A DNA stretch of 64,000 bases from an uncultured Candidatus Peribacteria bacterium (GTDB lineage Bacteria; Patescibacteriota; Gracilibacteria; Peribacterales; Peribacteraceae): positions 28,083 to 92,082 of the forward strand of contig CAZXIV010000003.1 of assembly GCA_964640945.1 (NCBI GenBank). Direction: 5' to 3'. Below are positions 1-64,000 of this stretch, in pieces (position 1 is the stretch's first letter; every line of letters begins with the position of its first letter). Below the pieces are notes generated by a model that was not told the origin of the DNA, did not search any database, and worked only from the letters and a program-made list of their open reading frames with translations. Made by a program: the position numbers and the translations under genes.

Positions 1-3000
1 GCTCATCGGGGCCACACTGTTTCTGATCTACGGGACGTATATCACGGTCACATCACCCGTGGATATCCTGCCGGACCTCAACCGCCCTACTGTTACGATC
101 TTCAGTGAAGCGGAAGGCTTGGCAACGGAAGAAGTGGAAACACTGATCTCATTGCCCATCGAATCCGTCATGAACGGCGCTCCTAATGTGGAGCGTGTCC
201 GCTCCGTATCCGCGCCGGGACTCTCGCTCGTCTTCGTGGAATTCGACTGGGGGATGGATATCTACCTGGCGCGACAGATCATTTCCGAAAAACTGCAGTC
301 CTCCCCATTGCCCCCGGGCGTCGAACCGGAACTAGGACCGATCTCCTCCATCATGGGGGAAATCCAGCTCGTGGGCCTGTCCAGTAAGACCGGCGAGACG
401 AACGCGCGGGATCTTCGGACGCTCGCGGATTGGACGATACGCCCAAAACTCCTCACGGTGCCAGGCGTCGCGCAGGTGACGGTACTTGGCGGAGAGATAC
501 AAGAATACCAAGTCCTCGTCGATCCGGTGCGCCTTGCGAACGCGCAAATGACCATCGCGGAACTTGAAGAGAAGCTTGTGTCAATTTCCGAAAACAAGAG
601 CGGAGGATTCGTTGCGACCGATACGACGGAGTATCCCATCCGTATCCTCGGCCGCACTTCCGACGTCGAACTCCTGGGCGATACCGTCATCGCCGAACAC
701 GAGGGGGCGCTCGTATACCTACGCGATGTTGCCACCGTGCGCAAAGGCGCCCAGGTCAATCCGCGCGGGGACGCGAGCGTGAACGGGAAGCCCGGCGTGG
801 TCATGAGCATTACCAAACAACCGGGGGTCAATACCGTCGATCTTACCCATCGCGTCGAAGAGGCGCTGGCCTCGCTGGAAGTAAGCCTCGGTGACGATGT
901 CGAAATTCATCCGGACCTCTTCAAACAGGAGAAGTTCATCGAAAACGGCATCGATAACGCCGTGGAAGCGACACGAGATGCGGCGATCTTCGTCATCTTC
1001 GTTCTTATTTTCTTCCTGGGATTCAAAAACTGGAGGGCGATCGTCATCACCTTGGTCGCCCTTCCGTTCTCGTTCATCAGCGCGATCGTGATTCTCCGTT
1101 GGCTTGGGATCGACATCAACGTGATGACCCTGGGCGGCCTCGCCGTGGCGATCGGAGAACTGACCGACGATGCATTAGTCGACGTGGAAAATATCATCCG
1201 ATGGCTCAAAGAGAACCGTACGCGAAAACAGCCTCTCTCGGTCTACGAGGTGGTCGTACGCGGCAGCTCCGAAGTGCGCGGTTCGATCATCTTCTCAACA
1301 GTCCTCATCGTCCTCGTATTCTTCCCGCTCCTTTCGCTGTCGAACATCGAAGGACGTCTGCTCGCACCGCTGGCTATCGCGTACATCATCGCCCTCCTTT
1401 CATCCACTCTCGTCGCGATGACCATTACGGTGATCCTGTCGTACTACCTTCTGCCGCGCTCGCGGCTCATGCAGGATCAAAAGGAAACATGGATCGTACG
1501 ATTGCTGAAACGTACCGCCGAACCCATCATCCGTTGGAATATCAGAAAACCGCACGTCGGGGTGACGATCATCCTCGTATCGATGGTCCTGACAACACTC
1601 ATGTTCTTGCGTGCAGGAAAGGAATTCCTGCCCCCCTTCAACGAAGGAACACTGACCATTGCAATCGCGCTTCCTCCCGAGGCATCGATCATCAACTCCC
1701 GTGAAATCGGGGCGTCTGTCGAACAGGCTCTCCTGGGTATCGAGGGCGTGAAATCCGTGGCAAGGCGCACCGGGCGCGCGGAGGAAGACGAACATGCAAA
1801 CGGCGTGAACGTCTCGGAACTGGAGGTCGATATCGATCTCGCCGGCCGGAACAAAGACGATATCATCGCCGATATCAAAACCGCTTTTGCCTCCCTGAAC
1901 TTGCAGGGGGCGAACGTGAGCATCGGCCAGCCGATCTCCCATCGCATCGAGCATCTTCTCTCCGGCGTGCGCGCTCCTCTCGTCATTAAGATTTTCGGTC
2001 CCGATCTGGACGAACTGCAGACATACGCAAACCAGATCCGCGATATCCTGGCGGAGATCCCCGGTACGTTGAACCCTGTTGTAGAACAAGGTATTGCGGT
2101 GCCGCAGGTCGTTATCACACCGAACCGCGAGCGGGCCGCTCAATACGGTTTCGTGTTCGGTGATCTCACCGACATCCTCGAAGTGCAGCTCGCAGGTGAG
2201 AAAATAGGGCAGATCCTCGAAGGCTCACGGAGTTTCCCGCTCGTGATCCGCCTCGACGAACGTTCTCTGCGCTCACCGGAGGATGTCGGGCGACTGCTTA
2301 TCCGTACGCCGAGGGATACGGTCATTCCGCTCTCCGCTGTCGCGGACATTGCCATCAAGGAAGGCCGCAGCAGCATCAGCCACGACAATGGACAACGGCG
2401 CGTGGTTATCTCATCAGGCATTCTTGACGGGGATAGCGTCACGATCATCGAGGCGCTGAAGGAGCGCGTGGGCAAAGAGCTCGAATTACCCCAAGGGTAC
2501 TTCCTCAGTTATGAGGGCACGTACCAAAGCCAGCAAGAATCATCGAGAAAGCTGATGCTCTTCAGCGTTCTCGCCTTCATCGGCGTCATCGGATCCCTCT
2601 ACTTCAAGTTCCGATCCATGGCCTTTGTGCTGCAAGTGCTCATCATCGTGCCTGTGACGTACTTGGGAGGAATGATCGCGATTCTGTTCGCGGGGAATAT
2701 CGTGAACCTCGCCAGCCTCGTCGGTCTGATCTCGCTGCTCGGCGTTGCCGCACGAAACGGCATCCTGCTCATCGAGCACTACATTTACCAGGCCACGGAA
2801 GAAGGAATGCCTTTCAGTGAAGAGTTGATCGTCCAGGGCAGCCTGAATCGCATCACGCCGATGGTCATGACATCTGCCACCACTCTTCTTGCCCTTATCC
2901 CGCTTATCATGGGTGCGGGGAAGCCCGGTACGGAAATCCTCTATCCCCTGGGTATCACCATGTTCGGCGGATCACTTCTTTCCCTCGTCGTGGAAATCAT

Positions 3001-3121
3001 GATCCGCCCCGGGCTCTTCATGCTGCTCGGCCGCAAAGCCATCGCGCGTGAGGTGAAACGATTCAAAGAAAGCCATCACACTGGAAAAGAGGCGCATGGC
3101 AGCGCTCAAATCACTTCCTAA
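1..3121 (+). CDS. Heavy-metal efflux RND permease, CusA/CzcA family (5' end cut by window edge)
   Basis: The frame is open from nt 2 (LIGATLFLIYGTYITVTSPVDILPDLNRPTV...), so the listed GTG at 59 is internal. Over 1020 aa with a polytopic RND layout and the HME-type motif AVAIGELTDDALVDVENI. DUF305 and CDF metal genes follow. Confidence 0.9.
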   Translation, partial: LIGATLFLIYGTYITVTSPVDILPDLNRPTVTIFSEAEGLATEEVETLISLPIESVMNGAPNVERVRSVSAPGLSLVFVEFDWGMDIYLARQIISEKLQSSPLPPGVEPELGPISSIMGEIQLVGLSSKTGETNARDLRTLADWTIRPKLLTVPGVAQVTVLGGEIQEYQVLVDPVRLANAQMTIAELEEKLVSISENKSGGFVATDTTEYPIRILGRTSDVELLGDTVIAEHEGALVYLRDVATVRKGAQVNPRGDASVNGKPGVVMSITKQPGVNTVDLTHRVEEALASLEVSLGDDVEIHPDLFKQEKFIENGIDNAVEATRDAAIFVIFVLIFFLGFKNWRAIVITLVALPFSFISAIVILRWLGIDINVMTLGGLAVAIGELTDDALVDVENIIRWLKENRTRKQPLSVYEVVVRGSSEVRGSIIFSTVLIVLVFFPLLSLSNIEGRLLAPLAIAYIIALLSSTLVAMTITVILSYYLLPRSRLMQDQKETWIVRLLKRTAEPIIRWNIRKPHVGVTIILVSMVLTTLMFLRAGKEFLPPFNEGTLTIAIALPPEASIINSREIGASVEQALLGIEGVKSVARRTGRAEEDEHANGVNVSELEVDIDLAGRNKDDIIADIKTAFASLNLQGANVSIGQPISHRIEHLLSGVRAPLVIKIFGPDLDELQTYANQIRDILAEIPGTLNPVVEQGIAVPQVVITPNRERAAQYGFVFGDLTDILEVQLAGEKIGQILEGSRSFPLVIRLDERSLRSPEDVGRLLIRTPRDTVIPLSAVADIAIKEGRSSISHDNGQRRVVISSGILDGDSVTIIEALKERVGKELELPQGYFLSYEGTYQSQQESSRKLMLFSVLAFIGVIGSLYFKFRSMAFVLQVLIIVPVTYLGGMIAILFAGNIVNLASLVGLISLLGVAARNGILLIEHYIYQATEEGMPFSEELIVQGSLNRITPMVMTSATTLLALIPLIMGAGKPGTEILYPLGITMFGGSLLSLVVEIMIRPGLFMLLGRKAIAREVKRFKESHHTGKEAHGSAQITS

Positions 3122-3135
3122 TTTCTTCCCCTCTT

Positions 3136-3492
3136 ATGAATCACACTCTCAATAAACTCGGATTCCTCACGATTGCTTCAATTGCAGCTATCGGTCTTAC
3201 GGCATGCGCTCCATCAGGCACGAATCATTTACAAAGGGCCGGAGGCCACCTGTCCATGAGCATGGACGACATGATGGAAGAACTCGAAGGCAAGACCGGC
3301 GACGACTTCGATAAAGCGTTCATCGAAATGATGATCCCGCACCATGAGGGTGCCATCGCGATGGCTCGCGCCGGGCAGAAGAGCGCGAAGCACCAGGAAA
3401 TCAAAGACATGGCCGACGACATCATCTCGGCACAACAGAGCGAGATCGACATGATGCGTGGCTGGCAGCGCGAATGGGGCTATACGCAATAA
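3136..3492 (+). CDS. DUF305-family lipoprotein (metal/copper-resistance associated)
   Basis: N-terminal lipoprotein signal with lipobox GLTAC. Shows the DUF305 pattern FDKAFIEMMIPHHEGAIAMA ... HQEIKDMADDIISAQQSEIDMM. Lies 14 nt after the RND gene. Confidence 0.8.
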   Translation: MNHTLNKLGFLTIASIAAIGLTACAPSGTNHLQRAGGHLSMSMDDMMEELEGKTGDDFDKAFIEMMIPHHEGAIAMARAGQKSAKHQEIKDMADDIISAQQSEIDMMRGWQREWGYTQ

Positions 3493-3557
3493 TTTCACGG
3501 ATGTAGGGCTGATTTTTATCGGCCCTGCACCTACACTCCTTCTAAGAACCATCCGCT

Positions 3558-4469
3558 ATGTCCACCGACTGTCACGACGGCTGCGAATCACATTCCTCTT
3601 CCACGAAACTGGAGAGAAACTTCGTCGTGGCCCTCATCCTCAACGGCGGTCTCGCGATCGGCGAAATGACGGCAGGCATCATCCTGAACAGCAGCGCACT
3701 CCTCGCGGACGGATTCATGAACGTCGACGACACGGCCGCCCTCGTGCTGAGCATCTATAGCGAACGTAAAACGCGGCAAGCACCCGATGAACGACGGACC
3801 TTCGGATACAAGCGGATGGATGCCTTCGCAGGCTTCGTGAAGGGCTGCCTACTACTTGTGACAGCCCTCATGGCCTTGCTCCAGGCCATGAAGCTCTTGC
3901 TCGATCCTGAGCCGATCCAGGGCATTCCCGTCATGATCATCGGCGGCATAGCGATCGTCGTGAACCTCGTATCGGCCCTTGGCCTCAAAGCCGACGCCTG
4001 TTGCAGCCTGAACGCCAAAGGAACGTACGAATGCCTCAAATACGACGTCGTGGGATCCGCGGCCGTGGTCCTAAGCGGTTTCCTCTCCTACTACTTTGGC
4101 TACGTGTACTTCGACGTCGCAGCCGCGCTCCTCATCACGTTCTTCATGGCGAGGACTGGCTGGGGCATCTTTCGTGAGGGCATGGAATACTTCCTCCAGT
4201 CCGCGCCCAAAGGATTCGATTACGGTGCGTTCGAGAAAGCCGTGCTGGGCGTCGAAGGCGTTACGTCCGTCGGCGACATCCATGTGTGGAGCCAGAACCC
4301 CTCCGAGCACCATCTGACGTGCAAGGTGACGGTGAAGATCGAGGACGTGTGCGACTGCGAGAAGATCATCGGCAAAGTCGAAGCGATCTGTTCGCAATTC
4401 GGCATCCGCCACGCGACCATCCAGCCGGTGTACTCCGCCGACACGCTCAACCGGTTCTGCAAGACGTAA
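3558..4469 (+). CDS. Cation diffusion facilitator (CDF) family metal transporter, CzcD-like
   Basis: Cys/His-rich N-terminus (DCHDGCESH). TM1-2 signature ALLADGFMNVDDTAA and RRTFGYKRMDAFAGF are typical of the CDF family. About 300 aa with a C-terminal cytoplasmic domain. Confidence 0.85.
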   Translation: MSTDCHDGCESHSSSTKLERNFVVALILNGGLAIGEMTAGIILNSSALLADGFMNVDDTAALVLSIYSERKTRQAPDERRTFGYKRMDAFAGFVKGCLLLVTALMALLQAMKLLLDPEPIQGIPVMIIGGIAIVVNLVSALGLKADACCSLNAKGTYECLKYDVVGSAAVVLSGFLSYYFGYVYFDVAAALLITFFMARTGWGIFREGMEYFLQSAPKGFDYGAFEKAVLGVEGVTSVGDIHVWSQNPSEHHLTCKVTVKIEDVCDCEKIIGKVEAICSQFGIRHATIQPVYSADTLNRFCKT

Positions 4470-4661
4470 GGATCGTAAGAATGTGCCGCTTCTCGCGTCC
4501 TAGGGCACTTCGTTCTTCCATTTTTTACGCCCGATCCGTTCGGTTACTTCCCTGGGATGTTAAGTGTCATTCTTCTCGCGCCCGTGGCCTGGTATGCAAT
4601 GTTGCAAATGACGAAGGCCTCTGCAGTTTCATAAAAATGGCTTGGATGTTGTATTTGCTAC

Positions 4662-5861
4662 ATGTTTTTCCTTTTGAATAAGAAAATAAATAGAATAGTG
4701 GTGATGTCTCCCCCTATATCAAAAATAAAGGAAGCCCCCGTGCCCTTTCGACAGAGCACGCTTTTAATGAAGGATGACTTCTGTAAGTACTGTGGAGAGA
4801 ACGGCATCAACGTCACACTCGAAAATTTGGAGGAATTTCACCGCATCGGTTTGTTCTATCCCGCCGTGCGCGTCGATCTTGGCTGTGGGGAGTTTCGCAA
4901 GATCTATGCGGTTTTCAACGGCCAGCATGAGTGGAGATTCGTGGAACCCCATCACATGGATGAATTCAAGCCCGAAAAAGTAGAGGACACGCCGTACTAT
5001 ATGACAGGCCCCCTCATGATGGGCGGCGACGACTGGCTGAAGTGGTATGAGCCGCACGATCTCGTGAGCTACCCTGCATCGAATCCGTACTTCAAGTGGC
5101 AGAAACGCGAACACTCCTACTTCATTACCGATAGGGAGAAGGCGGGGAATGTCTACGAATTGCTCTACGAAAAGCGACAGATCATCGCCCTGCAAATGAT
5201 TCGCGACGCCATGCGCTACTACAGCGATTTCACACCGCTTGCCGGAGGTCGCGTGAAGCGCTTCGTTCAAGAAAAGATAGCGCCCTTCTACCACTTCCTG
5301 CGCTTCTATCTGACTGTCGAAGAAATGCACGATCGATGGGTGCGTTTTGGCTATGAAAAATTCGATGAAGTAAAGAAGGAGGTAGGCGAGAAAAACGCGC
5401 TTGAAGAATGGCAACTCGATTTTACCCACGCCCAGCTTCCGGCCATGAAGAAAGAGGCGAAAGAAATCTTGAATTCACACAAGTTCACCATCGAGGATAT
5501 TGGATCGTGGCTAACGTTCCTTGCGAAGCAGAGCGTCCTCAATACCCGTAAACCTATCAAGAAGTATGTCATCGAAGTGCAGGACAAGACGCTCATCAAC
5601 GCCGAAGAAACGAACCGCATGATCTTGATCCTCAATGATTTGCTGTACGCGCTTACGGGCAAGAAGCAAACCGTGAAAGACGTGCTCAACGAATTGCAGC
5701 GCTATTGTGAGATCTGTCACACGCCGTTCATCCCTCGTCCTAACAAGAAGGATCAGTGGACATGCGCCGATCCTCGTTGCATGGCCGAGCACACGAACAA
5801 GCAAAAAAGATTGGAGCGGAGAGCAAAAGCCGAGAAAGAGGCACGTATGCGGCAAGTATGA
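4662..5861 (+). CDS. Hypothetical protein with C-terminal Cys/His zinc-ribbon-like motif and basic tail
   Basis: Long ORF in the AT-richer island with no competing ORF of coding quality. C-terminus reads CEICHTPFIPRPNKKDQWTCADPRCMAEH followed by a KR-rich tail. Start is uncertain (alternative ATG at 4704, MSPPISK). Confidence 0.55.
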   Translation: MFFLLNKKINRIVVMSPPISKIKEAPVPFRQSTLLMKDDFCKYCGENGINVTLENLEEFHRIGLFYPAVRVDLGCGEFRKIYAVFNGQHEWRFVEPHHMDEFKPEKVEDTPYYMTGPLMMGGDDWLKWYEPHDLVSYPASNPYFKWQKREHSYFITDREKAGNVYELLYEKRQIIALQMIRDAMRYYSDFTPLAGGRVKRFVQEKIAPFYHFLRFYLTVEEMHDRWVRFGYEKFDEVKKEVGEKNALEEWQLDFTHAQLPAMKKEAKEILNSHKFTIEDIGSWLTFLAKQSVLNTRKPIKKYVIEVQDKTLINAEETNRMILILNDLLYALTGKKQTVKDVLNELQRYCEICHTPFIPRPNKKDQWTCADPRCMAEHTNKQKRLERRAKAEKEARMRQV

Positions 5862-5916
5862 AAACAACGGTTTGAAACGGCTATAAGAAGAGGGCTTATC
5901 TCCCGCCCTCTTCTTT

Positions 5917-7218
5917 ATGGCATCCAAATTCGCTACGACAAAGCGCTCTTCAGATCTTCGGATTGTGATGGTGCCGATCGATGCGTTGCATCCCGCGACC
6001 TACAATCCTCGCAAGTGGGACGAAGCCGCCCTCGAACGGCTCACGGAGAGTATACGGAAATTCGGGTTCATCGATCCGGTCATCGCCAACGGTGCTGCCA
6101 AGCGGAAAAATATCGTCATAGGAGGTCACATGCGGCTCGAAGCCGCCAAGAAACTCGGCATGAAAACCGTACCCGTGGTGTACGTTGATATTCCGAACAT
6201 CAAACAGGAAAAGGAACTGAATCTTCGCCTCAACCGTACCACCGGGGAGTGGGATTGGGAGAAGTTGAAGGCATTCGAGATCGACGTGCTCATGGACGTG
6301 GGATTCGGGGATAGCGAACTCTCGAGCATTTGGGATGGAATGCTCGAAACGGAAGATGACGGATTCGACGTCGAAAAAGAACTTGATGACATCAAGAAGC
6401 CGAAGACGAAGCCAGGACAGCTCTATGCCCTCGGCAATCACCGCCTTCTGTGTGGCGATGCGACGAACCCTGATGATGTGCGAAAGCTCACCGGGAAAAT
6501 GAAGCCGGACATGGTGTATCTCGACCCGCCCTATAACATCACGCTCGACTACAACAAAGGGGTGGGCGGTTCCATGCGGTACGGCGGGACGACGCGGGAT
6601 AATAAGAGTGACGAGGATTACGCGGCATTCCTGCGTAGCGCCTACAAGAATGCGCTGAGTGTGACGAAACCGGATTGTCATTTCTTCTGCTACTGCGATC
6701 ACAGCTACATCGGCCTCCTCCACGCGCTCTTTGACGCGGTAGGACTGAGGCCGCAGCGTACGTGCCTATGGATCAAGAATAATTTGAACGTGACTTTGGA
6801 AGTCGCGTTTTCCAAATGCTACGAACCGTGCGTCTACGGGATTCGCGGGAAGCCGTATCTCAACAAAAGCATCCGCAACCTCGCGGAAATCTTAAACAAG
6901 GAAGTCGGGAGCGGGAACCGCGCCGTCGATGACATCCTCGATCACCTCGACATCTGGCTCGCGCACCGCATCCACAATTCCCAGTACGAGCATCCGACCG
7001 AGAAGCCACCAACGTTGCATGAGAAACCGTTGCGGCGCTGCACCAAGCCCGGAGATATCGTGCTCGATCTCTTCGGAGGCTCCGGCTCGACCCTTATCGC
7101 CTGTGAGCAACTGAAGCGCCGGGCGCTCCTTATGGAAGTGGAGCCGATTTTCTGTGACCTCATCATCCGCCGCTTCGAAGCTCTCACGGGCGCGAAAGCT
7201 TCCCTCCTCAAGTCATGA
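5917..7218 (+). CDS. ParB/Srx-like N-terminal domain fused to a beta-class N6A/N4C DNA methyltransferase
   Basis: N-terminus VPIDALHPATYNPRKW...VIGGHMRLEAAKKLG is ParB-nuclease-like. Motif IV is VYLDPPYN and C-terminal motif I is VLDLFGGSGSTLIACEQL, the order typical of beta-class MTases. Confidence 0.85.
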   Translation: MASKFATTKRSSDLRIVMVPIDALHPATYNPRKWDEAALERLTESIRKFGFIDPVIANGAAKRKNIVIGGHMRLEAAKKLGMKTVPVVYVDIPNIKQEKELNLRLNRTTGEWDWEKLKAFEIDVLMDVGFGDSELSSIWDGMLETEDDGFDVEKELDDIKKPKTKPGQLYALGNHRLLCGDATNPDDVRKLTGKMKPDMVYLDPPYNITLDYNKGVGGSMRYGGTTRDNKSDEDYAAFLRSAYKNALSVTKPDCHFFCYCDHSYIGLLHALFDAVGLRPQRTCLWIKNNLNVTLEVAFSKCYEPCVYGIRGKPYLNKSIRNLAEILNKEVGSGNRAVDDILDHLDIWLAHRIHNSQYEHPTEKPPTLHEKPLRRCTKPGDIVLDLFGGSGSTLIACEQLKRRALLMEVEPIFCDLIIRRFEALTGAKASLLKS

Positions 7219-7994
7219 CGAATTTTACGGTGAAACTCGGCGATCGATTTACGCTCGGAGACCATGTCCTCGTGTGCGGCGACTGCACGGATGCATCGCT
7301 CGCGAGCGATGTGCTCGGGAAAAAGCGAATCTCCCTCATCCTCACCGACCCTCCCTATGGCATCGCCTACGTGGAGGGAAAAGAGGGCTTCCGAAAGGCG
7401 AAGACGACGCATACGGCGATCAAAAACGATCACCTGCAGAGTGACGGCGAGTACCGCATCTTTACGCGTCGGTGGATCGAAACCGCAAAGCCTTTCCTCC
7501 AGCGTAAGAACGCCCTGTATATCTTTAACTCCGATCGGATGATCTTTCCTCTCAGGGAAGGCATGCAGGACGCCGGGTGCCATCTGGCGCAGCTCCTCGT
7601 ATGGGTGAAGACCCAAGCCATCGTCGGGCGGCTCGATTACCTCCCCCAACATGAACTCATCGCCTACGGCTGGCTCGGCGTGCATGAATTCCACAAATCC
7701 AAGGACAAGAGCGTCATCGTGTACCCGAAACCATCGAAGAGTGTCCTGCACCCCACCATGAAGCCCGTGGGACTGCTGCGGCAGCTCATTCTCAATAGTT
7801 CCAAAATCGGAGACACGGTCTACGAACCCTTCGCCGGCAGCGGAAGCACGCTCATCGCATGCGAACAGACGAAGCGAAAATGCGTCGCCGTTGAAATGGA
7901 CCCGCATTACTGCGAGGTGATCATTCGGCGTTTTGAAAAACTGGCGGGTATCGACGCGATTAAACTTCTTTCTCCCAAGACCCATGCCCGATAA
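7215..7994 (+). CDS. Beta-class N6A/N4C DNA methyltransferase (second, stand-alone)
   Basis: Motif IV is LILTDPPYG and motif I is VYEPFAGSGSTLIACEQT. ATGA start/stop overlap with the upstream MTase. Confidence 0.85.
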   Translation: MTNFTVKLGDRFTLGDHVLVCGDCTDASLASDVLGKKRISLILTDPPYGIAYVEGKEGFRKAKTTHTAIKNDHLQSDGEYRIFTRRWIETAKPFLQRKNALYIFNSDRMIFPLREGMQDAGCHLAQLLVWVKTQAIVGRLDYLPQHELIAYGWLGVHEFHKSKDKSVIVYPKPSKSVLHPTMKPVGLLRQLILNSSKIGDTVYEPFAGSGSTLIACEQTKRKCVAVEMDPHYCEVIIRRFEKLAGIDAIKLLSPKTHAR

Positions 7995-8463
7995 GAAAGC
8001 CGTGCACCGCGACTCGGCAGTTATCGAAGCACGCAAAGCCCGCGAGCAGGCGTCGCTTTTGGAACAACTGCGTAAAGTACCGATCGTGCAGATCGCCTGC
8101 GAAAAAGTGGGCATCGGACGGGCAACGTACTATCGATGGAAAAAAGAAGACGAGGAATTCGGGAAAACGGCCGACGAAGCGCTCGTCGAGGGGGCGCAAC
8201 TCGTGAGCGACATGGCCGAGAGCCAACTTCTGACCGCGATCCGCGACGGGAACCTCGGGGCGGTCATGTACTGGTTGAAACACCGAAATCCCCATTACAA
8301 CAACAAACTGGAGGTGACGGCCAGACTCAAGAACATGGACGATGAACTTACGCCGGAGCAGGAAGCCGCGATCACCGAAGCCTTAAAACTTGCTTCGTTT
8401 ACCGAGGAGGAATCTTCCGATCCTCCAACCGCTTCCCCGATGCAGCATGAAGAAGCAGCCTAA
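7984..8463 (+). CDS. Terminase small subunit-like HTH protein (phBC6A51/homeodomain-like type)
   Basis: HTH IACEKVGIGRATYYRWKKEDEEF and downstream AVMYWLKHRNPHY are typical of phage small-terminase HTH proteins. Sits immediately upstream of terL. Start was moved to the ATG at 7984 (MPDKK). Confidence 0.6.
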   Translation: MPDKKAVHRDSAVIEARKAREQASLLEQLRKVPIVQIACEKVGIGRATYYRWKKEDEEFGKTADEALVEGAQLVSDMAESQLLTAIRDGNLGAVMYWLKHRNPHYNNKLEVTARLKNMDDELTPEQEAAITEALKLASFTEEESSDPPTASPMQHEEAA

Positions 8464-9997
8464 GAAACTGCTGGCTGACGAGCTACGCACACGGATGCTC
8501 AAAGACCGTGTCTTTCGGCTGCAGACCGTGAAAGCGAGTCACTATTGGTTCTTCCACTTTTACTTCTGGCACTACGTGCGCTTCAGGACGGCGCCGTTCC
8601 AGAAACAGATGTTTGCGATGACGGAGAACAACGAACACCGGACGGTAGTGATCACCGCCTTCCGAGGATCCGCAAAGTCCACCGTCATGAATCTTTCGTA
8701 TGTGCTGTGGTCGATTCTCGGAACGCCGCAGAAAAAGTTCATCATTCTCGTGGGACAGACGCAGGCCCAGGCAAGGCAGCATTTGAAAAACATCAAAGAG
8801 GAACTAGAAAACAATAAGATGCTCCGTGCCGATCTCGGACCGTTCCGCGAGGAAGAAGACGAGTGGAGAAATTCCTGCCTGGTGATCAGTAACTATAAAG
8901 CGAAGATCATGGCGGTAAGCATCGATCAATCCGTCCGCGGCCTGCGCCATGGGCCGCATCGTCCCGACCTTATCGTCTGCGACGACATCGAAGATTTGCA
9001 GTCGGTCAAAACAAAAGAAGGGCGGGACAAGACGTACCAGTGGGTGAAAAGCGAGCTGATGTCCGCCGGAGACACGACCACGCGGACCGTATTCATCGGG
9101 AACCTCCTGCATGAAGACTGCCTCTTAAAACGGCTTCAGAAGGAAATCGTGGCGGGGCAATTGCAAGGCATCTATCGGGAATTCCCCCTCGTCACCCTGG
9201 AAGGAATTTGTTTGTGGCCGGGGAAATATCCGACGGACGAGGCGATCGAGGCCGAGCGGCAGCGTATCGGCAGCGACAGCGCGTGGTATCGGGAATATCT
9301 CCTCCGGATTTTGGCGGACATCGACCGCGTCATTCACTCCGATTGGATCAGATGCTATGACGAATTTCCGCCGGAGAAAGACAAGGAATTTGAGTTTCGA
9401 TACGCGGCTACCGGCATCGATCTTGCGATTTCCCAGAGCGAGAGCGCGGATTTCACGGCGATGGTGTCGGCGAAAGTGTATCGGGAAGATGGGAAGGCGC
9501 TGATTTACATTCTCCCGAACCCCGTGAACGAACACCTCACGTCGCTGGAGACATTGGACCGCGCCAAAGAAGTGTCCAAGGCAATCGGAGGCGGTGAGAA
9601 GACGCACCTGTGCATCGAGGAAGTGGGCTATCAGGGAATGATGATCGAGACGCTCGATAAAGACGGCTACGACGTGACGGGAATGAAGGTGAAGAACCAA
9701 GACAAGCGAGCGCGGCTCGCGCTGACCTCACATTTGTTGCAATCGGGTAGGGTTTTGTTCCCCCGACACGGTTGCGAGGATCTCATCAATCAATTGGTGA
9801 ACTTCGGCATCGAATCGCACGACGATCTCGCCGATGCGTTTGCCATTCTCCTGGCATACGTTCTGGAAAAAGGGATTGGCTCAAGCTTCGGGATTATATG
9901 GATCGGTGGGCATGATGATGACGATGACGACGATGTCCATTGGCGAAGGGCGGGACTGCACAATGGCCGACAAAATATTCTCAATATGCGATTTTAG
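8447..9997 (+). CDS. Phage terminase large subunit
   Basis: Walker A-like AFRGSAKST and Walker B LIVCDDIED. RNaseH-fold nuclease signatures ATGIDLAISQSESADFTAMV and HDDLADAFAILLAY. Start was moved to the ATG at 8447 (MKKQPKK), overlapping the terS stop. Confidence 0.78.
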   Translation: MKKQPKKLLADELRTRMLKDRVFRLQTVKASHYWFFHFYFWHYVRFRTAPFQKQMFAMTENNEHRTVVITAFRGSAKSTVMNLSYVLWSILGTPQKKFIILVGQTQAQARQHLKNIKEELENNKMLRADLGPFREEEDEWRNSCLVISNYKAKIMAVSIDQSVRGLRHGPHRPDLIVCDDIEDLQSVKTKEGRDKTYQWVKSELMSAGDTTTRTVFIGNLLHEDCLLKRLQKEIVAGQLQGIYREFPLVTLEGICLWPGKYPTDEAIEAERQRIGSDSAWYREYLLRILADIDRVIHSDWIRCYDEFPPEKDKEFEFRYAATGIDLAISQSESADFTAMVSAKVYREDGKALIYILPNPVNEHLTSLETLDRAKEVSKAIGGGEKTHLCIEEVGYQGMMIETLDKDGYDVTGMKVKNQDKRARLALTSHLLQSGRVLFPRHGCEDLINQLVNFGIESHDDLADAFAILLAYVLEKGIGSSFGIIWIGGHDDDDDDDVHWRRAGLHNGRQNILNMRF

Positions 9998-10055
9998 GCC
10001 ATTTCGGGGATGTGAAGGGTTTTAGGTAAAGGCATGCGGGTCTTTCGCCTGGCCT

Positions 10056-11474
10056 TTGGTGTCGGGCAACGCCATTGGTGTAGGTACAACTTTCCCCATC
10101 CCATCTATGGCGACCACCACTCTTATTCACACGTCCGGCGACGCGCGCATCGGTACGCCGCCTGAAAAAATCATTATCAATCCGCGCTATTGCCTCTATG
10201 CGCGTAAGTCGAGCGAGGAAGATGAGCGGCAAGCGCTCAGTATCGATTCGCAAATCAAAGAGATGCTCGCTGTCGCGAAACGGGAGAACCTTGAGATCGT
10301 GGAAATCCGACGCGAGAGTCACAGCGCGAAGGCCTCCGGTGCGCGTCCCATATTCAAACAACTCCTCGAGGACATCCGGCGCGGAGGATTTACTGGCATC
10401 CTGACGTGGGCACCGGACAGATTGAGCAGAAACGCCGGAGACTTGGGTACGGTCGTCGATCTCATGGATCAGGGTTTCCTTATCGATATCCGCACGCATG
10501 GTCAGCGGTTCACGAATAATCCGAATGAAAAATTCCTGCTTATGATTCTGTGCTCGCAAGCGAAGCTGGAAAACGATAATAGAGGACTGAACGTGAAGCG
10601 CGGACAGAAAACACGCGTGGAGATGGGATACCGACCGTGCCTCGTTCCGCTCGGCTACCTATTGGAAAAGCAATCAGGATTGGCGAGGGGAAAAGTGGTG
10701 ATCGATCCCATACGGGGACCGGTCATTAAGCAGATGTTCGAGCACGTAGCACATCACGGTGCCAGTGGACGGGTTTTGCAACAATGGCTCCGTGACGAGA
10801 TGAACTTCACGACGCGGAAAGGCAAACGCATCACCCTAAGCATGATCTACCGGATGCTGCGCCAGCACTACTACAAGGGGCGCTTCGAGTATCCGCAGGG
10901 CAGCGGCAACTTTTACAAAGGCGATTATGAACCGATCGTGCCGGAGGATCTCTTCAACGAGGTGCAGAAACTCCTCAGCATGGGACCGAAGCGCGACTGG
11001 GGCTCCAAAATGGATAACTTCCACTTCACACGAATGTTCCTCTGCGGCGGATGCGGGTCGGGCATTACCGCCGAAGAGAAGCATAAACCTTTAAAGGACG
11101 GCAGCATTAAGAAATACATCTACTACCGTTGCACGCATTACCGGAATCTCGGGTGCAAAGAGCCGGCTATTCGGGAGGATGCATTGATCGCTCAACTTTC
11201 GGAGATCATCGATGCCATTGATCTCGACGAGCTAGGGATGCGGATGAAACTGGAGGACGAAGTCGCGCGATACAAGAAATTCACGAACGGCGTGTTCGGA
11301 AAGGAGTCCGCACCGGAGATGCTGGGAGTCGACGTGCGACGCTATGCAAAATATATCTTGCACGAAGGGACAAAAGACGAGAAGCACGAGCTGCTCGGAT
11401 GCCTCAAGACCAAGATGATCCTGAAGAGTGGGGCAATCGAGCTTGAGAAGAGGAGGAAAATCCCAAAACGCTGA
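10056..11474 (+). CDS. Large serine recombinase (resolvase domain + recombinase domain + zinc ribbon)
   Basis: Catalytic region YARKSSEEDERQALSIDSQ...TWAPDRLSRN. Downstream zinc ribbon CGGCGSGITAEEK...YYRCTHY and a coiled-coil tail. Start is uncertain (alternative ATG at 10107). Confidence 0.9.
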   Translation: MVSGNAIGVGTTFPIPSMATTTLIHTSGDARIGTPPEKIIINPRYCLYARKSSEEDERQALSIDSQIKEMLAVAKRENLEIVEIRRESHSAKASGARPIFKQLLEDIRRGGFTGILTWAPDRLSRNAGDLGTVVDLMDQGFLIDIRTHGQRFTNNPNEKFLLMILCSQAKLENDNRGLNVKRGQKTRVEMGYRPCLVPLGYLLEKQSGLARGKVVIDPIRGPVIKQMFEHVAHHGASGRVLQQWLRDEMNFTTRKGKRITLSMIYRMLRQHYYKGRFEYPQGSGNFYKGDYEPIVPEDLFNEVQKLLSMGPKRDWGSKMDNFHFTRMFLCGGCGSGITAEEKHKPLKDGSIKKYIYYRCTHYRNLGCKEPAIREDALIAQLSEIIDAIDLDELGMRMKLEDEVARYKKFTNGVFGKESAPEMLGVDVRRYAKYILHEGTKDEKHELLGCLKTKMILKSGAIELEKRRKIPKR

Positions 11475-11477
11475 TTC

Positions 11478-11699
11478 TTAGCCCTCGAATCGGAGTAACT
11501 TCCAGAGCGGGATATCAAAGCCGTCCGCCAGTTTCTGCAATATTTCCAGGCTGGGATTCTGCGGGTTCTTTCCTTCCAAATTCTGGATGTACTTAAGGCT
11601 GATGCGAGAGCGTCCGGCCAATTCCTCCTGAGTCAGATCGTATTTCCTTCTCAGGGAACGGATTTGGATGCCCAGTTGATGTGAGGTGTCTTTCTTCAC
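11478..11699 (-). CDS. XRE-family helix-turn-helix transcriptional regulator
   Basis: 73 aa containing LRRKYDLTQEELAGRSRISLKYIQNLEGK, a classic HTH_3/XRE motif. Confidence 0.85.
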   Translation of the reverse strand: MKKDTSHQLGIQIRSLRRKYDLTQEELAGRSRISLKYIQNLEGKNPQNPSLEILQKLADGFDIPLWKLLRFEG

Positions 11700-11856
11700 C
11701 CCGTTATCCTCGATTGTTCACCTGCTATTGAGAACCAATGATTGTAGGTGTATAACTGTGGGTAAAAGACTGGACACGTATGCCTTCTGGCGCGTTATGG
11801 CTGGCATTCGATCAGATCTGTGCCATTGCTTGGTACATCACTTCCTCCCCATCTCT

Positions 11857-12477
11857 ATGTCTTCTCAGACAACACCAGTTCCTCGGAAAATCACCCTCGG
11901 CTTGATCGTCGGCTGGGTGCTAGGGATCTTCCTGCTGCTGCCAGCGATATCGATGCTCACAACGCAGCCTGTAACAGGATTGGCATTACTCGCGGCATCG
12001 GCCGTTCTTCTACCACCAGTAATGGGATTCATTCAGAAGAAGGGGAACTTCCATCTATCCGGAGGGGTGAAATTCATCGTGGTCGTCGTTCTCTTGGGAG
12101 TAGCCGTAGGAACGATGGATCAATCACGGCTGCCGACTGCAGAACAAGTTGCAGAGCCGTCCGATACGCAGCCCGGTGCCGCTCAGGTGCCCGCTGTCGA
12201 GAAATCCTATCAGGAAGTATTCATCTTCAAAGGGAATGGAGCGAAGAAGTCTGAGCCATTCACCATCACGGGTGACAAATTCAAGATTGTGTACGACTGT
12301 AATGGAAGCCTCTGCCAAGCATGGCTAAAGAAGCCCGAAGGCGGATTCAGCTTCGAGCTAATCATGAATGGAACGGGACCGATCAAAGATGAAAGCATTT
12401 TTTACAATGCTGGCACCTACTACATCGAATCCAATTCCATCGCCACGTACACGATGAGTGTGCAGGATTATCGATAA
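11857..12477 (+). CDS. Membrane-anchored hypothetical protein (2-3 TM N-terminus, extracytoplasmic beta-rich C-terminus)
   Basis: The ATG at 11857 (MSSQTTPVPRK) precedes the hydrophobic segments LGLIVGWVLGIFLLLPAISML and GLALLAASAVLLPPVMGF. The upstream part of the tracked ORF overlaps the XRE gene and looks non-coding. Confidence 0.5.
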   Translation: MSSQTTPVPRKITLGLIVGWVLGIFLLLPAISMLTTQPVTGLALLAASAVLLPPVMGFIQKKGNFHLSGGVKFIVVVVLLGVAVGTMDQSRLPTAEQVAEPSDTQPGAAQVPAVEKSYQEVFIFKGNGAKKSEPFTITGDKFKIVYDCNGSLCQAWLKKPEGGFSFELIMNGTGPIKDESIFYNAGTYYIESNSIATYTMSVQDYR

Positions 12478-12492
12478 TTCTCCCCCAATGGC

Positions 12493-13026
12493 CTATCGAA
12501 AGAAGTCTTTCATAGGCTCCATTTGATTGTCATTTAGGCTGCTATAAGACAGCTTTCCATGCTCGTTTGGATGAGCAAACCAAAATGAGACTGGAGGAGC
12601 TTCCGGTCGATGAATGGGAGTTGCTGATCGAGTAAGGTATGTCGCTTGCCCATCCATGATGTGAATAAGAGCTATTCCATTTTCCTGCGCATACTTCAGT
12701 GCTCCTTCTTGGTAACCGGAAATCGAGAACATTATGCATTTCTGCGCATGTAATGATTGCTGTTTCGCCCAGAGCACCATTACAGCCTCTCTTTCCACGG
12801 GACGCTTCAGATGTTTGCACTCGACAAGTAGAAGGAAATCAAATCCCAGAATACGAAGTCGCGCTGTTACATCAATCTTATAGTCACCATCGTGAGCGGA
12901 TAACTCTTCCAAATGCTCTACTTGAAAAGATTCAAGACTGCCCCGCTTAGAGTCTGCAAGTTTTTGAAGAAAATCTCTGGTGTATTTCTCGAATTCAGCC
13001 GGAGTCAGGCTCTGAATTTGCTTCAT
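12493..13026 (-). CDS. Mrr-cat type PD-(D/E)xK restriction-endonuclease-fold protein
   Basis: LTPAEFEKYTRDFL N-terminus, then GDYKIDVTARL...FLLLVECKHLKRPVEREAV...IMFSISGYQEGALKYAQENGIALIHIMDG, matching the Mrr_cat layout (D ... ExK). The start at 13026 (MKQIQ) avoids overlapping the SLOG gene. The alternative start at 13083 overlaps it by 46 nt. Confidence 0.8.
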   Translation of the reverse strand: MKQIQSLTPAEFEKYTRDFLQKLADSKRGSLESFQVEHLEELSAHDGDYKIDVTARLRILGFDFLLLVECKHLKRPVEREAVMVLWAKQQSLHAQKCIMFSISGYQEGALKYAQENGIALIHIMDGQATYLTRSATPIHRPEAPPVSFWFAHPNEHGKLSYSSLNDNQMEPMKDFFR

Positions 13027-13037
13027 AAGTATTTGAG

Positions 13038-13526
13038 TTAGAAATTTTTTGTGACCTCGCGAGTTAGAGGATTTATGTGCCATAAGTGAACATTTCTGTT
13101 CTGGGCATACGCAACGATGTCAGCAGTACCTCCTAAGCCAGCAGCAGGTTTCCCATTCCACACAGCAATCATCACATTGGAAAGTTCAACCACTTTTTGT
13201 CCTGCGGCGAGATACGACTCTTCATCGGAAGCTTTCCTCGGTAATACTTCAATTTTCATTCCTAATCCTCGCATATCGTGATAACGATTTCGATCTTCCA
13301 ATTTTCCGAAGCTTTCCTCATACCCCTCAAACGGAACAACTATATATATCATGCCATCGTTTTTTAGGATTAAATCTGCAAACAATTGATCAGCGCCTGC
13401 GGCTAAAGAAGTGATTCCTGTCACTTTTGCAGGAAGTCCCTTGATGATCTTATTCATCTCATCTTTTACCCAAATCCAGTCGTCGTCATGAGGAAGCCGT
13501 TGATGACCTGTTATGCCGACTCTCAT
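13038..13526 (-). CDS. SLOG-superfamily (YpsA/DprA/LOG-like) nucleotide-binding protein
   Basis: Rossmannoid pattern MRVGITGHQ, SLAAGADQLFADLIL, IYIVVPFEGY and a C-terminal glycine-rich loop GKPAAGLGGTADIVAYA that resembles the LOG/SLOG PGGxGT motif. The call rests on motif resemblance only. Confidence 0.6.
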   Translation of the reverse strand: MRVGITGHQRLPHDDDWIWVKDEMNKIIKGLPAKVTGITSLAAGADQLFADLILKNDGMIYIVVPFEGYEESFGKLEDRNRYHDMRGLGMKIEVLPRKASDEESYLAAGQKVVELSNVMIAVWNGKPAAGLGGTADIVAYAQNRNVHLWHINPLTREVTKNF

Positions 13527-14476
13527 AGTTTGCCGCTGTTAGCGAGATACAAATAGAATTGACCGAGGGGGGTGAGTTTGCAGGATTTGCTATTCATCGC
13601 CGCAAAATACATATGCTCTTCTCCAACGGGAACAAGAAGGCGCGCCGCTCTGTACTTTTGAAGGTGGCCAAAAATCTCTTCGTGTTCGGGGTGATCCGGC
13701 TCTGCATCAGGTTCGTATGAAGGGTCAAGAGGGAATTCGTGTGAGGGATCAGGAAAGTACTTCGGCAATAGTCTAAGAATTGGGAGGTCTACCACGGGCT
13801 TACAAGTCCGTAAGGGGATTAATTTCGCAACGTGCGATTTAAAGAGTGGTCGCTGATCCCATGCTCCCAGAACTTGGTCGACATATGCATAGACACTTGC
13901 AACTGTGACATCACCGATGACATCCGACGCCCCTCCGTCCAGAGCTGCACACACAAGGGTCGTGAACACACCGGAACCATTTTCTTCAACAGATGGCTGA
14001 GAGTCCCTGCTGGCCGTGAGCACGGATACTCCCTGTCGCAAATGTGCGAGATCATTACTATTGCCCAATGCAGGCACGGCACCAAGCGCTCCACTATGAC
14101 AGCAATCAAGAATAATTACGACTTCATGGACTGGCGACTGATTGGCAAGACTGAGAACATCCTGCATGCTCACTCCTTCGTCATATTGGGCTGCATCCTG
14201 TGTCACCAAATAGCCACCCAAATTGTTCACTGTGCCATGTCCCGCAAAAAAGAGTAGTGCGACATCTGCTTCATGAGCGAATAATTCCTGAATATTTTTC
14301 TTCAGAGTTGCCTTCTGAACTTTCTCACCGGGAGCGGTCATGACTTTGCACTCGAAATTCTGAGAACCGTCGTGATTCTTTCGCAACATCTCAGCAATTT
14401 TATTAGCATCGTTTACGCATCCGGATAACGGCGTGTCCGAATAGTCGTCAATCCCGACGATGAGCGCTCGCCTCAT
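13523..14476 (-). CDS. Caspase-like cysteine peptidase (family C14) with uncharacterised C-terminal domain of about 150 aa
   Basis: ALIVGIDDYSDTPLSGCVNDA, catalytic His in LLFFAGHGT and catalytic Cys in VVIILDCCHSGA. ATGA overlap with the downstream SLOG gene. Confidence 0.85.
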   Translation of the reverse strand: MRRALIVGIDDYSDTPLSGCVNDANKIAEMLRKNHDGSQNFECKVMTAPGEKVQKATLKKNIQELFAHEADVALLFFAGHGTVNNLGGYLVTQDAAQYDEGVSMQDVLSLANQSPVHEVVIILDCCHSGALGAVPALGNSNDLAHLRQGVSVLTASRDSQPSVEENGSGVFTTLVCAALDGGASDVIGDVTVASVYAYVDQVLGAWDQRPLFKSHVAKLIPLRTCKPVVDLPILRLLPKYFPDPSHEFPLDPSYEPDAEPDHPEHEEIFGHLQKYRAARLLVPVGEEHMYFAAMNSKSCKLTPLGQFYLYLANSGKL

Positions 14477-14480
14477 AAGA

Positions 14481-14903
14481 TCAGTATTGAGAACGGTTCT
14501 TTCCTTCTCCCATCATTTGGTTAATCGCTGATGCAATGTTGTCCCACTCCCACGCGATAACTCGGTTCCTTGGAAGACTATATGGAAGAACGCTATTAAT
14601 GTTCGCCTGATCGACGTACACGCCGAACACTGGAACGTTGTTCCTGTCTGCCATCTGGATTTCCTTTTCCACCCCGTAAGCAGTGCTCATCGATCTTCCT
14701 ACAAGAACAATGACCATATTGGAACGGCTGATTTTTTCCTCGACCAGTCGTTCCCATTGGTTTTGCGGCATAGCGGCTTTCGCGGACCAATCCTGAATCG
14801 AGAAAGGAGTACGGGAATTCCTGCCTTGGCCGATAAAAAGCATTTTTTCTGTATCGTTATGATCGAAGTCGAAGCTAACGAATGCGCGAGGATCTGGAGT
14901 CAT
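14481..14903 (-). CDS. TIR-like domain protein (DUF1863 / ThsB-like class)
   Basis: 140 aa. AFVSFDFDHND at the N-terminus, ISRSNMVIVLVGRSMSTAYGVEKEIQMA with a conserved Glu, and PVFGVYVD, matching the MTH538/DUF1863 TIR-like layout. First gene of the operon, 4 nt upstream of the caspase gene. Confidence 0.72.
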   Translation of the reverse strand: MTPDPRAFVSFDFDHNDTEKMLFIGQGRNSRTPFSIQDWSAKAAMPQNQWERLVEEKISRSNMVIVLVGRSMSTAYGVEKEIQMADRNNVPVFGVYVDQANINSVLPYSLPRNRVIAWEWDNIASAINQMMGEGKNRSQY

Positions 14904-15044
14904 GAAAAATATGGAAGAGACAGGTGACAGTATAGCTGGATCCTGGCGTTAAACTAAAAATTCCACGGCGGAAGGCGGGCGGGTCTATCCACCACTGATT
15001 TCCCTCCTGCCCGGGCACGTGGGTCTATTAACACCTGTACGTCT

Positions 15045-15119
15045 TGGCTGGGGAGGAGGGATTCGAACCCCCGTATGACCGCTCCAGAGGCGGTTGCCTT
15101 ACCACTTGGCGACTCCCCA
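15045..15119 (-). tRNA. tRNA-Gln (anticodon CUG), CCA encoded
   Basis: The reverse complement folds as a cloverleaf: TGGGGAG/CTCCCCA acceptor with U1-A72, anticodon arm ACCGC-CTCTGGA-GCGGT, T-arm GGGGG-TTCGAAT-CCCTC and 3' GCCA. The arms correspond closely to E. coli tRNA-Gln as recalled from memory. Confidence 0.9.
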
Positions 15120-15197
15120 ATCGCTCTCCCGGCGAAGTCCGTAAACGGAGCCGGATAAGCCCGAAGATGGTAGCAAGCGGACTTCTTCCCGCCAAGG

Positions 15198-15593
15198 CTA
15201 ACCGAGATCCTGCTGGTATTCCTCGTCAGCGGCCTTTTGGGTCGCTTCGGTCCTTTTAGCTTCCTGAACCAGTTGATCCGACGTTTGGACATCCTGAGCC
15301 TCCAGCACCTGGCTTTGGGCCTCAGCTTGGGCACTTTTGGTGACAAAGCTCGCTCCAGATTTAGCAGTCTCAACTTGGACCTTGGCAGCAGCCGTCGCCT
15401 GCTCCTGTTTTTCATCGTTCTTGAGCTGTTTAGAAGACACCTCCCCACGCAGCGCGGCGCGCTTCAGCTGAAGGAGTTTCCCTTTGGCAGCGGCCTTATT
15501 TTCGAGGTGGCGCTGCTTGCCGTGGTCGGCCCGGTTCTGCGCTTCGGCGCTGGAGAGACTAGGCAGATCATCATCGTCTTCGTCGAGGGACAT
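15198..15593 (-). CDS. Hypothetical acidic/Lys-Gln-Ala-rich coiled-coil protein
   Basis: 131-aa ORF lying exactly between the two tRNA genes. Low-complexity composition and no recognisable motif. The competing + strand ORF runs through tRNA-Arg and was discounted. Confidence 0.35.
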   Translation of the reverse strand: MSLDEDDDDLPSLSSAEAQNRADHGKQRHLENKAAAKGKLLQLKRAALRGEVSSKQLKNDEKQEQATAAAKVQVETAKSGASFVTKSAQAEAQSQVLEAQDVQTSDQLVQEAKRTEATQKAADEEYQQDLG

Positions 15594-15653
15594 GGCCCTA
15601 GCCTAGCAAAATGCACTGCACGACGCACAAACGTGAACTATGCTGTTGATGGT

Positions 15654-15730
15654 GCGGCCGTAGCTCAGTTGGATAGAGCACTTGGCTTCGAACCAAGGGG
15701 TCGTGGGTTCAATTCCTGCCGGCCGCACCA
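15654..15730 (+). tRNA. tRNA-Arg (anticodon UCG), CCA encoded
   Basis: GCGGCCG/CGGCCGC acceptor, D-arm GCTC-AGTTGGATA-GAGC, anticodon arm CTTGG-CTTCGAA-CCAAG, T-loop TTCAATT and 3' ACCA. 77 nt. Confidence 0.9.
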
Positions 15731-15744
15731 TGCACTTCCTATCT

Positions 15745-17085
15745 ATGCCCGAGCAGCCCTACGACATCGTGATCATCGGCGCGAGCTTCGCCGGCCTGAC
15801 GCTGGCCCATCACCTCCCGAAGAATCTCTCGGTCTTGATCGTCGACTCCAAACCAACGCTCGACCACGCCGTGGAGTCGACGGGGCTGATTACGCAGGCG
15901 ACGTACGACATGTTCGCCACCTTCATGGACATCAAGAAATTTATCCCGAACCAAATCACGCACATCGGTGTGGTGGCCCCGGACTATGTCCGCCACTTCT
16001 TCTCGCGCACCAAAGAGCCGTGGATCTACTCCACGGACACACCCAACCTCGTGAAGCACCTGGCCGAGACGGTGCCCGCAAACGTGCAGATCCGGATCGG
16101 CACCTTTTTTGCCGGCAGTGAGGAGATCGCCGACGGTCCCTACAAGCTCCGTGTGCGCTGTCAGGTCGGCGAAACAGAGGACTGGGTCTTGTGCCGCTTC
16201 CTTGTGGGTGCGGACGGCGCTTATTCATCCGTCGCGCGCGACCGCGGCCTGCAGCAGAACTGGCGCTTTCTCTCCGGCTTCGAGAAGGTCTTCTACGGCG
16301 ATATCCTGCTCGGTGACGCGCCGGAGGCGAGCGTCTACCACTTCTGGTTCGGCGAATTCTCACTCGGCTACGGCGGCTGGCTCTCCCCCACCATCATCAA
16401 CGGTAAGAAGGCCTTCCGCCTGGGCCTCGCTAAGTTGAAGCAGGACGTGCGCGAATGGACGCTCATCCGCGAGTTCGTGGCCACGCTCCAGGCCCGCGGC
16501 ATCATCCGCATCGAACCCGAGACCAAAGAGGTGGTGCAATTTAGCAGCCTCATCCCCATGAACGGCGTGCTGCGCCGAATCAGCGACGACCGCACTCTCC
16601 TCATCGGCGACGCGGCGGGCACGTGCGGCGCGTTCGCGGCGGATGGCATTAAGGGGTCAATCGCCTGCGGTAAGATCGCGGCCGAGCTCATTCCCGCCCA
16701 CCTCAATGGACAGCGCGACGCCCTGGGCTCATTCCACCGCGAGCTGGAGCGGCGCTACAAGCTCATGACCTATTACCGCAAGCAGCTCCTCTACCGCATG
16801 GTCTGGGACATGATGCAGCGCGACCGCACCTTCACGACGCTCTGGCGCATCATCGACCGGCAGCGCGAACACTTCCTCAAACAATTCTGTGACAGCAAAG
16901 ACCGCCAGAAGAGCTTGGTCAGCGTTGTCCTCACTTGGCGCAACTTGCCGCTGCTCTGCCTGTTCTCGCTCCAGCTCGCCTACGACATTCCGCTCGCCTT
17001 CATTCGCTCAGGCCGTCGCCACGGCTGGGTCTACACCACCAAAGAGACGGCGCGCTGGCTGGCATTGCCATTTACGGGGGCGTAA
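15745..17085 (+). CDS. FAD-dependent oxidoreductase, geranylgeranyl-reductase family-like
   Basis: Dinucleotide fold YDIVIIGASFAGLTLA, then LVGADGAYSSVAR and LLIGDAAGTCGAFAADGIKGSI. The tracked ORF start lies inside tRNA-Arg. Candidate ATGs are at 15745 (MPEQPYD) and 15730. Confidence 0.75.
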   Translation: MPEQPYDIVIIGASFAGLTLAHHLPKNLSVLIVDSKPTLDHAVESTGLITQATYDMFATFMDIKKFIPNQITHIGVVAPDYVRHFFSRTKEPWIYSTDTPNLVKHLAETVPANVQIRIGTFFAGSEEIADGPYKLRVRCQVGETEDWVLCRFLVGADGAYSSVARDRGLQQNWRFLSGFEKVFYGDILLGDAPEASVYHFWFGEFSLGYGGWLSPTIINGKKAFRLGLAKLKQDVREWTLIREFVATLQARGIIRIEPETKEVVQFSSLIPMNGVLRRISDDRTLLIGDAAGTCGAFAADGIKGSIACGKIAAELIPAHLNGQRDALGSFHRELERRYKLMTYYRKQLLYRMVWDMMQRDRTFTTLWRIIDRQREHFLKQFCDSKDRQKSLVSVVLTWRNLPLLCLFSLQLAYDIPLAFIRSGRRHGWVYTTKETARWLALPFTGA

Positions 17086-17112
17086 AAAAATACCCCGCAC
17101 ACTGGCGGGGTA
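17084..17112 (-). terminator. Rho-independent terminator (hairpin + T-tract on minus strand)
   Basis: Perfect 8-bp stem TACCCCGC/GCGGGGTA with a 6-nt loop at 17091-17112. It is preceded on the + strand by A7, which is the T-tract on the minus strand. Lies just downstream of the 17135-17419 gene. Confidence 0.6.
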
Positions 17113-17134
17113 GAAGGACCTACGACTGAACCGT

Positions 17135-17419
17135 TCATTTCCCTGACGTAAACGCGGCCATGAGTCGTAGCATCATGAGTCGATGCTCTTCAAACGGCCT
17201 TAAGAGCTCATCAGGCAGCGGCATTGTGTGGTCGTAGTCGACACTGCACTTGGTAAGCATTGGGTCCGTTATGTCGAACGATATATCCACAGAGAAGAGA
17301 TGAATCTTCTTGAACTTCGCGGCGTCCGCGTCTCGGGCAGCCTGGGTACTATAGACAGCGACAGCCCTTTCCTTTGTTGAGTCGCGAAACACTCGCAAGA
17401 ATAATAATTCTTTTGGCAT
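17135..17419 (-). CDS. Hypothetical protein (94 aa)
   Basis: AT-richer ORF with its own terminator and an AT-rich upstream region. No recognisable motif. Confidence 0.5.
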   Translation of the reverse strand: MPKELLFLRVFRDSTKERAVAVYSTQAARDADAAKFKKIHLFSVDISFDITDPMLTKCSVDYDHTMPLPDELLRPFEEHRLMMLRLMAAFTSGK

Positions 17420-17557
17420 GATTACCCCGAATTGAATGATCGAGCGATGTACGATAATTGTATATTATCATATATTAGTCAATACCCTCAAGCCGACGGA
17501 GTGTAAGGAGCACACTTTTTCGACGTCTTCTCTCTGTACCTCTTCACTCTCCCCCTT

Positions 17558-17719
17558 ATGTCAGACCAGCAATCCAACGCCATGACGGCGATCGTTGCCA
17601 TCCTCGCCATCGTGGTCATTGTTTGCCTAGGCTACATGTTTGCACGCAAATACATGATCGCTGAGCCGCAAGGCACCACCATCCAGCTCGACCTACCGGC
17701 CAACGACCCTCAGTCGTAA
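17558..17719 (+). CDS. Possible small single-TM protein (53 aa)
   Basis: ATG at 17558. Sequence MSDQQSNAMTAIVAILAIVVIVCLGYMFARKYMIAEPQGTTIQLDLPANDPQS has a clean hydrophobic helix followed by a basic anchor. It is below the ORF-track size cutoff. Confidence 0.35.
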   Translation: MSDQQSNAMTAIVAILAIVVIVCLGYMFARKYMIAEPQGTTIQLDLPANDPQS

Positions 17720-17773
17720 GGAACAAGGCGAGATGATGACAGATGCCAGCGAAAGCTGGCTTTTTTGAATCTC

Positions 17774-18292
17774 TCACCACCAAACGTCCTTGAGTCCGGC
17801 CAAATAAGCAGCAATGTTCACGAGCACGTGCAGGAGCGGCGTAATGATTAAGGCCACGCCGGCCGTCTTCCAGCTCACGACACCGAGCGGCAACATGACG
17901 AGGGAGGCGCCCAGGATGAAGTCGATCTGATCCCAAGGCACGAAGGGTTGCCCGGCGGGCACGCCAACCGCGCGCTTGATGGCCGACTTGAGCATATCGC
18001 CCACCATGGCCGCCAAGCCGACAAGTGCGCCCGTGCCCACCGAGACGAAGAAGGATTGGGCACCGAACCAGCTCGTGCCCAGCCACCAGAACAGCGTGGC
18101 GGTGGTGGCGCCGGCGAGGATGCCCACCGCCAAACCTCGGTAGGTCTTGTGGGTGCCGAGCCGGGCGGGCCAGATGGGCCGGGCGCCGGGCAACCCGAGC
18201 CACTTGGCCGGAGGCGGGGCCATGTTTGCCATGTATGCCGGGCCATAGGCCAGGATGGCCGCGCCGAGGAAGGTTAAGAGGGAAGACTCCAT
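17774..18292 (-). CDS. CDP-archaeol synthase-like protein (CarS / DUF46 family)
   Basis: LGTHKTYRGL, MVGDMLKSAIKRAVG, PWDQIDFILG and C-terminal IITPLLHVLVNIAAYLAGLKDVWW align block for block with archaeal CarS as recalled from memory (LGDGKTWRGF, GD..GSFIKRR.G, DQL.F, IITPLLHM.INYIAY...KEVPW). Confidence 0.85.
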   Translation of the reverse strand: MESSLLTFLGAAILAYGPAYMANMAPPPAKWLGLPGARPIWPARLGTHKTYRGLAVGILAGATTATLFWWLGTSWFGAQSFFVSVGTGALVGLAAMVGDMLKSAIKRAVGVPAGQPFVPWDQIDFILGASLVMLPLGVVSWKTAGVALIITPLLHVLVNIAAYLAGLKDVWW

Positions 18293-18897
18293 CCGAGCAG
18301 GAAGAAGTAAGCCAGCATCACGCCGCCATGGTAGATGCCGGCGATCTGAAAGAAGAGATCGAAATGACCGAGTGAGATGGCACTAAACTGTAACAGTCCA
18401 ACCACCAGAAACATTAAGTAGCGACTGCGGATGACCGGAATGGAAGGCGGCGTACCGCGGATGTTGAGGATGAGTAGGTGCACCACCAGCAGCAAGTAGC
18501 TGGTGGCGTACATCAGGATCCAGAAGGCGCTGCCGATGCCGTACCACTGCAGCGTTAAGACGGTGATAATGAGCGCCAGGTGGTCCACCACCACGTCCAC
18601 GTACGCACCACGCACCGAGGTTTGTCCGAGCTTGCGCGCCAGCGCGCCGTCGGTGCCATCGAAGAACATGTGCAACCCGAAGGCCGCCACCACAAACCAC
18701 GGCGAGGCGCTGAAGCCAAAGGGCAGCAGGAACATGGAGAGCAGACTTAAGAGCGAAAGGGTGAACGGGGTAATGCCCAGCCATTCGCAGAGCGTAAGGA
18801 AGGGGCCAAAGAGCGTGCCGCGCACGCGCTGGAACCAGCGCTGGTAGGGCGCTTCTTGCTCCGAATAGATGTTGTAGGCGCGGATGTCATTGGCCAT
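18274..18897 (-). CDS. CDP-alcohol phosphatidyltransferase family protein
   Basis: Signature DGTDGALARKLGQTSVRGAYVDVVVDH, i.e. D-G-x2-A-R-x8-G-x3-D-x3-D. Polytopic membrane protein. Start was moved to the ATG at 18897 (MANDIRAY). Confidence 0.85.
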   Translation of the reverse strand: MANDIRAYNIYSEQEAPYQRWFQRVRGTLFGPFLTLCEWLGITPFTLSLLSLLSMFLLPFGFSASPWFVVAAFGLHMFFDGTDGALARKLGQTSVRGAYVDVVVDHLALIITVLTLQWYGIGSAFWILMYATSYLLLVVHLLILNIRGTPPSIPVIRSRYLMFLVVGLLQFSAISLGHFDLFFQIAGIYHGGVMLAYFFLLGWSLPS

Positions 18898-19067
18898 ACA
18901 AGGCAAGTGTAGCACTCCTGGCCGGCGGGGAGGCTGGGAAAAGCCGCCACCAACAAGGCTCCGGCCACGCGGTGCGATCGGAGAACTTAGGCCCCATACT
19001 TCCATCTGCACTTGAGGCGCACTCGCCCGTCAGCCGCGGACGCGGCGGGGGCACACCAAGCGCGGCA

Positions 19068-19094
19068 CAACAAAAACGCCGCAGCCTTGCGGCG
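19068..19094 (-). terminator. Rho-independent terminator downstream of the Lys-rich micro-ORF
   Basis: Hairpin CGCCGCA-GCCT-TGCGGCG at 19077-19094. On the minus strand it is followed by TTTTTGTTG. Confidence 0.55.
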
Positions 19095-19122
19095 ACGGCG
19101 TTCTCGTAAGGCGTGAAGACGC

Positions 19123-19200
19123 TTACTTCTTCTTCGACTTCTTCTTCTTGGTGGCCTTCTTCTTTGTGGCCTTTTTCTTCGTAGCCTTCTTCTTAACCAT
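19123..19200 (-). CDS. Possible 25-aa lysine-rich peptide (MVKKKATKKKATKKKATKKKKSKKK)
   Basis: ATG...TAA micro-ORF built of KKKAT repeats, immediately followed by a good intrinsic terminator. No Shine-Dalgarno sequence is visible, so the call is tentative. Confidence 0.35.
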   Translation of the reverse strand: MVKKKATKKKATKKKATKKKKSKKK

Positions 19201-19277
19201 AGGAGGGAGGGAAGGAATTGATAAAGCGGTTTTTATTGTAGGAGATGCAGCGCTCCTGTGAATTGAATCATGCGGCG

Positions 19278-19347
19278 CAGTTTTAAAACTGTGATACCAT
19301 GAATGATCGAATTTGTACTGCTGTAGCAGTACATCAGTACGATCATT
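19278..19347. repeat. Cluster of perfect palindromes / nested inverted repeats in an intergenic region
   Basis: CAGTTTTAAAACTG at 19278-19291. Nested structure AATGATCG...GTACTGC-tgta-GCAGTAC...CGATCATT at 19302-19347. Confidence 0.6.
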
Positions 19348-19364
19348 TCTGGACGTCGACCGAG

Positions 19365-20810
19365 TTAGAAGAGGCGGATGCTAAAGCTCGCGCGCGAGAC
19401 GGCAGCGGGATCTTGGCCTACCCAAACCGTGTATGAGCCTTTGGGGTAAAGGTACGCCTCGTTGCAGGTAGGACCAGAGAAGCTCGCGAGCTCCACGTCG
19501 TCACCGGGGAAGATAAGGCACTGCAGGGATTTTTCGGAAATGAGTTCGAGTGTTATTAATTGTGATTCCGTGGCGTTGAATTTGTAGTACTGACCGTAAT
19601 CCGTGTCGGCGAATGAGCCGCGCATGACGGTGCCGCCGAACTTCAGGAGCTTCGCTTCCGAGAAGCCGTCGTTGCCGTCGCTCTTTGCATCGGCGGCCGT
19701 GACGGTAAAGCTGGTGGCGGTCTGTGAGCCGACCTCGAGTTGATAATCGCCAGCGGCGATCGTCACCTTGAGCAGGCAGCTGCCGGCGGAGATGGTGCCG
19801 AAGTAGTACTCGTTGGAGATGCCGTCGCTGCGCAAGCGGAAGAGTCGGCAGGTGGGCGTCTCAATCGCACTCTTACCCTTCTTCACAGTCAGCGAGACGG
19901 TCTTGGTGGCGTCGATTGTAAAGCGGTAGAGCGCGGAGGCGCGCCGCGTCGACTCGCCTTCCTTGGTAAAGGGCACGACCACCGTGCTAATGGAGGGCGC
20001 GCCGGGTGTGGCAGAAGCGGACGAGGAGGACGAGGTCGAAGAGGCCACGGACGACGAGGATGCAGCGCTGCTCACGCTCGATGACTCGCTGGCGGCGCTG
20101 GATGATGAGGAGGAGGAAGAAGAAGATGACGTCGACGTCGGCAGGCGCTGGAGCGACTGGAGCGTGGCCCAAAGGAGAAGCGCCGCATCACCACGTGTGA
20201 GCGACCACTCGGAATGGAAGGCAGTGGCCGACTCTTGGCCGGTGAGCGGGAGCACGCCACGCTCGAGTAAGTGGGCGATGTAGGGCGCATCCCAGCGGTC
20301 GAGGGGGATATCGGTATAAAGGCCGACGGCGAGGTGATCGGGGGCCGCCAGGCCGAAGGCGACAGAGAGCATTTTTACGGCTTCGCCACGCGTAACTTCC
20401 TTGGCCGGCTTAAACGAAGAATCGTCGTAGCCGCGGACGATGCCGCGCGACTTGGCGGTGCAGACCGCTCCCTCAAACCAGGCGCCGGCGGGGACGTCGG
20501 TAAAGCAGAGGCGATCGGCCGGATCGGCCTCGAGGCCGGCGGCGCGGAAGAGCAACTGTAAGAACTCGGCGCGGTTCACGGGCTTACGCGGACCATAGGT
20601 GCCGTCCGGATAGCCGTTGACGATGCGCTGGAAGGTAAGACCCTCGACGGCTCCTTGGTAGAGGCTGCCATCAGGCACATCCGTGAAGAGCGCAGCTTGG
20701 GTCGGTAGGACCAAGCTTATAGAGAGCAAGCTGCCAGCAAGGCAGCGACCGACGGTGCGGAGGGAGGGTGTCATCCCCGCTAGACTATCTTGAACATTTT
20801 TGTTGTTCAA
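19365..20810 (-). CDS. Secreted SLH-domain protein with poly-Ser linker and C-terminal beta-rich domain
   Basis: Signal peptide, then three SLH repeats (FTDVPDGSLYQGAVEGL...VNGYPDGTYGPRKPVNRAEF; FTDVPAGAWFEGAV...). A run of about 45 Ser/Ala residues follows, then a beta-rich C-terminal region. Confidence 0.8.
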   Translation of the reverse strand: MNNKNVQDSLAGMTPSLRTVGRCLAGSLLSISLVLPTQAALFTDVPDGSLYQGAVEGLTFQRIVNGYPDGTYGPRKPVNRAEFLQLLFRAAGLEADPADRLCFTDVPAGAWFEGAVCTAKSRGIVRGYDDSSFKPAKEVTRGEAVKMLSVAFGLAAPDHLAVGLYTDIPLDRWDAPYIAHLLERGVLPLTGQESATAFHSEWSLTRGDAALLLWATLQSLQRLPTSTSSSSSSSSSSSAASESSSVSSAASSSSVASSTSSSSSASATPGAPSISTVVVPFTKEGESTRRASALYRFTIDATKTVSLTVKKGKSAIETPTCRLFRLRSDGISNEYYFGTISAGSCLLKVTIAAGDYQLEVGSQTATSFTVTAADAKSDGNDGFSEAKLLKFGGTVMRGSFADTDYGQYYKFNATESQLITLELISEKSLQCLIFPGDDVELASFSGPTCNEAYLYPKGSYTVWVGQDPAAVSRASFSIRLF

Positions 20811-20851
20811 TCGAGCGAGGTCGACACCGCCGAGAGCTCATGCTCTGGCGC

Positions 20852-21439
20852 TCATTTCATGGTGTCGAGCAGGCGCCGCAAACCGCGCATCATGATGTCG
20901 GTCTCGACGTTCACGCCGTCACCGGGCTTGAGCGTCCCGAGACTCGTCACTTCCAAGGTGTGCGGGATAAGAGCGATGGTGCAGCGATCCCCTTCTACAG
21001 CCGCGACGGTCAGCGAGACGCCATCGATGGCGATAGAGCCTTTCGGCACCACGGCCGCGACGAGCTCGGACGGAATCTTAATGATGAGCTTCCAGCCCTG
21101 TTCAGAGCCAAAATCTTGATTGTCGATCACCTGGCCGACACCTTCTACATGACCCTGAACGACGTGGCCTTCGAAGCGGGCACCGGCTTGCATCGAGCGC
21201 TCAAGGTTCACTTTTGACCCCTTCTCCAGGCGGCCGAGCGTGGTGCGGGCGAAGGTCTCGGGCACCACGTCGAAACCGATGGAATCCGACGTGAGACGGA
21301 CCGCAGACAGGCACGCCCCCGCGGTGCAGATACTGGCCCCAATCGCGATTTCGGTAAACGCCGCCGGTCTCTCTATAAGGAGGGAGTGATCGGTGCGCTC
21401 GAGAACGGTAGCGGCGGTTTCGATGATTCCGGTGAACAT
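20852..21439 (-). CDS. ribE: Riboflavin synthase (alpha chain)
   Basis: Canonical MFTGIIE start and two lumazine-binding repeats (GASICTAGACLSAV; GSIAIDGVSLTV). 195 aa. Confidence 0.9.
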   Translation of the reverse strand: MFTGIIETAATVLERTDHSLLIERPAAFTEIAIGASICTAGACLSAVRLTSDSIGFDVVPETFARTTLGRLEKGSKVNLERSMQAGARFEGHVVQGHVEGVGQVIDNQDFGSEQGWKLIIKIPSELVAAVVPKGSIAIDGVSLTVAAVEGDRCTIALIPHTLEVTSLGTLKPGDGVNVETDIMMRGLRRLLDTMK

Positions 21440-21478
21440 AGGGGCCTACCATAGCCTCTTTATTGTGGAATATGATTA

Positions 21479-21506
21479 TTGACATAAAACTATAATTATG
21501 TATAAA
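21479..21506 (+). promoter_or_regulatory. Near-consensus sigma70-type promoter upstream of the giant ORF
   Basis: TTGACA at 21479-21484, a 16-nt spacer and TATAAA at 21501-21506, inside an AT-rich gap in otherwise GC-rich DNA. Confidence 0.4.
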
Positions 21507-21515
21507 TACGCAGTT

Positions 21516-24500
21516 ATGTCAGAAGATCTGCGTGAAACAGATGGTTCTGAAGTGGTCGCCAGTGACCTAGATTTTTCGGTGCCGGGAGATTGCCACACCT
21601 TGGACCGAGAAGTGGTTCAGCAAGTGCTCATCGGCGTTGCTCGACGAATCGCGAGCGCACACAATGACGCCGTCGGTCTGATGTATGCTTTCGTGGCTAA
21701 CAATATCCATTCGAGTTTGGGACCAGCGAAACCGTTCCAGAGCATGAATGAAGTGGTGATGACCCTTGAGGAGGATATCCGCCTGAGTGAAGAGAGCGCA
21801 CGAGATCCGGCCTACGTCACGGCCTACCGCGACGTCGTACGCCAGTCGATCCGCATCCTTCGTGAACAGAGTGGATTGCCGGCGGAGGTGCCAGCATCTC
21901 GTCTGACTGGCGTACAGGAAATTCGTGCTGGAGTCACAGAGGTCCTCACAACAAAACCTCGATTGATCACTCTCAACGAACTGACGCAGCTGATGAAAAC
22001 CGCTGCCAGCCGCCTAGCGGATACGCGAGTTGGAGAAGCAAAACAGCCATTCGAACATTTCATAAATCATCTTAAAATTAATCCCAGAATGGAAGGCAGT
22101 ACCTTGTGTTCATACGCTGAGGTCCATCAACATACAGACGACTCCATGCGGGCTTTTCGCGGTCAACTGGCAAACGCGAGAAAAGGCAATTCAGAACGGC
22201 AACGAGATTCTGATGCCCTCTATGAAGCGGCCTATGAAGAGATCGTTAAAGAAGCGCTTGTTGTCTTGCGGCAAGAATACGACATGCCAGAGCATTTTAT
22301 AGAGAACGCCACGGTCACCGGACAACAAACCAACAATTCGACGATTACTTCTCCTGAAGCCAGAAAAATCCTGACGAGCGCTATTGTCACCAATGCGTTA
22401 ACCGCGCTCTCGACACGGGTCCTCAACATGGAGATAGGGATGTCGCTCCCCCCTCCGGCCACCTTCCGCACCAGTCGCCAGCTTCTCGACTACCTCGCCG
22501 TGGCGCGCCAAACGTTCGCGGGCGTGGCCACGATGCGCGGTGGAGCATGCCTCTCGAACCTCACACTTGCTATCGATGACCTAACGAAGAAGCTCTGCGC
22601 GAACTACGCGCTGCTGATGAACAGTCCCCCCGATTTGCCGCCGATGCAGACCGGTCCGGACGGACGACCCGTGGCGGTGCCACTGGGCGGTGGAACAACG
22701 ATGCAGATGGTGTCTGCTCCTCCGGGCGGCACGTCTACACCAGGCATCAATACCGTCGCGATTCCGAAAAGTCCGATCCTAACGAAGGAGTTATGGACGA
22801 AAATCTACACTACATATGCTACAGAACATTTCATGATGAAGGCCCTCTTCCATCGTGATTACCGGCAAGACGTAAGTAAGATGATCACAGCCTGGCACAA
22901 GGTTTCCAAAACGGCCAAAGACAGTCTGAAATTCCCAGTCACTCACTGGGGCATTATGGAACAAACGTGGGGTCTCTGGGAAGGCGCTTACGTCTTGCAT
23001 GACAGCGTGACTGATCCCGTCTCTCGAAAATTCCTCGCAGAAGAAGTCCAGCGACGCAAAAGGAATTTGGAGCGCTTTTTTTACAGTGTCAGCGAGGCAT
23101 GCACACTTCAAGGGAAGCCGCACCTTTCGTTGCCTCCGGAAAAACCCGAAGTCATCCGCAGCACAATGCTGTTGCCGGAGACAGTCCTTTCCTACAGTCT
23201 GCAGGGCCAGGACCGCGAAATGCCGCCGGAACCCCTCCTAGCGTGGGTCGGCCGGCAGCCAATCATCCAGAATCGCGCTGAATATGAGGCATTCCGGGAC
23301 GCCTTGTCGTCCCAGGTGACAAAGATGGATATCGGGCAGTACGGTCTGACCTATGTGCCCGAGGTATTCGACGAGCAATTGCAGCAATACTTCAACCTGC
23401 CGGAAGCAGCCGAAGCTAGCATGAGCCGGGTACTGACAAAAGAGAAATTTGAAAGTTTGCTCAAGAAATATGGGCAGAACTTATTAATATTCAAAGCAGA
23501 CTTTGGCCCGGCACGGGCGTGCACTAGCGAGATTATTGCCCAGTGGAATAGCAATTGGGATGCCACTATGGCGGGAACGAATTTTCCCCTGACCACGTGG
23601 GAACAAGTCGACGCCTACTGGCGAGTAAGCAATGCCGACGTTGCAATACCGGATAACATCACTCACCCCCTCGAGCGCGCCGCCGTTCGTGAAATGATCG
23701 CTCGGAATCGGAATTGGCAACATCATTTCTACCGACTCCTCAAGGCAGAGTGCGATCTAGACGGAGAGCCAACGCTCTACGATCCCACACTGGATCCAGG
23801 CACCGTTCGCGGCACAGTTCTGTTCCCCGAGACTGCCCTGGCCTACTACTTTGACGGCCAGGGCCAGCCTCAAAATATCGAAGATTTTGCCACCTGGGCA
23901 AGCTCATGGCCCATGATCACCTGCATGAACCAACTGGAAGCGTTCCTACAATCTCTCACTCTATCGAGCCGAAATAAGCAGGCGGCGGCGGAATGTGAGA
24001 AAAAAGTGCTGGACATGGCAAGGACACACTTCGATTTGCCGCCGATGAGCCAAGTCGCATTCACGTCCCGCTTTGCGGAAATGGTCATCCAACTAAGCAG
24101 GGCGAAAGCACCACCAGGAACGAGAAGCGTTTGGGACTGGTTCATCGACCGGGCGACCACCCTGAGGAACGAGGAGGCGGCAAATCTCACGCCGATTGCA
24201 GATTTGGCGCTGCAGTTGTGGCTCTCTATCCAAATGCTCGGCGAGCACGCCATCCATATGGCGCGACTCAGTTTCCCACTCTATCAGCAAGATGAGAAAA
24301 TGACGGAATTACTCCCCGCCGTCCGAGAGATCTGGAACACGGTCGGCGTCGCCTCGCGGGATCCTATCGGCAGCAAGATCGGCCGCGATCTCTGGCTCGA
24401 CGCCCGCTTCCGCCCCATCGTACCGCCGGCAATTATTCATAATGATGGAAAAAACTGGCCGATCATTACGTCGTTTGTCGAGGCCTGGGAGGCGCTCCTT

Positions 24501-26588
24501 TCGGACATCCAAGGCTCAACGCCGCTGCGGGAGGGGACGATCATAGCGGCGCTCAACCGATACACCCTCAGTCTTGAGAGACAGCTGGCCGAGACGGCGC
24601 CTGAAGCGCAGCCGCACCTGGCGATGTGGATCTACGATACGAAGGAGATACTCGCACAGAGCCTCCCCAAAAACTGCGCCGCCGAACAGTGGTTGCAAGC
24701 GGCTAAGAAAATCCGTGACTTCACCGCTGCCGGGGAGAAACCGCCGGCCGTCATCATGGATAACGACGTGCTCCGGACGCTCTTCATGGAATGGAAGCAC
24801 CACACCTTCACTCCGGAAGAACGCAGCCCGGGGGTGATAAGTAATGATCTGCTCTCCAGATTGAGCTACCACTACGCCCACCTCCTCAAGACCGGCACGC
24901 TGCAATCCGTCATAAAAGACACGTTGCGGGACGCTATCAATGCCGCCGGGGCCAGCCTGAGAGAGGAGTTGATCTCTTGGCAGGCGACATTTCGAGCTGA
25001 GGGAGAGCTCAGCGTCACCTCGCCGCCAGACGCCGCCGAAGTCACACGCCTTCTGGACGGCTTGGACCGGGCCCTGCCCTCCGCGAAGCAAGCCTGCCTC
25101 CTCTTGCTTGAGCGCCACCTCACGCCGCTCGACCGCCTGCCGAAGAGCGAGCGCCTGACGGCGACGCTTGTGCGAGAAGGCGCTTGGCTCCCGGGCAAGG
25201 TCCTCGTTCGAGCCGCCTGCCCGAGTTTGAATATGATCGAGAAGCTGACGCGCCAAGTAGCCCAGGAAGTCAGCGTCGATCAGAAGGCCCAATTGGATGT
25301 CTTGAATAAAGCCATCCGCGCGCCTTTTAAGTTGGTCTATGACCACATCCTCAACGAACCTATCGATTCGATTGAGGAAACGGAACGATTCTTCCGGTAT
25401 GTCGGCGGCATCCTTGATCATCTCCAGAAGCCCACGCCGCCGGACGCCAGCATCCGCCAAGCCATCGCCCGAAAGCTGGAAGCGCACTTCCGCGAGTGGA
25501 TCACCTCATGTCCCGAGCTGCGCGGCATCTGGAAGCTGCCCGCCCCAACCGAACCACGTGACACGAGCACCGCGGATGATCCTTTACAGAGCGATGCAGA
25601 CGTCGGGCCGAGCGCAGATAACGCCCCTCTCACCGGCGCGGACAGCGCCAGCGGTCTGACGGAGGCGCCGCTCGACACGCGACCAGCCCGACCCGAGACC
25701 AAACCCTCCCCTGTCTTCGCCGACGACATCGATTTCGCCCAGGCGCTGATTGAGCTCGACACGGCCGGGCAGGACGCGCCCCGACTGATCGCCGCCGCCC
25801 TCCAAGAACTCGCTACGATCCACGACCGGCCGAACGGCGAGCTGGCCGACTTGGTCCGGAGCTGCCTTGCCACGACTCCTAGCCGTTCGTACGCCGTCCT
25901 CGGCTCGCGCCTGTGGCTGATGCTCAAGAGCCAGCGCAAGCGCCCGGGCTTCCTCGCCACAGCGCGGGAGTTGGCGAACATCCCGCACGCCAGCGATTTC
26001 CTGGCGCTGATTGAGCTCTACCGCCCACCGGCCCAGACGCCGGCCGCGGCCGAGGTCCCGACTGCGGACGAACCGGCAGTCGAGAGTGTGGTGGAAGCGC
26101 CGGCCGCAGACAGCCCGCGCGACGAGCTGAAAGAAGAAGTAGCAGACACACCGACCGAACCTGAGCCCGAGGCCATCGTCGTGCCGACTGTGCCCGTCGC
26201 CACGCCGACCCGCCCGCCGGCCGACAGAGAGAGCGCGCCGCGGAGCGAGCATCCGACGCCACGAATGGCCCCACCGACCGATCCCGACCCCGAAAAAGAG
26301 CCGGTCGCCCGCCCGGCGGCGTCTCTCCCTCGCGGACCGGACGCACCACCTTTAAAGAAACGGGCGAGCACCGAATTGAAGGAGAAATTAAAGAAACTGG
26401 GCTTCTCAGCCGAGAATATGTCTTTCGAGAGTCGTGTCACACTGGCAACCATCCGCACGGAGATGGCCCACCTAGATGAGGCGCGTGAGACCGAAACCGA
26501 CCCGGAAACGATTGAGGCGATCGACAATCTTAAGTTGAATACACTGCTCGCTCTCAAGGCAATTCTCGTCAATCTTCGACATTCATAA
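21516..26588 (+). CDS. Giant orphan protein (about 1690 aa) with internal tandem duplication and Pro/Ala/Glu-rich C-terminal regions
   Basis: Uninterrupted ORF with no motif I can assign. The start is preferred at ATG 21516 (MSEDLRE) because the tracked ATG at 21498 lies inside the predicted -10/spacer. Confidence 0.8.
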   Translation: MSEDLRETDGSEVVASDLDFSVPGDCHTLDREVVQQVLIGVARRIASAHNDAVGLMYAFVANNIHSSLGPAKPFQSMNEVVMTLEEDIRLSEESARDPAYVTAYRDVVRQSIRILREQSGLPAEVPASRLTGVQEIRAGVTEVLTTKPRLITLNELTQLMKTAASRLADTRVGEAKQPFEHFINHLKINPRMEGSTLCSYAEVHQHTDDSMRAFRGQLANARKGNSERQRDSDALYEAAYEEIVKEALVVLRQEYDMPEHFIENATVTGQQTNNSTITSPEARKILTSAIVTNALTALSTRVLNMEIGMSLPPPATFRTSRQLLDYLAVARQTFAGVATMRGGACLSNLTLAIDDLTKKLCANYALLMNSPPDLPPMQTGPDGRPVAVPLGGGTTMQMVSAPPGGTSTPGINTVAIPKSPILTKELWTKIYTTYATEHFMMKALFHRDYRQDVSKMITAWHKVSKTAKDSLKFPVTHWGIMEQTWGLWEGAYVLHDSVTDPVSRKFLAEEVQRRKRNLERFFYSVSEACTLQGKPHLSLPPEKPEVIRSTMLLPETVLSYSLQGQDREMPPEPLLAWVGRQPIIQNRAEYEAFRDALSSQVTKMDIGQYGLTYVPEVFDEQLQQYFNLPEAAEASMSRVLTKEKFESLLKKYGQNLLIFKADFGPARACTSEIIAQWNSNWDATMAGTNFPLTTWEQVDAYWRVSNADVAIPDNITHPLERAAVREMIARNRNWQHHFYRLLKAECDLDGEPTLYDPTLDPGTVRGTVLFPETALAYYFDGQGQPQNIEDFATWASSWPMITCMNQLEAFLQSLTLSSRNKQAAAECEKKVLDMARTHFDLPPMSQVAFTSRFAEMVIQLSRAKAPPGTRSVWDWFIDRATTLRNEEAANLTPIADLALQLWLSIQMLGEHAIHMARLSFPLYQQDEKMTELLPAVREIWNTVGVASRDPIGSKIGRDLWLDARFRPIVPPAIIHNDGKNWPIITSFVEAWEALLSDIQGSTPLREGTIIAALNRYTLSLERQLAETAPEAQPHLAMWIYDTKEILAQSLPKNCAAEQWLQAAKKIRDFTAAGEKPPAVIMDNDVLRTLFMEWKHHTFTPEERSPGVISNDLLSRLSYHYAHLLKTGTLQSVIKDTLRDAINAAGASLREELISWQATFRAEGELSVTSPPDAAEVTRLLDGLDRALPSAKQACLLLLERHLTPLDRLPKSERLTATLVREGAWLPGKVLVRAACPSLNMIEKLTRQVAQEVSVDQKAQLDVLNKAIRAPFKLVYDHILNEPIDSIEETERFFRYVGGILDHLQKPTPPDASIRQAIARKLEAHFREWITSCPELRGIWKLPAPTEPRDTSTADDPLQSDADVGPSADNAPLTGADSASGLTEAPLDTRPARPETKPSPVFADDIDFAQALIELDTAGQDAPRLIAAALQELATIHDRPNGELADLVRSCLATTPSRSYAVLGSRLWLMLKSQRKRPGFLATARELANIPHASDFLALIELYRPPAQTPAAAEVPTADEPAVESVVEAPAADSPRDELKEEVADTPTEPEPEAIVVPTVPVATPTRPPADRESAPRSEHPTPRMAPPTDPDPEKEPVARPAASLPRGPDAPPLKKRASTELKEKLKKLGFSAENMSFESRVTLATIRTEMAHLDEARETETDPETIEAIDNLKLNTLLALKAILVNLRHS
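22779..24044 (+). repeat. Intragenic tandem duplication: two diverged units of about 205 aa
   Basis: Unit A (22779-23405) and unit B (23433-24044) share an ordered series of blocks: LTKE(L/K), (K/N)FP(V/L)T(H/T)W, RN(L/W)..(F)FY, G(K/E)P, (L/V)L(L/F)PET(V/A)L(S/A)Y and YF(N/D)LP. Confidence 0.6.
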
Positions 26589-26595
26589 ATAGCCC

Positions 26596-29500
26596 ATGCT
26601 CCGCCTTCCCGCCGACGTCCAGGCCTTCCTCCAATCCGAAGCGCGCGCCCTCGCCCCCGGAGAGAACGTGACGCAAGCACGAAGCGACACGCTCATCGCC
26701 GCAGTAGTGGCGCAGAGCACGCAGGCGACGGTGACCGAGACACGCGAACTCATCCACTGGCTCACGGACCTTGCGGACGTGCCCGCGCTTATCAATGCGC
26801 CCGCCGGCGAGCAGGACCTGGTGCTGCGCCTGGGCGCTCGCGCGCTCTCGACCTTTGCCCCGCAGCTTGACGACACGGCCGCGGCCCTGGCGTCGCTCAC
26901 CACCGAGGACGTGCGCGATCCTGGTAGCCGCAAGCGCGCCAAACTGAAGCAGGTGGAGCTACAGAACGCCGCCCACGACTTCATCGCGCTGGCGGCGGCC
27001 ATTGGCCCCGAAGCGGCAGTGGATGCTCTCATTGCCGCCAAGCTGACGCTCGAGTCGGACCGCGACGCCATGACTGGCATCCTGGCGCAGTACGTGGGAC
27101 ACGCCAGTGGTGGACGCGGCAACTGGGGAAACATTCTGCGGATGTTTGACGCCTTCGCCGACTCGCCGAGCATTCGCGTCTTCCTCACACACGTCCTGGA
27201 AGTGCAGGTCTACCGCTGTCTCCTGGCCCACGGCGCCGACGACCTGGACCTGCGCTCCGAAGCGGAGCACCTGACCACCATCGAACACCAAGCGAACGCC
27301 TGCCTCGACACCCTCTGGGAGAGAGCCGGCCTCGAGCCGGAGAAGCACCCTGACCTGCGCCAGGCCGTGGTGGATACATTCATCGCTGCGGCCACCATGC
27401 CCATCCCCGATGTGTTCGTCGACAGCCTCGACGACCACCACGGCAAACCGAAGCCTTTCCCATCGTTCGCCCAGCGCGTGGCAACGCAGCGCCTACTCAC
27501 GCACGGCGACCAATACCTCTGCCTGCCGACCGGCCGCGGGAAGACGGCTATCCCCTTCTTGGCTTGGGAGATCCGTCGCCGCCAGCGAGGAAACCAGGAG
27601 AACCAATTCCTCGGCATCTACCCGCCGAACATGACGCGCGCCGTTGCCAACCGACTGACGCCACAGCCCGGCCTGGGCGACGTCCAGCGCTACTACCGTG
27701 CGGGCCAGGCGCCGGGCGTGGGCGTGATCAGCGAGGGAATCACGCCAGAAGATTGCGCCGCCGCCCTAGAACAGCCAATCGTCTTGGTCTCCGACACCAT
27801 GCTCGATTCCGTCCGTAACGGTGCCAGTATTTTGGAAAGCCTCTGCGCCCAGAAGCGCGCCGAACTGACCTACGACGAGCTGCATCGCGCCAACGGGGGC
27901 GGCGACCGGAGCTACAACGCGCAACGGCTCATCGATACCAGCACCTACGCCAGCGGTACGTCCGCCACCCCGCAGCTGAACGGCAGCCTCGCGGGCATCC
28001 GCGCCGCCGCCACGCTCTTTCTGCGCCAACAGACCGCCGACGACCGGTGGGGCGAGCACGCTCGCGTGCGTCCCGACCTCGACACATCGGTGGCGGAGTT
28101 TCGCTCGGCGCTGCGCCGCGTGCTCTTTAACCCCGAGCCGCCGTCGCGCTGGTCGGAATGGTTCCATCAATGCCGCCTCCGCCAGAACCCGGCCGAAGTG
28201 CGGGTGATGAACCGCATTACGCGCGACCGCGAGCTAGACGCCGGCGCCCGTCACGTGCAGGCCGAGCTGGCCCTGCTCGCCCCTTGGCTCTTCGCCGGCG
28301 GCGACCGTGATGACCCGACCCTGCTCACCCACCTTACGCGCGAGATCCGCCAGCTCTTCGCCGAAAAACCCGACGTGCATTCCAGCCTCGTGGCCGTCGA
28401 CTGGTTGAAGTCCGGCGTGTTCGTGCGCCATCATGATTTTCCTGGCCGGGAGTCATTCCTTGAGCGCCTGCAGGACTGGGGCACGACCGAGAACGAGCGC
28501 GCGCCCATGCGCCCACTGGAGATCCACGCCATCTGGGGCGATACGCCGCAACGGCAGCGCGAGCAGATTTTCGCCGCCGCCCGCACCGCTCAGGAACGCC
28601 AGGTGACAGTGGTTATCCTCGCCCAACGCGAGACGGTGAACATCGGCATTGATCTCCGCTGCATCGACGATATCCGCTACCTCGGCCACCCGACCAACCT
28701 TGCCATCCTCGACCAGCTGAGCGGCCGGGCCAACCGCGCCGGGCGCACGCAGGTACCGCTGACGCTGAGTTACTTTGACGAGACGTTGCAGGCCGGCAAG
28801 CGTCTCTTGGCGCATCACCGGAATAAGGAGGAACTGGCCGTACTTGCGCCCGACCAGCCCATCACCACGCGCCGCTTTCGCCACATCTACAACCCAGGCA
28901 CCAGTCCTGAGGCCGACGTGCGGGAAGGGCGTGTCATGCGTTATCTTGAACACCCCGATGAGCGCCATGAGCGCCTAACGCAGCATGTCCACGGCCGCGG
29001 CGCCGCTTTGGTGGCGCGTCACCTCGACCGTGCCCCGGTCTGGACGGACTGGCTCAGCCACCGCCGGAACCGCGACCAACTCGGCAGCGGCGACGCCAAC
29101 CGCTTCGTGAGCGCCTTCGCCCTGGCGGAACGCGCCCATCTCCCCGAGGCATTACACTCCCGGCCGATTGTCTCGTTCGGCGCTGCGGGCGCCGTGCTGA
29201 GCGAAGACTGGCGCCGTCTCGCACCCACCCTGGAAGCGGAAATTATCGAATGTCATCCCACGGAACGAATCCGCCAGCATGAACAGGAGGCCGTGCCGCT
29301 CGCCACTGAGGGCACAATGATCCGCAGCACATCGACAGTGATGCAGGCTCCTCATCTACGCAAAAAAATGACGGATGCAATCGAAACGTTGCCCGCCAAT
29401 CTGCGCTGGGGAAACGCCGGCCAGGTCGTGCTTACTGGTCTTGAGAACTTTGGCTGGTCCGACAACGAGATCGATGAGCGCAATGAGCGCCAAATCGAAC

Positions 29501-30177
29501 GCGGCCGCGCGCTCATCCACGCCCGCCGTTTACTCCCCGATGACGGCTTGTTGACGCTCTTCCTACCGGTGACGGCTTGCACGTACGCCCAATTCAACCG
29601 CCTCTGCACCGAGGTGCTGCCGCAATTCGGCTTCAGCGTGAATAACAACCGCAGCGGCCAGATGTCGCCAGCTGATACAAACGTCGCCGGCTACCAAGAA
29701 GGCGGTCAGGGCGGCTACATCATCAGCGCCACCGCCGTGTCGCCGGAAGGCTTCCGGCCGCACTGGCGGTCGCTCCGCCGGGTTGTCACCCCCGACACCC
29801 TCGCCCTCACCCCTCGCTCGGGACAGAGCGAGAGCCAGCAAAACGGGCTCCGCCAGCGTCGCCGCCTGCCCGAGCAATTTGTTCATCGCGAATTCTCCGT
29901 CCAGACGCGCAGCCGAAGCGCACTCGCCTGCCGTTATACGCATTACCTGCCGCACCGCGCCGAACAGGAGGCGCGCCTGGCAGAGCTGGCCGGTATTGTC
30001 CGGGCCATCCGCCACTTGGCGCCAGACCCAACCGCCTGGCAGACACCGGATAACCGCCGACAGCAAGCCCTCCACAACCTGGGCGCCGAATTGGACGCCA
30101 GTGGCCGCTACCCGCGTTTTATACTCAGGAGCCACCCGGAGGATGTGTTTCGACCCTACGATACCCTCTGGGGCTGA
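26596..30177 (+). CDS. Superfamily-2 (DExH-type) helicase-domain protein with long N- and C-terminal extensions
   Basis: Motif I is CLPTGRGKTAIPF, motif II is TYDELHRA, motif III is SGTSATP and motif VI is QLSGRANRAGR. Starts 7 nt after the giant ORF. Confidence 0.8.
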   Translation: MLRLPADVQAFLQSEARALAPGENVTQARSDTLIAAVVAQSTQATVTETRELIHWLTDLADVPALINAPAGEQDLVLRLGARALSTFAPQLDDTAAALASLTTEDVRDPGSRKRAKLKQVELQNAAHDFIALAAAIGPEAAVDALIAAKLTLESDRDAMTGILAQYVGHASGGRGNWGNILRMFDAFADSPSIRVFLTHVLEVQVYRCLLAHGADDLDLRSEAEHLTTIEHQANACLDTLWERAGLEPEKHPDLRQAVVDTFIAAATMPIPDVFVDSLDDHHGKPKPFPSFAQRVATQRLLTHGDQYLCLPTGRGKTAIPFLAWEIRRRQRGNQENQFLGIYPPNMTRAVANRLTPQPGLGDVQRYYRAGQAPGVGVISEGITPEDCAAALEQPIVLVSDTMLDSVRNGASILESLCAQKRAELTYDELHRANGGGDRSYNAQRLIDTSTYASGTSATPQLNGSLAGIRAAATLFLRQQTADDRWGEHARVRPDLDTSVAEFRSALRRVLFNPEPPSRWSEWFHQCRLRQNPAEVRVMNRITRDRELDAGARHVQAELALLAPWLFAGGDRDDPTLLTHLTREIRQLFAEKPDVHSSLVAVDWLKSGVFVRHHDFPGRESFLERLQDWGTTENERAPMRPLEIHAIWGDTPQRQREQIFAAARTAQERQVTVVILAQRETVNIGIDLRCIDDIRYLGHPTNLAILDQLSGRANRAGRTQVPLTLSYFDETLQAGKRLLAHHRNKEELAVLAPDQPITTRRFRHIYNPGTSPEADVREGRVMRYLEHPDERHERLTQHVHGRGAALVARHLDRAPVWTDWLSHRRNRDQLGSGDANRFVSAFALAERAHLPEALHSRPIVSFGAAGAVLSEDWRRLAPTLEAEIIECHPTERIRQHEQEAVPLATEGTMIRSTSTVMQAPHLRKKMTDAIETLPANLRWGNAGQVVLTGLENFGWSDNEIDERNERQIERGRALIHARRLLPDDGLLTLFLPVTACTYAQFNRLCTEVLPQFGFSVNNNRSGQMSPADTNVAGYQEGGQGGYIISATAVSPEGFRPHWRSLRRVVTPDTLALTPRSGQSESQQNGLRQRRRLPEQFVHREFSVQTRSRSALACRYTHYLPHRAEQEARLAELAGIVRAIRHLAPDPTAWQTPDNRRQQALHNLGAELDASGRYPRFILRSHPEDVFRPYDTLWG

Positions 30178-30309
30178 GGCCGCAGCGCGACTGGCTAGAA
30201 AAGCAGAATCCGCCCTAGACCCTGGACAAAACACCCGGCAATTGGTACGCTCTAGCGCACGCCCGCCGCGCCCCGCGGCTCGTTTTTTCGTGTTCCCAAA
30301 CTCTCCGTT

Positions 30310-33198
30310 ATGGACCAGATCATCGTCCGCGGTGCCAAGATGCACAATCTGCAGAACGTCGACGTCACCATCCCTCGCGGGAAGCTGACGGTTTTCACTG
30401 GCGTCTCGGGGTCGGGTAAATCATCGCTCGCCTTCGACACGATTTTCGCGGAGGGCCAGCGCCGCTACGTGGAAAGCCTCTCGGCCTACGCCCGCCAGTT
30501 CATCGCCCAGATGGAGAAGCCTGACGTCGATTCCATCGAGGGGCTCAGCCCCGCCATCTCCATTGACCAAAAAACTGCGCCCCGGAATCCCCGCTCGACC
30601 GTCGGTACCGTCACCGAGATTTACGACTACATGCGCCTGCTCTGGGCCAAGGTGGGCCGCGTCCACTGCCCCGAATGCGCTAAGCCTCTCAAGCGCCAAA
30701 GCTCGAGCGAGATTGTGGAGACGATCAGCAAGCTACCGGAAGGCAAAAAAATCTACTTGCTGGCGCCGCTGGTGGAAGGTCGCAAGGGTGAGCACCAGAA
30801 GATGATCGACAGTATTAGGCGTGAAGGCTTCGTGCGTATGCGCATCGACGGCAAGGTGATGACGACCGATGAAGAAGTGGCTTTGGACCCCAAGAAAGTG
30901 CACACCGTTGAGATTGTCGTAGACCGCCTGGTGGTGCGCGACCTGGCGCCCAAGGACGGCGGCATCAACCCCAACCGCACGCGCCTCGCCGACTCGGTGG
31001 AACTGGCCTTGCGCAAGGGGGAGGGCCGTATCAGCGTGCTCGACTCCGAGAGCGAAGAATCCATTCGCTTCTCCGAGAACTTCGTCTGTTTCGATCACCC
31101 CACCAGCAGCATCGCCGAGATCGAGCCGCGCAGCTTCTCCTTTAACTCGCCCCACGGCGCCTGCGGCACCTGCCACGGACTCGGCTCGCTACTGCGCGTG
31201 GACGAGGACGCGATCATCCCCAATAAGAGCCTGACGCTCAACGAGGGCGTCATCCACCCCTGGGCCACCTCGGCCAGCCGGATGGGCTTTATGATGCAGC
31301 TGCTCAAAGCTCTCTCTCAGGAGGTGGGCTTCAGCCTCGACCAACCCTGGAAAGACCTGAAGCCCGAGCACCAGCGCATCGTGCTCCATGGCTACCCGCA
31401 CCCGCTCTCGGTGGAGGTGGGCACGCGCGCATTTGAGGGCTCCTATAAAACGACCTACGAGGGCGTCATCCCCAACTTGGAGCGCCGCCACAGCGAGACC
31501 GACTCGAGCTACGTCCGCCAGCAGATCGAGGAATACATGCTCGAGCTCCCCTGTCCGGATTGCGCCGGCCTCCGCTTAAAGAAGGAAGTGCTCGGCGTGA
31601 CCGTCGGCGCCAAGAACATCGTCGACGCCACCGCGCTGAGCGTGGTGCAGCTCAAGGACTTTTTCACTTCGCTCCTACCGGAGAGCAAGACCAAGGAGAG
31701 CCTGAACAAGTACGAATTCACGATCGTGAAGAAAGTGCTACTCGAGATTCTCGCTCGCCTGGATTTCCTGGAGAACGTGGGCCTCACCTACCTGACGCTC
31801 TCGCGCTCGGCCTCCACACTCTCGGGCGGTGAAGCCCAACGCATCCGCCTGGCCACGCAGATCGGCTCGGCGCTGCAGGGCGTGCTGTACGTCTTGGACG
31901 AGCCGAGCATCGGCCTCCACCAACGCGATAACTCGCGCCTCATCGGCACGCTGACAAACCTCCGCGACCTCGGCAACACCGTGCTTGTCGTCGAACACGA
32001 CGAAGAGACGATGATGGCCGCCGACCACTTGATCGAAATCGGTCCGGGAGCCGGCAAGTACGGCGGCACCATCGTCGCCCAGGGCTCGCCCAAGGATCTC
32101 ATCAAGAACTCCGACTCCGTGACCGCCCAGTACCTGAGCGGCCGCAAGAGTATCGCCATCCCCAAGCAGCGCCGCCCCGGCAACGGCGAGACGATCGAAA
32201 TTAAGGACGCCCACCACCACAACCTCCGCCACGTGGACGTCAGCCTGCCGCTGGGCACGTTCATCGGCATCTCGGGCGTATCGGGCTCGGGCAAGTCGAG
32301 CCTCATCCACGGCATCCTGGCGCCAGAGCTGCAGCGCGTCCTCAACAAAGCCCATACCAAGCCGCAGAACGTCGGCTCCATCGACGGCCTGGAGACGCTC
32401 GATAAGGCGATCGTCATCGACCAGTCGCCCATCGGCCGCACGCCGCGCAGTAACCCCGCGACCTACACCGGCATCTTCACCGACATTCGCGATCTCTTCG
32501 CCGGCACGCCGGAGGCCAAGCTCCGCGGCTACAGCCCGGGACGATTCTCCTTCAACGTCAAGGGCGGCCGCTGTGAGGAGTGCGAAGGTGACGGCTCAAA
32601 GCGCATTGAGATGCACTTCCTCCCCGACGTGTTCGTGACGTGCGAGGTCTGCCAAGGCAAGCGCTACAACCGCGAGACGCTGGAGGTGACCTACAAGGGC
32701 AAGACCATCGCCGAAGCGCTCGACATGACCGTACTCGAGGCCAGCGAGTTCCTCACGGCCATCCCGGTCCTGCAGAAAAAGTTGCAAACGCTGGTGGACG
32801 TTGGACTCGGCTACCTGCGCCTCGGCCAGAGCGCCACCACGCTTTCCGGCGGCGAGGCTCAGCGTGTGAAGCTGGCAACCGAGCTGCTCAAGCGCGCCAC
32901 CGGTTCCACCTTTTACATCCTCGACGAGCCGACGACGGGACTCCACTTTGAAGACATCCAGCTGCTGCTCGACGTGCTGCAGCGCCTGGTGGATAAGGGC
33001 AATACCGTGCTGGTGATTGAGCACAACCTCGACGTCTTAAAATCGGTGGACCACATCGTGGATATCGGCCCCGAAGGCGGCGATGAAGGCGGCGAAGTGG
33101 TGGCCACGGGCACACCCGAAACCGTGGCGAGCACCGTGCGCAGCCACACCGGCCGCTATCTAAAGGACATGTTGAAGAAGAAATATGTCGAAATCTAG
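30310..33198 (+). CDS. uvrA: Excinuclease ABC subunit A
   Basis: [50 protein letters not shown]. Two ABC modules ([24 protein letters not shown]) and zinc modules. 962 aa. Confidence 0.97.
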
Positions 33199-33627
33199 AC
33201 GCGATTTGACCATAGGGACCGCTCCGTCGCACCACCACGTGATTGCCGGGGCGCGCCCCTGTGGGCCATGCTTGAGCCCATGCAGCCCTCCCGCTTCAAA
33301 CAATGTGTTGACCATCTGCGCGGCCCTCTCCCTCAGCTTGGCCGCGTGCGCATCCATGCCTGCAAACAAAGGGCCCATCGCTCCTGGTTCCCAGAAGAAC
33401 GCACGCTCATCTGTGAAGTCGCGCGGGGCACTGTCGTCCGACGCCGCTTCGTCGAGCAAGCCGGCCCGCATTATGCAGCCCTCTCGCTCCAGTACCTCCT
33501 CGATGAAGCCGAGGGCCAACATCAAAGCCAAGACGACCGCGATTATGCGCTAATTGTTCCAGTCTTCGCACCGTACAGCGCGCTTCAATTTGCACCTTAT
33601 GGGCGCCGAACGTAGTCTTAAATACGC

Positions 33628-34149
33628 ATGAGACGCTTGCTGATCATCGTCGGCTTCCTGGCCGCCACCAGCGTGCCGGTCGCGATCGGGTGGGTGGCGG
33701 GAGGAAACCTGGAGGGAAAGCTCGGCTATTCGACGTACCGCCAGAGTGGGCGTGACGATGAGGCTCTGAGCCGTACAAAATCCGTGTCGAAGGCAGGGTC
33801 CGACTCCTCGTCTTCCACCATCGTCCGTCGGACATTCGTGGTGGATCAGCACGGCTTCCCGCTCACCTCCGATCCGGTGTTCGACCAGTGCTTCCGCGCC
33901 AGTTACGACCAGCACCAGCTCGCCGCACCGGCGACGGAGAAGGTTGCAGACTCACTGACGCCCAAGACCAAGGCCGTGGCCCAAGACTGCACCTCCTATC
34001 ATCCCAATGACGAGCACCGCTGGCTCATCCCCGAGCAGTCGGTGTCGTTCCAGTACGATCCGATCAAGAGGCGGTACACCCTGCCGATCGGCTTCTATCT
34101 GAAGCGCGAGATCGTGACCGATAAGACAGCCACCGGCGTGACACTCTAA
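33628..34149 (+). CDS. Hypothetical secreted protein
   Basis: N-terminal signal-like MRRLLIIVGFLAATSVPVAIG. No family motif recognised. Confidence 0.5.
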   Translation: MRRLLIIVGFLAATSVPVAIGWVAGGNLEGKLGYSTYRQSGRDDEALSRTKSVSKAGSDSSSSTIVRRTFVVDQHGFPLTSDPVFDQCFRASYDQHQLAAPATEKVADSLTPKTKAVAQDCTSYHPNDEHRWLIPEQSVSFQYDPIKRRYTLPIGFYLKREIVTDKTATGVTL

Positions 34150-34236
34150 AGGCCCGACGACCACCGGCGACGCTGCCAGTTGCAGTGCGGCGGGTCATGG
34201 GTAGAGTGCCTTCATTCACCCGCGCACCTCCCGCGC

Positions 34237-35220
34237 ATGTTTCTCCTCACTCCGTCCGTCTTCGGCTGGGACCTTCTCCTCCTGGTAGCCTTAACGGCGA
34301 GCGCGGCCGTGGCGATATTCTGCCACTGCTGGATAAGACTGCACCGCGGCCGACGCTGGTATGTGAAGGTGCCGGTTCGGTTGCTCGGATTGCTCGGTTC
34401 GATTGGCTTTGTGGCCATCGCGTACGGCTCGTTCGTCGAGCCGCAGCTCATTGTCGTCAACCGTTTCACCGTTGCCTTCCCCTCGCCGACGCCCCTCAAG
34501 ATCGCCGTCCTTTCGGACATCCACGTGGGGCCGTACAAGGACGCTGCCTTCGTCCGCCGCTTGGTGGATGAAACCAACGCCCAGCTGCCGGACATCGTGC
34601 TCTTGGCCGGTGACTTCCTCTTTGACGAAGCGAGCGACCTGGCCGGCTTGGCGCCACTGGGCAATCTGTCGGCGCCGCTCGGCGTGTTCGCGGTGACGGG
34701 TAACCACGACGCCGGACGCTTCCTCAAACTGGATATGGCCACCCCGCTGGCACGCACCGACCGCAGCGACGCCGTGGAAGCCACCCTCGAATCACTCGGC
34801 ATCCGCGTACTCCGCAACGAGCGCGCAATAGTTCGCCAGGGCAATACCTCCATCCATGTGGCGGGTATCGATGACCTCTGGTCGGATCAGCCGAGTCTGG
34901 ATACAGCTCTGGCGGGACTGCCGGCCGGCGCGCCGCTTATCCTTTTGGCACACCAGCCTGATGTGATTCTTGATACTCTGAGCGCGAAGGCCGACCTGGT
35001 GGTGGCGGGCCATACGCACGGCGGCCAGATCCGCCTGCCGTGGTACGGGCCGCTCGGGCCGATGCCGAGCAAACTCGGACGCACCTACGACCAAGGGATC
35101 TTCACCGTTGGCAACAAGACGACGCTCGCCGTCTCGCGCGGCGCCGGCGAATCGCTCCTGCGCGCCCGCCTCTTTGCTTGGCCGCAGGTGATGCTTCTGC
35201 AGACCGAGCCTCGCCCCTGA
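34237..35220 (+). CDS. Membrane-anchored metallophosphoesterase (calcineurin-like)
   Basis: IAVLSDIHVG, LLAGDFL, VTGNHD and VAGHTHGGQIRLPW motifs, preceded by two or three TM segments. Start was moved to the ATG at 34237 (MFLLTPS). Confidence 0.85.
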   Translation: MFLLTPSVFGWDLLLLVALTASAAVAIFCHCWIRLHRGRRWYVKVPVRLLGLLGSIGFVAIAYGSFVEPQLIVVNRFTVAFPSPTPLKIAVLSDIHVGPYKDAAFVRRLVDETNAQLPDIVLLAGDFLFDEASDLAGLAPLGNLSAPLGVFAVTGNHDAGRFLKLDMATPLARTDRSDAVEATLESLGIRVLRNERAIVRQGNTSIHVAGIDDLWSDQPSLDTALAGLPAGAPLILLAHQPDVILDTLSAKADLVVAGHTHGGQIRLPWYGPLGPMPSKLGRTYDQGIFTVGNKTTLAVSRGAGESLLRARLFAWPQVMLLQTEPRP

Positions 35221-35297
35221 GCGGCTGGGCCCGGGTGTAGCCGTCGCCGGAAAGCCAATTGAGATATTGGCCCAGAATGCGGTAGGATTAGGAGTCT

Positions 35298-38072
35298 ATG
35301 GTTTGGGCTGACCTCCACGCTCACCTGGCTTATCTTTCCGACGCCGACCGGCGCCGGTTAGAACGGGCGTTCGAGATGGGCAAGCAGGCGCATGACGGTC
35401 AGAAGCGAAAATCCGGCGAGCCCTATTTTACCCACCCGATCGCCATGGCCGAGCGGCTGGCCGGCATGGGCGCTGACGCCGATACCCTCATCGCCGCCCT
35501 TTTGCACGACACTGTGGAGGACACGCCCCTCACGCTCAATGAGATCGAGGCGGCCTTTGGCCCGGCGGTGCGGGGGCTCATCGACGGCGTCACAAAGCTG
35601 ACGCGCGCCGACCTCACCTCGCCCTCGCACGACGAACAGATCGAGACACTCCGGAAGATGTTCAGGCTCATGCAGCAGGACGTGCGCATCATGGTGATCA
35701 AGATTGTCGACCGCTGGCACAACATGACGACGGTGACCGGACTGCCCACCGAACGTCGCCAGAGCTTTGCACAGGAAACGCTCGACATCATCGTGAAGAT
35801 CGCCGATCGCCTGAGTATGAAAGAGCTCCGCGAAGAGCTGACGGCCCAGTCGCTGGCCGTGCTGGAACCGACCCTCTTCCTGACGCTCCAGACCATGCGC
35901 CGCGAATTTGAAGCGCAGGCCGGCGACGTGGTGGTGGGTATGGCCCGGACACTGAAAAGCTCACTCCCTAAGGGCGTACGTACCTACACTAAGCCCCTGT
36001 CTTGGGAAAAGACCCGCATCATCCATGAACTTGGCAGCGGTAGTGGCAAGGCCGAAGTGACGGCCATCTTCGCCTGCCCCGACGTGCAGGCCTGTTACAC
36101 CGTGCTCGGCCTCATCCATCAGACCTGGCACTTGCAGAAATTGACATTCGACGACTACATCAATGCCCCGGCCATGAACGGCTACCGCGGCATCCACACC
36201 ACCATTATCCTCCCCAACGGCACACGTGTGCGCTGCAAGGTGCGCACCGAGACGATGGACGTCTACGACCGGCTGGGCGTGGCGATGTACTGCTTCCGCA
36301 AGCACAAGGAAGGCGAGGAAGTGGCGATGCTACCCTGGACTGAGCGCATTTCGCCACTGGCCGAAGGCACCAGCTACCAGAGCCAGGCCTTCTGGACGAG
36401 CCTGCAGCGCGACCTGCTCGGCGAGGAGATCGTCGTCTATGGCGCCAGTGAGCAGTCGGTCACCATCCCCCGCGGCGCTACCGTGCTGGACGCCGCTTTT
36501 TACCTCTTCAATGAGCAAGCCATCCGGGCGGGCGCCATCCGCCTGAACGGCCAGGAAGTGGCCCTCGACGCCACTCTCGCCAACGGCGACGTGGTGGATG
36601 TCACCTTCCACGACGAAGTACAGGCGGGACGCGAGTGGCTGAATTACGTCGAATCTGGTCTGGCCTCGGCCCTCATCCGCCAAGAGCTGGCCAAGGCTCC
36701 CGAAACCGAGAAGATTTTACTCGGCCGTACTTTGCTCGACGTCGGCCTCCGACGCCATAACCTACCAGGATTGGCCGAATTGAAACCACGCGTGTTTGAC
36801 GACACCCTGGCGGCCCTGGGCCTCAACCGGCCCGAAGACCTTCTCATCCAATTGGCCGAAGGCAAACTGACGGTGCCTCAAGCCCTGAACCTCCTCTCGC
36901 ACACGCTCGGCGCCGCTGCGACCAAGCCGGAAACATGGGAACTACGCATGCACCTGACCGGCGAACACGAATCGGAACGCTGGGTGACGTGGCTACGCTC
37001 GCTCCACCCCAACCGCCTTCACCTTGGGCGCAATCGCGGCCATGAGACGGTCCGGGCGCAGCTGGCCCTCACCGCCGGCCAGGCCGACTCGATCGATGCC
37101 TATCTGCGCCCGCGTCTGCCATCGGCGCGCTGGAAGCTGCAATCAAAACGTCTCCGCACGAAAGTGCTCGCCGCCGCGATCGCCCTAGTGGTGCTCTGGG
37201 GACTCGACCCTGTCGTCGGCCAACTGCTCATTAACCAGTACACTTCGGTGCCCGGGCTAACGATCGTGCGTTTCGTGATGTTTATCGTCGTGGCGCTCGT
37301 CGCCCAAGCAAACGTGCAACGAGCAAATCTCGGCCGTTTAATGCCCATCTCGCCCCTGAGCCCAACCTTGCTCGCCTCGGGCATGGCCCTGTTTGCAACG
37401 ACCGTCGGCACGTACTCCGCCCTGCGCTCCATCGACCCGACTGGCTATATCCTTATGATCGTCGCCGGCGTACTCGCCGTCGCTTCGGCGCGTGCCCTTA
37501 TCCGCCGCGAACCCGCAACGGCCACGTTGGCTAGCCTGGGCGTGGTAGGCAGCTGCATCGCCGCCTACATCGCGGTGGTGCAACCCAGTCCTTTCAGTAT
37601 CTTTGCGGCCCTGCTCGGCTCGGGTGGCTTCGCGGTCTACTCGCTGGCCAGCCAGCAGTACCAGAAAACCGTCAGCATCCGCACGCGTTACCCGACCTTC
37701 CTACTTTGGGTGGCGATCACAGCCCTCGTCTGCTCACTCTTTCTCCTGCCGTGGACGCCCCTCCGCGGCCTGACGGGCCCTGGCCTTTGGCTGTCGGCGG
37801 CTTTCGTACTCGTCTTCACGGTCTTGCCGTATATCTTGTACTTCGAAATCATGCGCCTGACGGAGAGCCGCCTCCTCGACCGCCTGCTGCCGCTCGTGAT
37901 TGTCTCCACGGTGGCGGGCGATCTCGTGACGAATTGGATCTGGTGGCCGCTCTTGGCGCTCCCCGGCTTGATGACGGTTTGCTGGCTTCTTTGGCTCCAC
38001 ACCGACGACAGTCAACCGTCAGGACCGACGCAGTATGCGCACGGCCGTCAGCCAGTTAGCGTTGATGACTGA
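35298..38072 (+). CDS. Long RelA/SpoT homologue (HD hydrolase + synthetase-like + TGS) fused to a C-terminal polytopic DMT/EamA-like membrane domain
   Basis: HD domain HDGQKRKSGEPYFTHP...LLHDTVEDT. Synthetase-like region NGYRGIHTT...RCKVRTETMD. TGS domain VVYGASEQSVTIPRGATVLDAAF...NGDVVDV. The last 300 aa or so (from about 37150) contain roughly 9-10 hydrophobic helices. Confidence 0.85.
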   Translation: MVWADLHAHLAYLSDADRRRLERAFEMGKQAHDGQKRKSGEPYFTHPIAMAERLAGMGADADTLIAALLHDTVEDTPLTLNEIEAAFGPAVRGLIDGVTKLTRADLTSPSHDEQIETLRKMFRLMQQDVRIMVIKIVDRWHNMTTVTGLPTERRQSFAQETLDIIVKIADRLSMKELREELTAQSLAVLEPTLFLTLQTMRREFEAQAGDVVVGMARTLKSSLPKGVRTYTKPLSWEKTRIIHELGSGSGKAEVTAIFACPDVQACYTVLGLIHQTWHLQKLTFDDYINAPAMNGYRGIHTTIILPNGTRVRCKVRTETMDVYDRLGVAMYCFRKHKEGEEVAMLPWTERISPLAEGTSYQSQAFWTSLQRDLLGEEIVVYGASEQSVTIPRGATVLDAAFYLFNEQAIRAGAIRLNGQEVALDATLANGDVVDVTFHDEVQAGREWLNYVESGLASALIRQELAKAPETEKILLGRTLLDVGLRRHNLPGLAELKPRVFDDTLAALGLNRPEDLLIQLAEGKLTVPQALNLLSHTLGAAATKPETWELRMHLTGEHESERWVTWLRSLHPNRLHLGRNRGHETVRAQLALTAGQADSIDAYLRPRLPSARWKLQSKRLRTKVLAAAIALVVLWGLDPVVGQLLINQYTSVPGLTIVRFVMFIVVALVAQANVQRANLGRLMPISPLSPTLLASGMALFATTVGTYSALRSIDPTGYILMIVAGVLAVASARALIRREPATATLASLGVVGSCIAAYIAVVQPSPFSIFAALLGSGGFAVYSLASQQYQKTVSIRTRYPTFLLWVAITALVCSLFLLPWTPLRGLTGPGLWLSAAFVLVFTVLPYILYFEIMRLTESRLLDRLLPLVIVSTVAGDLVTNWIWWPLLALPGLMTVCWLLWLHTDDSQPSGPTQYAHGRQPVSVDD

Positions 38073-39041
38073 GCCATCGGCGACGGCGATCTTACTACCG
38101 GGCGTCTCCCAGGCGAGAAAGCACTCGCGTGCCTCGTTGCCGATGGAATGGACCATGACGCTCACGTCGTTAATAATAGGAGAATCAAAGCGGACCTCCT
38201 CGCCGTCCGGCAGGACGACCGACGGAACGCTGAACATATTCGCAATCAGGTAGCGCACGGGGTGGTGGCGTCCGGGATTAATGTCTGTACCGATACGACC
38301 AAGAGCGTGATTCGTAGCCGCAGAAGCAAACTTTTTTCCGCGGTAATCGGCGATAGGATGAGCCAGAGCCGGCGAGGTGCCGGGCTGGAAAGGCGCCACA
38401 CCAACATCGCTCAGGACGGCGGCGCAGGCGGGCTCAGTGCGAATCTCGGCAGCGACACGCTCGGCCAACTCGCGCTGCTGCGGGAAGAACGCGTCGCGCT
38501 GGGTCTGAGGATCGGGCACAAACATCAGCGGCTCGATGGCCAGATCATCCGGCAGCTCGATCTGCACGTCGGCCGCCCATGTGGACGGGCGCAAGCTGCC
38601 ACTCTGGGGATCAATGACGCAGCCGCGGGCATGGGAAATGACCCAATGCGGGGAGCAGAGCCTCGCTAAAATGTCGTCACGGCCGTAACCATCCACTTCA
38701 AGTAGGCCACCCTCCTGGGCAACAAGCCTACGAAACCCCGCCACTGGTCCCAGCATGCCAGCACGCTTTTGCCGGGCCGCCTCAACAAAACGCATGGCGA
38801 TTGTCAGCTGGCGACGACGATCAAGAAGCTCATCGACATCGGCCGGGGTCGCGGCTTCGGCTTCGATCTCGAACGCCGCCGTACTCTCGATCGTGCCCTG
38901 ACGAAGTAACGCTATGATGTGGGCCGTATGGGCGGCGCGGGCCTGCTCGGCCCGACGCCCAGCTTGCTGGCGGGCGCTCTCGGCGCGTAAGCGTGTTAGC
39001 AGGTCCGAACCAGTATTTTCTGCGGGATTCTCAGCAGGCAT
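38019..39041 (-). CDS. Hypothetical protein (340 aa)
   Basis: Long ORF with coding-like composition and no motif recognised. Its 3' end overlaps the convergent RSH gene by 54 nt. Confidence 0.45.
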   Translation of the reverse strand: MPAENPAENTGSDLLTRLRAESARQQAGRRAEQARAAHTAHIIALLRQGTIESTAAFEIEAEAATPADVDELLDRRRQLTIAMRFVEAARQKRAGMLGPVAGFRRLVAQEGGLLEVDGYGRDDILARLCSPHWVISHARGCVIDPQSGSLRPSTWAADVQIELPDDLAIEPLMFVPDPQTQRDAFFPQQRELAERVAAEIRTEPACAAVLSDVGVAPFQPGTSPALAHPIADYRGKKFASAATNHALGRIGTDINPGRHHPVRYLIANMFSVPSVVLPDGEEVRFDSPIINDVSVMVHSIGNEARECFLAWETPGSKIAVADGSVINANWLTAVRILRRS

Positions 39042-39112
39042 AAAAGAAAAGTGGCGCTATTCTGCATGGAATTCTTATCCTTGCAAGTCGCCCGCCGTAC
39101 GTTCAACCAGAC

Positions 39113-39607
39113 TTAGGCTGTCGCAAGGAGGGATATGTCTTCCGCAGGATGCAATCCAGAATCAAAAGAATGACATTCTTCCGCCATCAGCACATCAATC
39201 ACCGTGCGCACCTCTTTACATAATGCGGCAAAATCCACGCGGGGCTGATCAACATTTCGAAGAAGATCAGCTAGTACGATCTCACCAGTCAACTCAATAG
39301 CCTTATGTTCGATCAGCTCTCGAATCTCCCCACGCTGACGCAGCATCCTCGCCACTCGGCAAGCAGTAGCACTCAGAGGATGCCGAAGTAACAACGCCCG
39401 GATTTCTCTGCGAAGCGCTTCTTGCACACGGTTGTGGATAATAAGCACTGCCTCCTCGATTTCAAGAGCTTTTGCCTCCTCCAAAACACGTTGCACAACC
39501 TCTGCTTCCGTCTGAGGAATCGGAACGGTGTCGGAGGCCGAATCGTAGATGAGGGTATTGACTACCATTTGGGACCCAAAGTTTAAGAATATTGCCTCTT
39601 TTGTCAA
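39113..39607 (-). CDS. Hypothetical protein (164 aa)
   Basis: Lower-GC ORF, co-directional with its neighbours, no motif recognised. Confidence 0.45.
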   Translation of the reverse strand: MTKEAIFLNFGSQMVVNTLIYDSASDTVPIPQTEAEVVQRVLEEAKALEIEEAVLIIHNRVQEALRREIRALLLRHPLSATACRVARMLRQRGEIRELIEHKAIELTGEIVLADLLRNVDQPRVDFAALCKEVRTVIDVLMAEECHSFDSGLHPAEDISLLATA

Positions 39608-39659
39608 CTAAAGGCGACATGAAATTTGCGTGTAAAAACAAGGATGCGGTTCAAAAAGA

Positions 39660-41027
39660 CTAGATTGACCGCTTCGCCCGCCGAAACAACTCAAAACAAC
39701 GCTGAATCAAGTAACGAAAAACGATGTAATTGCGGGCGATATCGGCAGCTGAAACCCACTCTAGGGGGGAGTGAGCGCCACCACCTTTGATCGGAATACT
39801 GAGCGTCGGCTTACCGCCTTGGGCGGCATAGAGGCACTCGTCAGCATTAGAATGGCCGTACACGTAGTTGGCCGACGCGCCCGTGATACGCTCGATGGCA
39901 GCGTTGATCACGCCGACGTACGGATGCTTCGGATCGACCATAAAGGGGGAATACGAGGTACTATCGGGCCGTTTACTGAGCGACACGCTAATACCAGTGC
40001 GTTTCCAATCACGGATCACGCCGAGACGTTCGACGGCTTCCATCTGTACTTTGAGCGCCGACTCGATCGTGGACGGGGGCACGAGCAACATCTTGTAGTT
40101 GGTTTTCGCACTTTGGGGACGGATCAGCCCCTCCGAATCGGCACTCACATCGGCGGCGAAGATTTCCTCAAATCCAAGCGGGCCCGGCACGCTCCCCTCG
40201 TCTCCTGCCAATATCGGATGATGACGTAGATGTGGAGCAGCCGCGCGCAAGGCTGGCGAAAGCGGATCGAGCGCATCGGGGTTGAATATGCGGTACACCT
40301 GCGCCAGTTCGTGGTACGCCGAGGGCATGTTGGGGCGCGCACCGTGGCCCGCTCCCATTACCAACTTGGCATGAATGCCTGACTTGAGGATGCCGCGCCG
40401 ACCGCCAATGACGTTCATCTCGTCCTGGCCGGGCGGAACTTGGAGCGGTCCGATCTCGGAGGACAGCACGAGGTCGATACTCGAAAAATGCGGCCACTGA
40501 TTGATAATGTGCTGCGCAGCGTGCGAGCGGTATTCTTCGTCACCGGTAAAAGCGACATAGAGACACATGCCTTCGGGCACGTTCACTTCACGCAGGAGGT
40601 GGATGCCGTTCATGACCGATGATTGCATGTCATACACACCAAGACCCCGCAGACGATCGAGGTCATCAGCCTGGGCCGTAAGCACATGAGGACTATTCCA
40701 GTCGGTCGATGGTTTAACCGTGTCGGCATGAGCCACCACAAACGCGGTAAAGTCCGCCTTTTCGCGCTGACCAAGCTGACAAATAAGGTACGAGCTGTCT
40801 TCGGGCGTTTCTTCCCAGTAATCCACTATGCGTTGTTCGAAGGCTTCGGTCCCAATCAGCTGCTTAATGAGACCCATCTTCTTCTGGGCCAAATTTGGCG
40901 TATGCGATGGGCACCCCACCAAACGATCAAGGACGTTTCGGGACCAATCGTCGAGGTGATAGTTGGAAAGTGGCTTCAGTGGCACAGGTCCGTCATTGTC
41001 CCGTCGGGACGGGGTCAGGTCAATCAA
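39660..41027 (-). CDS. M20/M28-type metallopeptidase family protein (ArgE/DapE-like)
   Basis: VVAHADTVKP, GLGVYDMQSSV, VAFTGDEEYRS and a C-terminal GGGAHSPLEW match the metal-ligand blocks of M20 peptidases. Confidence 0.7.
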   Translation of the reverse strand: MIDLTPSRRDNDGPVPLKPLSNYHLDDWSRNVLDRLVGCPSHTPNLAQKKMGLIKQLIGTEAFEQRIVDYWEETPEDSSYLICQLGQREKADFTAFVVAHADTVKPSTDWNSPHVLTAQADDLDRLRGLGVYDMQSSVMNGIHLLREVNVPEGMCLYVAFTGDEEYRSHAAQHIINQWPHFSSIDLVLSSEIGPLQVPPGQDEMNVIGGRRGILKSGIHAKLVMGAGHGARPNMPSAYHELAQVYRIFNPDALDPLSPALRAAAPHLRHHPILAGDEGSVPGPLGFEEIFAADVSADSEGLIRPQSAKTNYKMLLVPPSTIESALKVQMEAVERLGVIRDWKRTGISVSLSKRPDSTSYSPFMVDPKHPYVGVINAAIERITGASANYVYGHSNADECLYAAQGGKPTLSIPIKGGGAHSPLEWVSAADIARNYIVFRYLIQRCFELFRRAKRSI

Positions 41028-41094
41028 GGCAGACAGTCGTGCGTTTGGAGGCCATTTCCTTTACGCTCTCCCCGTCTAGAGTCTACTTCCCGCT

Positions 41095-45368
<4,274 letters not shown>

Positions 45369-45372
<4 letters not shown>

Positions 45373-45722
45373 AAGCCCTCCTCCTCCGCCTGCTCGCCAC
45401 CGCCGGCCTGCTCTGGATCTTGATGCTCGTCTTCCCGGGACGCTTCGAAGTGACGAACGGCCTCACCGGCCTGATCGTAGTCATGCTGATGTTCGGCCTG
45501 CTCAACGCCATCGTCCGCCCCGTGCTTGCGCTCGTAACGCTGCCGGTGGCGCTCATCAGCGGCCTGGTGGCCTCGCTCATCGTGAACCTGCTCATCCTCC
45601 TTCTTTGTCAGCGCCTACTGGAGGCGTTGGACCTGAGCACCCAGATGACGCTGAACGGTTGGGGCGTCACCTTCGCGGTAGCCGGGACCATGGGCCTGCT
45701 GCACTGGCTCCTGAAGCGCTGA
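45369..45722 (+). CDS. DUF360 / phage-holin-family-IV-like small membrane protein
   Basis: 117 aa with 3-4 TM segments. The LLNAIVRPVLALVTLPVALISGLVASLIVN pattern is typical of DUF360. ATGA overlap with the ileS stop. Confidence 0.65.
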
Positions 45723-45725
45723 GGC

Positions 45726-46487
45726 TTAGGCCTTCTCCCACAGCTCTCGGAACATTGCGCGCAGGTTGGCGCTGAGACGCACGTCGTGGATCTCGACCAG
45801 GTAATGGGGCTTGGTCTCCGTCACGATCATCACCATGTATTCGCCGTTCACCCAGAGCGTCGATTTGATCTCGTCCTGCTGCTTCCAGAACTTCACCACG
45901 CGGTTGACGTAGTCGTGCTGAACCATCTTCCGCTCAATTTCCGATTGGTTCGTCAATAATCGGAGCGGAACGGTCTTATAATCGGGATTGGTCCAATACC
46001 AGTCGATCCAGTCCTTGTACTCTTCTACGAAGGTGTGGTCCTGGAAGCCCCACCAGACGTTGTCCGTCGCCCGGACGCTCGCGACCCACTTCGGACTCTC
46101 GCTCTGCAGGTAGGCGCCGATCTCGTCCTCGTCCACGAAGACGATTTTCGGGACGGAGTAGCGGACGTTCTTGGCGATGGTCTCCAGCTCGGAGACGACT
46201 TTACGAATGGAGTGTTCTTTCTTATTCAGGTTCTCCTTCTCTTTCTCGATGAGCTGGTAGAGATCCTCGGGCGGACGAGCGAGCACATACCGCTTCGACG
46301 AGGTGACATCCTCGCGGATCACTTTCCTATCGATGAGGTTCTTGAGCAGTCCGTAAACGGTCGTGCGGTTGATCTTGGTGAGCGACGCCAGCTCGGTCAC
46401 CGAAATTTTCCCCTGCTGAAGGATCATCAGATAGAGCTCGGTCTCTTTTTTGGTGAAGCCTAAATCAGCCAGAAGGACATCAATCAT
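45726..46487 (-). CDS. TrmB-family transcriptional regulator
   Basis: N-terminal wHTH LGFTKKETELYLMILQQGKISVTELASLTKINRTTVYGLLKNLIDRKVI plus a C-terminal effector-type domain. Confidence 0.8.
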   Translation of the reverse strand: MIDVLLADLGFTKKETELYLMILQQGKISVTELASLTKINRTTVYGLLKNLIDRKVIREDVTSSKRYVLARPPEDLYQLIEKEKENLNKKEHSIRKVVSELETIAKNVRYSVPKIVFVDEDEIGAYLQSESPKWVASVRATDNVWWGFQDHTFVEEYKDWIDWYWTNPDYKTVPLRLLTNQSEIERKMVQHDYVNRVVKFWKQQDEIKSTLWVNGEYMVMIVTETKPHYLVEIHDVRLSANLRAMFRELWEKA

Positions 46488-46663
46488 CCCTTCTAGTATA
46501 GTCTTTTTCTTGATTTTTGTCGAACAACCGCCAACAAATATAAAGTGTTTACTTTAAGCCAAAAAACTAAGAAATATACGAGCTATTACTGATAGTATTT
46601 TTGACCATTCCAACAGTAAAATGTATAAATTACATACAATTTTTACTTTCTGTCTACTACCAC

Positions 46664-47515
46664 ATGAATCCCTCAAAAAAGCCAGTCATGGCTTCCACCC
46701 TTTCTCTCCTGGCCCTCGGCCTGGCCGGGCTCGCCTTCCTCAACCGTGGTCCCGCCAACGGTGCCACACCGAGCGCGCTCTCGACCATACAAAAGACCGG
46801 CGTGATGCGCGTCTGTTACGCCGTCTGGCCACCGGCCGTCATCAAGGACGCCACCACCGGTGCACTCTCCGGCCACGACATCGACGCACTCCGCTACATC
46901 GCGGACCAAGTAGGCGCCAAGCTGGAGTTCTCCGAGCAGACGTTCGGCACCATGGCGACCGCCGTGCAGTCGGGCCAGTGCGACATCGGCACCTCGCTGT
47001 TCGTCAAAGTCGCCCGCGCCGCCGCCGTCAACTTCTCGACACCGCTCTTCTACGCCGGCAACAGCGCCTTGGTGCGCGCTGGTGAGACGCGATTTCGCAA
47101 CATCGAAGACATGAATAAGCCCGGCGTGACAATCGCCGTCGCCAACGGTGAGTCGGGTCACATCTACGCCAAGGAGAAGCTGCCGCTGGCCACCATCGTA
47201 CCGATCGACGTCGAATCCTCGGACCTGTCGCGCTTTCTCTTAGAGGTGGTCTCGGGTCGCGCCGACGCGGGCCTGGCTGACGCCAACACCATTGCCATGT
47301 TCGCCGCCGCGCACCCGGGCACCACGGACCTCTTCGCCGCCAAACCGTTCGATGTGAACCCCGACGCCTGGCCGGTGCGCCAGGGCGACCCCGACTTCCT
47401 ACAATTCATCAATAACTCGCTCGCCTTCATGCAGGCCAATGGCACCTGGCAGGAGCTCGAAGAGAAGTACGACGCCAAGTGGCTCCACGAGGTGACTGAA
47501 TACCGCATCCGTTAA
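46664..47515 (+). CDS. Amino-acid ABC transporter substrate-binding protein (SBP family 3)
   Basis: Signal peptide, then GVMRVCYAVWPP...GHDIDALRYIADQVGAKLEF...QSGQCDIGTS. Start was moved to the ATG at 46664 (MNPSKK). Confidence 0.85.
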   Translation: MNPSKKPVMASTLSLLALGLAGLAFLNRGPANGATPSALSTIQKTGVMRVCYAVWPPAVIKDATTGALSGHDIDALRYIADQVGAKLEFSEQTFGTMATAVQSGQCDIGTSLFVKVARAAAVNFSTPLFYAGNSALVRAGETRFRNIEDMNKPGVTIAVANGESGHIYAKEKLPLATIVPIDVESSDLSRFLLEVVSGRADAGLADANTIAMFAAAHPGTTDLFAAKPFDVNPDAWPVRQGDPDFLQFINNSLAFMQANGTWQELEEKYDAKWLHEVTEYRIR

Positions 47516-47525
47516 CTCTGCAACC

Positions 47526-48206
47526 ATGTACGACTGGCAGTGGTCCATCATCTGGCAATACAAGGGAGTGTTCCTGGAGGGAGCAGCCGTCACGCTCTGG
47601 ACGTCGCTCCTGTCCATTCTTATCGGCACGGCCGGCGGGACCGCTTTGGCCCTCCTCGCCCGCCTCGACTCCCCTGGCCTCAACCGCACCGTCGCGGTGT
47701 GGATCAGCCTCTGTCGGGCCCTGCCCGTCCTGGTCGTCCTTATCTGGATCTATTACGTCGTCCCCATCAGCTTCGGCCTGCGTCTCTCATCCTTTGCCGC
47801 CGCCGTCGTCGCCCTCTCGCTCCATCTCTCCGGCTTCGTGGCCGAGACTCTCCGGGCCGCCTTGCGCTCGGTACCCGCCGCCCAGTGGGAATCGGGGTTG
47901 GCCGTGGGCATGACACCCGGGCAGACGCTGCTGTTCGTTATCGCTCCCCAGGCGGTGCGGAACGCCATCCCAAACCTCCTCGGCCTCTACATCACGGAAA
48001 TCAAGAACTCCTCGCTCGCCTCAGTGATCGCCGTCAACGAGGTGCTGCACCGGGCGAACATCGTCATCAGCGAGACCTTCCGTCCGCTCGAAATTTACAC
48101 CGGCGTCGCGCTCACCTACCTGATCATCATCCTGCCCCTCATCGCCCTAGCAAAATACTTGGAACGCCAGAGCGGTAGCCACCTCAGCCATGCCTTCAGC
48201 GATTGA
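47526..48206 (+). CDS. Amino-acid ABC transporter permease (His/Glu/Gln/Arg/opine family)
   Basis: Five TM segments and an EAA-like loop (AETLRAALRSVPAAQWESGLAVGMTPGQT). Confidence 0.85.
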   Translation: MYDWQWSIIWQYKGVFLEGAAVTLWTSLLSILIGTAGGTALALLARLDSPGLNRTVAVWISLCRALPVLVVLIWIYYVVPISFGLRLSSFAAAVVALSLHLSGFVAETLRAALRSVPAAQWESGLAVGMTPGQTLLFVIAPQAVRNAIPNLLGLYITEIKNSSLASVIAVNEVLHRANIVISETFRPLEIYTGVALTYLIIILPLIALAKYLERQSGSHLSHAFSD

Positions 48207-48936
48207 AATTACCGGCCTTCGCGTCAGCCTGGGCAACCAGGAGATCCTGCGCGGCATTACGGCAGTCATGCCCCCGGGCAGCGTCACGGCTCTCATCGGC
48301 CCGAGCGGCTCCGGCAAAAGCACACTACTGCGCTGCCTGGTGGGCTTCGTGCCGCTTCAGGACGGCCAGATCGCGATTGCTGGTGCCCGGCTGGAGGCCG
48401 ACCAAGCGGCGGATCTGCGCCGGCTCCGGGAACGCGTGGGCACCGTCTCGCAGCAGTACACCTTGTGGCCGCACCGCACCGTGCTGCAGAACCTCTGCGA
48501 CGGACCCATCCTCGTGCGCGGCCTCAACCAAGCCAGCGCCGAGCAGCGCGCGTATGGCCTACTCATGGAGCTCAACCTGGTCGAGAAAGCGGACGCGTAC
48601 CCCACTGCCCTTTCGGGCGGCCAGCAGCAGCGCATCGCCATCGCCCGGGCGCTCGCCATGGACCCCGAAGTGATCCTGCTCGACGAAGTCACCTCGGCGC
48701 TAGACCCCGAACGCACGGCCGACATCTTGGTGGCCATCCGCAAGCTGGTGGCCGACGGGCAGCGGACGGTAGTGATGGCCACCCACGAAATAGGCTTCGC
48801 CCGGCAGGTGGCCGACCAGGTCGTCTTCTTGGATAAAGGCGCAGTGGTAGAGCAGGGTTCACCCGCCGCGGTGCTGGACCGACCGTCACACCCGCGAACC
48901 AAGCGGTTTCTCTCGGCCATGAGCCTGGCGGCTTAG
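48190..48936 (+). CDS. Amino-acid ABC transporter ATP-binding protein
   Basis: Walker A GPSGSGKST, signature LSGGQQQRIAIARAL and Walker B ILLDEVTSALD. Confidence 0.9.
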   Translation: MPSAIEITGLRVSLGNQEILRGITAVMPPGSVTALIGPSGSGKSTLLRCLVGFVPLQDGQIAIAGARLEADQAADLRRLRERVGTVSQQYTLWPHRTVLQNLCDGPILVRGLNQASAEQRAYGLLMELNLVEKADAYPTALSGGQQQRIAIARALAMDPEVILLDEVTSALDPERTADILVAIRKLVADGQRTVVMATHEIGFARQVADQVVFLDKGAVVEQGSPAAVLDRPSHPRTKRFLSAMSLAA

Positions 48937-49127
48937 AAGTTCTTCTGGGCGAAGTCGTTGATGGCCCAACTCATGCCCTTGATGGCCGCACCCTTGGGCA
49001 TCTTGTGGTACGAGGAGACGACGCCATACTGGCCGTCGCCTTTCTCGAAGCCGAAGATGATGAAGCTCTTGAGGCCGAGCTCCTGGAGGAGCGCCTCGCA
49101 CTTCTTCTTCATGTCGTTGTTATCCAT
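48933..49127 (-). CDS. Small hypothetical protein (about 64 aa)
   Basis: ORF MDNNDMKKKCEALLQELGLKSFIIFGFEKGDGQYGVV... The tracked start at 49148 lies inside the upstream gene's terminator T-tract, so the ATG at 49127 is preferred. Confidence 0.4.
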   Translation of the reverse strand: MDNNDMKKKCEALLQELGLKSFIIFGFEKGDGQYGVVSSYHKMPKGAAIKGMSWAINDFAQKNF

Positions 49128-49146
49128 AGTAGACCGATCGTAGCAC

Positions 49147-49180
49147 AAAAAAACCGCCTGCCCCGGAATGGGGCAAGCGG
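49147..49180 (-). terminator. Rho-independent terminator of the 1050-aa secreted-protein gene
   Basis: Stem CCGCCTGCCCC/GGGGCAAGCGG (10 of 11 bp) with a GGAAT loop at 49154-49180, followed on the minus strand by T7. Confidence 0.55.
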
Positions 49181-49206
49181 CGAAAGGGTTGGTGACGACT
49201 CTCTAC

Positions 49207-52200
49207 TTAGGACCGGTAGGCCGTGGAATTCACGACCGTGTCGGGATATTCGAACCAACGAAACAATCGGTTGGTGAAGGCATCGATGTCGAACCACTCA
49301 AGGTGGCTCAGGGAGGACAACGAGCCGAAGATCGGCAGTTGGCGGTTCGAGAAGTTCTGCAGGGACGCCTGCAGGCTCGAGGTCAACGCGCCGTTCACCT
49401 TGGGATTGACGATGTTCCCCTCGAGAACAAACGTCTCATTGGCCCCGCTGTTGATGACGGTATTCATGCCGCCGCTGTAGAGATTGTTGAAGACCACCAC
49501 GAACGATCCCGTGATCGTTCCGGTGAGGACGTTGCCGGCCAGGTCATAGGCGATGCCGTAGACCTTCTGGCTTACGTCCGCTTTGTTGTAGAAGGCCAGC
49601 GAGTTAGCCTGGATGGCTACGTTCGCGGCGTTGACGTTGATGGCGATGGCGTTCAGGCCGGCCTTGTTGAGGCCGCCTTGACTGTTCGCGTTGGCCGCCG
49701 CTGAGAATGTAAACTGGCCGAAGGCCGAGACGCCGGTCGGCACGTCCGTACCATTGGTGGCCGGGTTGGCGTTGGTGATTGCAGTCACCTTCGCCCCCAC
49801 GACGTCGTTGGTGTGACTGAGAATTGGAGCGTTGACGCCCGGCGTGTTACGGCCGATGAAGACCTCGCCCTGACCCAGGGAGTCGCCGTTATTGGCGACT
49901 TGGTTGTTGGCTGATTGTAAGCCTCGCGAACGGACCGCCCCTTCGCCCGTGGCATTGTTAGCCACGGCCGTCGGGTTGATCCGAAGTTGGATGACTTCGC
50001 CCGAGATGGCGCCATTGGCGTCTGTCTTGAGCCGGGGACGGACAACGATGACGACATCGGTACCCTTTTGGACCACCAACTGATTACTTTCTAAGTTGGC
50101 GACGAAAGTTCCGGGGGCGACCAGGTCGCTACCCGCCCCCGCGAGGGTGGCAGAGGCGAACGGCGTGGTCGCGCCGGCGAAGTACAGATCGAGACGCTCC
50201 ACGGACCGAAGGGGCCCGGTGACCGACTCGAACTGCAGATCGGTAACGCTGATATCTTCATACTCCGCCCGCAGGCTAAGCTGGAGGATGGTATCCCCGA
50301 GCGCACCGGCCAGGAGTTGGCGGTTAGGCAGGGGGGTAGGATCCTGCGTCACGTACAAGTTGCCTTGCGCAACAATTGTGTAGGTGATGCTGGGAGTGGT
50401 GGTCACCGTGATCTGACCGGTGCCAGTGCCGTTGGTGTTGATGCCAACAAGGCTGGAACCGTTCGCCACCAATTGCGCTTCGAGGTACGACGAGGAATTC
50501 GTCGCGAACCCGATTTGGAGAAGGGCTCCCAAGGGAGAAGCGATCATATCGCCTTTCACCTCATAGACCGTGCTCTTGCCGGCCGGAGTAACGTACCCGC
50601 CACTGATGATACTATCGAAAATGATCGTCCCATTGGTGACAGTCACGCCGCTTTGGAGCTTGGTATCAACGACACCATCTTGGTCGGTATCGACCCAGAG
50701 GGTGTAGTTCTGAGCATCCAGCAGGTTGCCCTGCTGCGCCACGAACTGGAACTGGGTCAGCAGGACATCGGCGTCGGCGCGGACTTCGAAACGATGGAAG
50801 GTGACATTTTTCTGGTTCTTCAGCACCGTATCCGACGTACCGAGGCTTTGAACAGCCACGGCGAGGCGGGGTTCGGCGATGACCTGCGGGTTACCCTGCA
50901 GGAAACCTTGGGGGTTGATGTTGTTGACCCGTGCGCCCGTGAGGGTGCGCAGGTTGAGGTTATAGTCCGCAGTGGGCGGTTGCAGCTCCGTCCAATGGAC
51001 GAGGCCGCCGCCAACCGGGGTAGTGACGATGCCGGCGGCGATAGTATCGCCTGGCCTCACCTCATTTGGGTTGAAGTCTCCCACGATCTGAAACGTTTGA
51101 CCGTTCGTGATCATGAAATCACTGAAGTGGTAGACCTCGACGTGATCGGTCTGGTTCGCCGCGCCGCTGACCGGGTAGCCCTTCACAGTCCGTCCTGTTA
51201 ACGGATCGCGAAGATGAATTTCCTTCATCATCTCATCGACTGAGGGGGTCACCGGGGAGGCGTGGTGGTTGGAGATCACGACGAACAGATTCTGGACGCC
51301 GATCGTTTGGTTGCCGGAGACGCTGAAGGTTAGGTTGGTCAGCAGCGCGTCATGTTGATCGGGGAGGTAGACGTGGCTGTCGCCCGAGAGGGAAATGCCC
51401 ACGGACGGCGCCGGCGCGACCACGTTGGTCCTGATGCGGGCGACGTTGTTGGCATAACTGCTTTCGGGAACGGCCGTCGCCACTGAGGCGGTGACGAAGC
51501 GAACGTCCCGGTTCGCCAAGGAGGCGGTAAAGGAAATGTTCTTGACCACTTCGCCGCCGCCGCTGAGCGAACCCAGCGAGAAGACGATTTGGTTGCCGAT
51601 CTGGCGTCCACCAGCCGAGGATTCGGCCGGGTTGAACCGGTATCCGGCGGGGATAGTGATATTCAACGTGGTACTGGGGGCGATCCCCGGACTCACGTTC
51701 TTGACGGTGGCGGTGTAGAGGGCGTTGGCGCCCTGTTCCACCTGGGACGGACCGCTTAAGGTTACGGAGAGATCCGCAGCCTTCAGGCGGACCCGGGTGT
51801 TGTCCCTCGCCGTGTTATTAAAGGGGTTGTAGTCCCACGACCCTGTCCAGGCCGTGGCGGTCGTCAGAGCCAACTGGGTGGCAATGAAAGGCACCATGCC
51901 AATCGTTACGGTTTGTGACTGCCCCGGGGCAAGATCGTGAAACTTTAGTACCGCGTCGTCGCCCGATTGCCAGGTAAGGACACCAGGCGTGGTGGCTGAG
52001 AGGTCAATTGCCGCGCCTAGCGGCATGTCCAGGAACGCCTGATTGTTGCGCGCGTACCCCGGACCACTGTTACTCAGCGTGACGCTGACTTTTGCAGTGT
52101 CGCCGACGTAGACTTGAGCGGGCGCATCCACTTGGATGCGCACATCAGCAAAGTTACTGAAGGGAATGCTCGCGCTAGCAGGCACTTCCCGTTCTTCCAG

Positions 52201-52359
52201 CCGTTCCACTTGCAGGCGGATCTGGTGGGTGGCGCCAGCTGGCGGAGACTTGCGGCCGCGGGCACTGAGAAACGAGAAGAGATTGAACGGATTCATCGAG
52301 CGTCCTTTAAGACGTAGTTGAAAGAGTCGTCGGTTTGAAAGAATGCGCAACACACGCAT
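49207..52359 (-). CDS. Large secreted protein with DUF11/CARDB-like and Ig-like beta repeats
   Basis: N-terminal region RLQVERLEEREVPASA, DUF11-like segments (VSVTLSNSGPGYARN; YTATVKNVSPGIAPSTTLNITIPAGY) and Thr/Asn/Gly/Val-rich beta-repeat composition throughout. Confidence 0.75.
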   Translation of the reverse strand: MRVLRILSNRRLFQLRLKGRSMNPFNLFSFLSARGRKSPPAGATHQIRLQVERLEEREVPASASIPFSNFADVRIQVDAPAQVYVGDTAKVSVTLSNSGPGYARNNQAFLDMPLGAAIDLSATTPGVLTWQSGDDAVLKFHDLAPGQSQTVTIGMVPFIATQLALTTATAWTGSWDYNPFNNTARDNTRVRLKAADLSVTLSGPSQVEQGANALYTATVKNVSPGIAPSTTLNITIPAGYRFNPAESSAGGRQIGNQIVFSLGSLSGGGEVVKNISFTASLANRDVRFVTASVATAVPESSYANNVARIRTNVVAPAPSVGISLSGDSHVYLPDQHDALLTNLTFSVSGNQTIGVQNLFVVISNHHASPVTPSVDEMMKEIHLRDPLTGRTVKGYPVSGAANQTDHVEVYHFSDFMITNGQTFQIVGDFNPNEVRPGDTIAAGIVTTPVGGGLVHWTELQPPTADYNLNLRTLTGARVNNINPQGFLQGNPQVIAEPRLAVAVQSLGTSDTVLKNQKNVTFHRFEVRADADVLLTQFQFVAQQGNLLDAQNYTLWVDTDQDGVVDTKLQSGVTVTNGTIIFDSIISGGYVTPAGKSTVYEVKGDMIASPLGALLQIGFATNSSSYLEAQLVANGSSLVGINTNGTGTGQITVTTTPSITYTIVAQGNLYVTQDPTPLPNRQLLAGALGDTILQLSLRAEYEDISVTDLQFESVTGPLRSVERLDLYFAGATTPFASATLAGAGSDLVAPGTFVANLESNQLVVQKGTDVVIVVRPRLKTDANGAISGEVIQLRINPTAVANNATGEGAVRSRGLQSANNQVANNGDSLGQGEVFIGRNTPGVNAPILSHTNDVVGAKVTAITNANPATNGTDVPTGVSAFGQFTFSAAANANSQGGLNKAGLNAIAINVNAANVAIQANSLAFYNKADVSQKVYGIAYDLAGNVLTGTITGSFVVVFNNLYSGGMNTVINSGANETFVLEGNIVNPKVNGALTSSLQASLQNFSNRQLPIFGSLSSLSHLEWFDIDAFTNRLFRWFEYPDTVVNSTAYRS

Positions 52360-52392
52360 CTGTCATGCGTAAACCGACGTGTGAGCTTTGGT

Positions 52393-52420
52393 ATTTTATT
52401 GATTTATTGATTTTTGTCAA
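52393..52420 (-). promoter_or_regulatory. Sigma70-type promoter for the secreted-protein gene
   Basis: On the minus strand: TTGACA (52420-52415), a 16-nt spacer and TAAAAT (52398-52393), about 35 nt upstream of the ORF start, in an AT-rich gap. Confidence 0.4.
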
Positions 52421-52555
52421 TGTATACATCCATAGCGTAGAGATGAATCAAAGACCGATATCCGCTGGACTGTCTACCGTCACACACTCATGAATGCACC
52501 GGCAGATACAGACGTTTGCCATAATTGAATAAAAAATGTATTCAATTGAAAAACT

Positions 52556-52582
52556 AAAAAATAAGCCCCGCCGAGGCGGGGC
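52556..52582 (-). terminator. Rho-independent terminator of the aquaporin gene
   Basis: Perfect stem GCCCCGCC/GGCGGGGC with a 2-nt loop at 52565-52582, followed on the minus strand by TTATTTTTT. Confidence 0.6.
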
Positions 52583-52604
52583 CGGACAAGTGGCGCGAAC
52601 GCGC

Positions 52605-53243
52605 TCACTGGCCCTGATGTTGCTGGTGGTGATCGTTGATGAGATAGCGGTAGAGCCAAGCCGCAACGACGGCACCGACGATGGGGGCAATGAGGTGCGA
52701 GAGGCTGAAGAAGCGGAGCGAGACAGCGACGGCCGGGTTGAGCACGCCGGCGGCACCAGCCGAGAGGAGCGTGGCGACCAACGAGCCGAGCAGCAAGCTG
52801 CCGCCCACCGTAAAGCCCGAAGCGCCCGCCGTGGCGCGACCGGAAGTGGCGGCGTAGACACCAAACGAGAGCAGGCCGGCGCCGAACGCTTCCAAGCAGG
52901 CGATCAAAAAACTATCCGTGGGTGCAACCTGGGGGAGTGTCGGGAGAACTGCCCAGATGGCGAGTAGCGCGAGCATGCCACCGATGAGCTGGGCGGCGAT
53001 GTACGGGACGGCATTGGCCGCCGAGATGCGGCCGACGCTCCACTGGGCAATCGTGATGGCCGGGTTGACGTGGCTCCCGCTAATGGGGCCCAGAATGTAG
53101 ACAAGGAGCATGAGGGTGAGACCGGCGATCACCGGCGTGACGGGCGACGTGGCCGGGTTTGTAGCCGAGGCCAAGACGCAAAACGCGAGGATGAACGTGC
53201 CGAGACATTCGGCACTGTAGGCTCGGGCATGGGCGCTTTTCAT
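52605..53243 (-). CDS. MIP-family channel (aquaporin/glycerol facilitator)
   Basis: Two NPA boxes, SGSHVNPAITIA and GVLNPAVAVS, and six TM segments. Start was moved to the ATG at 53243 (MKSAHARAY). Confidence 0.9.
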   Translation of the reverse strand: MKSAHARAYSAECLGTFILAFCVLASATNPATSPVTPVIAGLTLMLLVYILGPISGSHVNPAITIAQWSVGRISAANAVPYIAAQLIGGMLALLAIWAVLPTLPQVAPTDSFLIACLEAFGAGLLSFGVYAATSGRATAGASGFTVGGSLLLGSLVATLLSAGAAGVLNPAVAVSLRFFSLSHLIAPIVGAVVAAWLYRYLINDHHQQHQGQ

Positions 53244-53355
53244 AGGAGGAAGGGGGGAAAGCGGAACGCTCCGATGGTAGCAGAGCACTTGGCCGCCGTT
53301 GCTTGCGAGGGCTAGAAATGGATGGTATTTTGCATTCCTTTACTCCTCTCCTCCC

Positions 53356-54216
53356 ATGAACCGCCGCCTCTTCCTTGGAACCGTCCTGGCTCTAGCCGCC
53401 CTCACTGCGCCCACAAGCGCCCTGGCCGCCACTGACACCCTGACGGAACACCAGAAGCTGGCCGTGTCGTACGCGGTGGAGGCTGGAATCATGACGATGG
53501 AGCATGGCGGCCTGGAGGCCGACGCCACCGTCACCCGTCGCGACCTGGTACTGATGACGCTGCACCGCATTTACCCGAACCGCGATTTTGGCCGCTGCTT
53601 CGAGTGGATCGCCCCCTCGCTGCCGATCAAGTACACCAAGCTCTTTGCTGATGTACTCCTGACAGACGCCTCGGCGGAGGCCTTTTGCGGCGCGATGGTG
53701 ATGGGCCTGATTTCTGGCCAGCCCGATGGCTCCCTAAAGCCCGATACCGAAGTGTCTCTGGCCGAAGCCGCCAAGGTGATCAGCCGCGGGTTTGGCATCT
53801 ATCAGTTCGGCCGCATCGATCCCCCGCACTTCCCCTGGTACATCCAATACACCGACCCGCTCGTGGAGCACGGCGCCATGCCCGAGGGCTTAGGACCCGA
53901 GAACGCCCGCCAGCGCCTGACGCGCGCCCAGGTGGCCGAGATCTTCTACGCGCTGCGCAACACCGACGTCACGCCCGATTTCCAACCGGCGCGGGCGGCG
54001 GCCATGATCGAAGCCGCCAACCCCACTACCAAGCGCGCTGCCACACCCGTCGTGACCGCGCCGACCGCGGCGGCCACGGCCATCGCCCAGGTAACGCGCT
54101 TCACCCTCGCCAACGCTGGCCAGCCGCTCCCGAGCCGCCGCCAGCTTGTGGCGGACGCCTTACTTCGCCAGTTTTTGGCCAGCCAGGCTATCCGCCCGGT
54201 CGTCGTTACGCTGTAA
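53356..54216 (+). CDS. Secreted protein with degenerate SLH-like repeats
   Basis: Signal MNRRLFLGTVLALAALTAPTSALA. SLH-like blocks (FADVLLTDASAEAFCGAMVMGLISGQPDGSLKPDTEVSLAEAAKVI). Confidence 0.6.
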   Translation: MNRRLFLGTVLALAALTAPTSALAATDTLTEHQKLAVSYAVEAGIMTMEHGGLEADATVTRRDLVLMTLHRIYPNRDFGRCFEWIAPSLPIKYTKLFADVLLTDASAEAFCGAMVMGLISGQPDGSLKPDTEVSLAEAAKVISRGFGIYQFGRIDPPHFPWYIQYTDPLVEHGAMPEGLGPENARQRLTRAQVAEIFYALRNTDVTPDFQPARAAAMIEAANPTTKRAATPVVTAPTAAATAIAQVTRFTLANAGQPLPSRRQLVADALLRQFLASQAIRPVVVTL

Positions 54217-54619
54217 GCACCGCTTCCTCTGCTTGTTTCTCACGCAGGATGTGTTCAACGTCGATTTCCCAACTGTCTTTCGCCTCCCACGAACCAAGAC
54301 AATGAAGCAGAAAGCTCCGGACGAGCCGGCGACAGCAATCGAGACTCGTCCGACTGTCTTCGCAAAGGTCTTGGTGGAGCATGAGTAAGAAATCCCAGAC
54401 TTCACGCGTGGGATTACTCTCATAACAGGGGTCATTGTAGAGATCGATCACGCGATCGCGGAAGGCTTGGATGCGGGCGAGTACCAAGGCGGGATGCATG
54501 TCGGGCCGACACCATTCGTCGACGAGGTCTACCCCGGGCAACTGCAGGGCCGTCGCCAGGGTGGAGACCAGGGTGCCAAGCTCTTCGTGCCGCGAGGGCT
54601 GATTGCGCATCCCGGGCAT
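54206..54619 (-). CDS. Hypothetical protein (137 aa)
   Basis: ORF with moderate GC and no motif. Converges on the previous gene with an 11-nt overlap. Confidence 0.4.
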   Translation of the reverse strand: MPGMRNQPSRHEELGTLVSTLATALQLPGVDLVDEWCRPDMHPALVLARIQAFRDRVIDLYNDPCYESNPTREVWDFLLMLHQDLCEDSRTSLDCCRRLVRSFLLHCLGSWEAKDSWEIDVEHILREKQAEEAVLTA

Positions 54620-54699
54620 TCAAGCGGCCGATCGGAGAAGCGTCAAATCTGAAATTCCTGTAGATGGCTTACTGAAGCCATTTATATAGACATACAATA

Positions 54700-54743
54700 C
54701 TATGTATAGAGAAATACATCGATCCCTAAAATCTATGTATAAT
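54700..54743 (+). promoter_or_regulatory. Putative promoter/operator of the Phd/Doc-like pair
   Basis: Direct repeat CTATGTATA at 54700-54708 and 54733-54741, 33 bp apart. Inverted repeat ATGTAT-n6-ATACAT at 54702-54719. TATAAT at 54738-54743 lies only 9 nt before the ATG at 54753. Confidence 0.35.
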
Positions 54744-54752
54744 TTCTCGCCC

Positions 54753-55064
54753 ATGACAATTATCCTTCCCACTGTGGCCGTTTCGGAGCTGCAACGAAGC
54801 ACCAAGCGTGTGCTCGATGAGCTGCGCCCCTTTGCCCTAGTGCAGAGTCATGGCCGAACAAAAGGCCTATTACTGTCAGCAGAATTGGGTGAACGCTTAC
54901 TCGCCGACGGCACGCTCACCCGATTGCTTGAAATCCCCACTGATGATGAGAAGCAGGAACGTCCAAGGGAGGAGACGGCGCGCACTACTTCTGGCTCGAG
55001 CACGCACCTCGCCACACTCGCCGATCTGACAGGCAATATTCTTTCCGCCCTCGGCGACCGATGA
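54753..55064 (+). CDS. Phd/YefM-like antitoxin candidate
   Basis: MTIILPTVAVSELQRSTKRVLDELRPFALVQSHGRTKGLLLSAELGERL matches the Phd/YefM N-terminal fold pattern. Acidic/disordered C-terminus. ATGA overlap with the downstream gene. Confidence 0.55.
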   Translation: MTIILPTVAVSELQRSTKRVLDELRPFALVQSHGRTKGLLLSAELGERLLADGTLTRLLEIPTDDEKQERPREETARTTSGSSTHLATLADLTGNILSALGDR

Positions 55065-55564
55065 TCACGACGACGCCGACCATCGATGAGTGCGAGACTG
55101 AGATCTTCCGACTGGTGGAGAGCCGGCTCCGACGTGGTGAAACCTCATTCGCTTTTGGAGCCGAGCCCGGAGCGTGCCGCCATCTGCAAACACTGCTGCA
55201 CCTGGCTGCGACCCAATTCTCCACCGAGCCGTTGGCGGCGGTGGCCTATCTCTTCACGACGATCATTGGGCAGCGGCCGTTCTCGCGCGGCAACGAAGCG
55301 TTGGCTGTCGCCCTTACCAGCGACGTGCTCCTTAGAAGCGGCCTCACCATTCACGAACCGCCGCCCGAAACGGTGCGCGAGCAGCTCAAATGGCTTTTCC
55401 CGCGCCTCCAGTGGGAAGAGAGGGGAGATCTGGTGCAGGGGTACGAGCTCCTTTTCTATTACCTGGCCCGCGTGCTGGCCGATCCCGCCCAAAAAGGCGC
55501 TCTCACGCTCGCGCAAGAGCAGGCCGCGGTCCGTCACCTCCTACCGCTGGTCGCCAGCGCGTAA
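55061..55564 (+). CDS. Doc/Fic-fold protein with degenerate active-site motif
   Basis: AAVAYLFTTIIGQRPFSRGNEALAVALTSDVLLRSGLTI aligns with Doc ...GHIFNDANKRTAL..FLRRNG. However, the Fic motif HxFxxGNxR reads (Q)RPFSRGNEA, with the His and Arg absent. Confidence 0.5.
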   Translation: MITTTPTIDECETEIFRLVESRLRRGETSFAFGAEPGACRHLQTLLHLAATQFSTEPLAAVAYLFTTIIGQRPFSRGNEALAVALTSDVLLRSGLTIHEPPPETVREQLKWLFPRLQWEERGDLVQGYELLFYYLARVLADPAQKGALTLAQEQAAVRHLLPLVASA

Positions 55565-55633
55565 GCCGCCTCGAGGAGGGCGCGATCCTACCTATTGCGC
55601 CGGGCAGTAGCCTTCCCTAGTCTCAACCACTCC

Positions 55634-56689
55634 ATGAAGATTGCTCTCGACTTAGCCGGCGGCGACGATCGGCAGGCCTGCCTACAAGGCGGAATCATGG
55701 CCCTCGTACAGGACCCGACCCTGGAGCTGACCATCGTCGGCCTCGAGCAGGACGAATGCCAGATGCGGGCGGTGCTGATGGCCCTTCAGAGTGACATCGG
55801 GGACCGCGTATCGCTCCTCACCGCGACCGAAGAGATGCCCAAGGATATTCCGGAAGGCACCGTCTACCGCAGCCGCGCCACCACCATGGCCCGCGCCATG
55901 GCGCTCGTGGAAGACGGCCAAGCCGCAGGCATGGTGAGCGCGGGTAACACCGCCGGACTGGTGGCCCAGAGCCTCCGCCTCGGCCGCTTTAAAGGAACGA
56001 AACCCGCACTGGCAGCCATCATCCCCGCCACCGCCGGCCACGACGTGGTCTACGTGGACGCGGGCGCCAATCCCAACACGAACGCTGAACAACTTGCCCA
56101 AAATCTGCGCTGGGGCATCTCATACGCCAAAGCCCTGTTTGGACGAGAGGAACCGCAAGCAGCGTTCTTGAATGTGGGAATCGAGCCCGGCAAGGGCAGC
56201 CAGACCATCCTCGACGCCCGGAAGATGATCGAAAAAGAGGGCGGCGTGCGCTTCGCGGGCTTCGGCAACGCCGAACCGGATCATGTCTTTAGCGGCGAAC
56301 TGCCACCCCGTCTCGGCGAAGAGGAGCCGATTCGCCTCGACATCGTGGCCGCCGACGGCTTGAGCGGGAACATCGGCCTCAAGACACTGAAGGCCTCGGC
56401 CAAGGCGCTGCTCACGTTTTTGAAGCAACGCATCGCCGCGCGCTCGCGCCTGTCACCCGTGCGCCTGGCCGAAGAGATCGCCGCGCTCACCCTCAAGTAC
56501 GAACTGCTCGGCATCCTCGACGACTACCAGGATAAGGTGGGCGGCGGCACGATGATGGGCATCGACGGCATCGTCACGAAAGTGCACGGCTCATCGAAGG
56601 CGCAGCACGTGAAAGGGGGTGTCTTGCGCACCAAGGCCTTGGTCGAGAATGGCTTCCTGGAAAAGATGCGGCCATCACGCTCGGCGTAA
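55634..56689 (+). CDS. plsX: Phosphate acyltransferase PlsX
   Basis: MKIALDLAGGDD start, VSAGNTAG, VVYVDAGAN and TKVHGSSKA blocks are typical of PlsX. Confidence 0.9.
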   Translation: MKIALDLAGGDDRQACLQGGIMALVQDPTLELTIVGLEQDECQMRAVLMALQSDIGDRVSLLTATEEMPKDIPEGTVYRSRATTMARAMALVEDGQAAGMVSAGNTAGLVAQSLRLGRFKGTKPALAAIIPATAGHDVVYVDAGANPNTNAEQLAQNLRWGISYAKALFGREEPQAAFLNVGIEPGKGSQTILDARKMIEKEGGVRFAGFGNAEPDHVFSGELPPRLGEEEPIRLDIVAADGLSGNIGLKTLKASAKALLTFLKQRIAARSRLSPVRLAEEIAALTLKYELLGILDDYQDKVGGGTMMGIDGIVTKVHGSSKAQHVKGGVLRTKALVENGFLEKMRPSRSA

Positions 56690-56695
56690 GTGTTG

Positions 56696-56905
56696 TTACC
56701 CCTGGCGGTACGTGAGGTAACAGGCCGCGCAGTATTTCTTATTGGCCGGAATCGGGACGCTGCAAATCTTGCAAGGGTGACCGCCGTACTCGGCAAAGTC
56801 TTTGGCGTGCTCGGCGGGCGACTGGGGATAGGGCGGCTTGTTGCTGCCACCAACGAGCGAGCGGAACTTGGCGATGAGCGCGGGCAACAGAACCATACGC
56901 TGCAT
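56696..56905 (-). CDS. Small zinc-ribbon protein candidate (69 aa)
   Basis: MQRMVLL... ends in CKICSVPIPANKKYCAACY (CxxC-n10-CxxC). The upstream part of the tracked ORF overlaps the M23 gene antisense and was trimmed. Confidence 0.35.
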   Translation of the reverse strand: MQRMVLLPALIAKFRSLVGGSNKPPYPQSPAEHAKDFAEYGGHPCKICSVPIPANKKYCAACYLTYRQG

Positions 56906-56935
56906 GATACTCCGCTGGACGACGCGGCGTAAGAA

Positions 56936-57637
56936 ATGACCCGAGATGACGTCTACGTCTCTATGACCTTCACTCCTCTCCCGCTTTCCACGCTCCTCAC
57001 GGCCCTCTCCTTCGGCCTGCTCGCCGGTTGCAGCACCATTAGCGCCCTGCACGAACCCCTGCCCAACGCCAGCCACCGGGCGACGCCGCTCCATTTTGGC
57101 CTGCAGGTATCGCCTAACCCGGACGAGAACCCCATCGATCCCCCCGAGCGTTTCAGTGGCTACCACGCTGCCACAGACTACGAGGTGTCGGCGGGCGAAG
57201 TGGACGGTGATGTGCCGGTCTACGCCATTTGCGATGGCGAGGTGGCCTTTAGTGGCTTCGCCGGCGGCTATGGCGGCCTAGTGGTGCAGCGCTGCGTCAT
57301 CCAAGGCGCACTGGCGACCGTGCTCTACGGGCATCTACAGATTGCCAGCCTGCCAGAAGAAGGCGCGGAGCTGGAGGCCGGCGATGCCATCGGGCTCCTG
57401 GGCGCCGCCCGCAGTTACGACACCGACGGCAACCGCAAGCACCTCCACCTAGGCATCCACAAGGGGCGCCGGCTCGACGTGCGCGGCTATGTGCAGAGCC
57501 AGGCTGAGCTAGCAGAGTACTTGGACCCCGCTACGGTGCTGGCCCAAGAAATGATCAACCTACCGGGCCAGAGCCCGGGCGAGACACCCTACTGGCAGAA
57601 GACGGGCAGCGGCTCGTCGCTGAGCTCAGGGGAGTAA
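56936..57637 (+). CDS. M23 (LytM-type) metallopeptidase lipoprotein
   Basis: Lipobox LLAGC, then GYHAATDY (HxxxD), PVYAICDGEV and KHLHLGIH (HxH). Alternative start at 56963. Confidence 0.85.
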   Translation: MTRDDVYVSMTFTPLPLSTLLTALSFGLLAGCSTISALHEPLPNASHRATPLHFGLQVSPNPDENPIDPPERFSGYHAATDYEVSAGEVDGDVPVYAICDGEVAFSGFAGGYGGLVVQRCVIQGALATVLYGHLQIASLPEEGAELEAGDAIGLLGAARSYDTDGNRKHLHLGIHKGRRLDVRGYVQSQAELAEYLDPATVLAQEMINLPGQSPGETPYWQKTGSGSSLSSGE

Positions 57638-58987
57638 TTTAAAGAACTGGATAAGCCGGGTGGTGAAAGCCTTTGGCCAGGTATGCGGATAGAATTTGCC
57701 GCGCTCATCCGTGTCGATCCCATGTGGACACCAGACAACATCGCCACTGACGCAGTTGGTGTAGGTAACGCAGTTGAGTCCGTCCTTAGCGTCGTCATTG
57801 ATGATGCCACCCGGGCAGGCGTTCTCCTCGAGGCGCAGGTCACGGGCGCGGACGGTGGAATCGTAAGGGGCCAGATTGTCTTTGGGATTATGTGAGAGGA
57901 GCGCAGCGGCCGGGCCGGTGCAATCAGCGATGACGCTGTCGCCGCCGATGGTGGCCGAGGCCTGCACCGCGCCGCCACGCGCGCAGGCGACGGTGTTGGC
58001 CATCCAGGCGCCGAGCGAGTGGCCGACGGTGCGGATGGAATCCATATCGAGGCAGTAGTCGAGCGAGAGCTCTTCGACGATGGCGTCGAAAAATTTCACG
58101 TCGCGCACATGCAGCCCGCGATCGCCGGGATCGGCCCACGAGAAGGAGCCCTTACCATTCGGGAGCGCCGCCGGGTAGGCGATAAAGGAATCGGTCGCGT
58201 TCTTATCGAGCCCGAAGTACTGGCGCACCATGGTGTTGGGGTTGGTGCGCCCATGGAAGGCAACAATGAGCGGATAGGGATCGTGTGCTTGGTAGTTTTT
58301 CGGGATCGTGAGCAAGAATGAACGCTCGACGCCGTTGACTGTCACGGTCGTTGGGGCCGACCGAGGCTCGGCCTTGCCGCAGCCGGGCGAGAGATTCATG
58401 AGCGTCCGGTCTTGGTCGAATCGAAGCAGCCGCCAGAGCAGCTCCGCCGCGCGGGCGCGCGTGAGCGGATCCCAAGGGATGATCGCGTCGCGCGGGAGCA
58501 CCTGCGTGCGATCGAGCTCGGCGACGTAGGGCGCGTACCACTGCTCGCCGCTGTCATCTTTTAAATCGCGGCCGTAAGCCAGGAGCATAATCTTGAGCGC
58601 CTCGGCAGTGTTGACGGGCGTTTCAGGTTTAAAGGACCCATCAGGGTAGCCGTTCACGATTTTACGATTAAGGGCAGCGCAGACGTAGGGCGCGTACCAG
58701 GCATCGGCGGGCACATCGCTAAAGCAGGAGGTGGGCGCGGGGACATTGCCACCCTTGGCCGCAAAGACGATCTTGAGGAACTCGGCGCGATTGATGGTGG
58801 TATCGGGCCGGAAAGTGCCGTCGGGGTAGCCGCCGATAACGCCGGTGTTCTTTAAGGAGTCCACCGCCTCGCGCTGGCGGTACCAGGTCCACTCCATGTC
58901 CGGAAACGGCATGGGTGCGGCCAGAGCCGGCACCGCCGGGGCAAGAAGAGCGGCTGCCAGCAGCGCGGAAACAACGGCGTGTCTCAT
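57626..58987 (-). CDS. SLH-domain protein fused to an alpha/beta esterase (PHB-depolymerase/LpqC-like family)
   Basis: Signal peptide, three SLH repeats (FSDVPADAWYAPYVCAAL...VNGYPDGSFKP) and a C-terminal YPLIVAFHGRTN...VGHSLGAWMA (GxSxG). Confidence 0.8.
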   Translation of the reverse strand: MRHAVVSALLAAALLAPAVPALAAPMPFPDMEWTWYRQREAVDSLKNTGVIGGYPDGTFRPDTTINRAEFLKIVFAAKGGNVPAPTSCFSDVPADAWYAPYVCAALNRKIVNGYPDGSFKPETPVNTAEALKIMLLAYGRDLKDDSGEQWYAPYVAELDRTQVLPRDAIIPWDPLTRARAAELLWRLLRFDQDRTLMNLSPGCGKAEPRSAPTTVTVNGVERSFLLTIPKNYQAHDPYPLIVAFHGRTNPNTMVRQYFGLDKNATDSFIAYPAALPNGKGSFSWADPGDRGLHVRDVKFFDAIVEELSLDYCLDMDSIRTVGHSLGAWMANTVACARGGAVQASATIGGDSVIADCTGPAAALLSHNPKDNLAPYDSTVRARDLRLEENACPGGIINDDAKDGLNCVTYTNCVSGDVVWCPHGIDTDERGKFYPHTWPKAFTTRLIQFFKLLP

Positions 58988-59033
58988 CGGACTAACCCTA
59001 GCAGAAAGAGGTGAAGCCAGACCCTAGGCGCAG

Positions 59034-59083
59034 TAAAAGACCACCGGAACTCCGGTGGTCTGATACGCCGCACGTGTGCGGCG
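59034..59083 (-). terminator. Tandem hairpins downstream of the 59089-59415 gene
   Basis: AGACCACCGG-aact-CCGGTGGTCT (59038-59061, 10-bp stem) and CGCCGCAC-gt-GTGCGGCG (59066-59083). The T-run on the minus strand is only short. Confidence 0.45.
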
Positions 59084-59088
59084 CGTGA

Positions 59089-59415
59089 TTAATCTTTCTC
59101 CAGGTCCGTGACCTGGAACCGCTCCCCCGCTTCCCAGCGCACCAAGCGCGCGAGGTCGATGGGGCGACGGTAGTATAGGAACTCCTGCCCGGTCCTCGTA
59201 TCACTGGCCGGCTCGTCGGACGGCGTGAGGTACGGCGTGGCGTTCAGGGCAAACGCCGGCAAAGCCCCGATGTACCAGATGCCGCTTTCCAGCGCCCCCC
59301 GACAGAGGATGTTGTGGGGGTTGCTGAGAAGCTCAGCCTCCCAAGGGTCGATCTTGAGCGCCTGTTGATCGAACCCCTGGCTGGCCTGACCAGCGACTCG
59401 TTGACGAAACAGCAT
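59089..59415 (-). CDS. Hypothetical protein (108 aa)
   Basis: The ATG at 59415 is preceded on the minus strand by AAGGAGAGAACC, a Shine-Dalgarno sequence. No motif recognised. Confidence 0.5.
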   Translation of the reverse strand: MLFRQRVAGQASQGFDQQALKIDPWEAELLSNPHNILCRGALESGIWYIGALPAFALNATPYLTPSDEPASDTRTGQEFLYYRRPIDLARLVRWEAGERFQVTDLEKD

Positions 59416-59647
59416 GGTTCTCTCCTTCTGAACAATGTTGCGAACTAGAATAGAAACTATGTATTTTATAACACATAATACATAATATATCAATAGATAG
59501 GCATAATCCTAGGAATGGCATCAGGAAGCCGTGCAACGACGTTTGGCCAACGATAGCCAGACAAGGCTGTAACCTTTAGCCCGCTGGAACGTAGTAGTGG
59601 GTGTAGGCACCTACGCACCCGCCCTTTTTCCTCTCTCCCCCGTCCTA

Positions 59648-60211
59648 ATGGACGCCGCCGAAATCGCCGCCATCGAGGCCTGCCAGGCCGGAGCGCTCGA
59701 CCAGTTCGACGCCCTCTACCTCAAGCACGTCGACGCTATCTACCGGTTCCACTACCGCCGCACCTCCGTGCGCGAAGTGGCCGAGGACCTGACGAGCGCC
59801 ACCTTCTTGAAGGCGATGGAAGCGATCGGGTCCTACGATCCCGAGCGCGGCCCTTTCATCGCCTGGCTCTACCGCATCGCGCGCAACACGCTGATCGATC
59901 ACACTCGCAGCCCCGCGCGCCAGACTGCCACCCTCGACGATTCGTTCGAGATCGCGGGCGATGAAGATGCCACGCTCCGCACCACCCGCGCGCTCGATAA
60001 GGAGCGCGTCCTGGCCGCCCTCCAAAAATTGACCCCGCTCCAGCGCGACATCGTGACGCTCAGGCTCTGGGAAGGACTCTCCTACCAGGAGATCTCGAGT
60101 GTCGTCGGCAAGTCCGACGGCAACTGCAAAGTCCTCTTCTCCCGGTCGCTCACGGCGCTCCGCACCGCGCTCGCGGTCTTACTTCTGTGCCTCTTCCCCT
60201 CTTCCTTATGA
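59648..60211 (+). CDS. ECF-type RNA polymerase sigma-70 factor
   Basis: Region 2 is YRFHYRR...EDLTSATFLKAMEAIGSYDPERGPFIAWLYRIARNTLIDH. Region 4 is LTPLQRDIVTLRLWEGLSYQEISSVVGKSDGNCKVLFSRSL. Confidence 0.9.
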   Translation: MDAAEIAAIEACQAGALDQFDALYLKHVDAIYRFHYRRTSVREVAEDLTSATFLKAMEAIGSYDPERGPFIAWLYRIARNTLIDHTRSPARQTATLDDSFEIAGDEDATLRTTRALDKERVLAALQKLTPLQRDIVTLRLWEGLSYQEISSVVGKSDGNCKVLFSRSLTALRTALAVLLLCLFPSSL

Positions 60212-61758
60212 GCAACGCCAAGACGTTTCTCGCCGATCTCTACGAGATTGACCCTTCCCTTAAGTCCCACGAGGCCGAGCTCCTACCGCTCATCGAGCAG
60301 CTGCTCGTCGCCGACCCGGCGATCGCCCCGGACGAAGAGTTCGTGGCCGCCCTGCAGGTAAGCCTGCGCGACCACGCCGCCACCCTCGGCGCCGGCGGCC
60401 GCGGCCGTTCGTCCCTGTGGAACAACCTCCTCTACAGTCTCGGCGGCATGGCCACGGCCACCGCGGCGTTCCTCATCGCCTTCTCGGCCTGGCAAGGCCA
60501 GCCGGTCGAGCAGGCCGCCCAGGCGCCCGCTAACGCTGCGGCCCGCACGTCCGATCCCCTCTTTGCCTATCAGGTGGAAGAGACCGGGCCTGGCAGCTTC
60601 GGTTCACTCACGCATGTGGCCAATCCGGCCGGCACTCCACCCACGCCGAGCGCCCGCAGCCAGTCGGGCGGAGGAGGTGGGACTGTGGGCAACCCCGCAC
60701 CGATGATGGCCGGCGGCACGGCCGACGCCAAGATGATCGCCCCCTGGCCGATGGTGCGCTACACCTACGTCTACGACGGTGAACTGCCCGATTTGGAGAG
60801 CCAAGTGAGCGTCTACAAGCGCGACCCGAAGGCTAACCGCATCCCCTTAAGCGGACTCGTCTCGAGCCTCAACCTGGGCATGATCGACGCCGGCAGCTTC
60901 GCGGGCATGAACGTGCAATCCATCAGTTTCGGCCAGGACCGCGAGTTCGGCTACCAGCTCTACGTCGACCTGGTGAACGCCCAAGTGAGCCTCAACGCCC
61001 AGTGGGACAAGTGGCCCATGTCCAAGTGCACGAGCGACGAGTGCTACCGCAATGAGCAAGTGAAGATCGGCGACGTTCTCTCCGACGCCCGCGTCCGGGA
61101 GATTGCCCAAGCCTTCCTCACCGAGCACGGCATCGACCTCGCGCGCTACGGCGAGCCGGTGGTGGATAACGGCTGGCGCCGCGACTACGACCGCACCACC
61201 GATAAGTCCATGGTCTACATACCCGATACGCAGCGCGTTATCTACCCGCTCATGATCGCTGACCAACCCGTCTACGACCAAGGCGGTCTGCCGACCGGCC
61301 TCTCCGTGGGTATCAGCGTGAAGCACGAGCGCGTGCTGGACATCTACGGCATCGGCGACCAGACCTATCTGAAGTCGGACTACGTGGGTGTGACCGATGA
61401 AGCCGCCATCAAGAAGATGATCGCCGGCCTGGAGCAGTGGCCTGTGGGCATCATGCTCCGCGAGGACGGCTCCAAGCCCGAGGAGACGGCCGCGACCGTC
61501 ACCCTCGGCGAGCCCCAGCTCTCGCTCGCGACCTACTACGACTACCGCGACGGCGTGAGCGCCGAGCTCCTGGTTCCCTCGCTCGTCTTCCCGGTAAAGA
61601 GCGTAACGGGCGACAATACCTTCTTCTACCGCCAGAACGTCGTGATCCCGCTGGCCAAGCAGATCTTCGACCAGCAGGGCGACATGGGCCGCCCCATGCC
61701 GCTTGAGGACGGCCCGGCCATCATGCCGGCCGATGCCGCCACGCCCCCGGCCGCGTAG
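60208..61758 (+). CDS. Putative anti-sigma factor / membrane protein with large extracytoplasmic domain
   Basis: ATGA overlap with the sigma gene. Short cytoplasmic N-terminus, a single TM segment (LGGMATATAAFLIAFSAW), then about 400 aa of extracytoplasmic sequence. Confidence 0.6.
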   Translation: MSNAKTFLADLYEIDPSLKSHEAELLPLIEQLLVADPAIAPDEEFVAALQVSLRDHAATLGAGGRGRSSLWNNLLYSLGGMATATAAFLIAFSAWQGQPVEQAAQAPANAAARTSDPLFAYQVEETGPGSFGSLTHVANPAGTPPTPSARSQSGGGGGTVGNPAPMMAGGTADAKMIAPWPMVRYTYVYDGELPDLESQVSVYKRDPKANRIPLSGLVSSLNLGMIDAGSFAGMNVQSISFGQDREFGYQLYVDLVNAQVSLNAQWDKWPMSKCTSDECYRNEQVKIGDVLSDARVREIAQAFLTEHGIDLARYGEPVVDNGWRRDYDRTTDKSMVYIPDTQRVIYPLMIADQPVYDQGGLPTGLSVGISVKHERVLDIYGIGDQTYLKSDYVGVTDEAAIKKMIAGLEQWPVGIMLREDGSKPEETAATVTLGEPQLSLATYYDYRDGVSAELLVPSLVFPVKSVTGDNTFFYRQNVVIPLAKQIFDQQGDMGRPMPLEDGPAIMPADAATPPAA

Positions 61759-61796
61759 ATGGCCCCGGAGCCCCGGCGAAGTATCCGTCCCGTCTC

Positions 61797-61830
61797 AAAA
61801 AAACCGCCTCCAGGAATGGGGGCGGTTTTT
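61797..61830. terminator. Bidirectional intrinsic terminator between convergent genes
   Basis: A7-CCGCCTCC-aggaat-GGGGGCGG-T5 at 61797-61830. Serves both the anti-sigma gene (+) and trhO (-). Confidence 0.6.
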
Positions 61831-62695
61831 AGACAGGGATTTTCTTCATCAGATTCGCGCACCGCGTCGAACACGTCCGCTTCGGCTCCTCTTGGGAACA
61901 GGTCGCACAGATCTTTTTCGCCCGACCGCAGGCACAGGTGACAGGGACGTCGCCGGCGTAGCCGCAGTGCGGGCAGAGCTCGTAGGTGGCGGTGGGCGCG
62001 AGATGCTGGTCGACCGCCACGCGGTGGTCGAAAACGAAGCACTCACCCTCAAAGTTCTTCTCCGGAAATTGCTCCAGATACGCGAGGATGCCGCCATCGA
62101 GCTGCCAGACATCCTGGTAGCCCTGGGCCTGCATCTCGAGGAGCGCCTTCTCACAACGGATACCGCCGGTGCAGTACATGAGCACTTTCTTATCTTTAGG
62201 GATGGCGGCCTCGGCGACGTAGGCGGGAAAATCGTGGAAGGCGTTGATGGTAGTAGGCAGGGCCCCGCGAAAGGTACCGATTTTCTGCTCGTAGTCGTTA
62301 CGGGCATCGACCAAAATCACGTCCTCGCGCTCAAGCGTCTGCTGCCAGTCTGCGGGCGAGAGGTGGCGGGCGCGGTCGACAGGAACAAGCTCAGGCTTCT
62401 TCAAGCCGACGATCTCGGGTTTGATTTTCACCGTAAAGCGCCGGAAAGCGGTCTTTTCGGCCGTGCTGAGCTTGAAGTCAATTGGACCGAATTTGGCTTC
62501 TAATAGGGCTCGCCAAGCAGCGATGCCCTCGGCCGAACCGGCGACGGTGCCGTTGATCCCCTCTTCCGCCAGGAGAGTATGCCCCTGGAGCCCATGTTCG
62601 GCGCCGAAAGCGAGTAACTCGGCTTGAAGCCCAGGCAGCGCCGCAGCCCGGATGGGCACGAAGGCGTAGGCGGAGGCGATCGTCAGGGTCGTCAC
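61829..62695 (-). CDS. trhO: Rhodanese-domain tRNA U34 hydroxylase TrhO (UPF0176/YceA family)
   Basis: LLAEEGINGTVAG, DARNDYEQKIGTFRGA, YCTGGIRCEKA and LDGGILAYLE blocks, with a Cys-rich C-terminus. Confidence 0.85.
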   Translation of the reverse strand: MTTLTIASAYAFVPIRAAALPGLQAELLAFGAEHGLQGHTLLAEEGINGTVAGSAEGIAAWRALLEAKFGPIDFKLSTAEKTAFRRFTVKIKPEIVGLKKPELVPVDRARHLSPADWQQTLEREDVILVDARNDYEQKIGTFRGALPTTINAFHDFPAYVAEAAIPKDKKVLMYCTGGIRCEKALLEMQAQGYQDVWQLDGGILAYLEQFPEKNFEGECFVFDHRVAVDQHLAPTATYELCPHCGYAGDVPVTCACGRAKKICATCSQEEPKRTCSTRCANLMKKIPV

Positions 62696-62821
62696 ATCCG
62701 CATGATAGCCGAAAAGCGCCCCGTTCTCAGGCCAAGAGCATCAGCCGAGTAGAGCAGCCCGAAAGCACGATGCTGAGGCGGAAACTGATGAGGGCGATAC
62801 AAACGAAGAAGTAAGACGAAC

Positions 62822-62853
62822 AAAAAAAAGACCGGCCACACACGACCGGTCTT
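62822..62853 (-). terminator. Rho-independent terminator of the DoxX gene
   Basis: Stem AAGACCGG/CCGGTCTT at 62828-62853, followed on the minus strand by T8. Confidence 0.55.
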
Positions 62854-62871
62854 GAAGAACACGCCACGATT

Positions 62872-63267
62872 TTAAGCGCGCTTACCGCGGATGCGCTCAA
62901 GGAGCTCCGGATTGCGGAAGTAGGCGCTGACCGTCAGCAGCCCGAGCGAGAGATAAATGACACCCAGGTCGGCCGTTGTCATGCCGTGCGTTAGGCCAGT
63001 AGCCAGCACGCCGGCCATGTAGCCGACCATCAGCACAAAGCCGACGGTGGACGTGCGCGGAATGAGGAAGAGGATGACGCTGACGAGTTCAACAATACCG
63101 AGAACGTGGTTCAGTTCAGGTGTCATACCGATTGAGGCCATGTACTTGGCGCCTTCGGAGGCGGGATCGACGGGAACGTACTTCATGATGCCGGCGAAGA
63201 TGTTGAGCGCGGCTACGAGACCGGCGGCAATCCAGCCGATAGCCATACCAAGACGGGAGGTCTTCAT
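62872..63267 (-). CDS. DoxX-family membrane protein
   Basis: 131 aa with four TM segments. The N-terminal GMAIGWIAAGLVAALNIFAGIMK pattern is typical of DoxX-like proteins. Confidence 0.65.
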   Translation of the reverse strand: MKTSRLGMAIGWIAAGLVAALNIFAGIMKYVPVDPASEGAKYMASIGMTPELNHVLGIVELVSVILFLIPRTSTVGFVLMVGYMAGVLATGLTHGMTTADLGVIYLSLGLLTVSAYFRNPELLERIRGKRA

Positions 63268-63349
63268 AGAAAAAATGGGGGAAAAGATTGCCGACAGTGT
63301 AGCAGATGGTGCAGGAGGAGATTTTTGCTATACTTGAACCAACAGGACG

Positions 63350-64000
63350 ATGACTCAACCGCCCGTCAAACGCATCGGCATTCTTACCGGAGGTGGCGAC
63401 TGCGCCGGCCTAAACGGCGTTATCTCCTCGATTGTGCGTGCCGGCGTGCCGATGGGATTCGAGTTCGTCGGCATCATCAAGGGCTGGGAAGGCATCCTCG
63501 ACCCGCCCATGCTCCGCCCACTTAGCCTTAAGGACGTGCGGGGCATCAGCCACTTGGGCGGCACCATCATCCGCACCACCAACCGCGGCCGGTTCGCTGC
63601 CAAAGTGGGCCCCGAGGGCGGCACGGCCAAGCTGCCGGTGGAGATTTTAAAGATGGTGGAGCGCAACATGAAGGCCAACAACATCGATGCGCTCATCGTC
63701 ATTGGCGGCGACGGCACCCTCACTGGCGCACAGCAGTTGATGGACGAGACGGGCGTAAAAGTGGTGGGCGTCCCCAAGACCATCGACAACGACCTCCGCG
63801 GCACGGACCGCACCTTCGGCTTCTCAACAGCGGTGGAGATTGTCAGTGAGGCCGTGGACCGCATCCACACCACCGCCACCAGCCACGACCGCGTGATGTT
63901 CGTCGAGACGATGGGGCGGCACGCCGGCTGGATCGCGCTCTACGGTGGTGTCGCCGGAAACGCCGACGCCATTCTCCTGCCCGAATTCCCCTGCGATGTC
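63350..64000 (+). CDS. pfkA: 6-phosphofructokinase (3' end cut by window edge)
   Basis: My own translation from the ATG at 63350 gives MTQPPVKRIGILTGGGDCAGLNGVI...VIGGDGTL...VGVPKTIDNDL...METMGRHAGW. The frame is open to the window end. It is absent from the ORF track because there is no stop codon. Confidence 0.9.
   Translation, partial: MTQPPVKRIGILTGGGDCAGLNGVISSIVRAGVPMGFEFVGIIKGWEGILDPPMLRPLSLKDVRGISHLGGTIIRTTNRGRFAAKVGPEGGTAKLPVEILKMVERNMKANNIDALIVIGGDGTLTGAQQLMDETGVKVVGVPKTIDNDLRGTDRTFGFSTAVEIVSEAVDRIHTTATSHDRVMFVETMGRHAGWIALYGGVAGNADAILLPEFPCDV

Follow-up and report, generated by a model that had tools for sequence, protein, structure and literature searches.

A predicted type IV Thoeris locus with a stand-alone SLOG gene and an appended nuclease gene in an island of a Peribacteria genome

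The gene block and its island

The window (the whole 64,000-nucleotide stretch of DNA that was analysed) contains four closely packed minus-strand open reading frames, all of them present in its ORF reading, which encode a TIR protein, a caspase-like protease, a SLOG-like protein and an Mrr-type nuclease (Table 1). As read from the sequence, the TGA stop codon of the TIR gene is followed by four nucleotides (TCTT) and then the ATG of the caspase gene, the caspase stop and the SLOG start overlap by 4 nt as ATGA at 13526-13523, and 11 nt lie between the TAA of the SLOG gene and the ATG of the Mrr gene. A longer Mrr reading of 196 aa, beginning at 13083, is possible; we favor the start at 13026 because the homologues are 177–180 aa long. 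A preliminary description of this DNA had reported four co-directional, packed genes with these spacings in an AT-rich island beside tRNA-Gln, and both observations hold: the GC content is 0.46–0.48 across 12–15 kb vs 0.58–0.63 just past the tRNA gene.

Table 1. Features of the defense block and of the adjoining island in the window
Feature	Position	Strand	Length	Remarks
thsB-like TIR gene	14481..14903	-	140 aa	Predicted to sense phage and to make a signal from NAD; Glu E81 invariant
ThsE-like caspase gene, whole	13523..14476	-	317 aa	
Caspase-like protease domain, ThsE-like effector	13829..14476	-	residues 1-216	Predicted catalytic residues H80 and C126; C125 adjoining
C-terminal domain of the caspase protein	13523..13828	-	residues ~217-317 + stop	N7-cADPR sensor is a proposal from the literature
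Stand-alone YpsA-like SLOG gene	13038..13526	-	162 aa	Conserved third component
Small Mrr_cat (PD-(D/E)xK) nuclease gene	12493..13026	-	177 aa	Lineage-specific add-on
Non-coding stretch, tRNA-Gln to TIR start	14904..15044	-		Presumed promoter region
tRNA-Gln(CTG) bordering the block	15045..15119	-		ARAGORN
Rest of the lower-GC island	4662..12477	.		Pfam and PHROGs scans
Island genes: 399-aa unknown, ParB-methyltransferase, methyltransferase, small and large terminase, 263-aa unknown	within 4662..12477			
Large serine recombinase	10056-11474			Pfam/PHROGs
XRE regulator	11478-11699			Pfam/PHROGs

The stretch between the tRNA gene and the TIR gene is the sole gap of more than 11 nt ahead of the operon. 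A sigma-70 and terminator scan gave zero minus-strand sites, fewer sites in total than in shuffled sequence, and none in this stretch; as this simple scan predicts no promoter there, the promoter region is one that we infer. Within a prophage-like island, the block occupies the end marked by tRNA-Gln; a search of the island boundaries for att sites or direct repeats of at least 16 nt found none. In two related loci (L093 and L094) tRNA-Gln likewise lies directly upstream of the TIR gene, and the recombinase and terminase are common to the window and another relative (L001) at 67–78% DNA identity.

The TIR and caspase-like proteins

The TIR protein matches the Pfam model ThsB_TIR (6e-9) and the PADLOC model ThsB (9e-9), and over 125 aa it is 28% identical to the published PsTIR domain (pairwise E 8e-14). 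The conserved glutamate noted in the preliminary description is present, although at position 81 rather than 79: E81, within VEKEIQ, is invariant among 45 TIR homologues and aligns with the glutamate of KWEIQ in PsTIR. The second protein matches Peptidase_C14 and the PADLOC caspase model (both 1e-21), and H80, D124 and C126 are invariant in its alignment. Its AlphaFold2 (AF2) model has a pLDDT of 86.8, rising above 90 across residues 230–310, and the best Foldseek matches to this model are the MALT1 paracaspase and metacaspases; a PDB sequence search with the protein returned nothing useful. The C-terminal domain, earlier put at about 150 aa, spans some 100 (residues ~217–317), and the whole protein, this domain included, aligns end to end (residues 1–317) with caspases that two plasmids, pCREC-591_1 of E. 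coli and pPp47 of Proteus, encode in two-gene TIR-caspase operons.

Type IV Thoeris consists of a ThsB TIR and a ThsE caspase-like protease that communicate through N7-cADPR (Rousset et al., bioRxiv 10.1101/2024.10.24.620036 / Science 2025). As described there, it is a system of two genes that suffice for defense, its protease is arginine-specific and activated by N7-cADPR, and the published detection rule asks for adjacent TIR and caspase genes with at most one gene intervening (Rousset et al., 10.1101/2024.10.24.620036). The window genes, 4 nt apart, fall under this rule, and they encode a short TIR protein with a catalytic-type glutamate and a Peptidase_C14 protein with a His/Cys dyad. Judged by sequence, the two genes are thus a type IV Thoeris pair (ThsB/ThsE), the caspase being classed by way of the two-gene plasmid operons and the published definition rather than the validated PsCaspase and EcCaspase sequences. 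The suspicion that the locus is Thoeris-related and that TIR-caspase pairs are a Thoeris variant was therefore sound; what had been called an unrecognized composition has a known core, and one SLOG-containing relative (L065, Streptosporangium subroseum) already stands in Table S1 of Rousset et al. as a two-gene type IV system. The window locus resembles the characterized systems in the homology of its TIR to PsTIR and in its position on a mobile island. Its signal may be N7-cADPR too, by assumption from remote homologues, to whose TIRs that of the window is only 28% identical. An E. coli plasmid system among the relatives (L089) was considered as the validated E. coli 328 system and rejected, as the TIRs are unrelated; a blastn search of complete E. 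coli genomes with the window caspase gene gave zero matches.

The C-terminal domain of the caspase has been hypothesized to be the N7-cADPR sensor (Rousset et al., 10.1101/2024.10.24.620036). Residues R223, P227, F241, P252, E255, L280, T302 and G305 of this domain are conserved in caspases with and without a SLOG neighbor. On the caspase tree, the SLOG-linked proteins form clades apart from the SLOG-free two-gene type, and R276 is group-specific, being found in 94% of SLOG-linked vs 6% of SLOG-free caspases.

A stand-alone SLOG protein beside the caspase

The third protein matched nothing in Pfam (E<=1), PADLOC or NCBIfam, and no PDB entry by sequence, a search with a SLOG profile included. 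Its AF2 model has a pLDDT of 95.4, and the best Foldseek match is YpsA of B. subtilis (DUF1273; 2nx2; E 6e-9, TM 0.76), followed by DprA, ShosA, the SLOG domain of ThsA and LOG, with a Moco carrier protein also among the best. Because the sequence searches were empty, the predicted SLOG fold comes entirely from structure comparison; with it, all four of the originally proposed fold assignments prove correct, the others through profile matches that lie well outside what chance would give. Invariant residues of the family include G4, G7, H8, Q9, G44, D46, G130, G132, G133, T134 and D136, and E102 and E103 are near-invariant. Among these is the GxD/E signature, present as G44-A-D46 and unchanged in 50 sequences; this motif of the YpsA clade lies in a predicted nucleotide-binding site (PMC6459960). 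The window protein does not match the Pfam YpsA model (PF06908), and two family members reach only 22.0 and 23.6 bits where the cut-off is 27.7, so we treat the family as a separate, unmodelled subfamily; for want of a Pfam, PADLOC or NCBIfam model, defense-system finders currently do not report it.

Comparison with better-known SLOG proteins is instructive. Like YpsA, the window protein is small and single-domain, has the GxD/E motif, and is predicted to bind an NAD- or ADP-ribose-type ligand; however, the two are only ~14% identical, and the links of YpsA are with gpsB and with inhibition of cell division rather than with caspases. In ThsA of type I Thoeris (SIR2-SLOG), a YpsA-like SLOG domain of the STALD group serves in a TIR signaling system, and the window protein matches that domain structurally (7uxs, Foldseek E 2e-4), although sequence-level similarity to ThsA is absent. 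Furthermore, the 162-aa window protein is fused neither to SIR2 nor to any other effector, and it accompanies an effector that has a putative sensor domain of its own. Fusions do occur elsewhere in the family, namely SLOG with TIR and WD40, SLOG with an 8xMP membrane domain, and STAND with SLOG, and these tie it to TIR signaling and membrane effectors. Among the close relatives of the window locus, the SLOG gene is frameshifted only in L092; an apparent truncation in L093 was rejected, as the 73-aa ORF is a gene-caller error and the gene is intact.

The SLOG gene is a real and conserved partner of the caspase, as had been proposed. In 48 of 80 species-level loci, the SLOG homologue has a ThsE-like caspase gene directly upstream on its own strand; the loci span Acidobacteriota, Actinomycetota, Cyanobacteriota, Planctomycetota and other phyla, and the stop and start codons often overlap. 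Viewed from the caspase, SLOG follows directly in 14 of 63 metagenome loci (22%), and at every one of these 63 where caspase identity to the window protein reaches 58% or more. Plasmids carry the three-gene form too (pBS72 of B. subtilis and others of Rhizobium and Agrobacterium), and where the TIR gene has been moved or replaced, the caspase-SLOG pair remains together. Caspase and SLOG trees agree weakly (Mantel r = 0.16), which is no strong argument for or against physical contact between the proteins. These observations make SLOG a conserved accessory of one sub-lineage of TIR-caspase systems in a widespread three-gene form; our literature search did not find a SLOG third component of TIR-caspase systems described.

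The family also reaches beyond this setting. Of the 80 homologues, 28 have no caspase; one homologue lies inside a Moco biosynthesis operon, and in Streptomyces, SLOG homologues adjoin SLATT. The queries used detected no TIR in 14 of 52 caspase-SLOG loci, where CATRA, CHAT or EAD1 genes adjoin instead, so the pair may not always act downstream of a TIR. Such arrangements recall the conflict systems built on SLOG-SLATT and on caspase/CHAT/CATRA (Burroughs et al. 2015; Kaur et al. 2020, PMC7159879), in that SLOG homologues stand beside SLATT pore proteins and some caspase-SLOG pairs beside CATRA, CHAT or EAD1; the window differs in having none of those partners and a simple Thoeris-type TIR instead. 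Since greedy ORF calling is unreliable in high-GC loci, neighbors were judged by Pfam matches, at selected loci only.

The nuclease gene and readings of the locus

The fourth protein matches Mrr_cat (2e-12), and its sequence suggests a catalytic motif of D46/D48 and E69-C-K71. The catalytic domain begins near residue 4 of 177, there is no further Pfam domain, and the N-terminal DNA-recognition domain of canonical Mrr type IV restriction enzymes is absent; a PDB sequence search gave nothing useful. Within the loci sampled, only L001 and L092-L095, all close relatives (Mrr identity at least 70%), combine Mrr with the system, and Mrr occurs in none of 80 SLOG-centered species loci and none of 63 caspase-centered metagenome loci (143 in all). 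The position after SLOG is elsewhere usually taken by a second TIR, a methylase or unrelated or unknown genes, with no nuclease. Fourteen Mrr relatives were found, and the ones that are 64% and 40% identical are solitary genes, with neither TIR nor caspase nor SLOG nearby. In L092-L095 the block from tRNA-Gln through TIR, caspase and SLOG to Mrr is conserved at ~76% DNA identity, the similarity ending right past the Mrr stop; in L001, Mrr, SLOG and caspase are kept with a replacement TIR and other downstream genes. A constant Mrr spacing (11–12 nt) and the presence of the gene in the block whichever of three downstream contexts follows would suit a functional link within the window lineage; because the carriers are all close relatives, shared ancestry is enough to explain both. 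Mrr is thus a local, lineage-restricted add-on and not a defining part, and while the neighborhood is conserved in other genomes as far as the caspase-SLOG pair is concerned, the supposed four-gene unit with two effectors does not, in the loci sampled, extend beyond the close relatives.

The explanation that best accounts for the locus, to which we assign a probability of about 0.7, is a type IV Thoeris system in its three-gene form with SLOG, placed at the tRNA-Gln end of the island, to which an extra nuclease gene has been appended. The ThsB-like TIR, through E81, would sense infection and turn NAD+ into a cyclic ADP-ribose-type signal, which in characterized type IV systems is N7-cADPR. This signal would switch on the ThsE-like protease (H80/C126), probably via its conserved C-terminal domain, and the activated protease would break down cellular proteins and so abort the infection. 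SLOG, translationally coupled to the caspase, probably binds this TIR product as well and tunes how the caspase is activated, most likely as a threshold-setter or off-switch that would sequester the signal or cleave an N-glycosidic bond; a co-sensor seems less likely. We favor a modulator over a sole sensor because the C-terminal residues of the caspase are conserved with or without SLOG and because the caspase/SLOG co-phylogeny is weak. The nuclease would be a recent addition, probably co-transcribed, acting as an independent small defense nuclease or as an auxiliary effector.

Other roles for SLOG deserve weighing. In the window sub-lineage it could be the true or obligatory receptor, binding the TIR product and activating by contact a caspase that would not respond alone. 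A SLOG domain does read the signal in type I ThsA, the family is tied to the effector and not to the TIR, and SLOG-linked caspases have their own clades and their own arginine. Likewise, the pairing of SLOG with various effectors (caspase, SLATT) and its fusion to a membrane domain resemble a sensor module, and suit a sensor no less than an enzyme that breaks down the signal. Yet the caspase retains a C-terminal domain whose conserved residues are those of SLOG-free systems, the caspase of a two-gene system answers N7-cADPR in lysates without a SLOG partner (Rousset et al., 10.1101/2024.10.24.620036), and the weak co-phylogeny lends no help, leaving an obligatory receptor possible but doubtful. 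That SLOG is instead a second effector, a LOG-like N-glycosidase that once triggered destroys nucleotides or NAD-related metabolites and regulates nothing, strikes us as unlikely. Its fold is common to LOG enzymes, in STAND proteins SLOG domains are found where effectors sit (Kaur et al. 2020, PMC7159879), and H8, Q9, D46 and D136 with E102 and E103 have the look of a putative active site; against this, it matches neither LOG nor any characterized enzyme in sequence, within its single domain no separate regulatory part is evident, and two-gene systems work in other lineages. Least credible is a SLOG gene unrelated to its neighbors, a hitch-hiker or separate defense gene beside a plain two-gene type IV Thoeris. 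The sufficiency of two genes elsewhere, the homologues without a caspase, the one within a Moco operon and the frameshift in L092 would suit such a bystander, but same-strand adjacency in so many species and phyla, often with overlapping codons, would not, and the pair persists through TIR exchange and has a clade-structured distribution on the caspase tree.

It is also worth considering whether all four proteins form one integrated system, with the TIR as generator, SLOG as sensor or processor, and caspase and Mrr as effectors, the nuclease perhaps licensed by caspase or SLOG. The tight co-directional packing, the conserved block in L092-L095 whose similarity ends with Mrr and the retention of Mrr-SLOG-caspase in L001 speak for this, whereas the absence of Mrr from every sampled locus outside the close relatives, the solitary Mrr homologues and the different genes that follow SLOG elsewhere render it improbable. 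Still more speculative, and in our estimation very improbable, is a single four-protein pathway in which SLOG gates or reshapes the TIR signal and a promiscuous arginine-specific caspase licenses Mrr, for instance by cutting off a C-terminal tail of ~55 aa, which would make Mrr a bacterial counterpart of caspase-activated DNase. The preferred reading remains that of a known system in a three-gene form, with a SLOG partner new to the literature searched, and not that of a new four-part system.

In the literature, type IV Thoeris has two genes and a caspase that reads N7-cADPR alone, yet about a fifth of the sampled loci, like the window, carry a third gene for a conserved, caspase-coupled, stand-alone SLOG (and the window lineage a fourth, Mrr), and this share is phylogenetically distinct and is found across many phyla and on plasmids. 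If SLOG is a co-receptor, the model of caspase activation needs revision for the SLOG-linked clade. If the TIR signal is broken down or buffered by SLOG, Thoeris would have an off-switch encoded by the host itself; we did not find such a role described in the literature searched, and it would parallel that of the ring nucleases in type III CRISPR. The stand-alone CARF ring nucleases are similar, as a functional analogy only, in that, at some loci only, a free-standing copy of a signal-sensor fold lies beside an abortive effector that a signal activates; their fold and signal chemistry are different, and signal degradation by SLOG is purely a conjecture here. There is no sign of a phage-borne anti-defense version of the SLOG family, given that GenBank phage records yielded only distant DprA-like matches, in Microbacterium phages, and that IMG/VR yielded two SLOG loci, both with a caspase.

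The TIR–caspase pair and its genomic setting

The locus is a SLOG-bearing form of the already known type IV Thoeris, and its main interest lies in an undescribed SLOG component, less in the four-gene composition that had drawn attention in the preliminary description. Open reading frames were found where that description had placed four minus-strand genes, and the TIR, caspase and Mrr folds it proposed were confirmed by Pfam profile searches (ThsB_TIR, 6e-9; Peptidase_C14, 1e-21; Mrr_cat, 2e-12); the PADLOC models for ThsB and caspase also match the proteins of the window. The TIR protein aligns over the whole domain with that of the published PsTIR (28% identity, pairwise E 8e-14), with E81 opposite the Glu of PsTIR KWEIQ. 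The invariant glutamate among 45 related TIRs is E81, not E79. At least 6489 relatives of the caspase were found, a very large and well-conserved family; the best 120 of them are 62–100% identical to it and measure about 315 aa. Over its full length it can be aligned with the caspases encoded in two-gene TIR–caspase operons of the plasmids pCREC-591_1 (E. coli) and pPp47 (Proteus), and H80, D124 and C126 are invariant. Its AF2 model (pLDDT 86.8) adopts a caspase/paracaspase/metacaspase fold; C-terminal to the protease domain, a further domain of about 100 aa is well predicted. In type IV Thoeris, the TIR product is N7-cADPR, which switches on a promiscuous, arginine-specific protease (Rousset et al.); the two parts are named ThsB and ThsE by Yirmiya et al. 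The TIR–caspase pair of the window is type IV Thoeris.

As read from the window sequence, the caspase starts 4 nt past the TIR stop, an ATGA overlap joins the caspase stop to the SLOG start, and the Mrr ATG follows the SLOG stop after 11 nt. An alternative Mrr ORF from 13083 would encode 196 aa; the homologues measure 177–180 aa. The four-gene block sits at the end of a lower-GC island and has the lowest GC within it (0.46–0.48). A search of the window found neither att repeats for this island nor its boundaries. The island is a prophage-like or satellite-like element; as capsid and tail genes were not noticed in it, it may be what remains of a prophage, or else a phage satellite. Elsewhere in the window, GC dips at 39001–40000 (0.51) and 46001–47000 (0.54), against about 0.62–0.65 around them, may be other acquired segments.

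Features of the window, and related loci and proteins named in the text
Feature	Position or identifier	Strand	Remarks
TIR-like gene	14903-14481	minus	ORF, 140 aa
Caspase-like gene	14476-13523	minus	ORF, 317 aa
SLOG-like gene	13526-13038	minus	ORF, 162 aa
Mrr-like gene	13026-12493	minus	ORF, 177 aa
tRNA-Gln	15045-15119		
Island	4662-11699		ParB-fused methyltransferase, second DNA methyltransferase, small and large terminase, large serine recombinase, XRE regulator
Second TIR gene directly after SLOG	L028:6489-6974, L132:2103-2699, L037:6474-6911, L049:6522-7040, L020:6486-7727		
CATRA-N/C+EAD1, CATASP or CHAT-TPR neighbours	L071:2465-4978, L161:2079-3974, L032:6946-10272, L069:6518-7024		
SLOG fusion proteins	P0371, P0267, P0360, P0384		1164, 339, 1187 and 524 aa, respectively

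The SLOG subfamily and its linkage to the caspase

No match to the SLOG protein was found in Pfam, PADLOC or NCBIfam, nor among PDB sequences. A word-indexed search returned 1352 relatives; nearly all measure 160–170 aa, and all lack Pfam domains. When 1.8 billion cluster representatives were searched with a profile, 9979 passed E ≤ 1e-3 and 278 passed E ≤ 1e-30. Confidence in the AF2 model is very high (pLDDT 95.4), and the top PDB structure match of this model is YpsA (2nx2, E 6e-9, TM 0.76); the other top matches, DprA, ShosA, the SLOG domain of ThsA with 3′cADPR bound, LOG and Moco carrier protein, are likewise all SLOG proteins. Residues G4, G7, H8, Q9, G44, D46, P65, F66, Y69, G130, G132, G133, T134 and D136 are invariant in the alignment, and G44-A-D46 among them fits GxD/E, the signature of the predicted nucleotide site of the YpsA clade (PMC6459960). 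Because the structure matches are all SLOG proteins and this motif fits, the SLOG call made in the preliminary description was right, and the protein is a member of a subfamily without a profile model.

Single-locus look-ups gave either TIR–caspase–SLOG or caspase–SLOG with the TIR elsewhere. Among 80 species-representative loci with a SLOG homologue, 52 have a full-length ThsE-like caspase, and in 48 of the 52, which belong to many phyla, it lies directly upstream of SLOG on the same strand; about one third of the sample has a SLOG homologue and no caspase. Conversely, SLOG stands directly 3′ of the caspase in 14 of 63 (22%) caspase-centred metagenome loci with enough sequence downstream, including all those in which caspase identity to the window protein reaches 58% or more. 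The three-gene form is also found on plasmids (B. subtilis pBS72, Rhizobium, Agrobacterium). A neighbour-joining tree places SLOG-linked caspases outside the large SLOG-free clade, to which the plasmid systems of E. coli and Proteus belong. The gene linkage is, like the fold assignments, directly observed. Caspase and SLOG form the stable unit, and it is the TIR that is mobile, its gene being upstream or downstream of the pair, duplicated or swapped. In the closest four-gene relative, L001, identity to the window proteins is 93% for the caspase, 79% for SLOG, 70% for Mrr and 30% for the TIR (L001:4677-5051 compared with window 14481-14903), and the TIR module has been exchanged. The correlation between caspase and SLOG pairwise distances is only weak (r = 0.16). 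Residues conserved in the C-terminal domain of the caspase are common to the SLOG-linked and SLOG-free groups; R276 of this domain (window 13649-13651) occurs in 94% of SLOG-linked versus 6% of SLOG-free caspases and could mark a SLOG contact or a changed ligand site.

In full-text literature searches, no account of a SLOG protein as a partner in type IV Thoeris was found. Loci with SLOG are nonetheless already present in the published catalogue: in Streptosporangium subroseum CGMCC 4.2132, which Table S1 of Rousset et al. lists as a type IV system of two genes, SLOG lies directly 3′ of the caspase. In the first part of that table, the caspase and TIR gene numbers are two apart in 22 of 101 rows, so that one unlisted gene lies between them. 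On plasmid pMYCSM01 of Mycobacterium sp. JS623, a 95-aa hypothetical gene (L179:3995-4282) and no full SLOG follows the caspase, and therefore the unlisted intervening gene is not always of the SLOG family; a large TIR protein is encoded there on the strand opposite the caspase.

The Mrr nuclease and the position after SLOG

That the four genes form one conserved unit is not supported, as Mrr accompanies the others only in close relatives (L001 and L092–L095) and is missing from 143 other sampled loci (80 SLOG-centred and 63 caspase-centred). Fourteen Mrr relatives were found; those at least 70% identical lie in the same four-gene block, and the ones with 64% and 40% identity occur on their own. 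DNA similarity of about 76% between the window and L092–L095 runs from tRNA-Gln through Mrr and ends right past the Mrr stop; the DNA common to the window and L001 comprises Mrr–SLOG–caspase, recombinase and terminase, the TIR not included. In about half of the SLOG-containing loci, a co-directional gene lies directly 3′ of SLOG. Its identity varies: a second TIR or a fold related to TIR is frequent, one locus has a methylase, and the remainder have no assigned identity. Given this variation and the absence of Mrr from the 143 loci, Mrr is a lineage-specific addition and not a defining component; it is probably co-transcribed with the block.

Several individual loci merit mention. A second TIR-domain gene directly follows SLOG in many three-gene loci, so that in L028 TIR genes lie on each side of the caspase–SLOG pair; a Nuc_deoxyrib_tr-like or pentapeptide-repeat protein occupies the position after SLOG in L025 and L104. 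The SLOG gene of L092 carries a frameshift near residue 131 (L092:5499-5985), which reflects either decay or an assembly error; an apparent truncation of the L093 SLOG to a 73-aa gene was rejected as a gene-caller artefact, the gene being intact.

Possible roles of SLOG and its other contexts

From homologues, we infer a biochemistry in which the TIR would sense infection and produce an ADPR-derived signal, and this signal would activate the caspase and lead to abortive infection; the conserved SLOG accessory would bind the same nucleotide and modulate caspase activation. In this reading Mrr is an appended nuclease. We favour SLOG as a threshold-setter or off-switch, which would act by sequestration or N-glycosidic cleavage, because the caspase still has a sensor-like domain of its own and the co-phylogeny is weak. 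It is nearly as plausible that SLOG serves as a co-receptor. All contexts in which the SLOG family occurs indicate conflict systems based on nucleotide signals, and they are compatible with sensing, sequestering or cleaving of a ligand. Fusions join SLOG to TIR and WD40 (P0371), to an 8xMP membrane domain (P0267), to a STAND NTPase (P0360) or to TPR (P0384). Some caspase–SLOG pairs without a detectable TIR adjoin CATRA, CHAT, EAD1 or CATASP genes; CATRA/EAD1, CATASP and CHAT-TPR are parts of caspase/TPR conflict systems (Kaur et al. 2020, PMC7159879). In Streptomyces, SLOG homologues adjoin SLATT pore proteins, radical SAM enzymes and STAND NTPases.

Caspase-free homologues of about 40% identity were seen at L073:6517-7431 (minus strand) and across the Streptomyces and Actinoplanes loci L057–L088, with SLATT_3 and SLATT_1 pore proteins, a radical SAM protein and BTAD–NB-ARC–TPR STAND proteins as neighbours; these SLOG–SLATT loci seem to form a separate conflict system organised around this SLOG family. 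A further homologue, 49% identical to the window SLOG and with no caspase or TIR nearby, lies in a Moco biosynthesis operon (L005:6001-6504; ENA ERZ26858849 contig_11), flanked by a moaA-like radical SAM gene on one side and by moaC, moaB, moeA and mobA on the other. The model of the window SLOG also matches the fold of the Chlamydomonas Moco carrier protein (2iz7).
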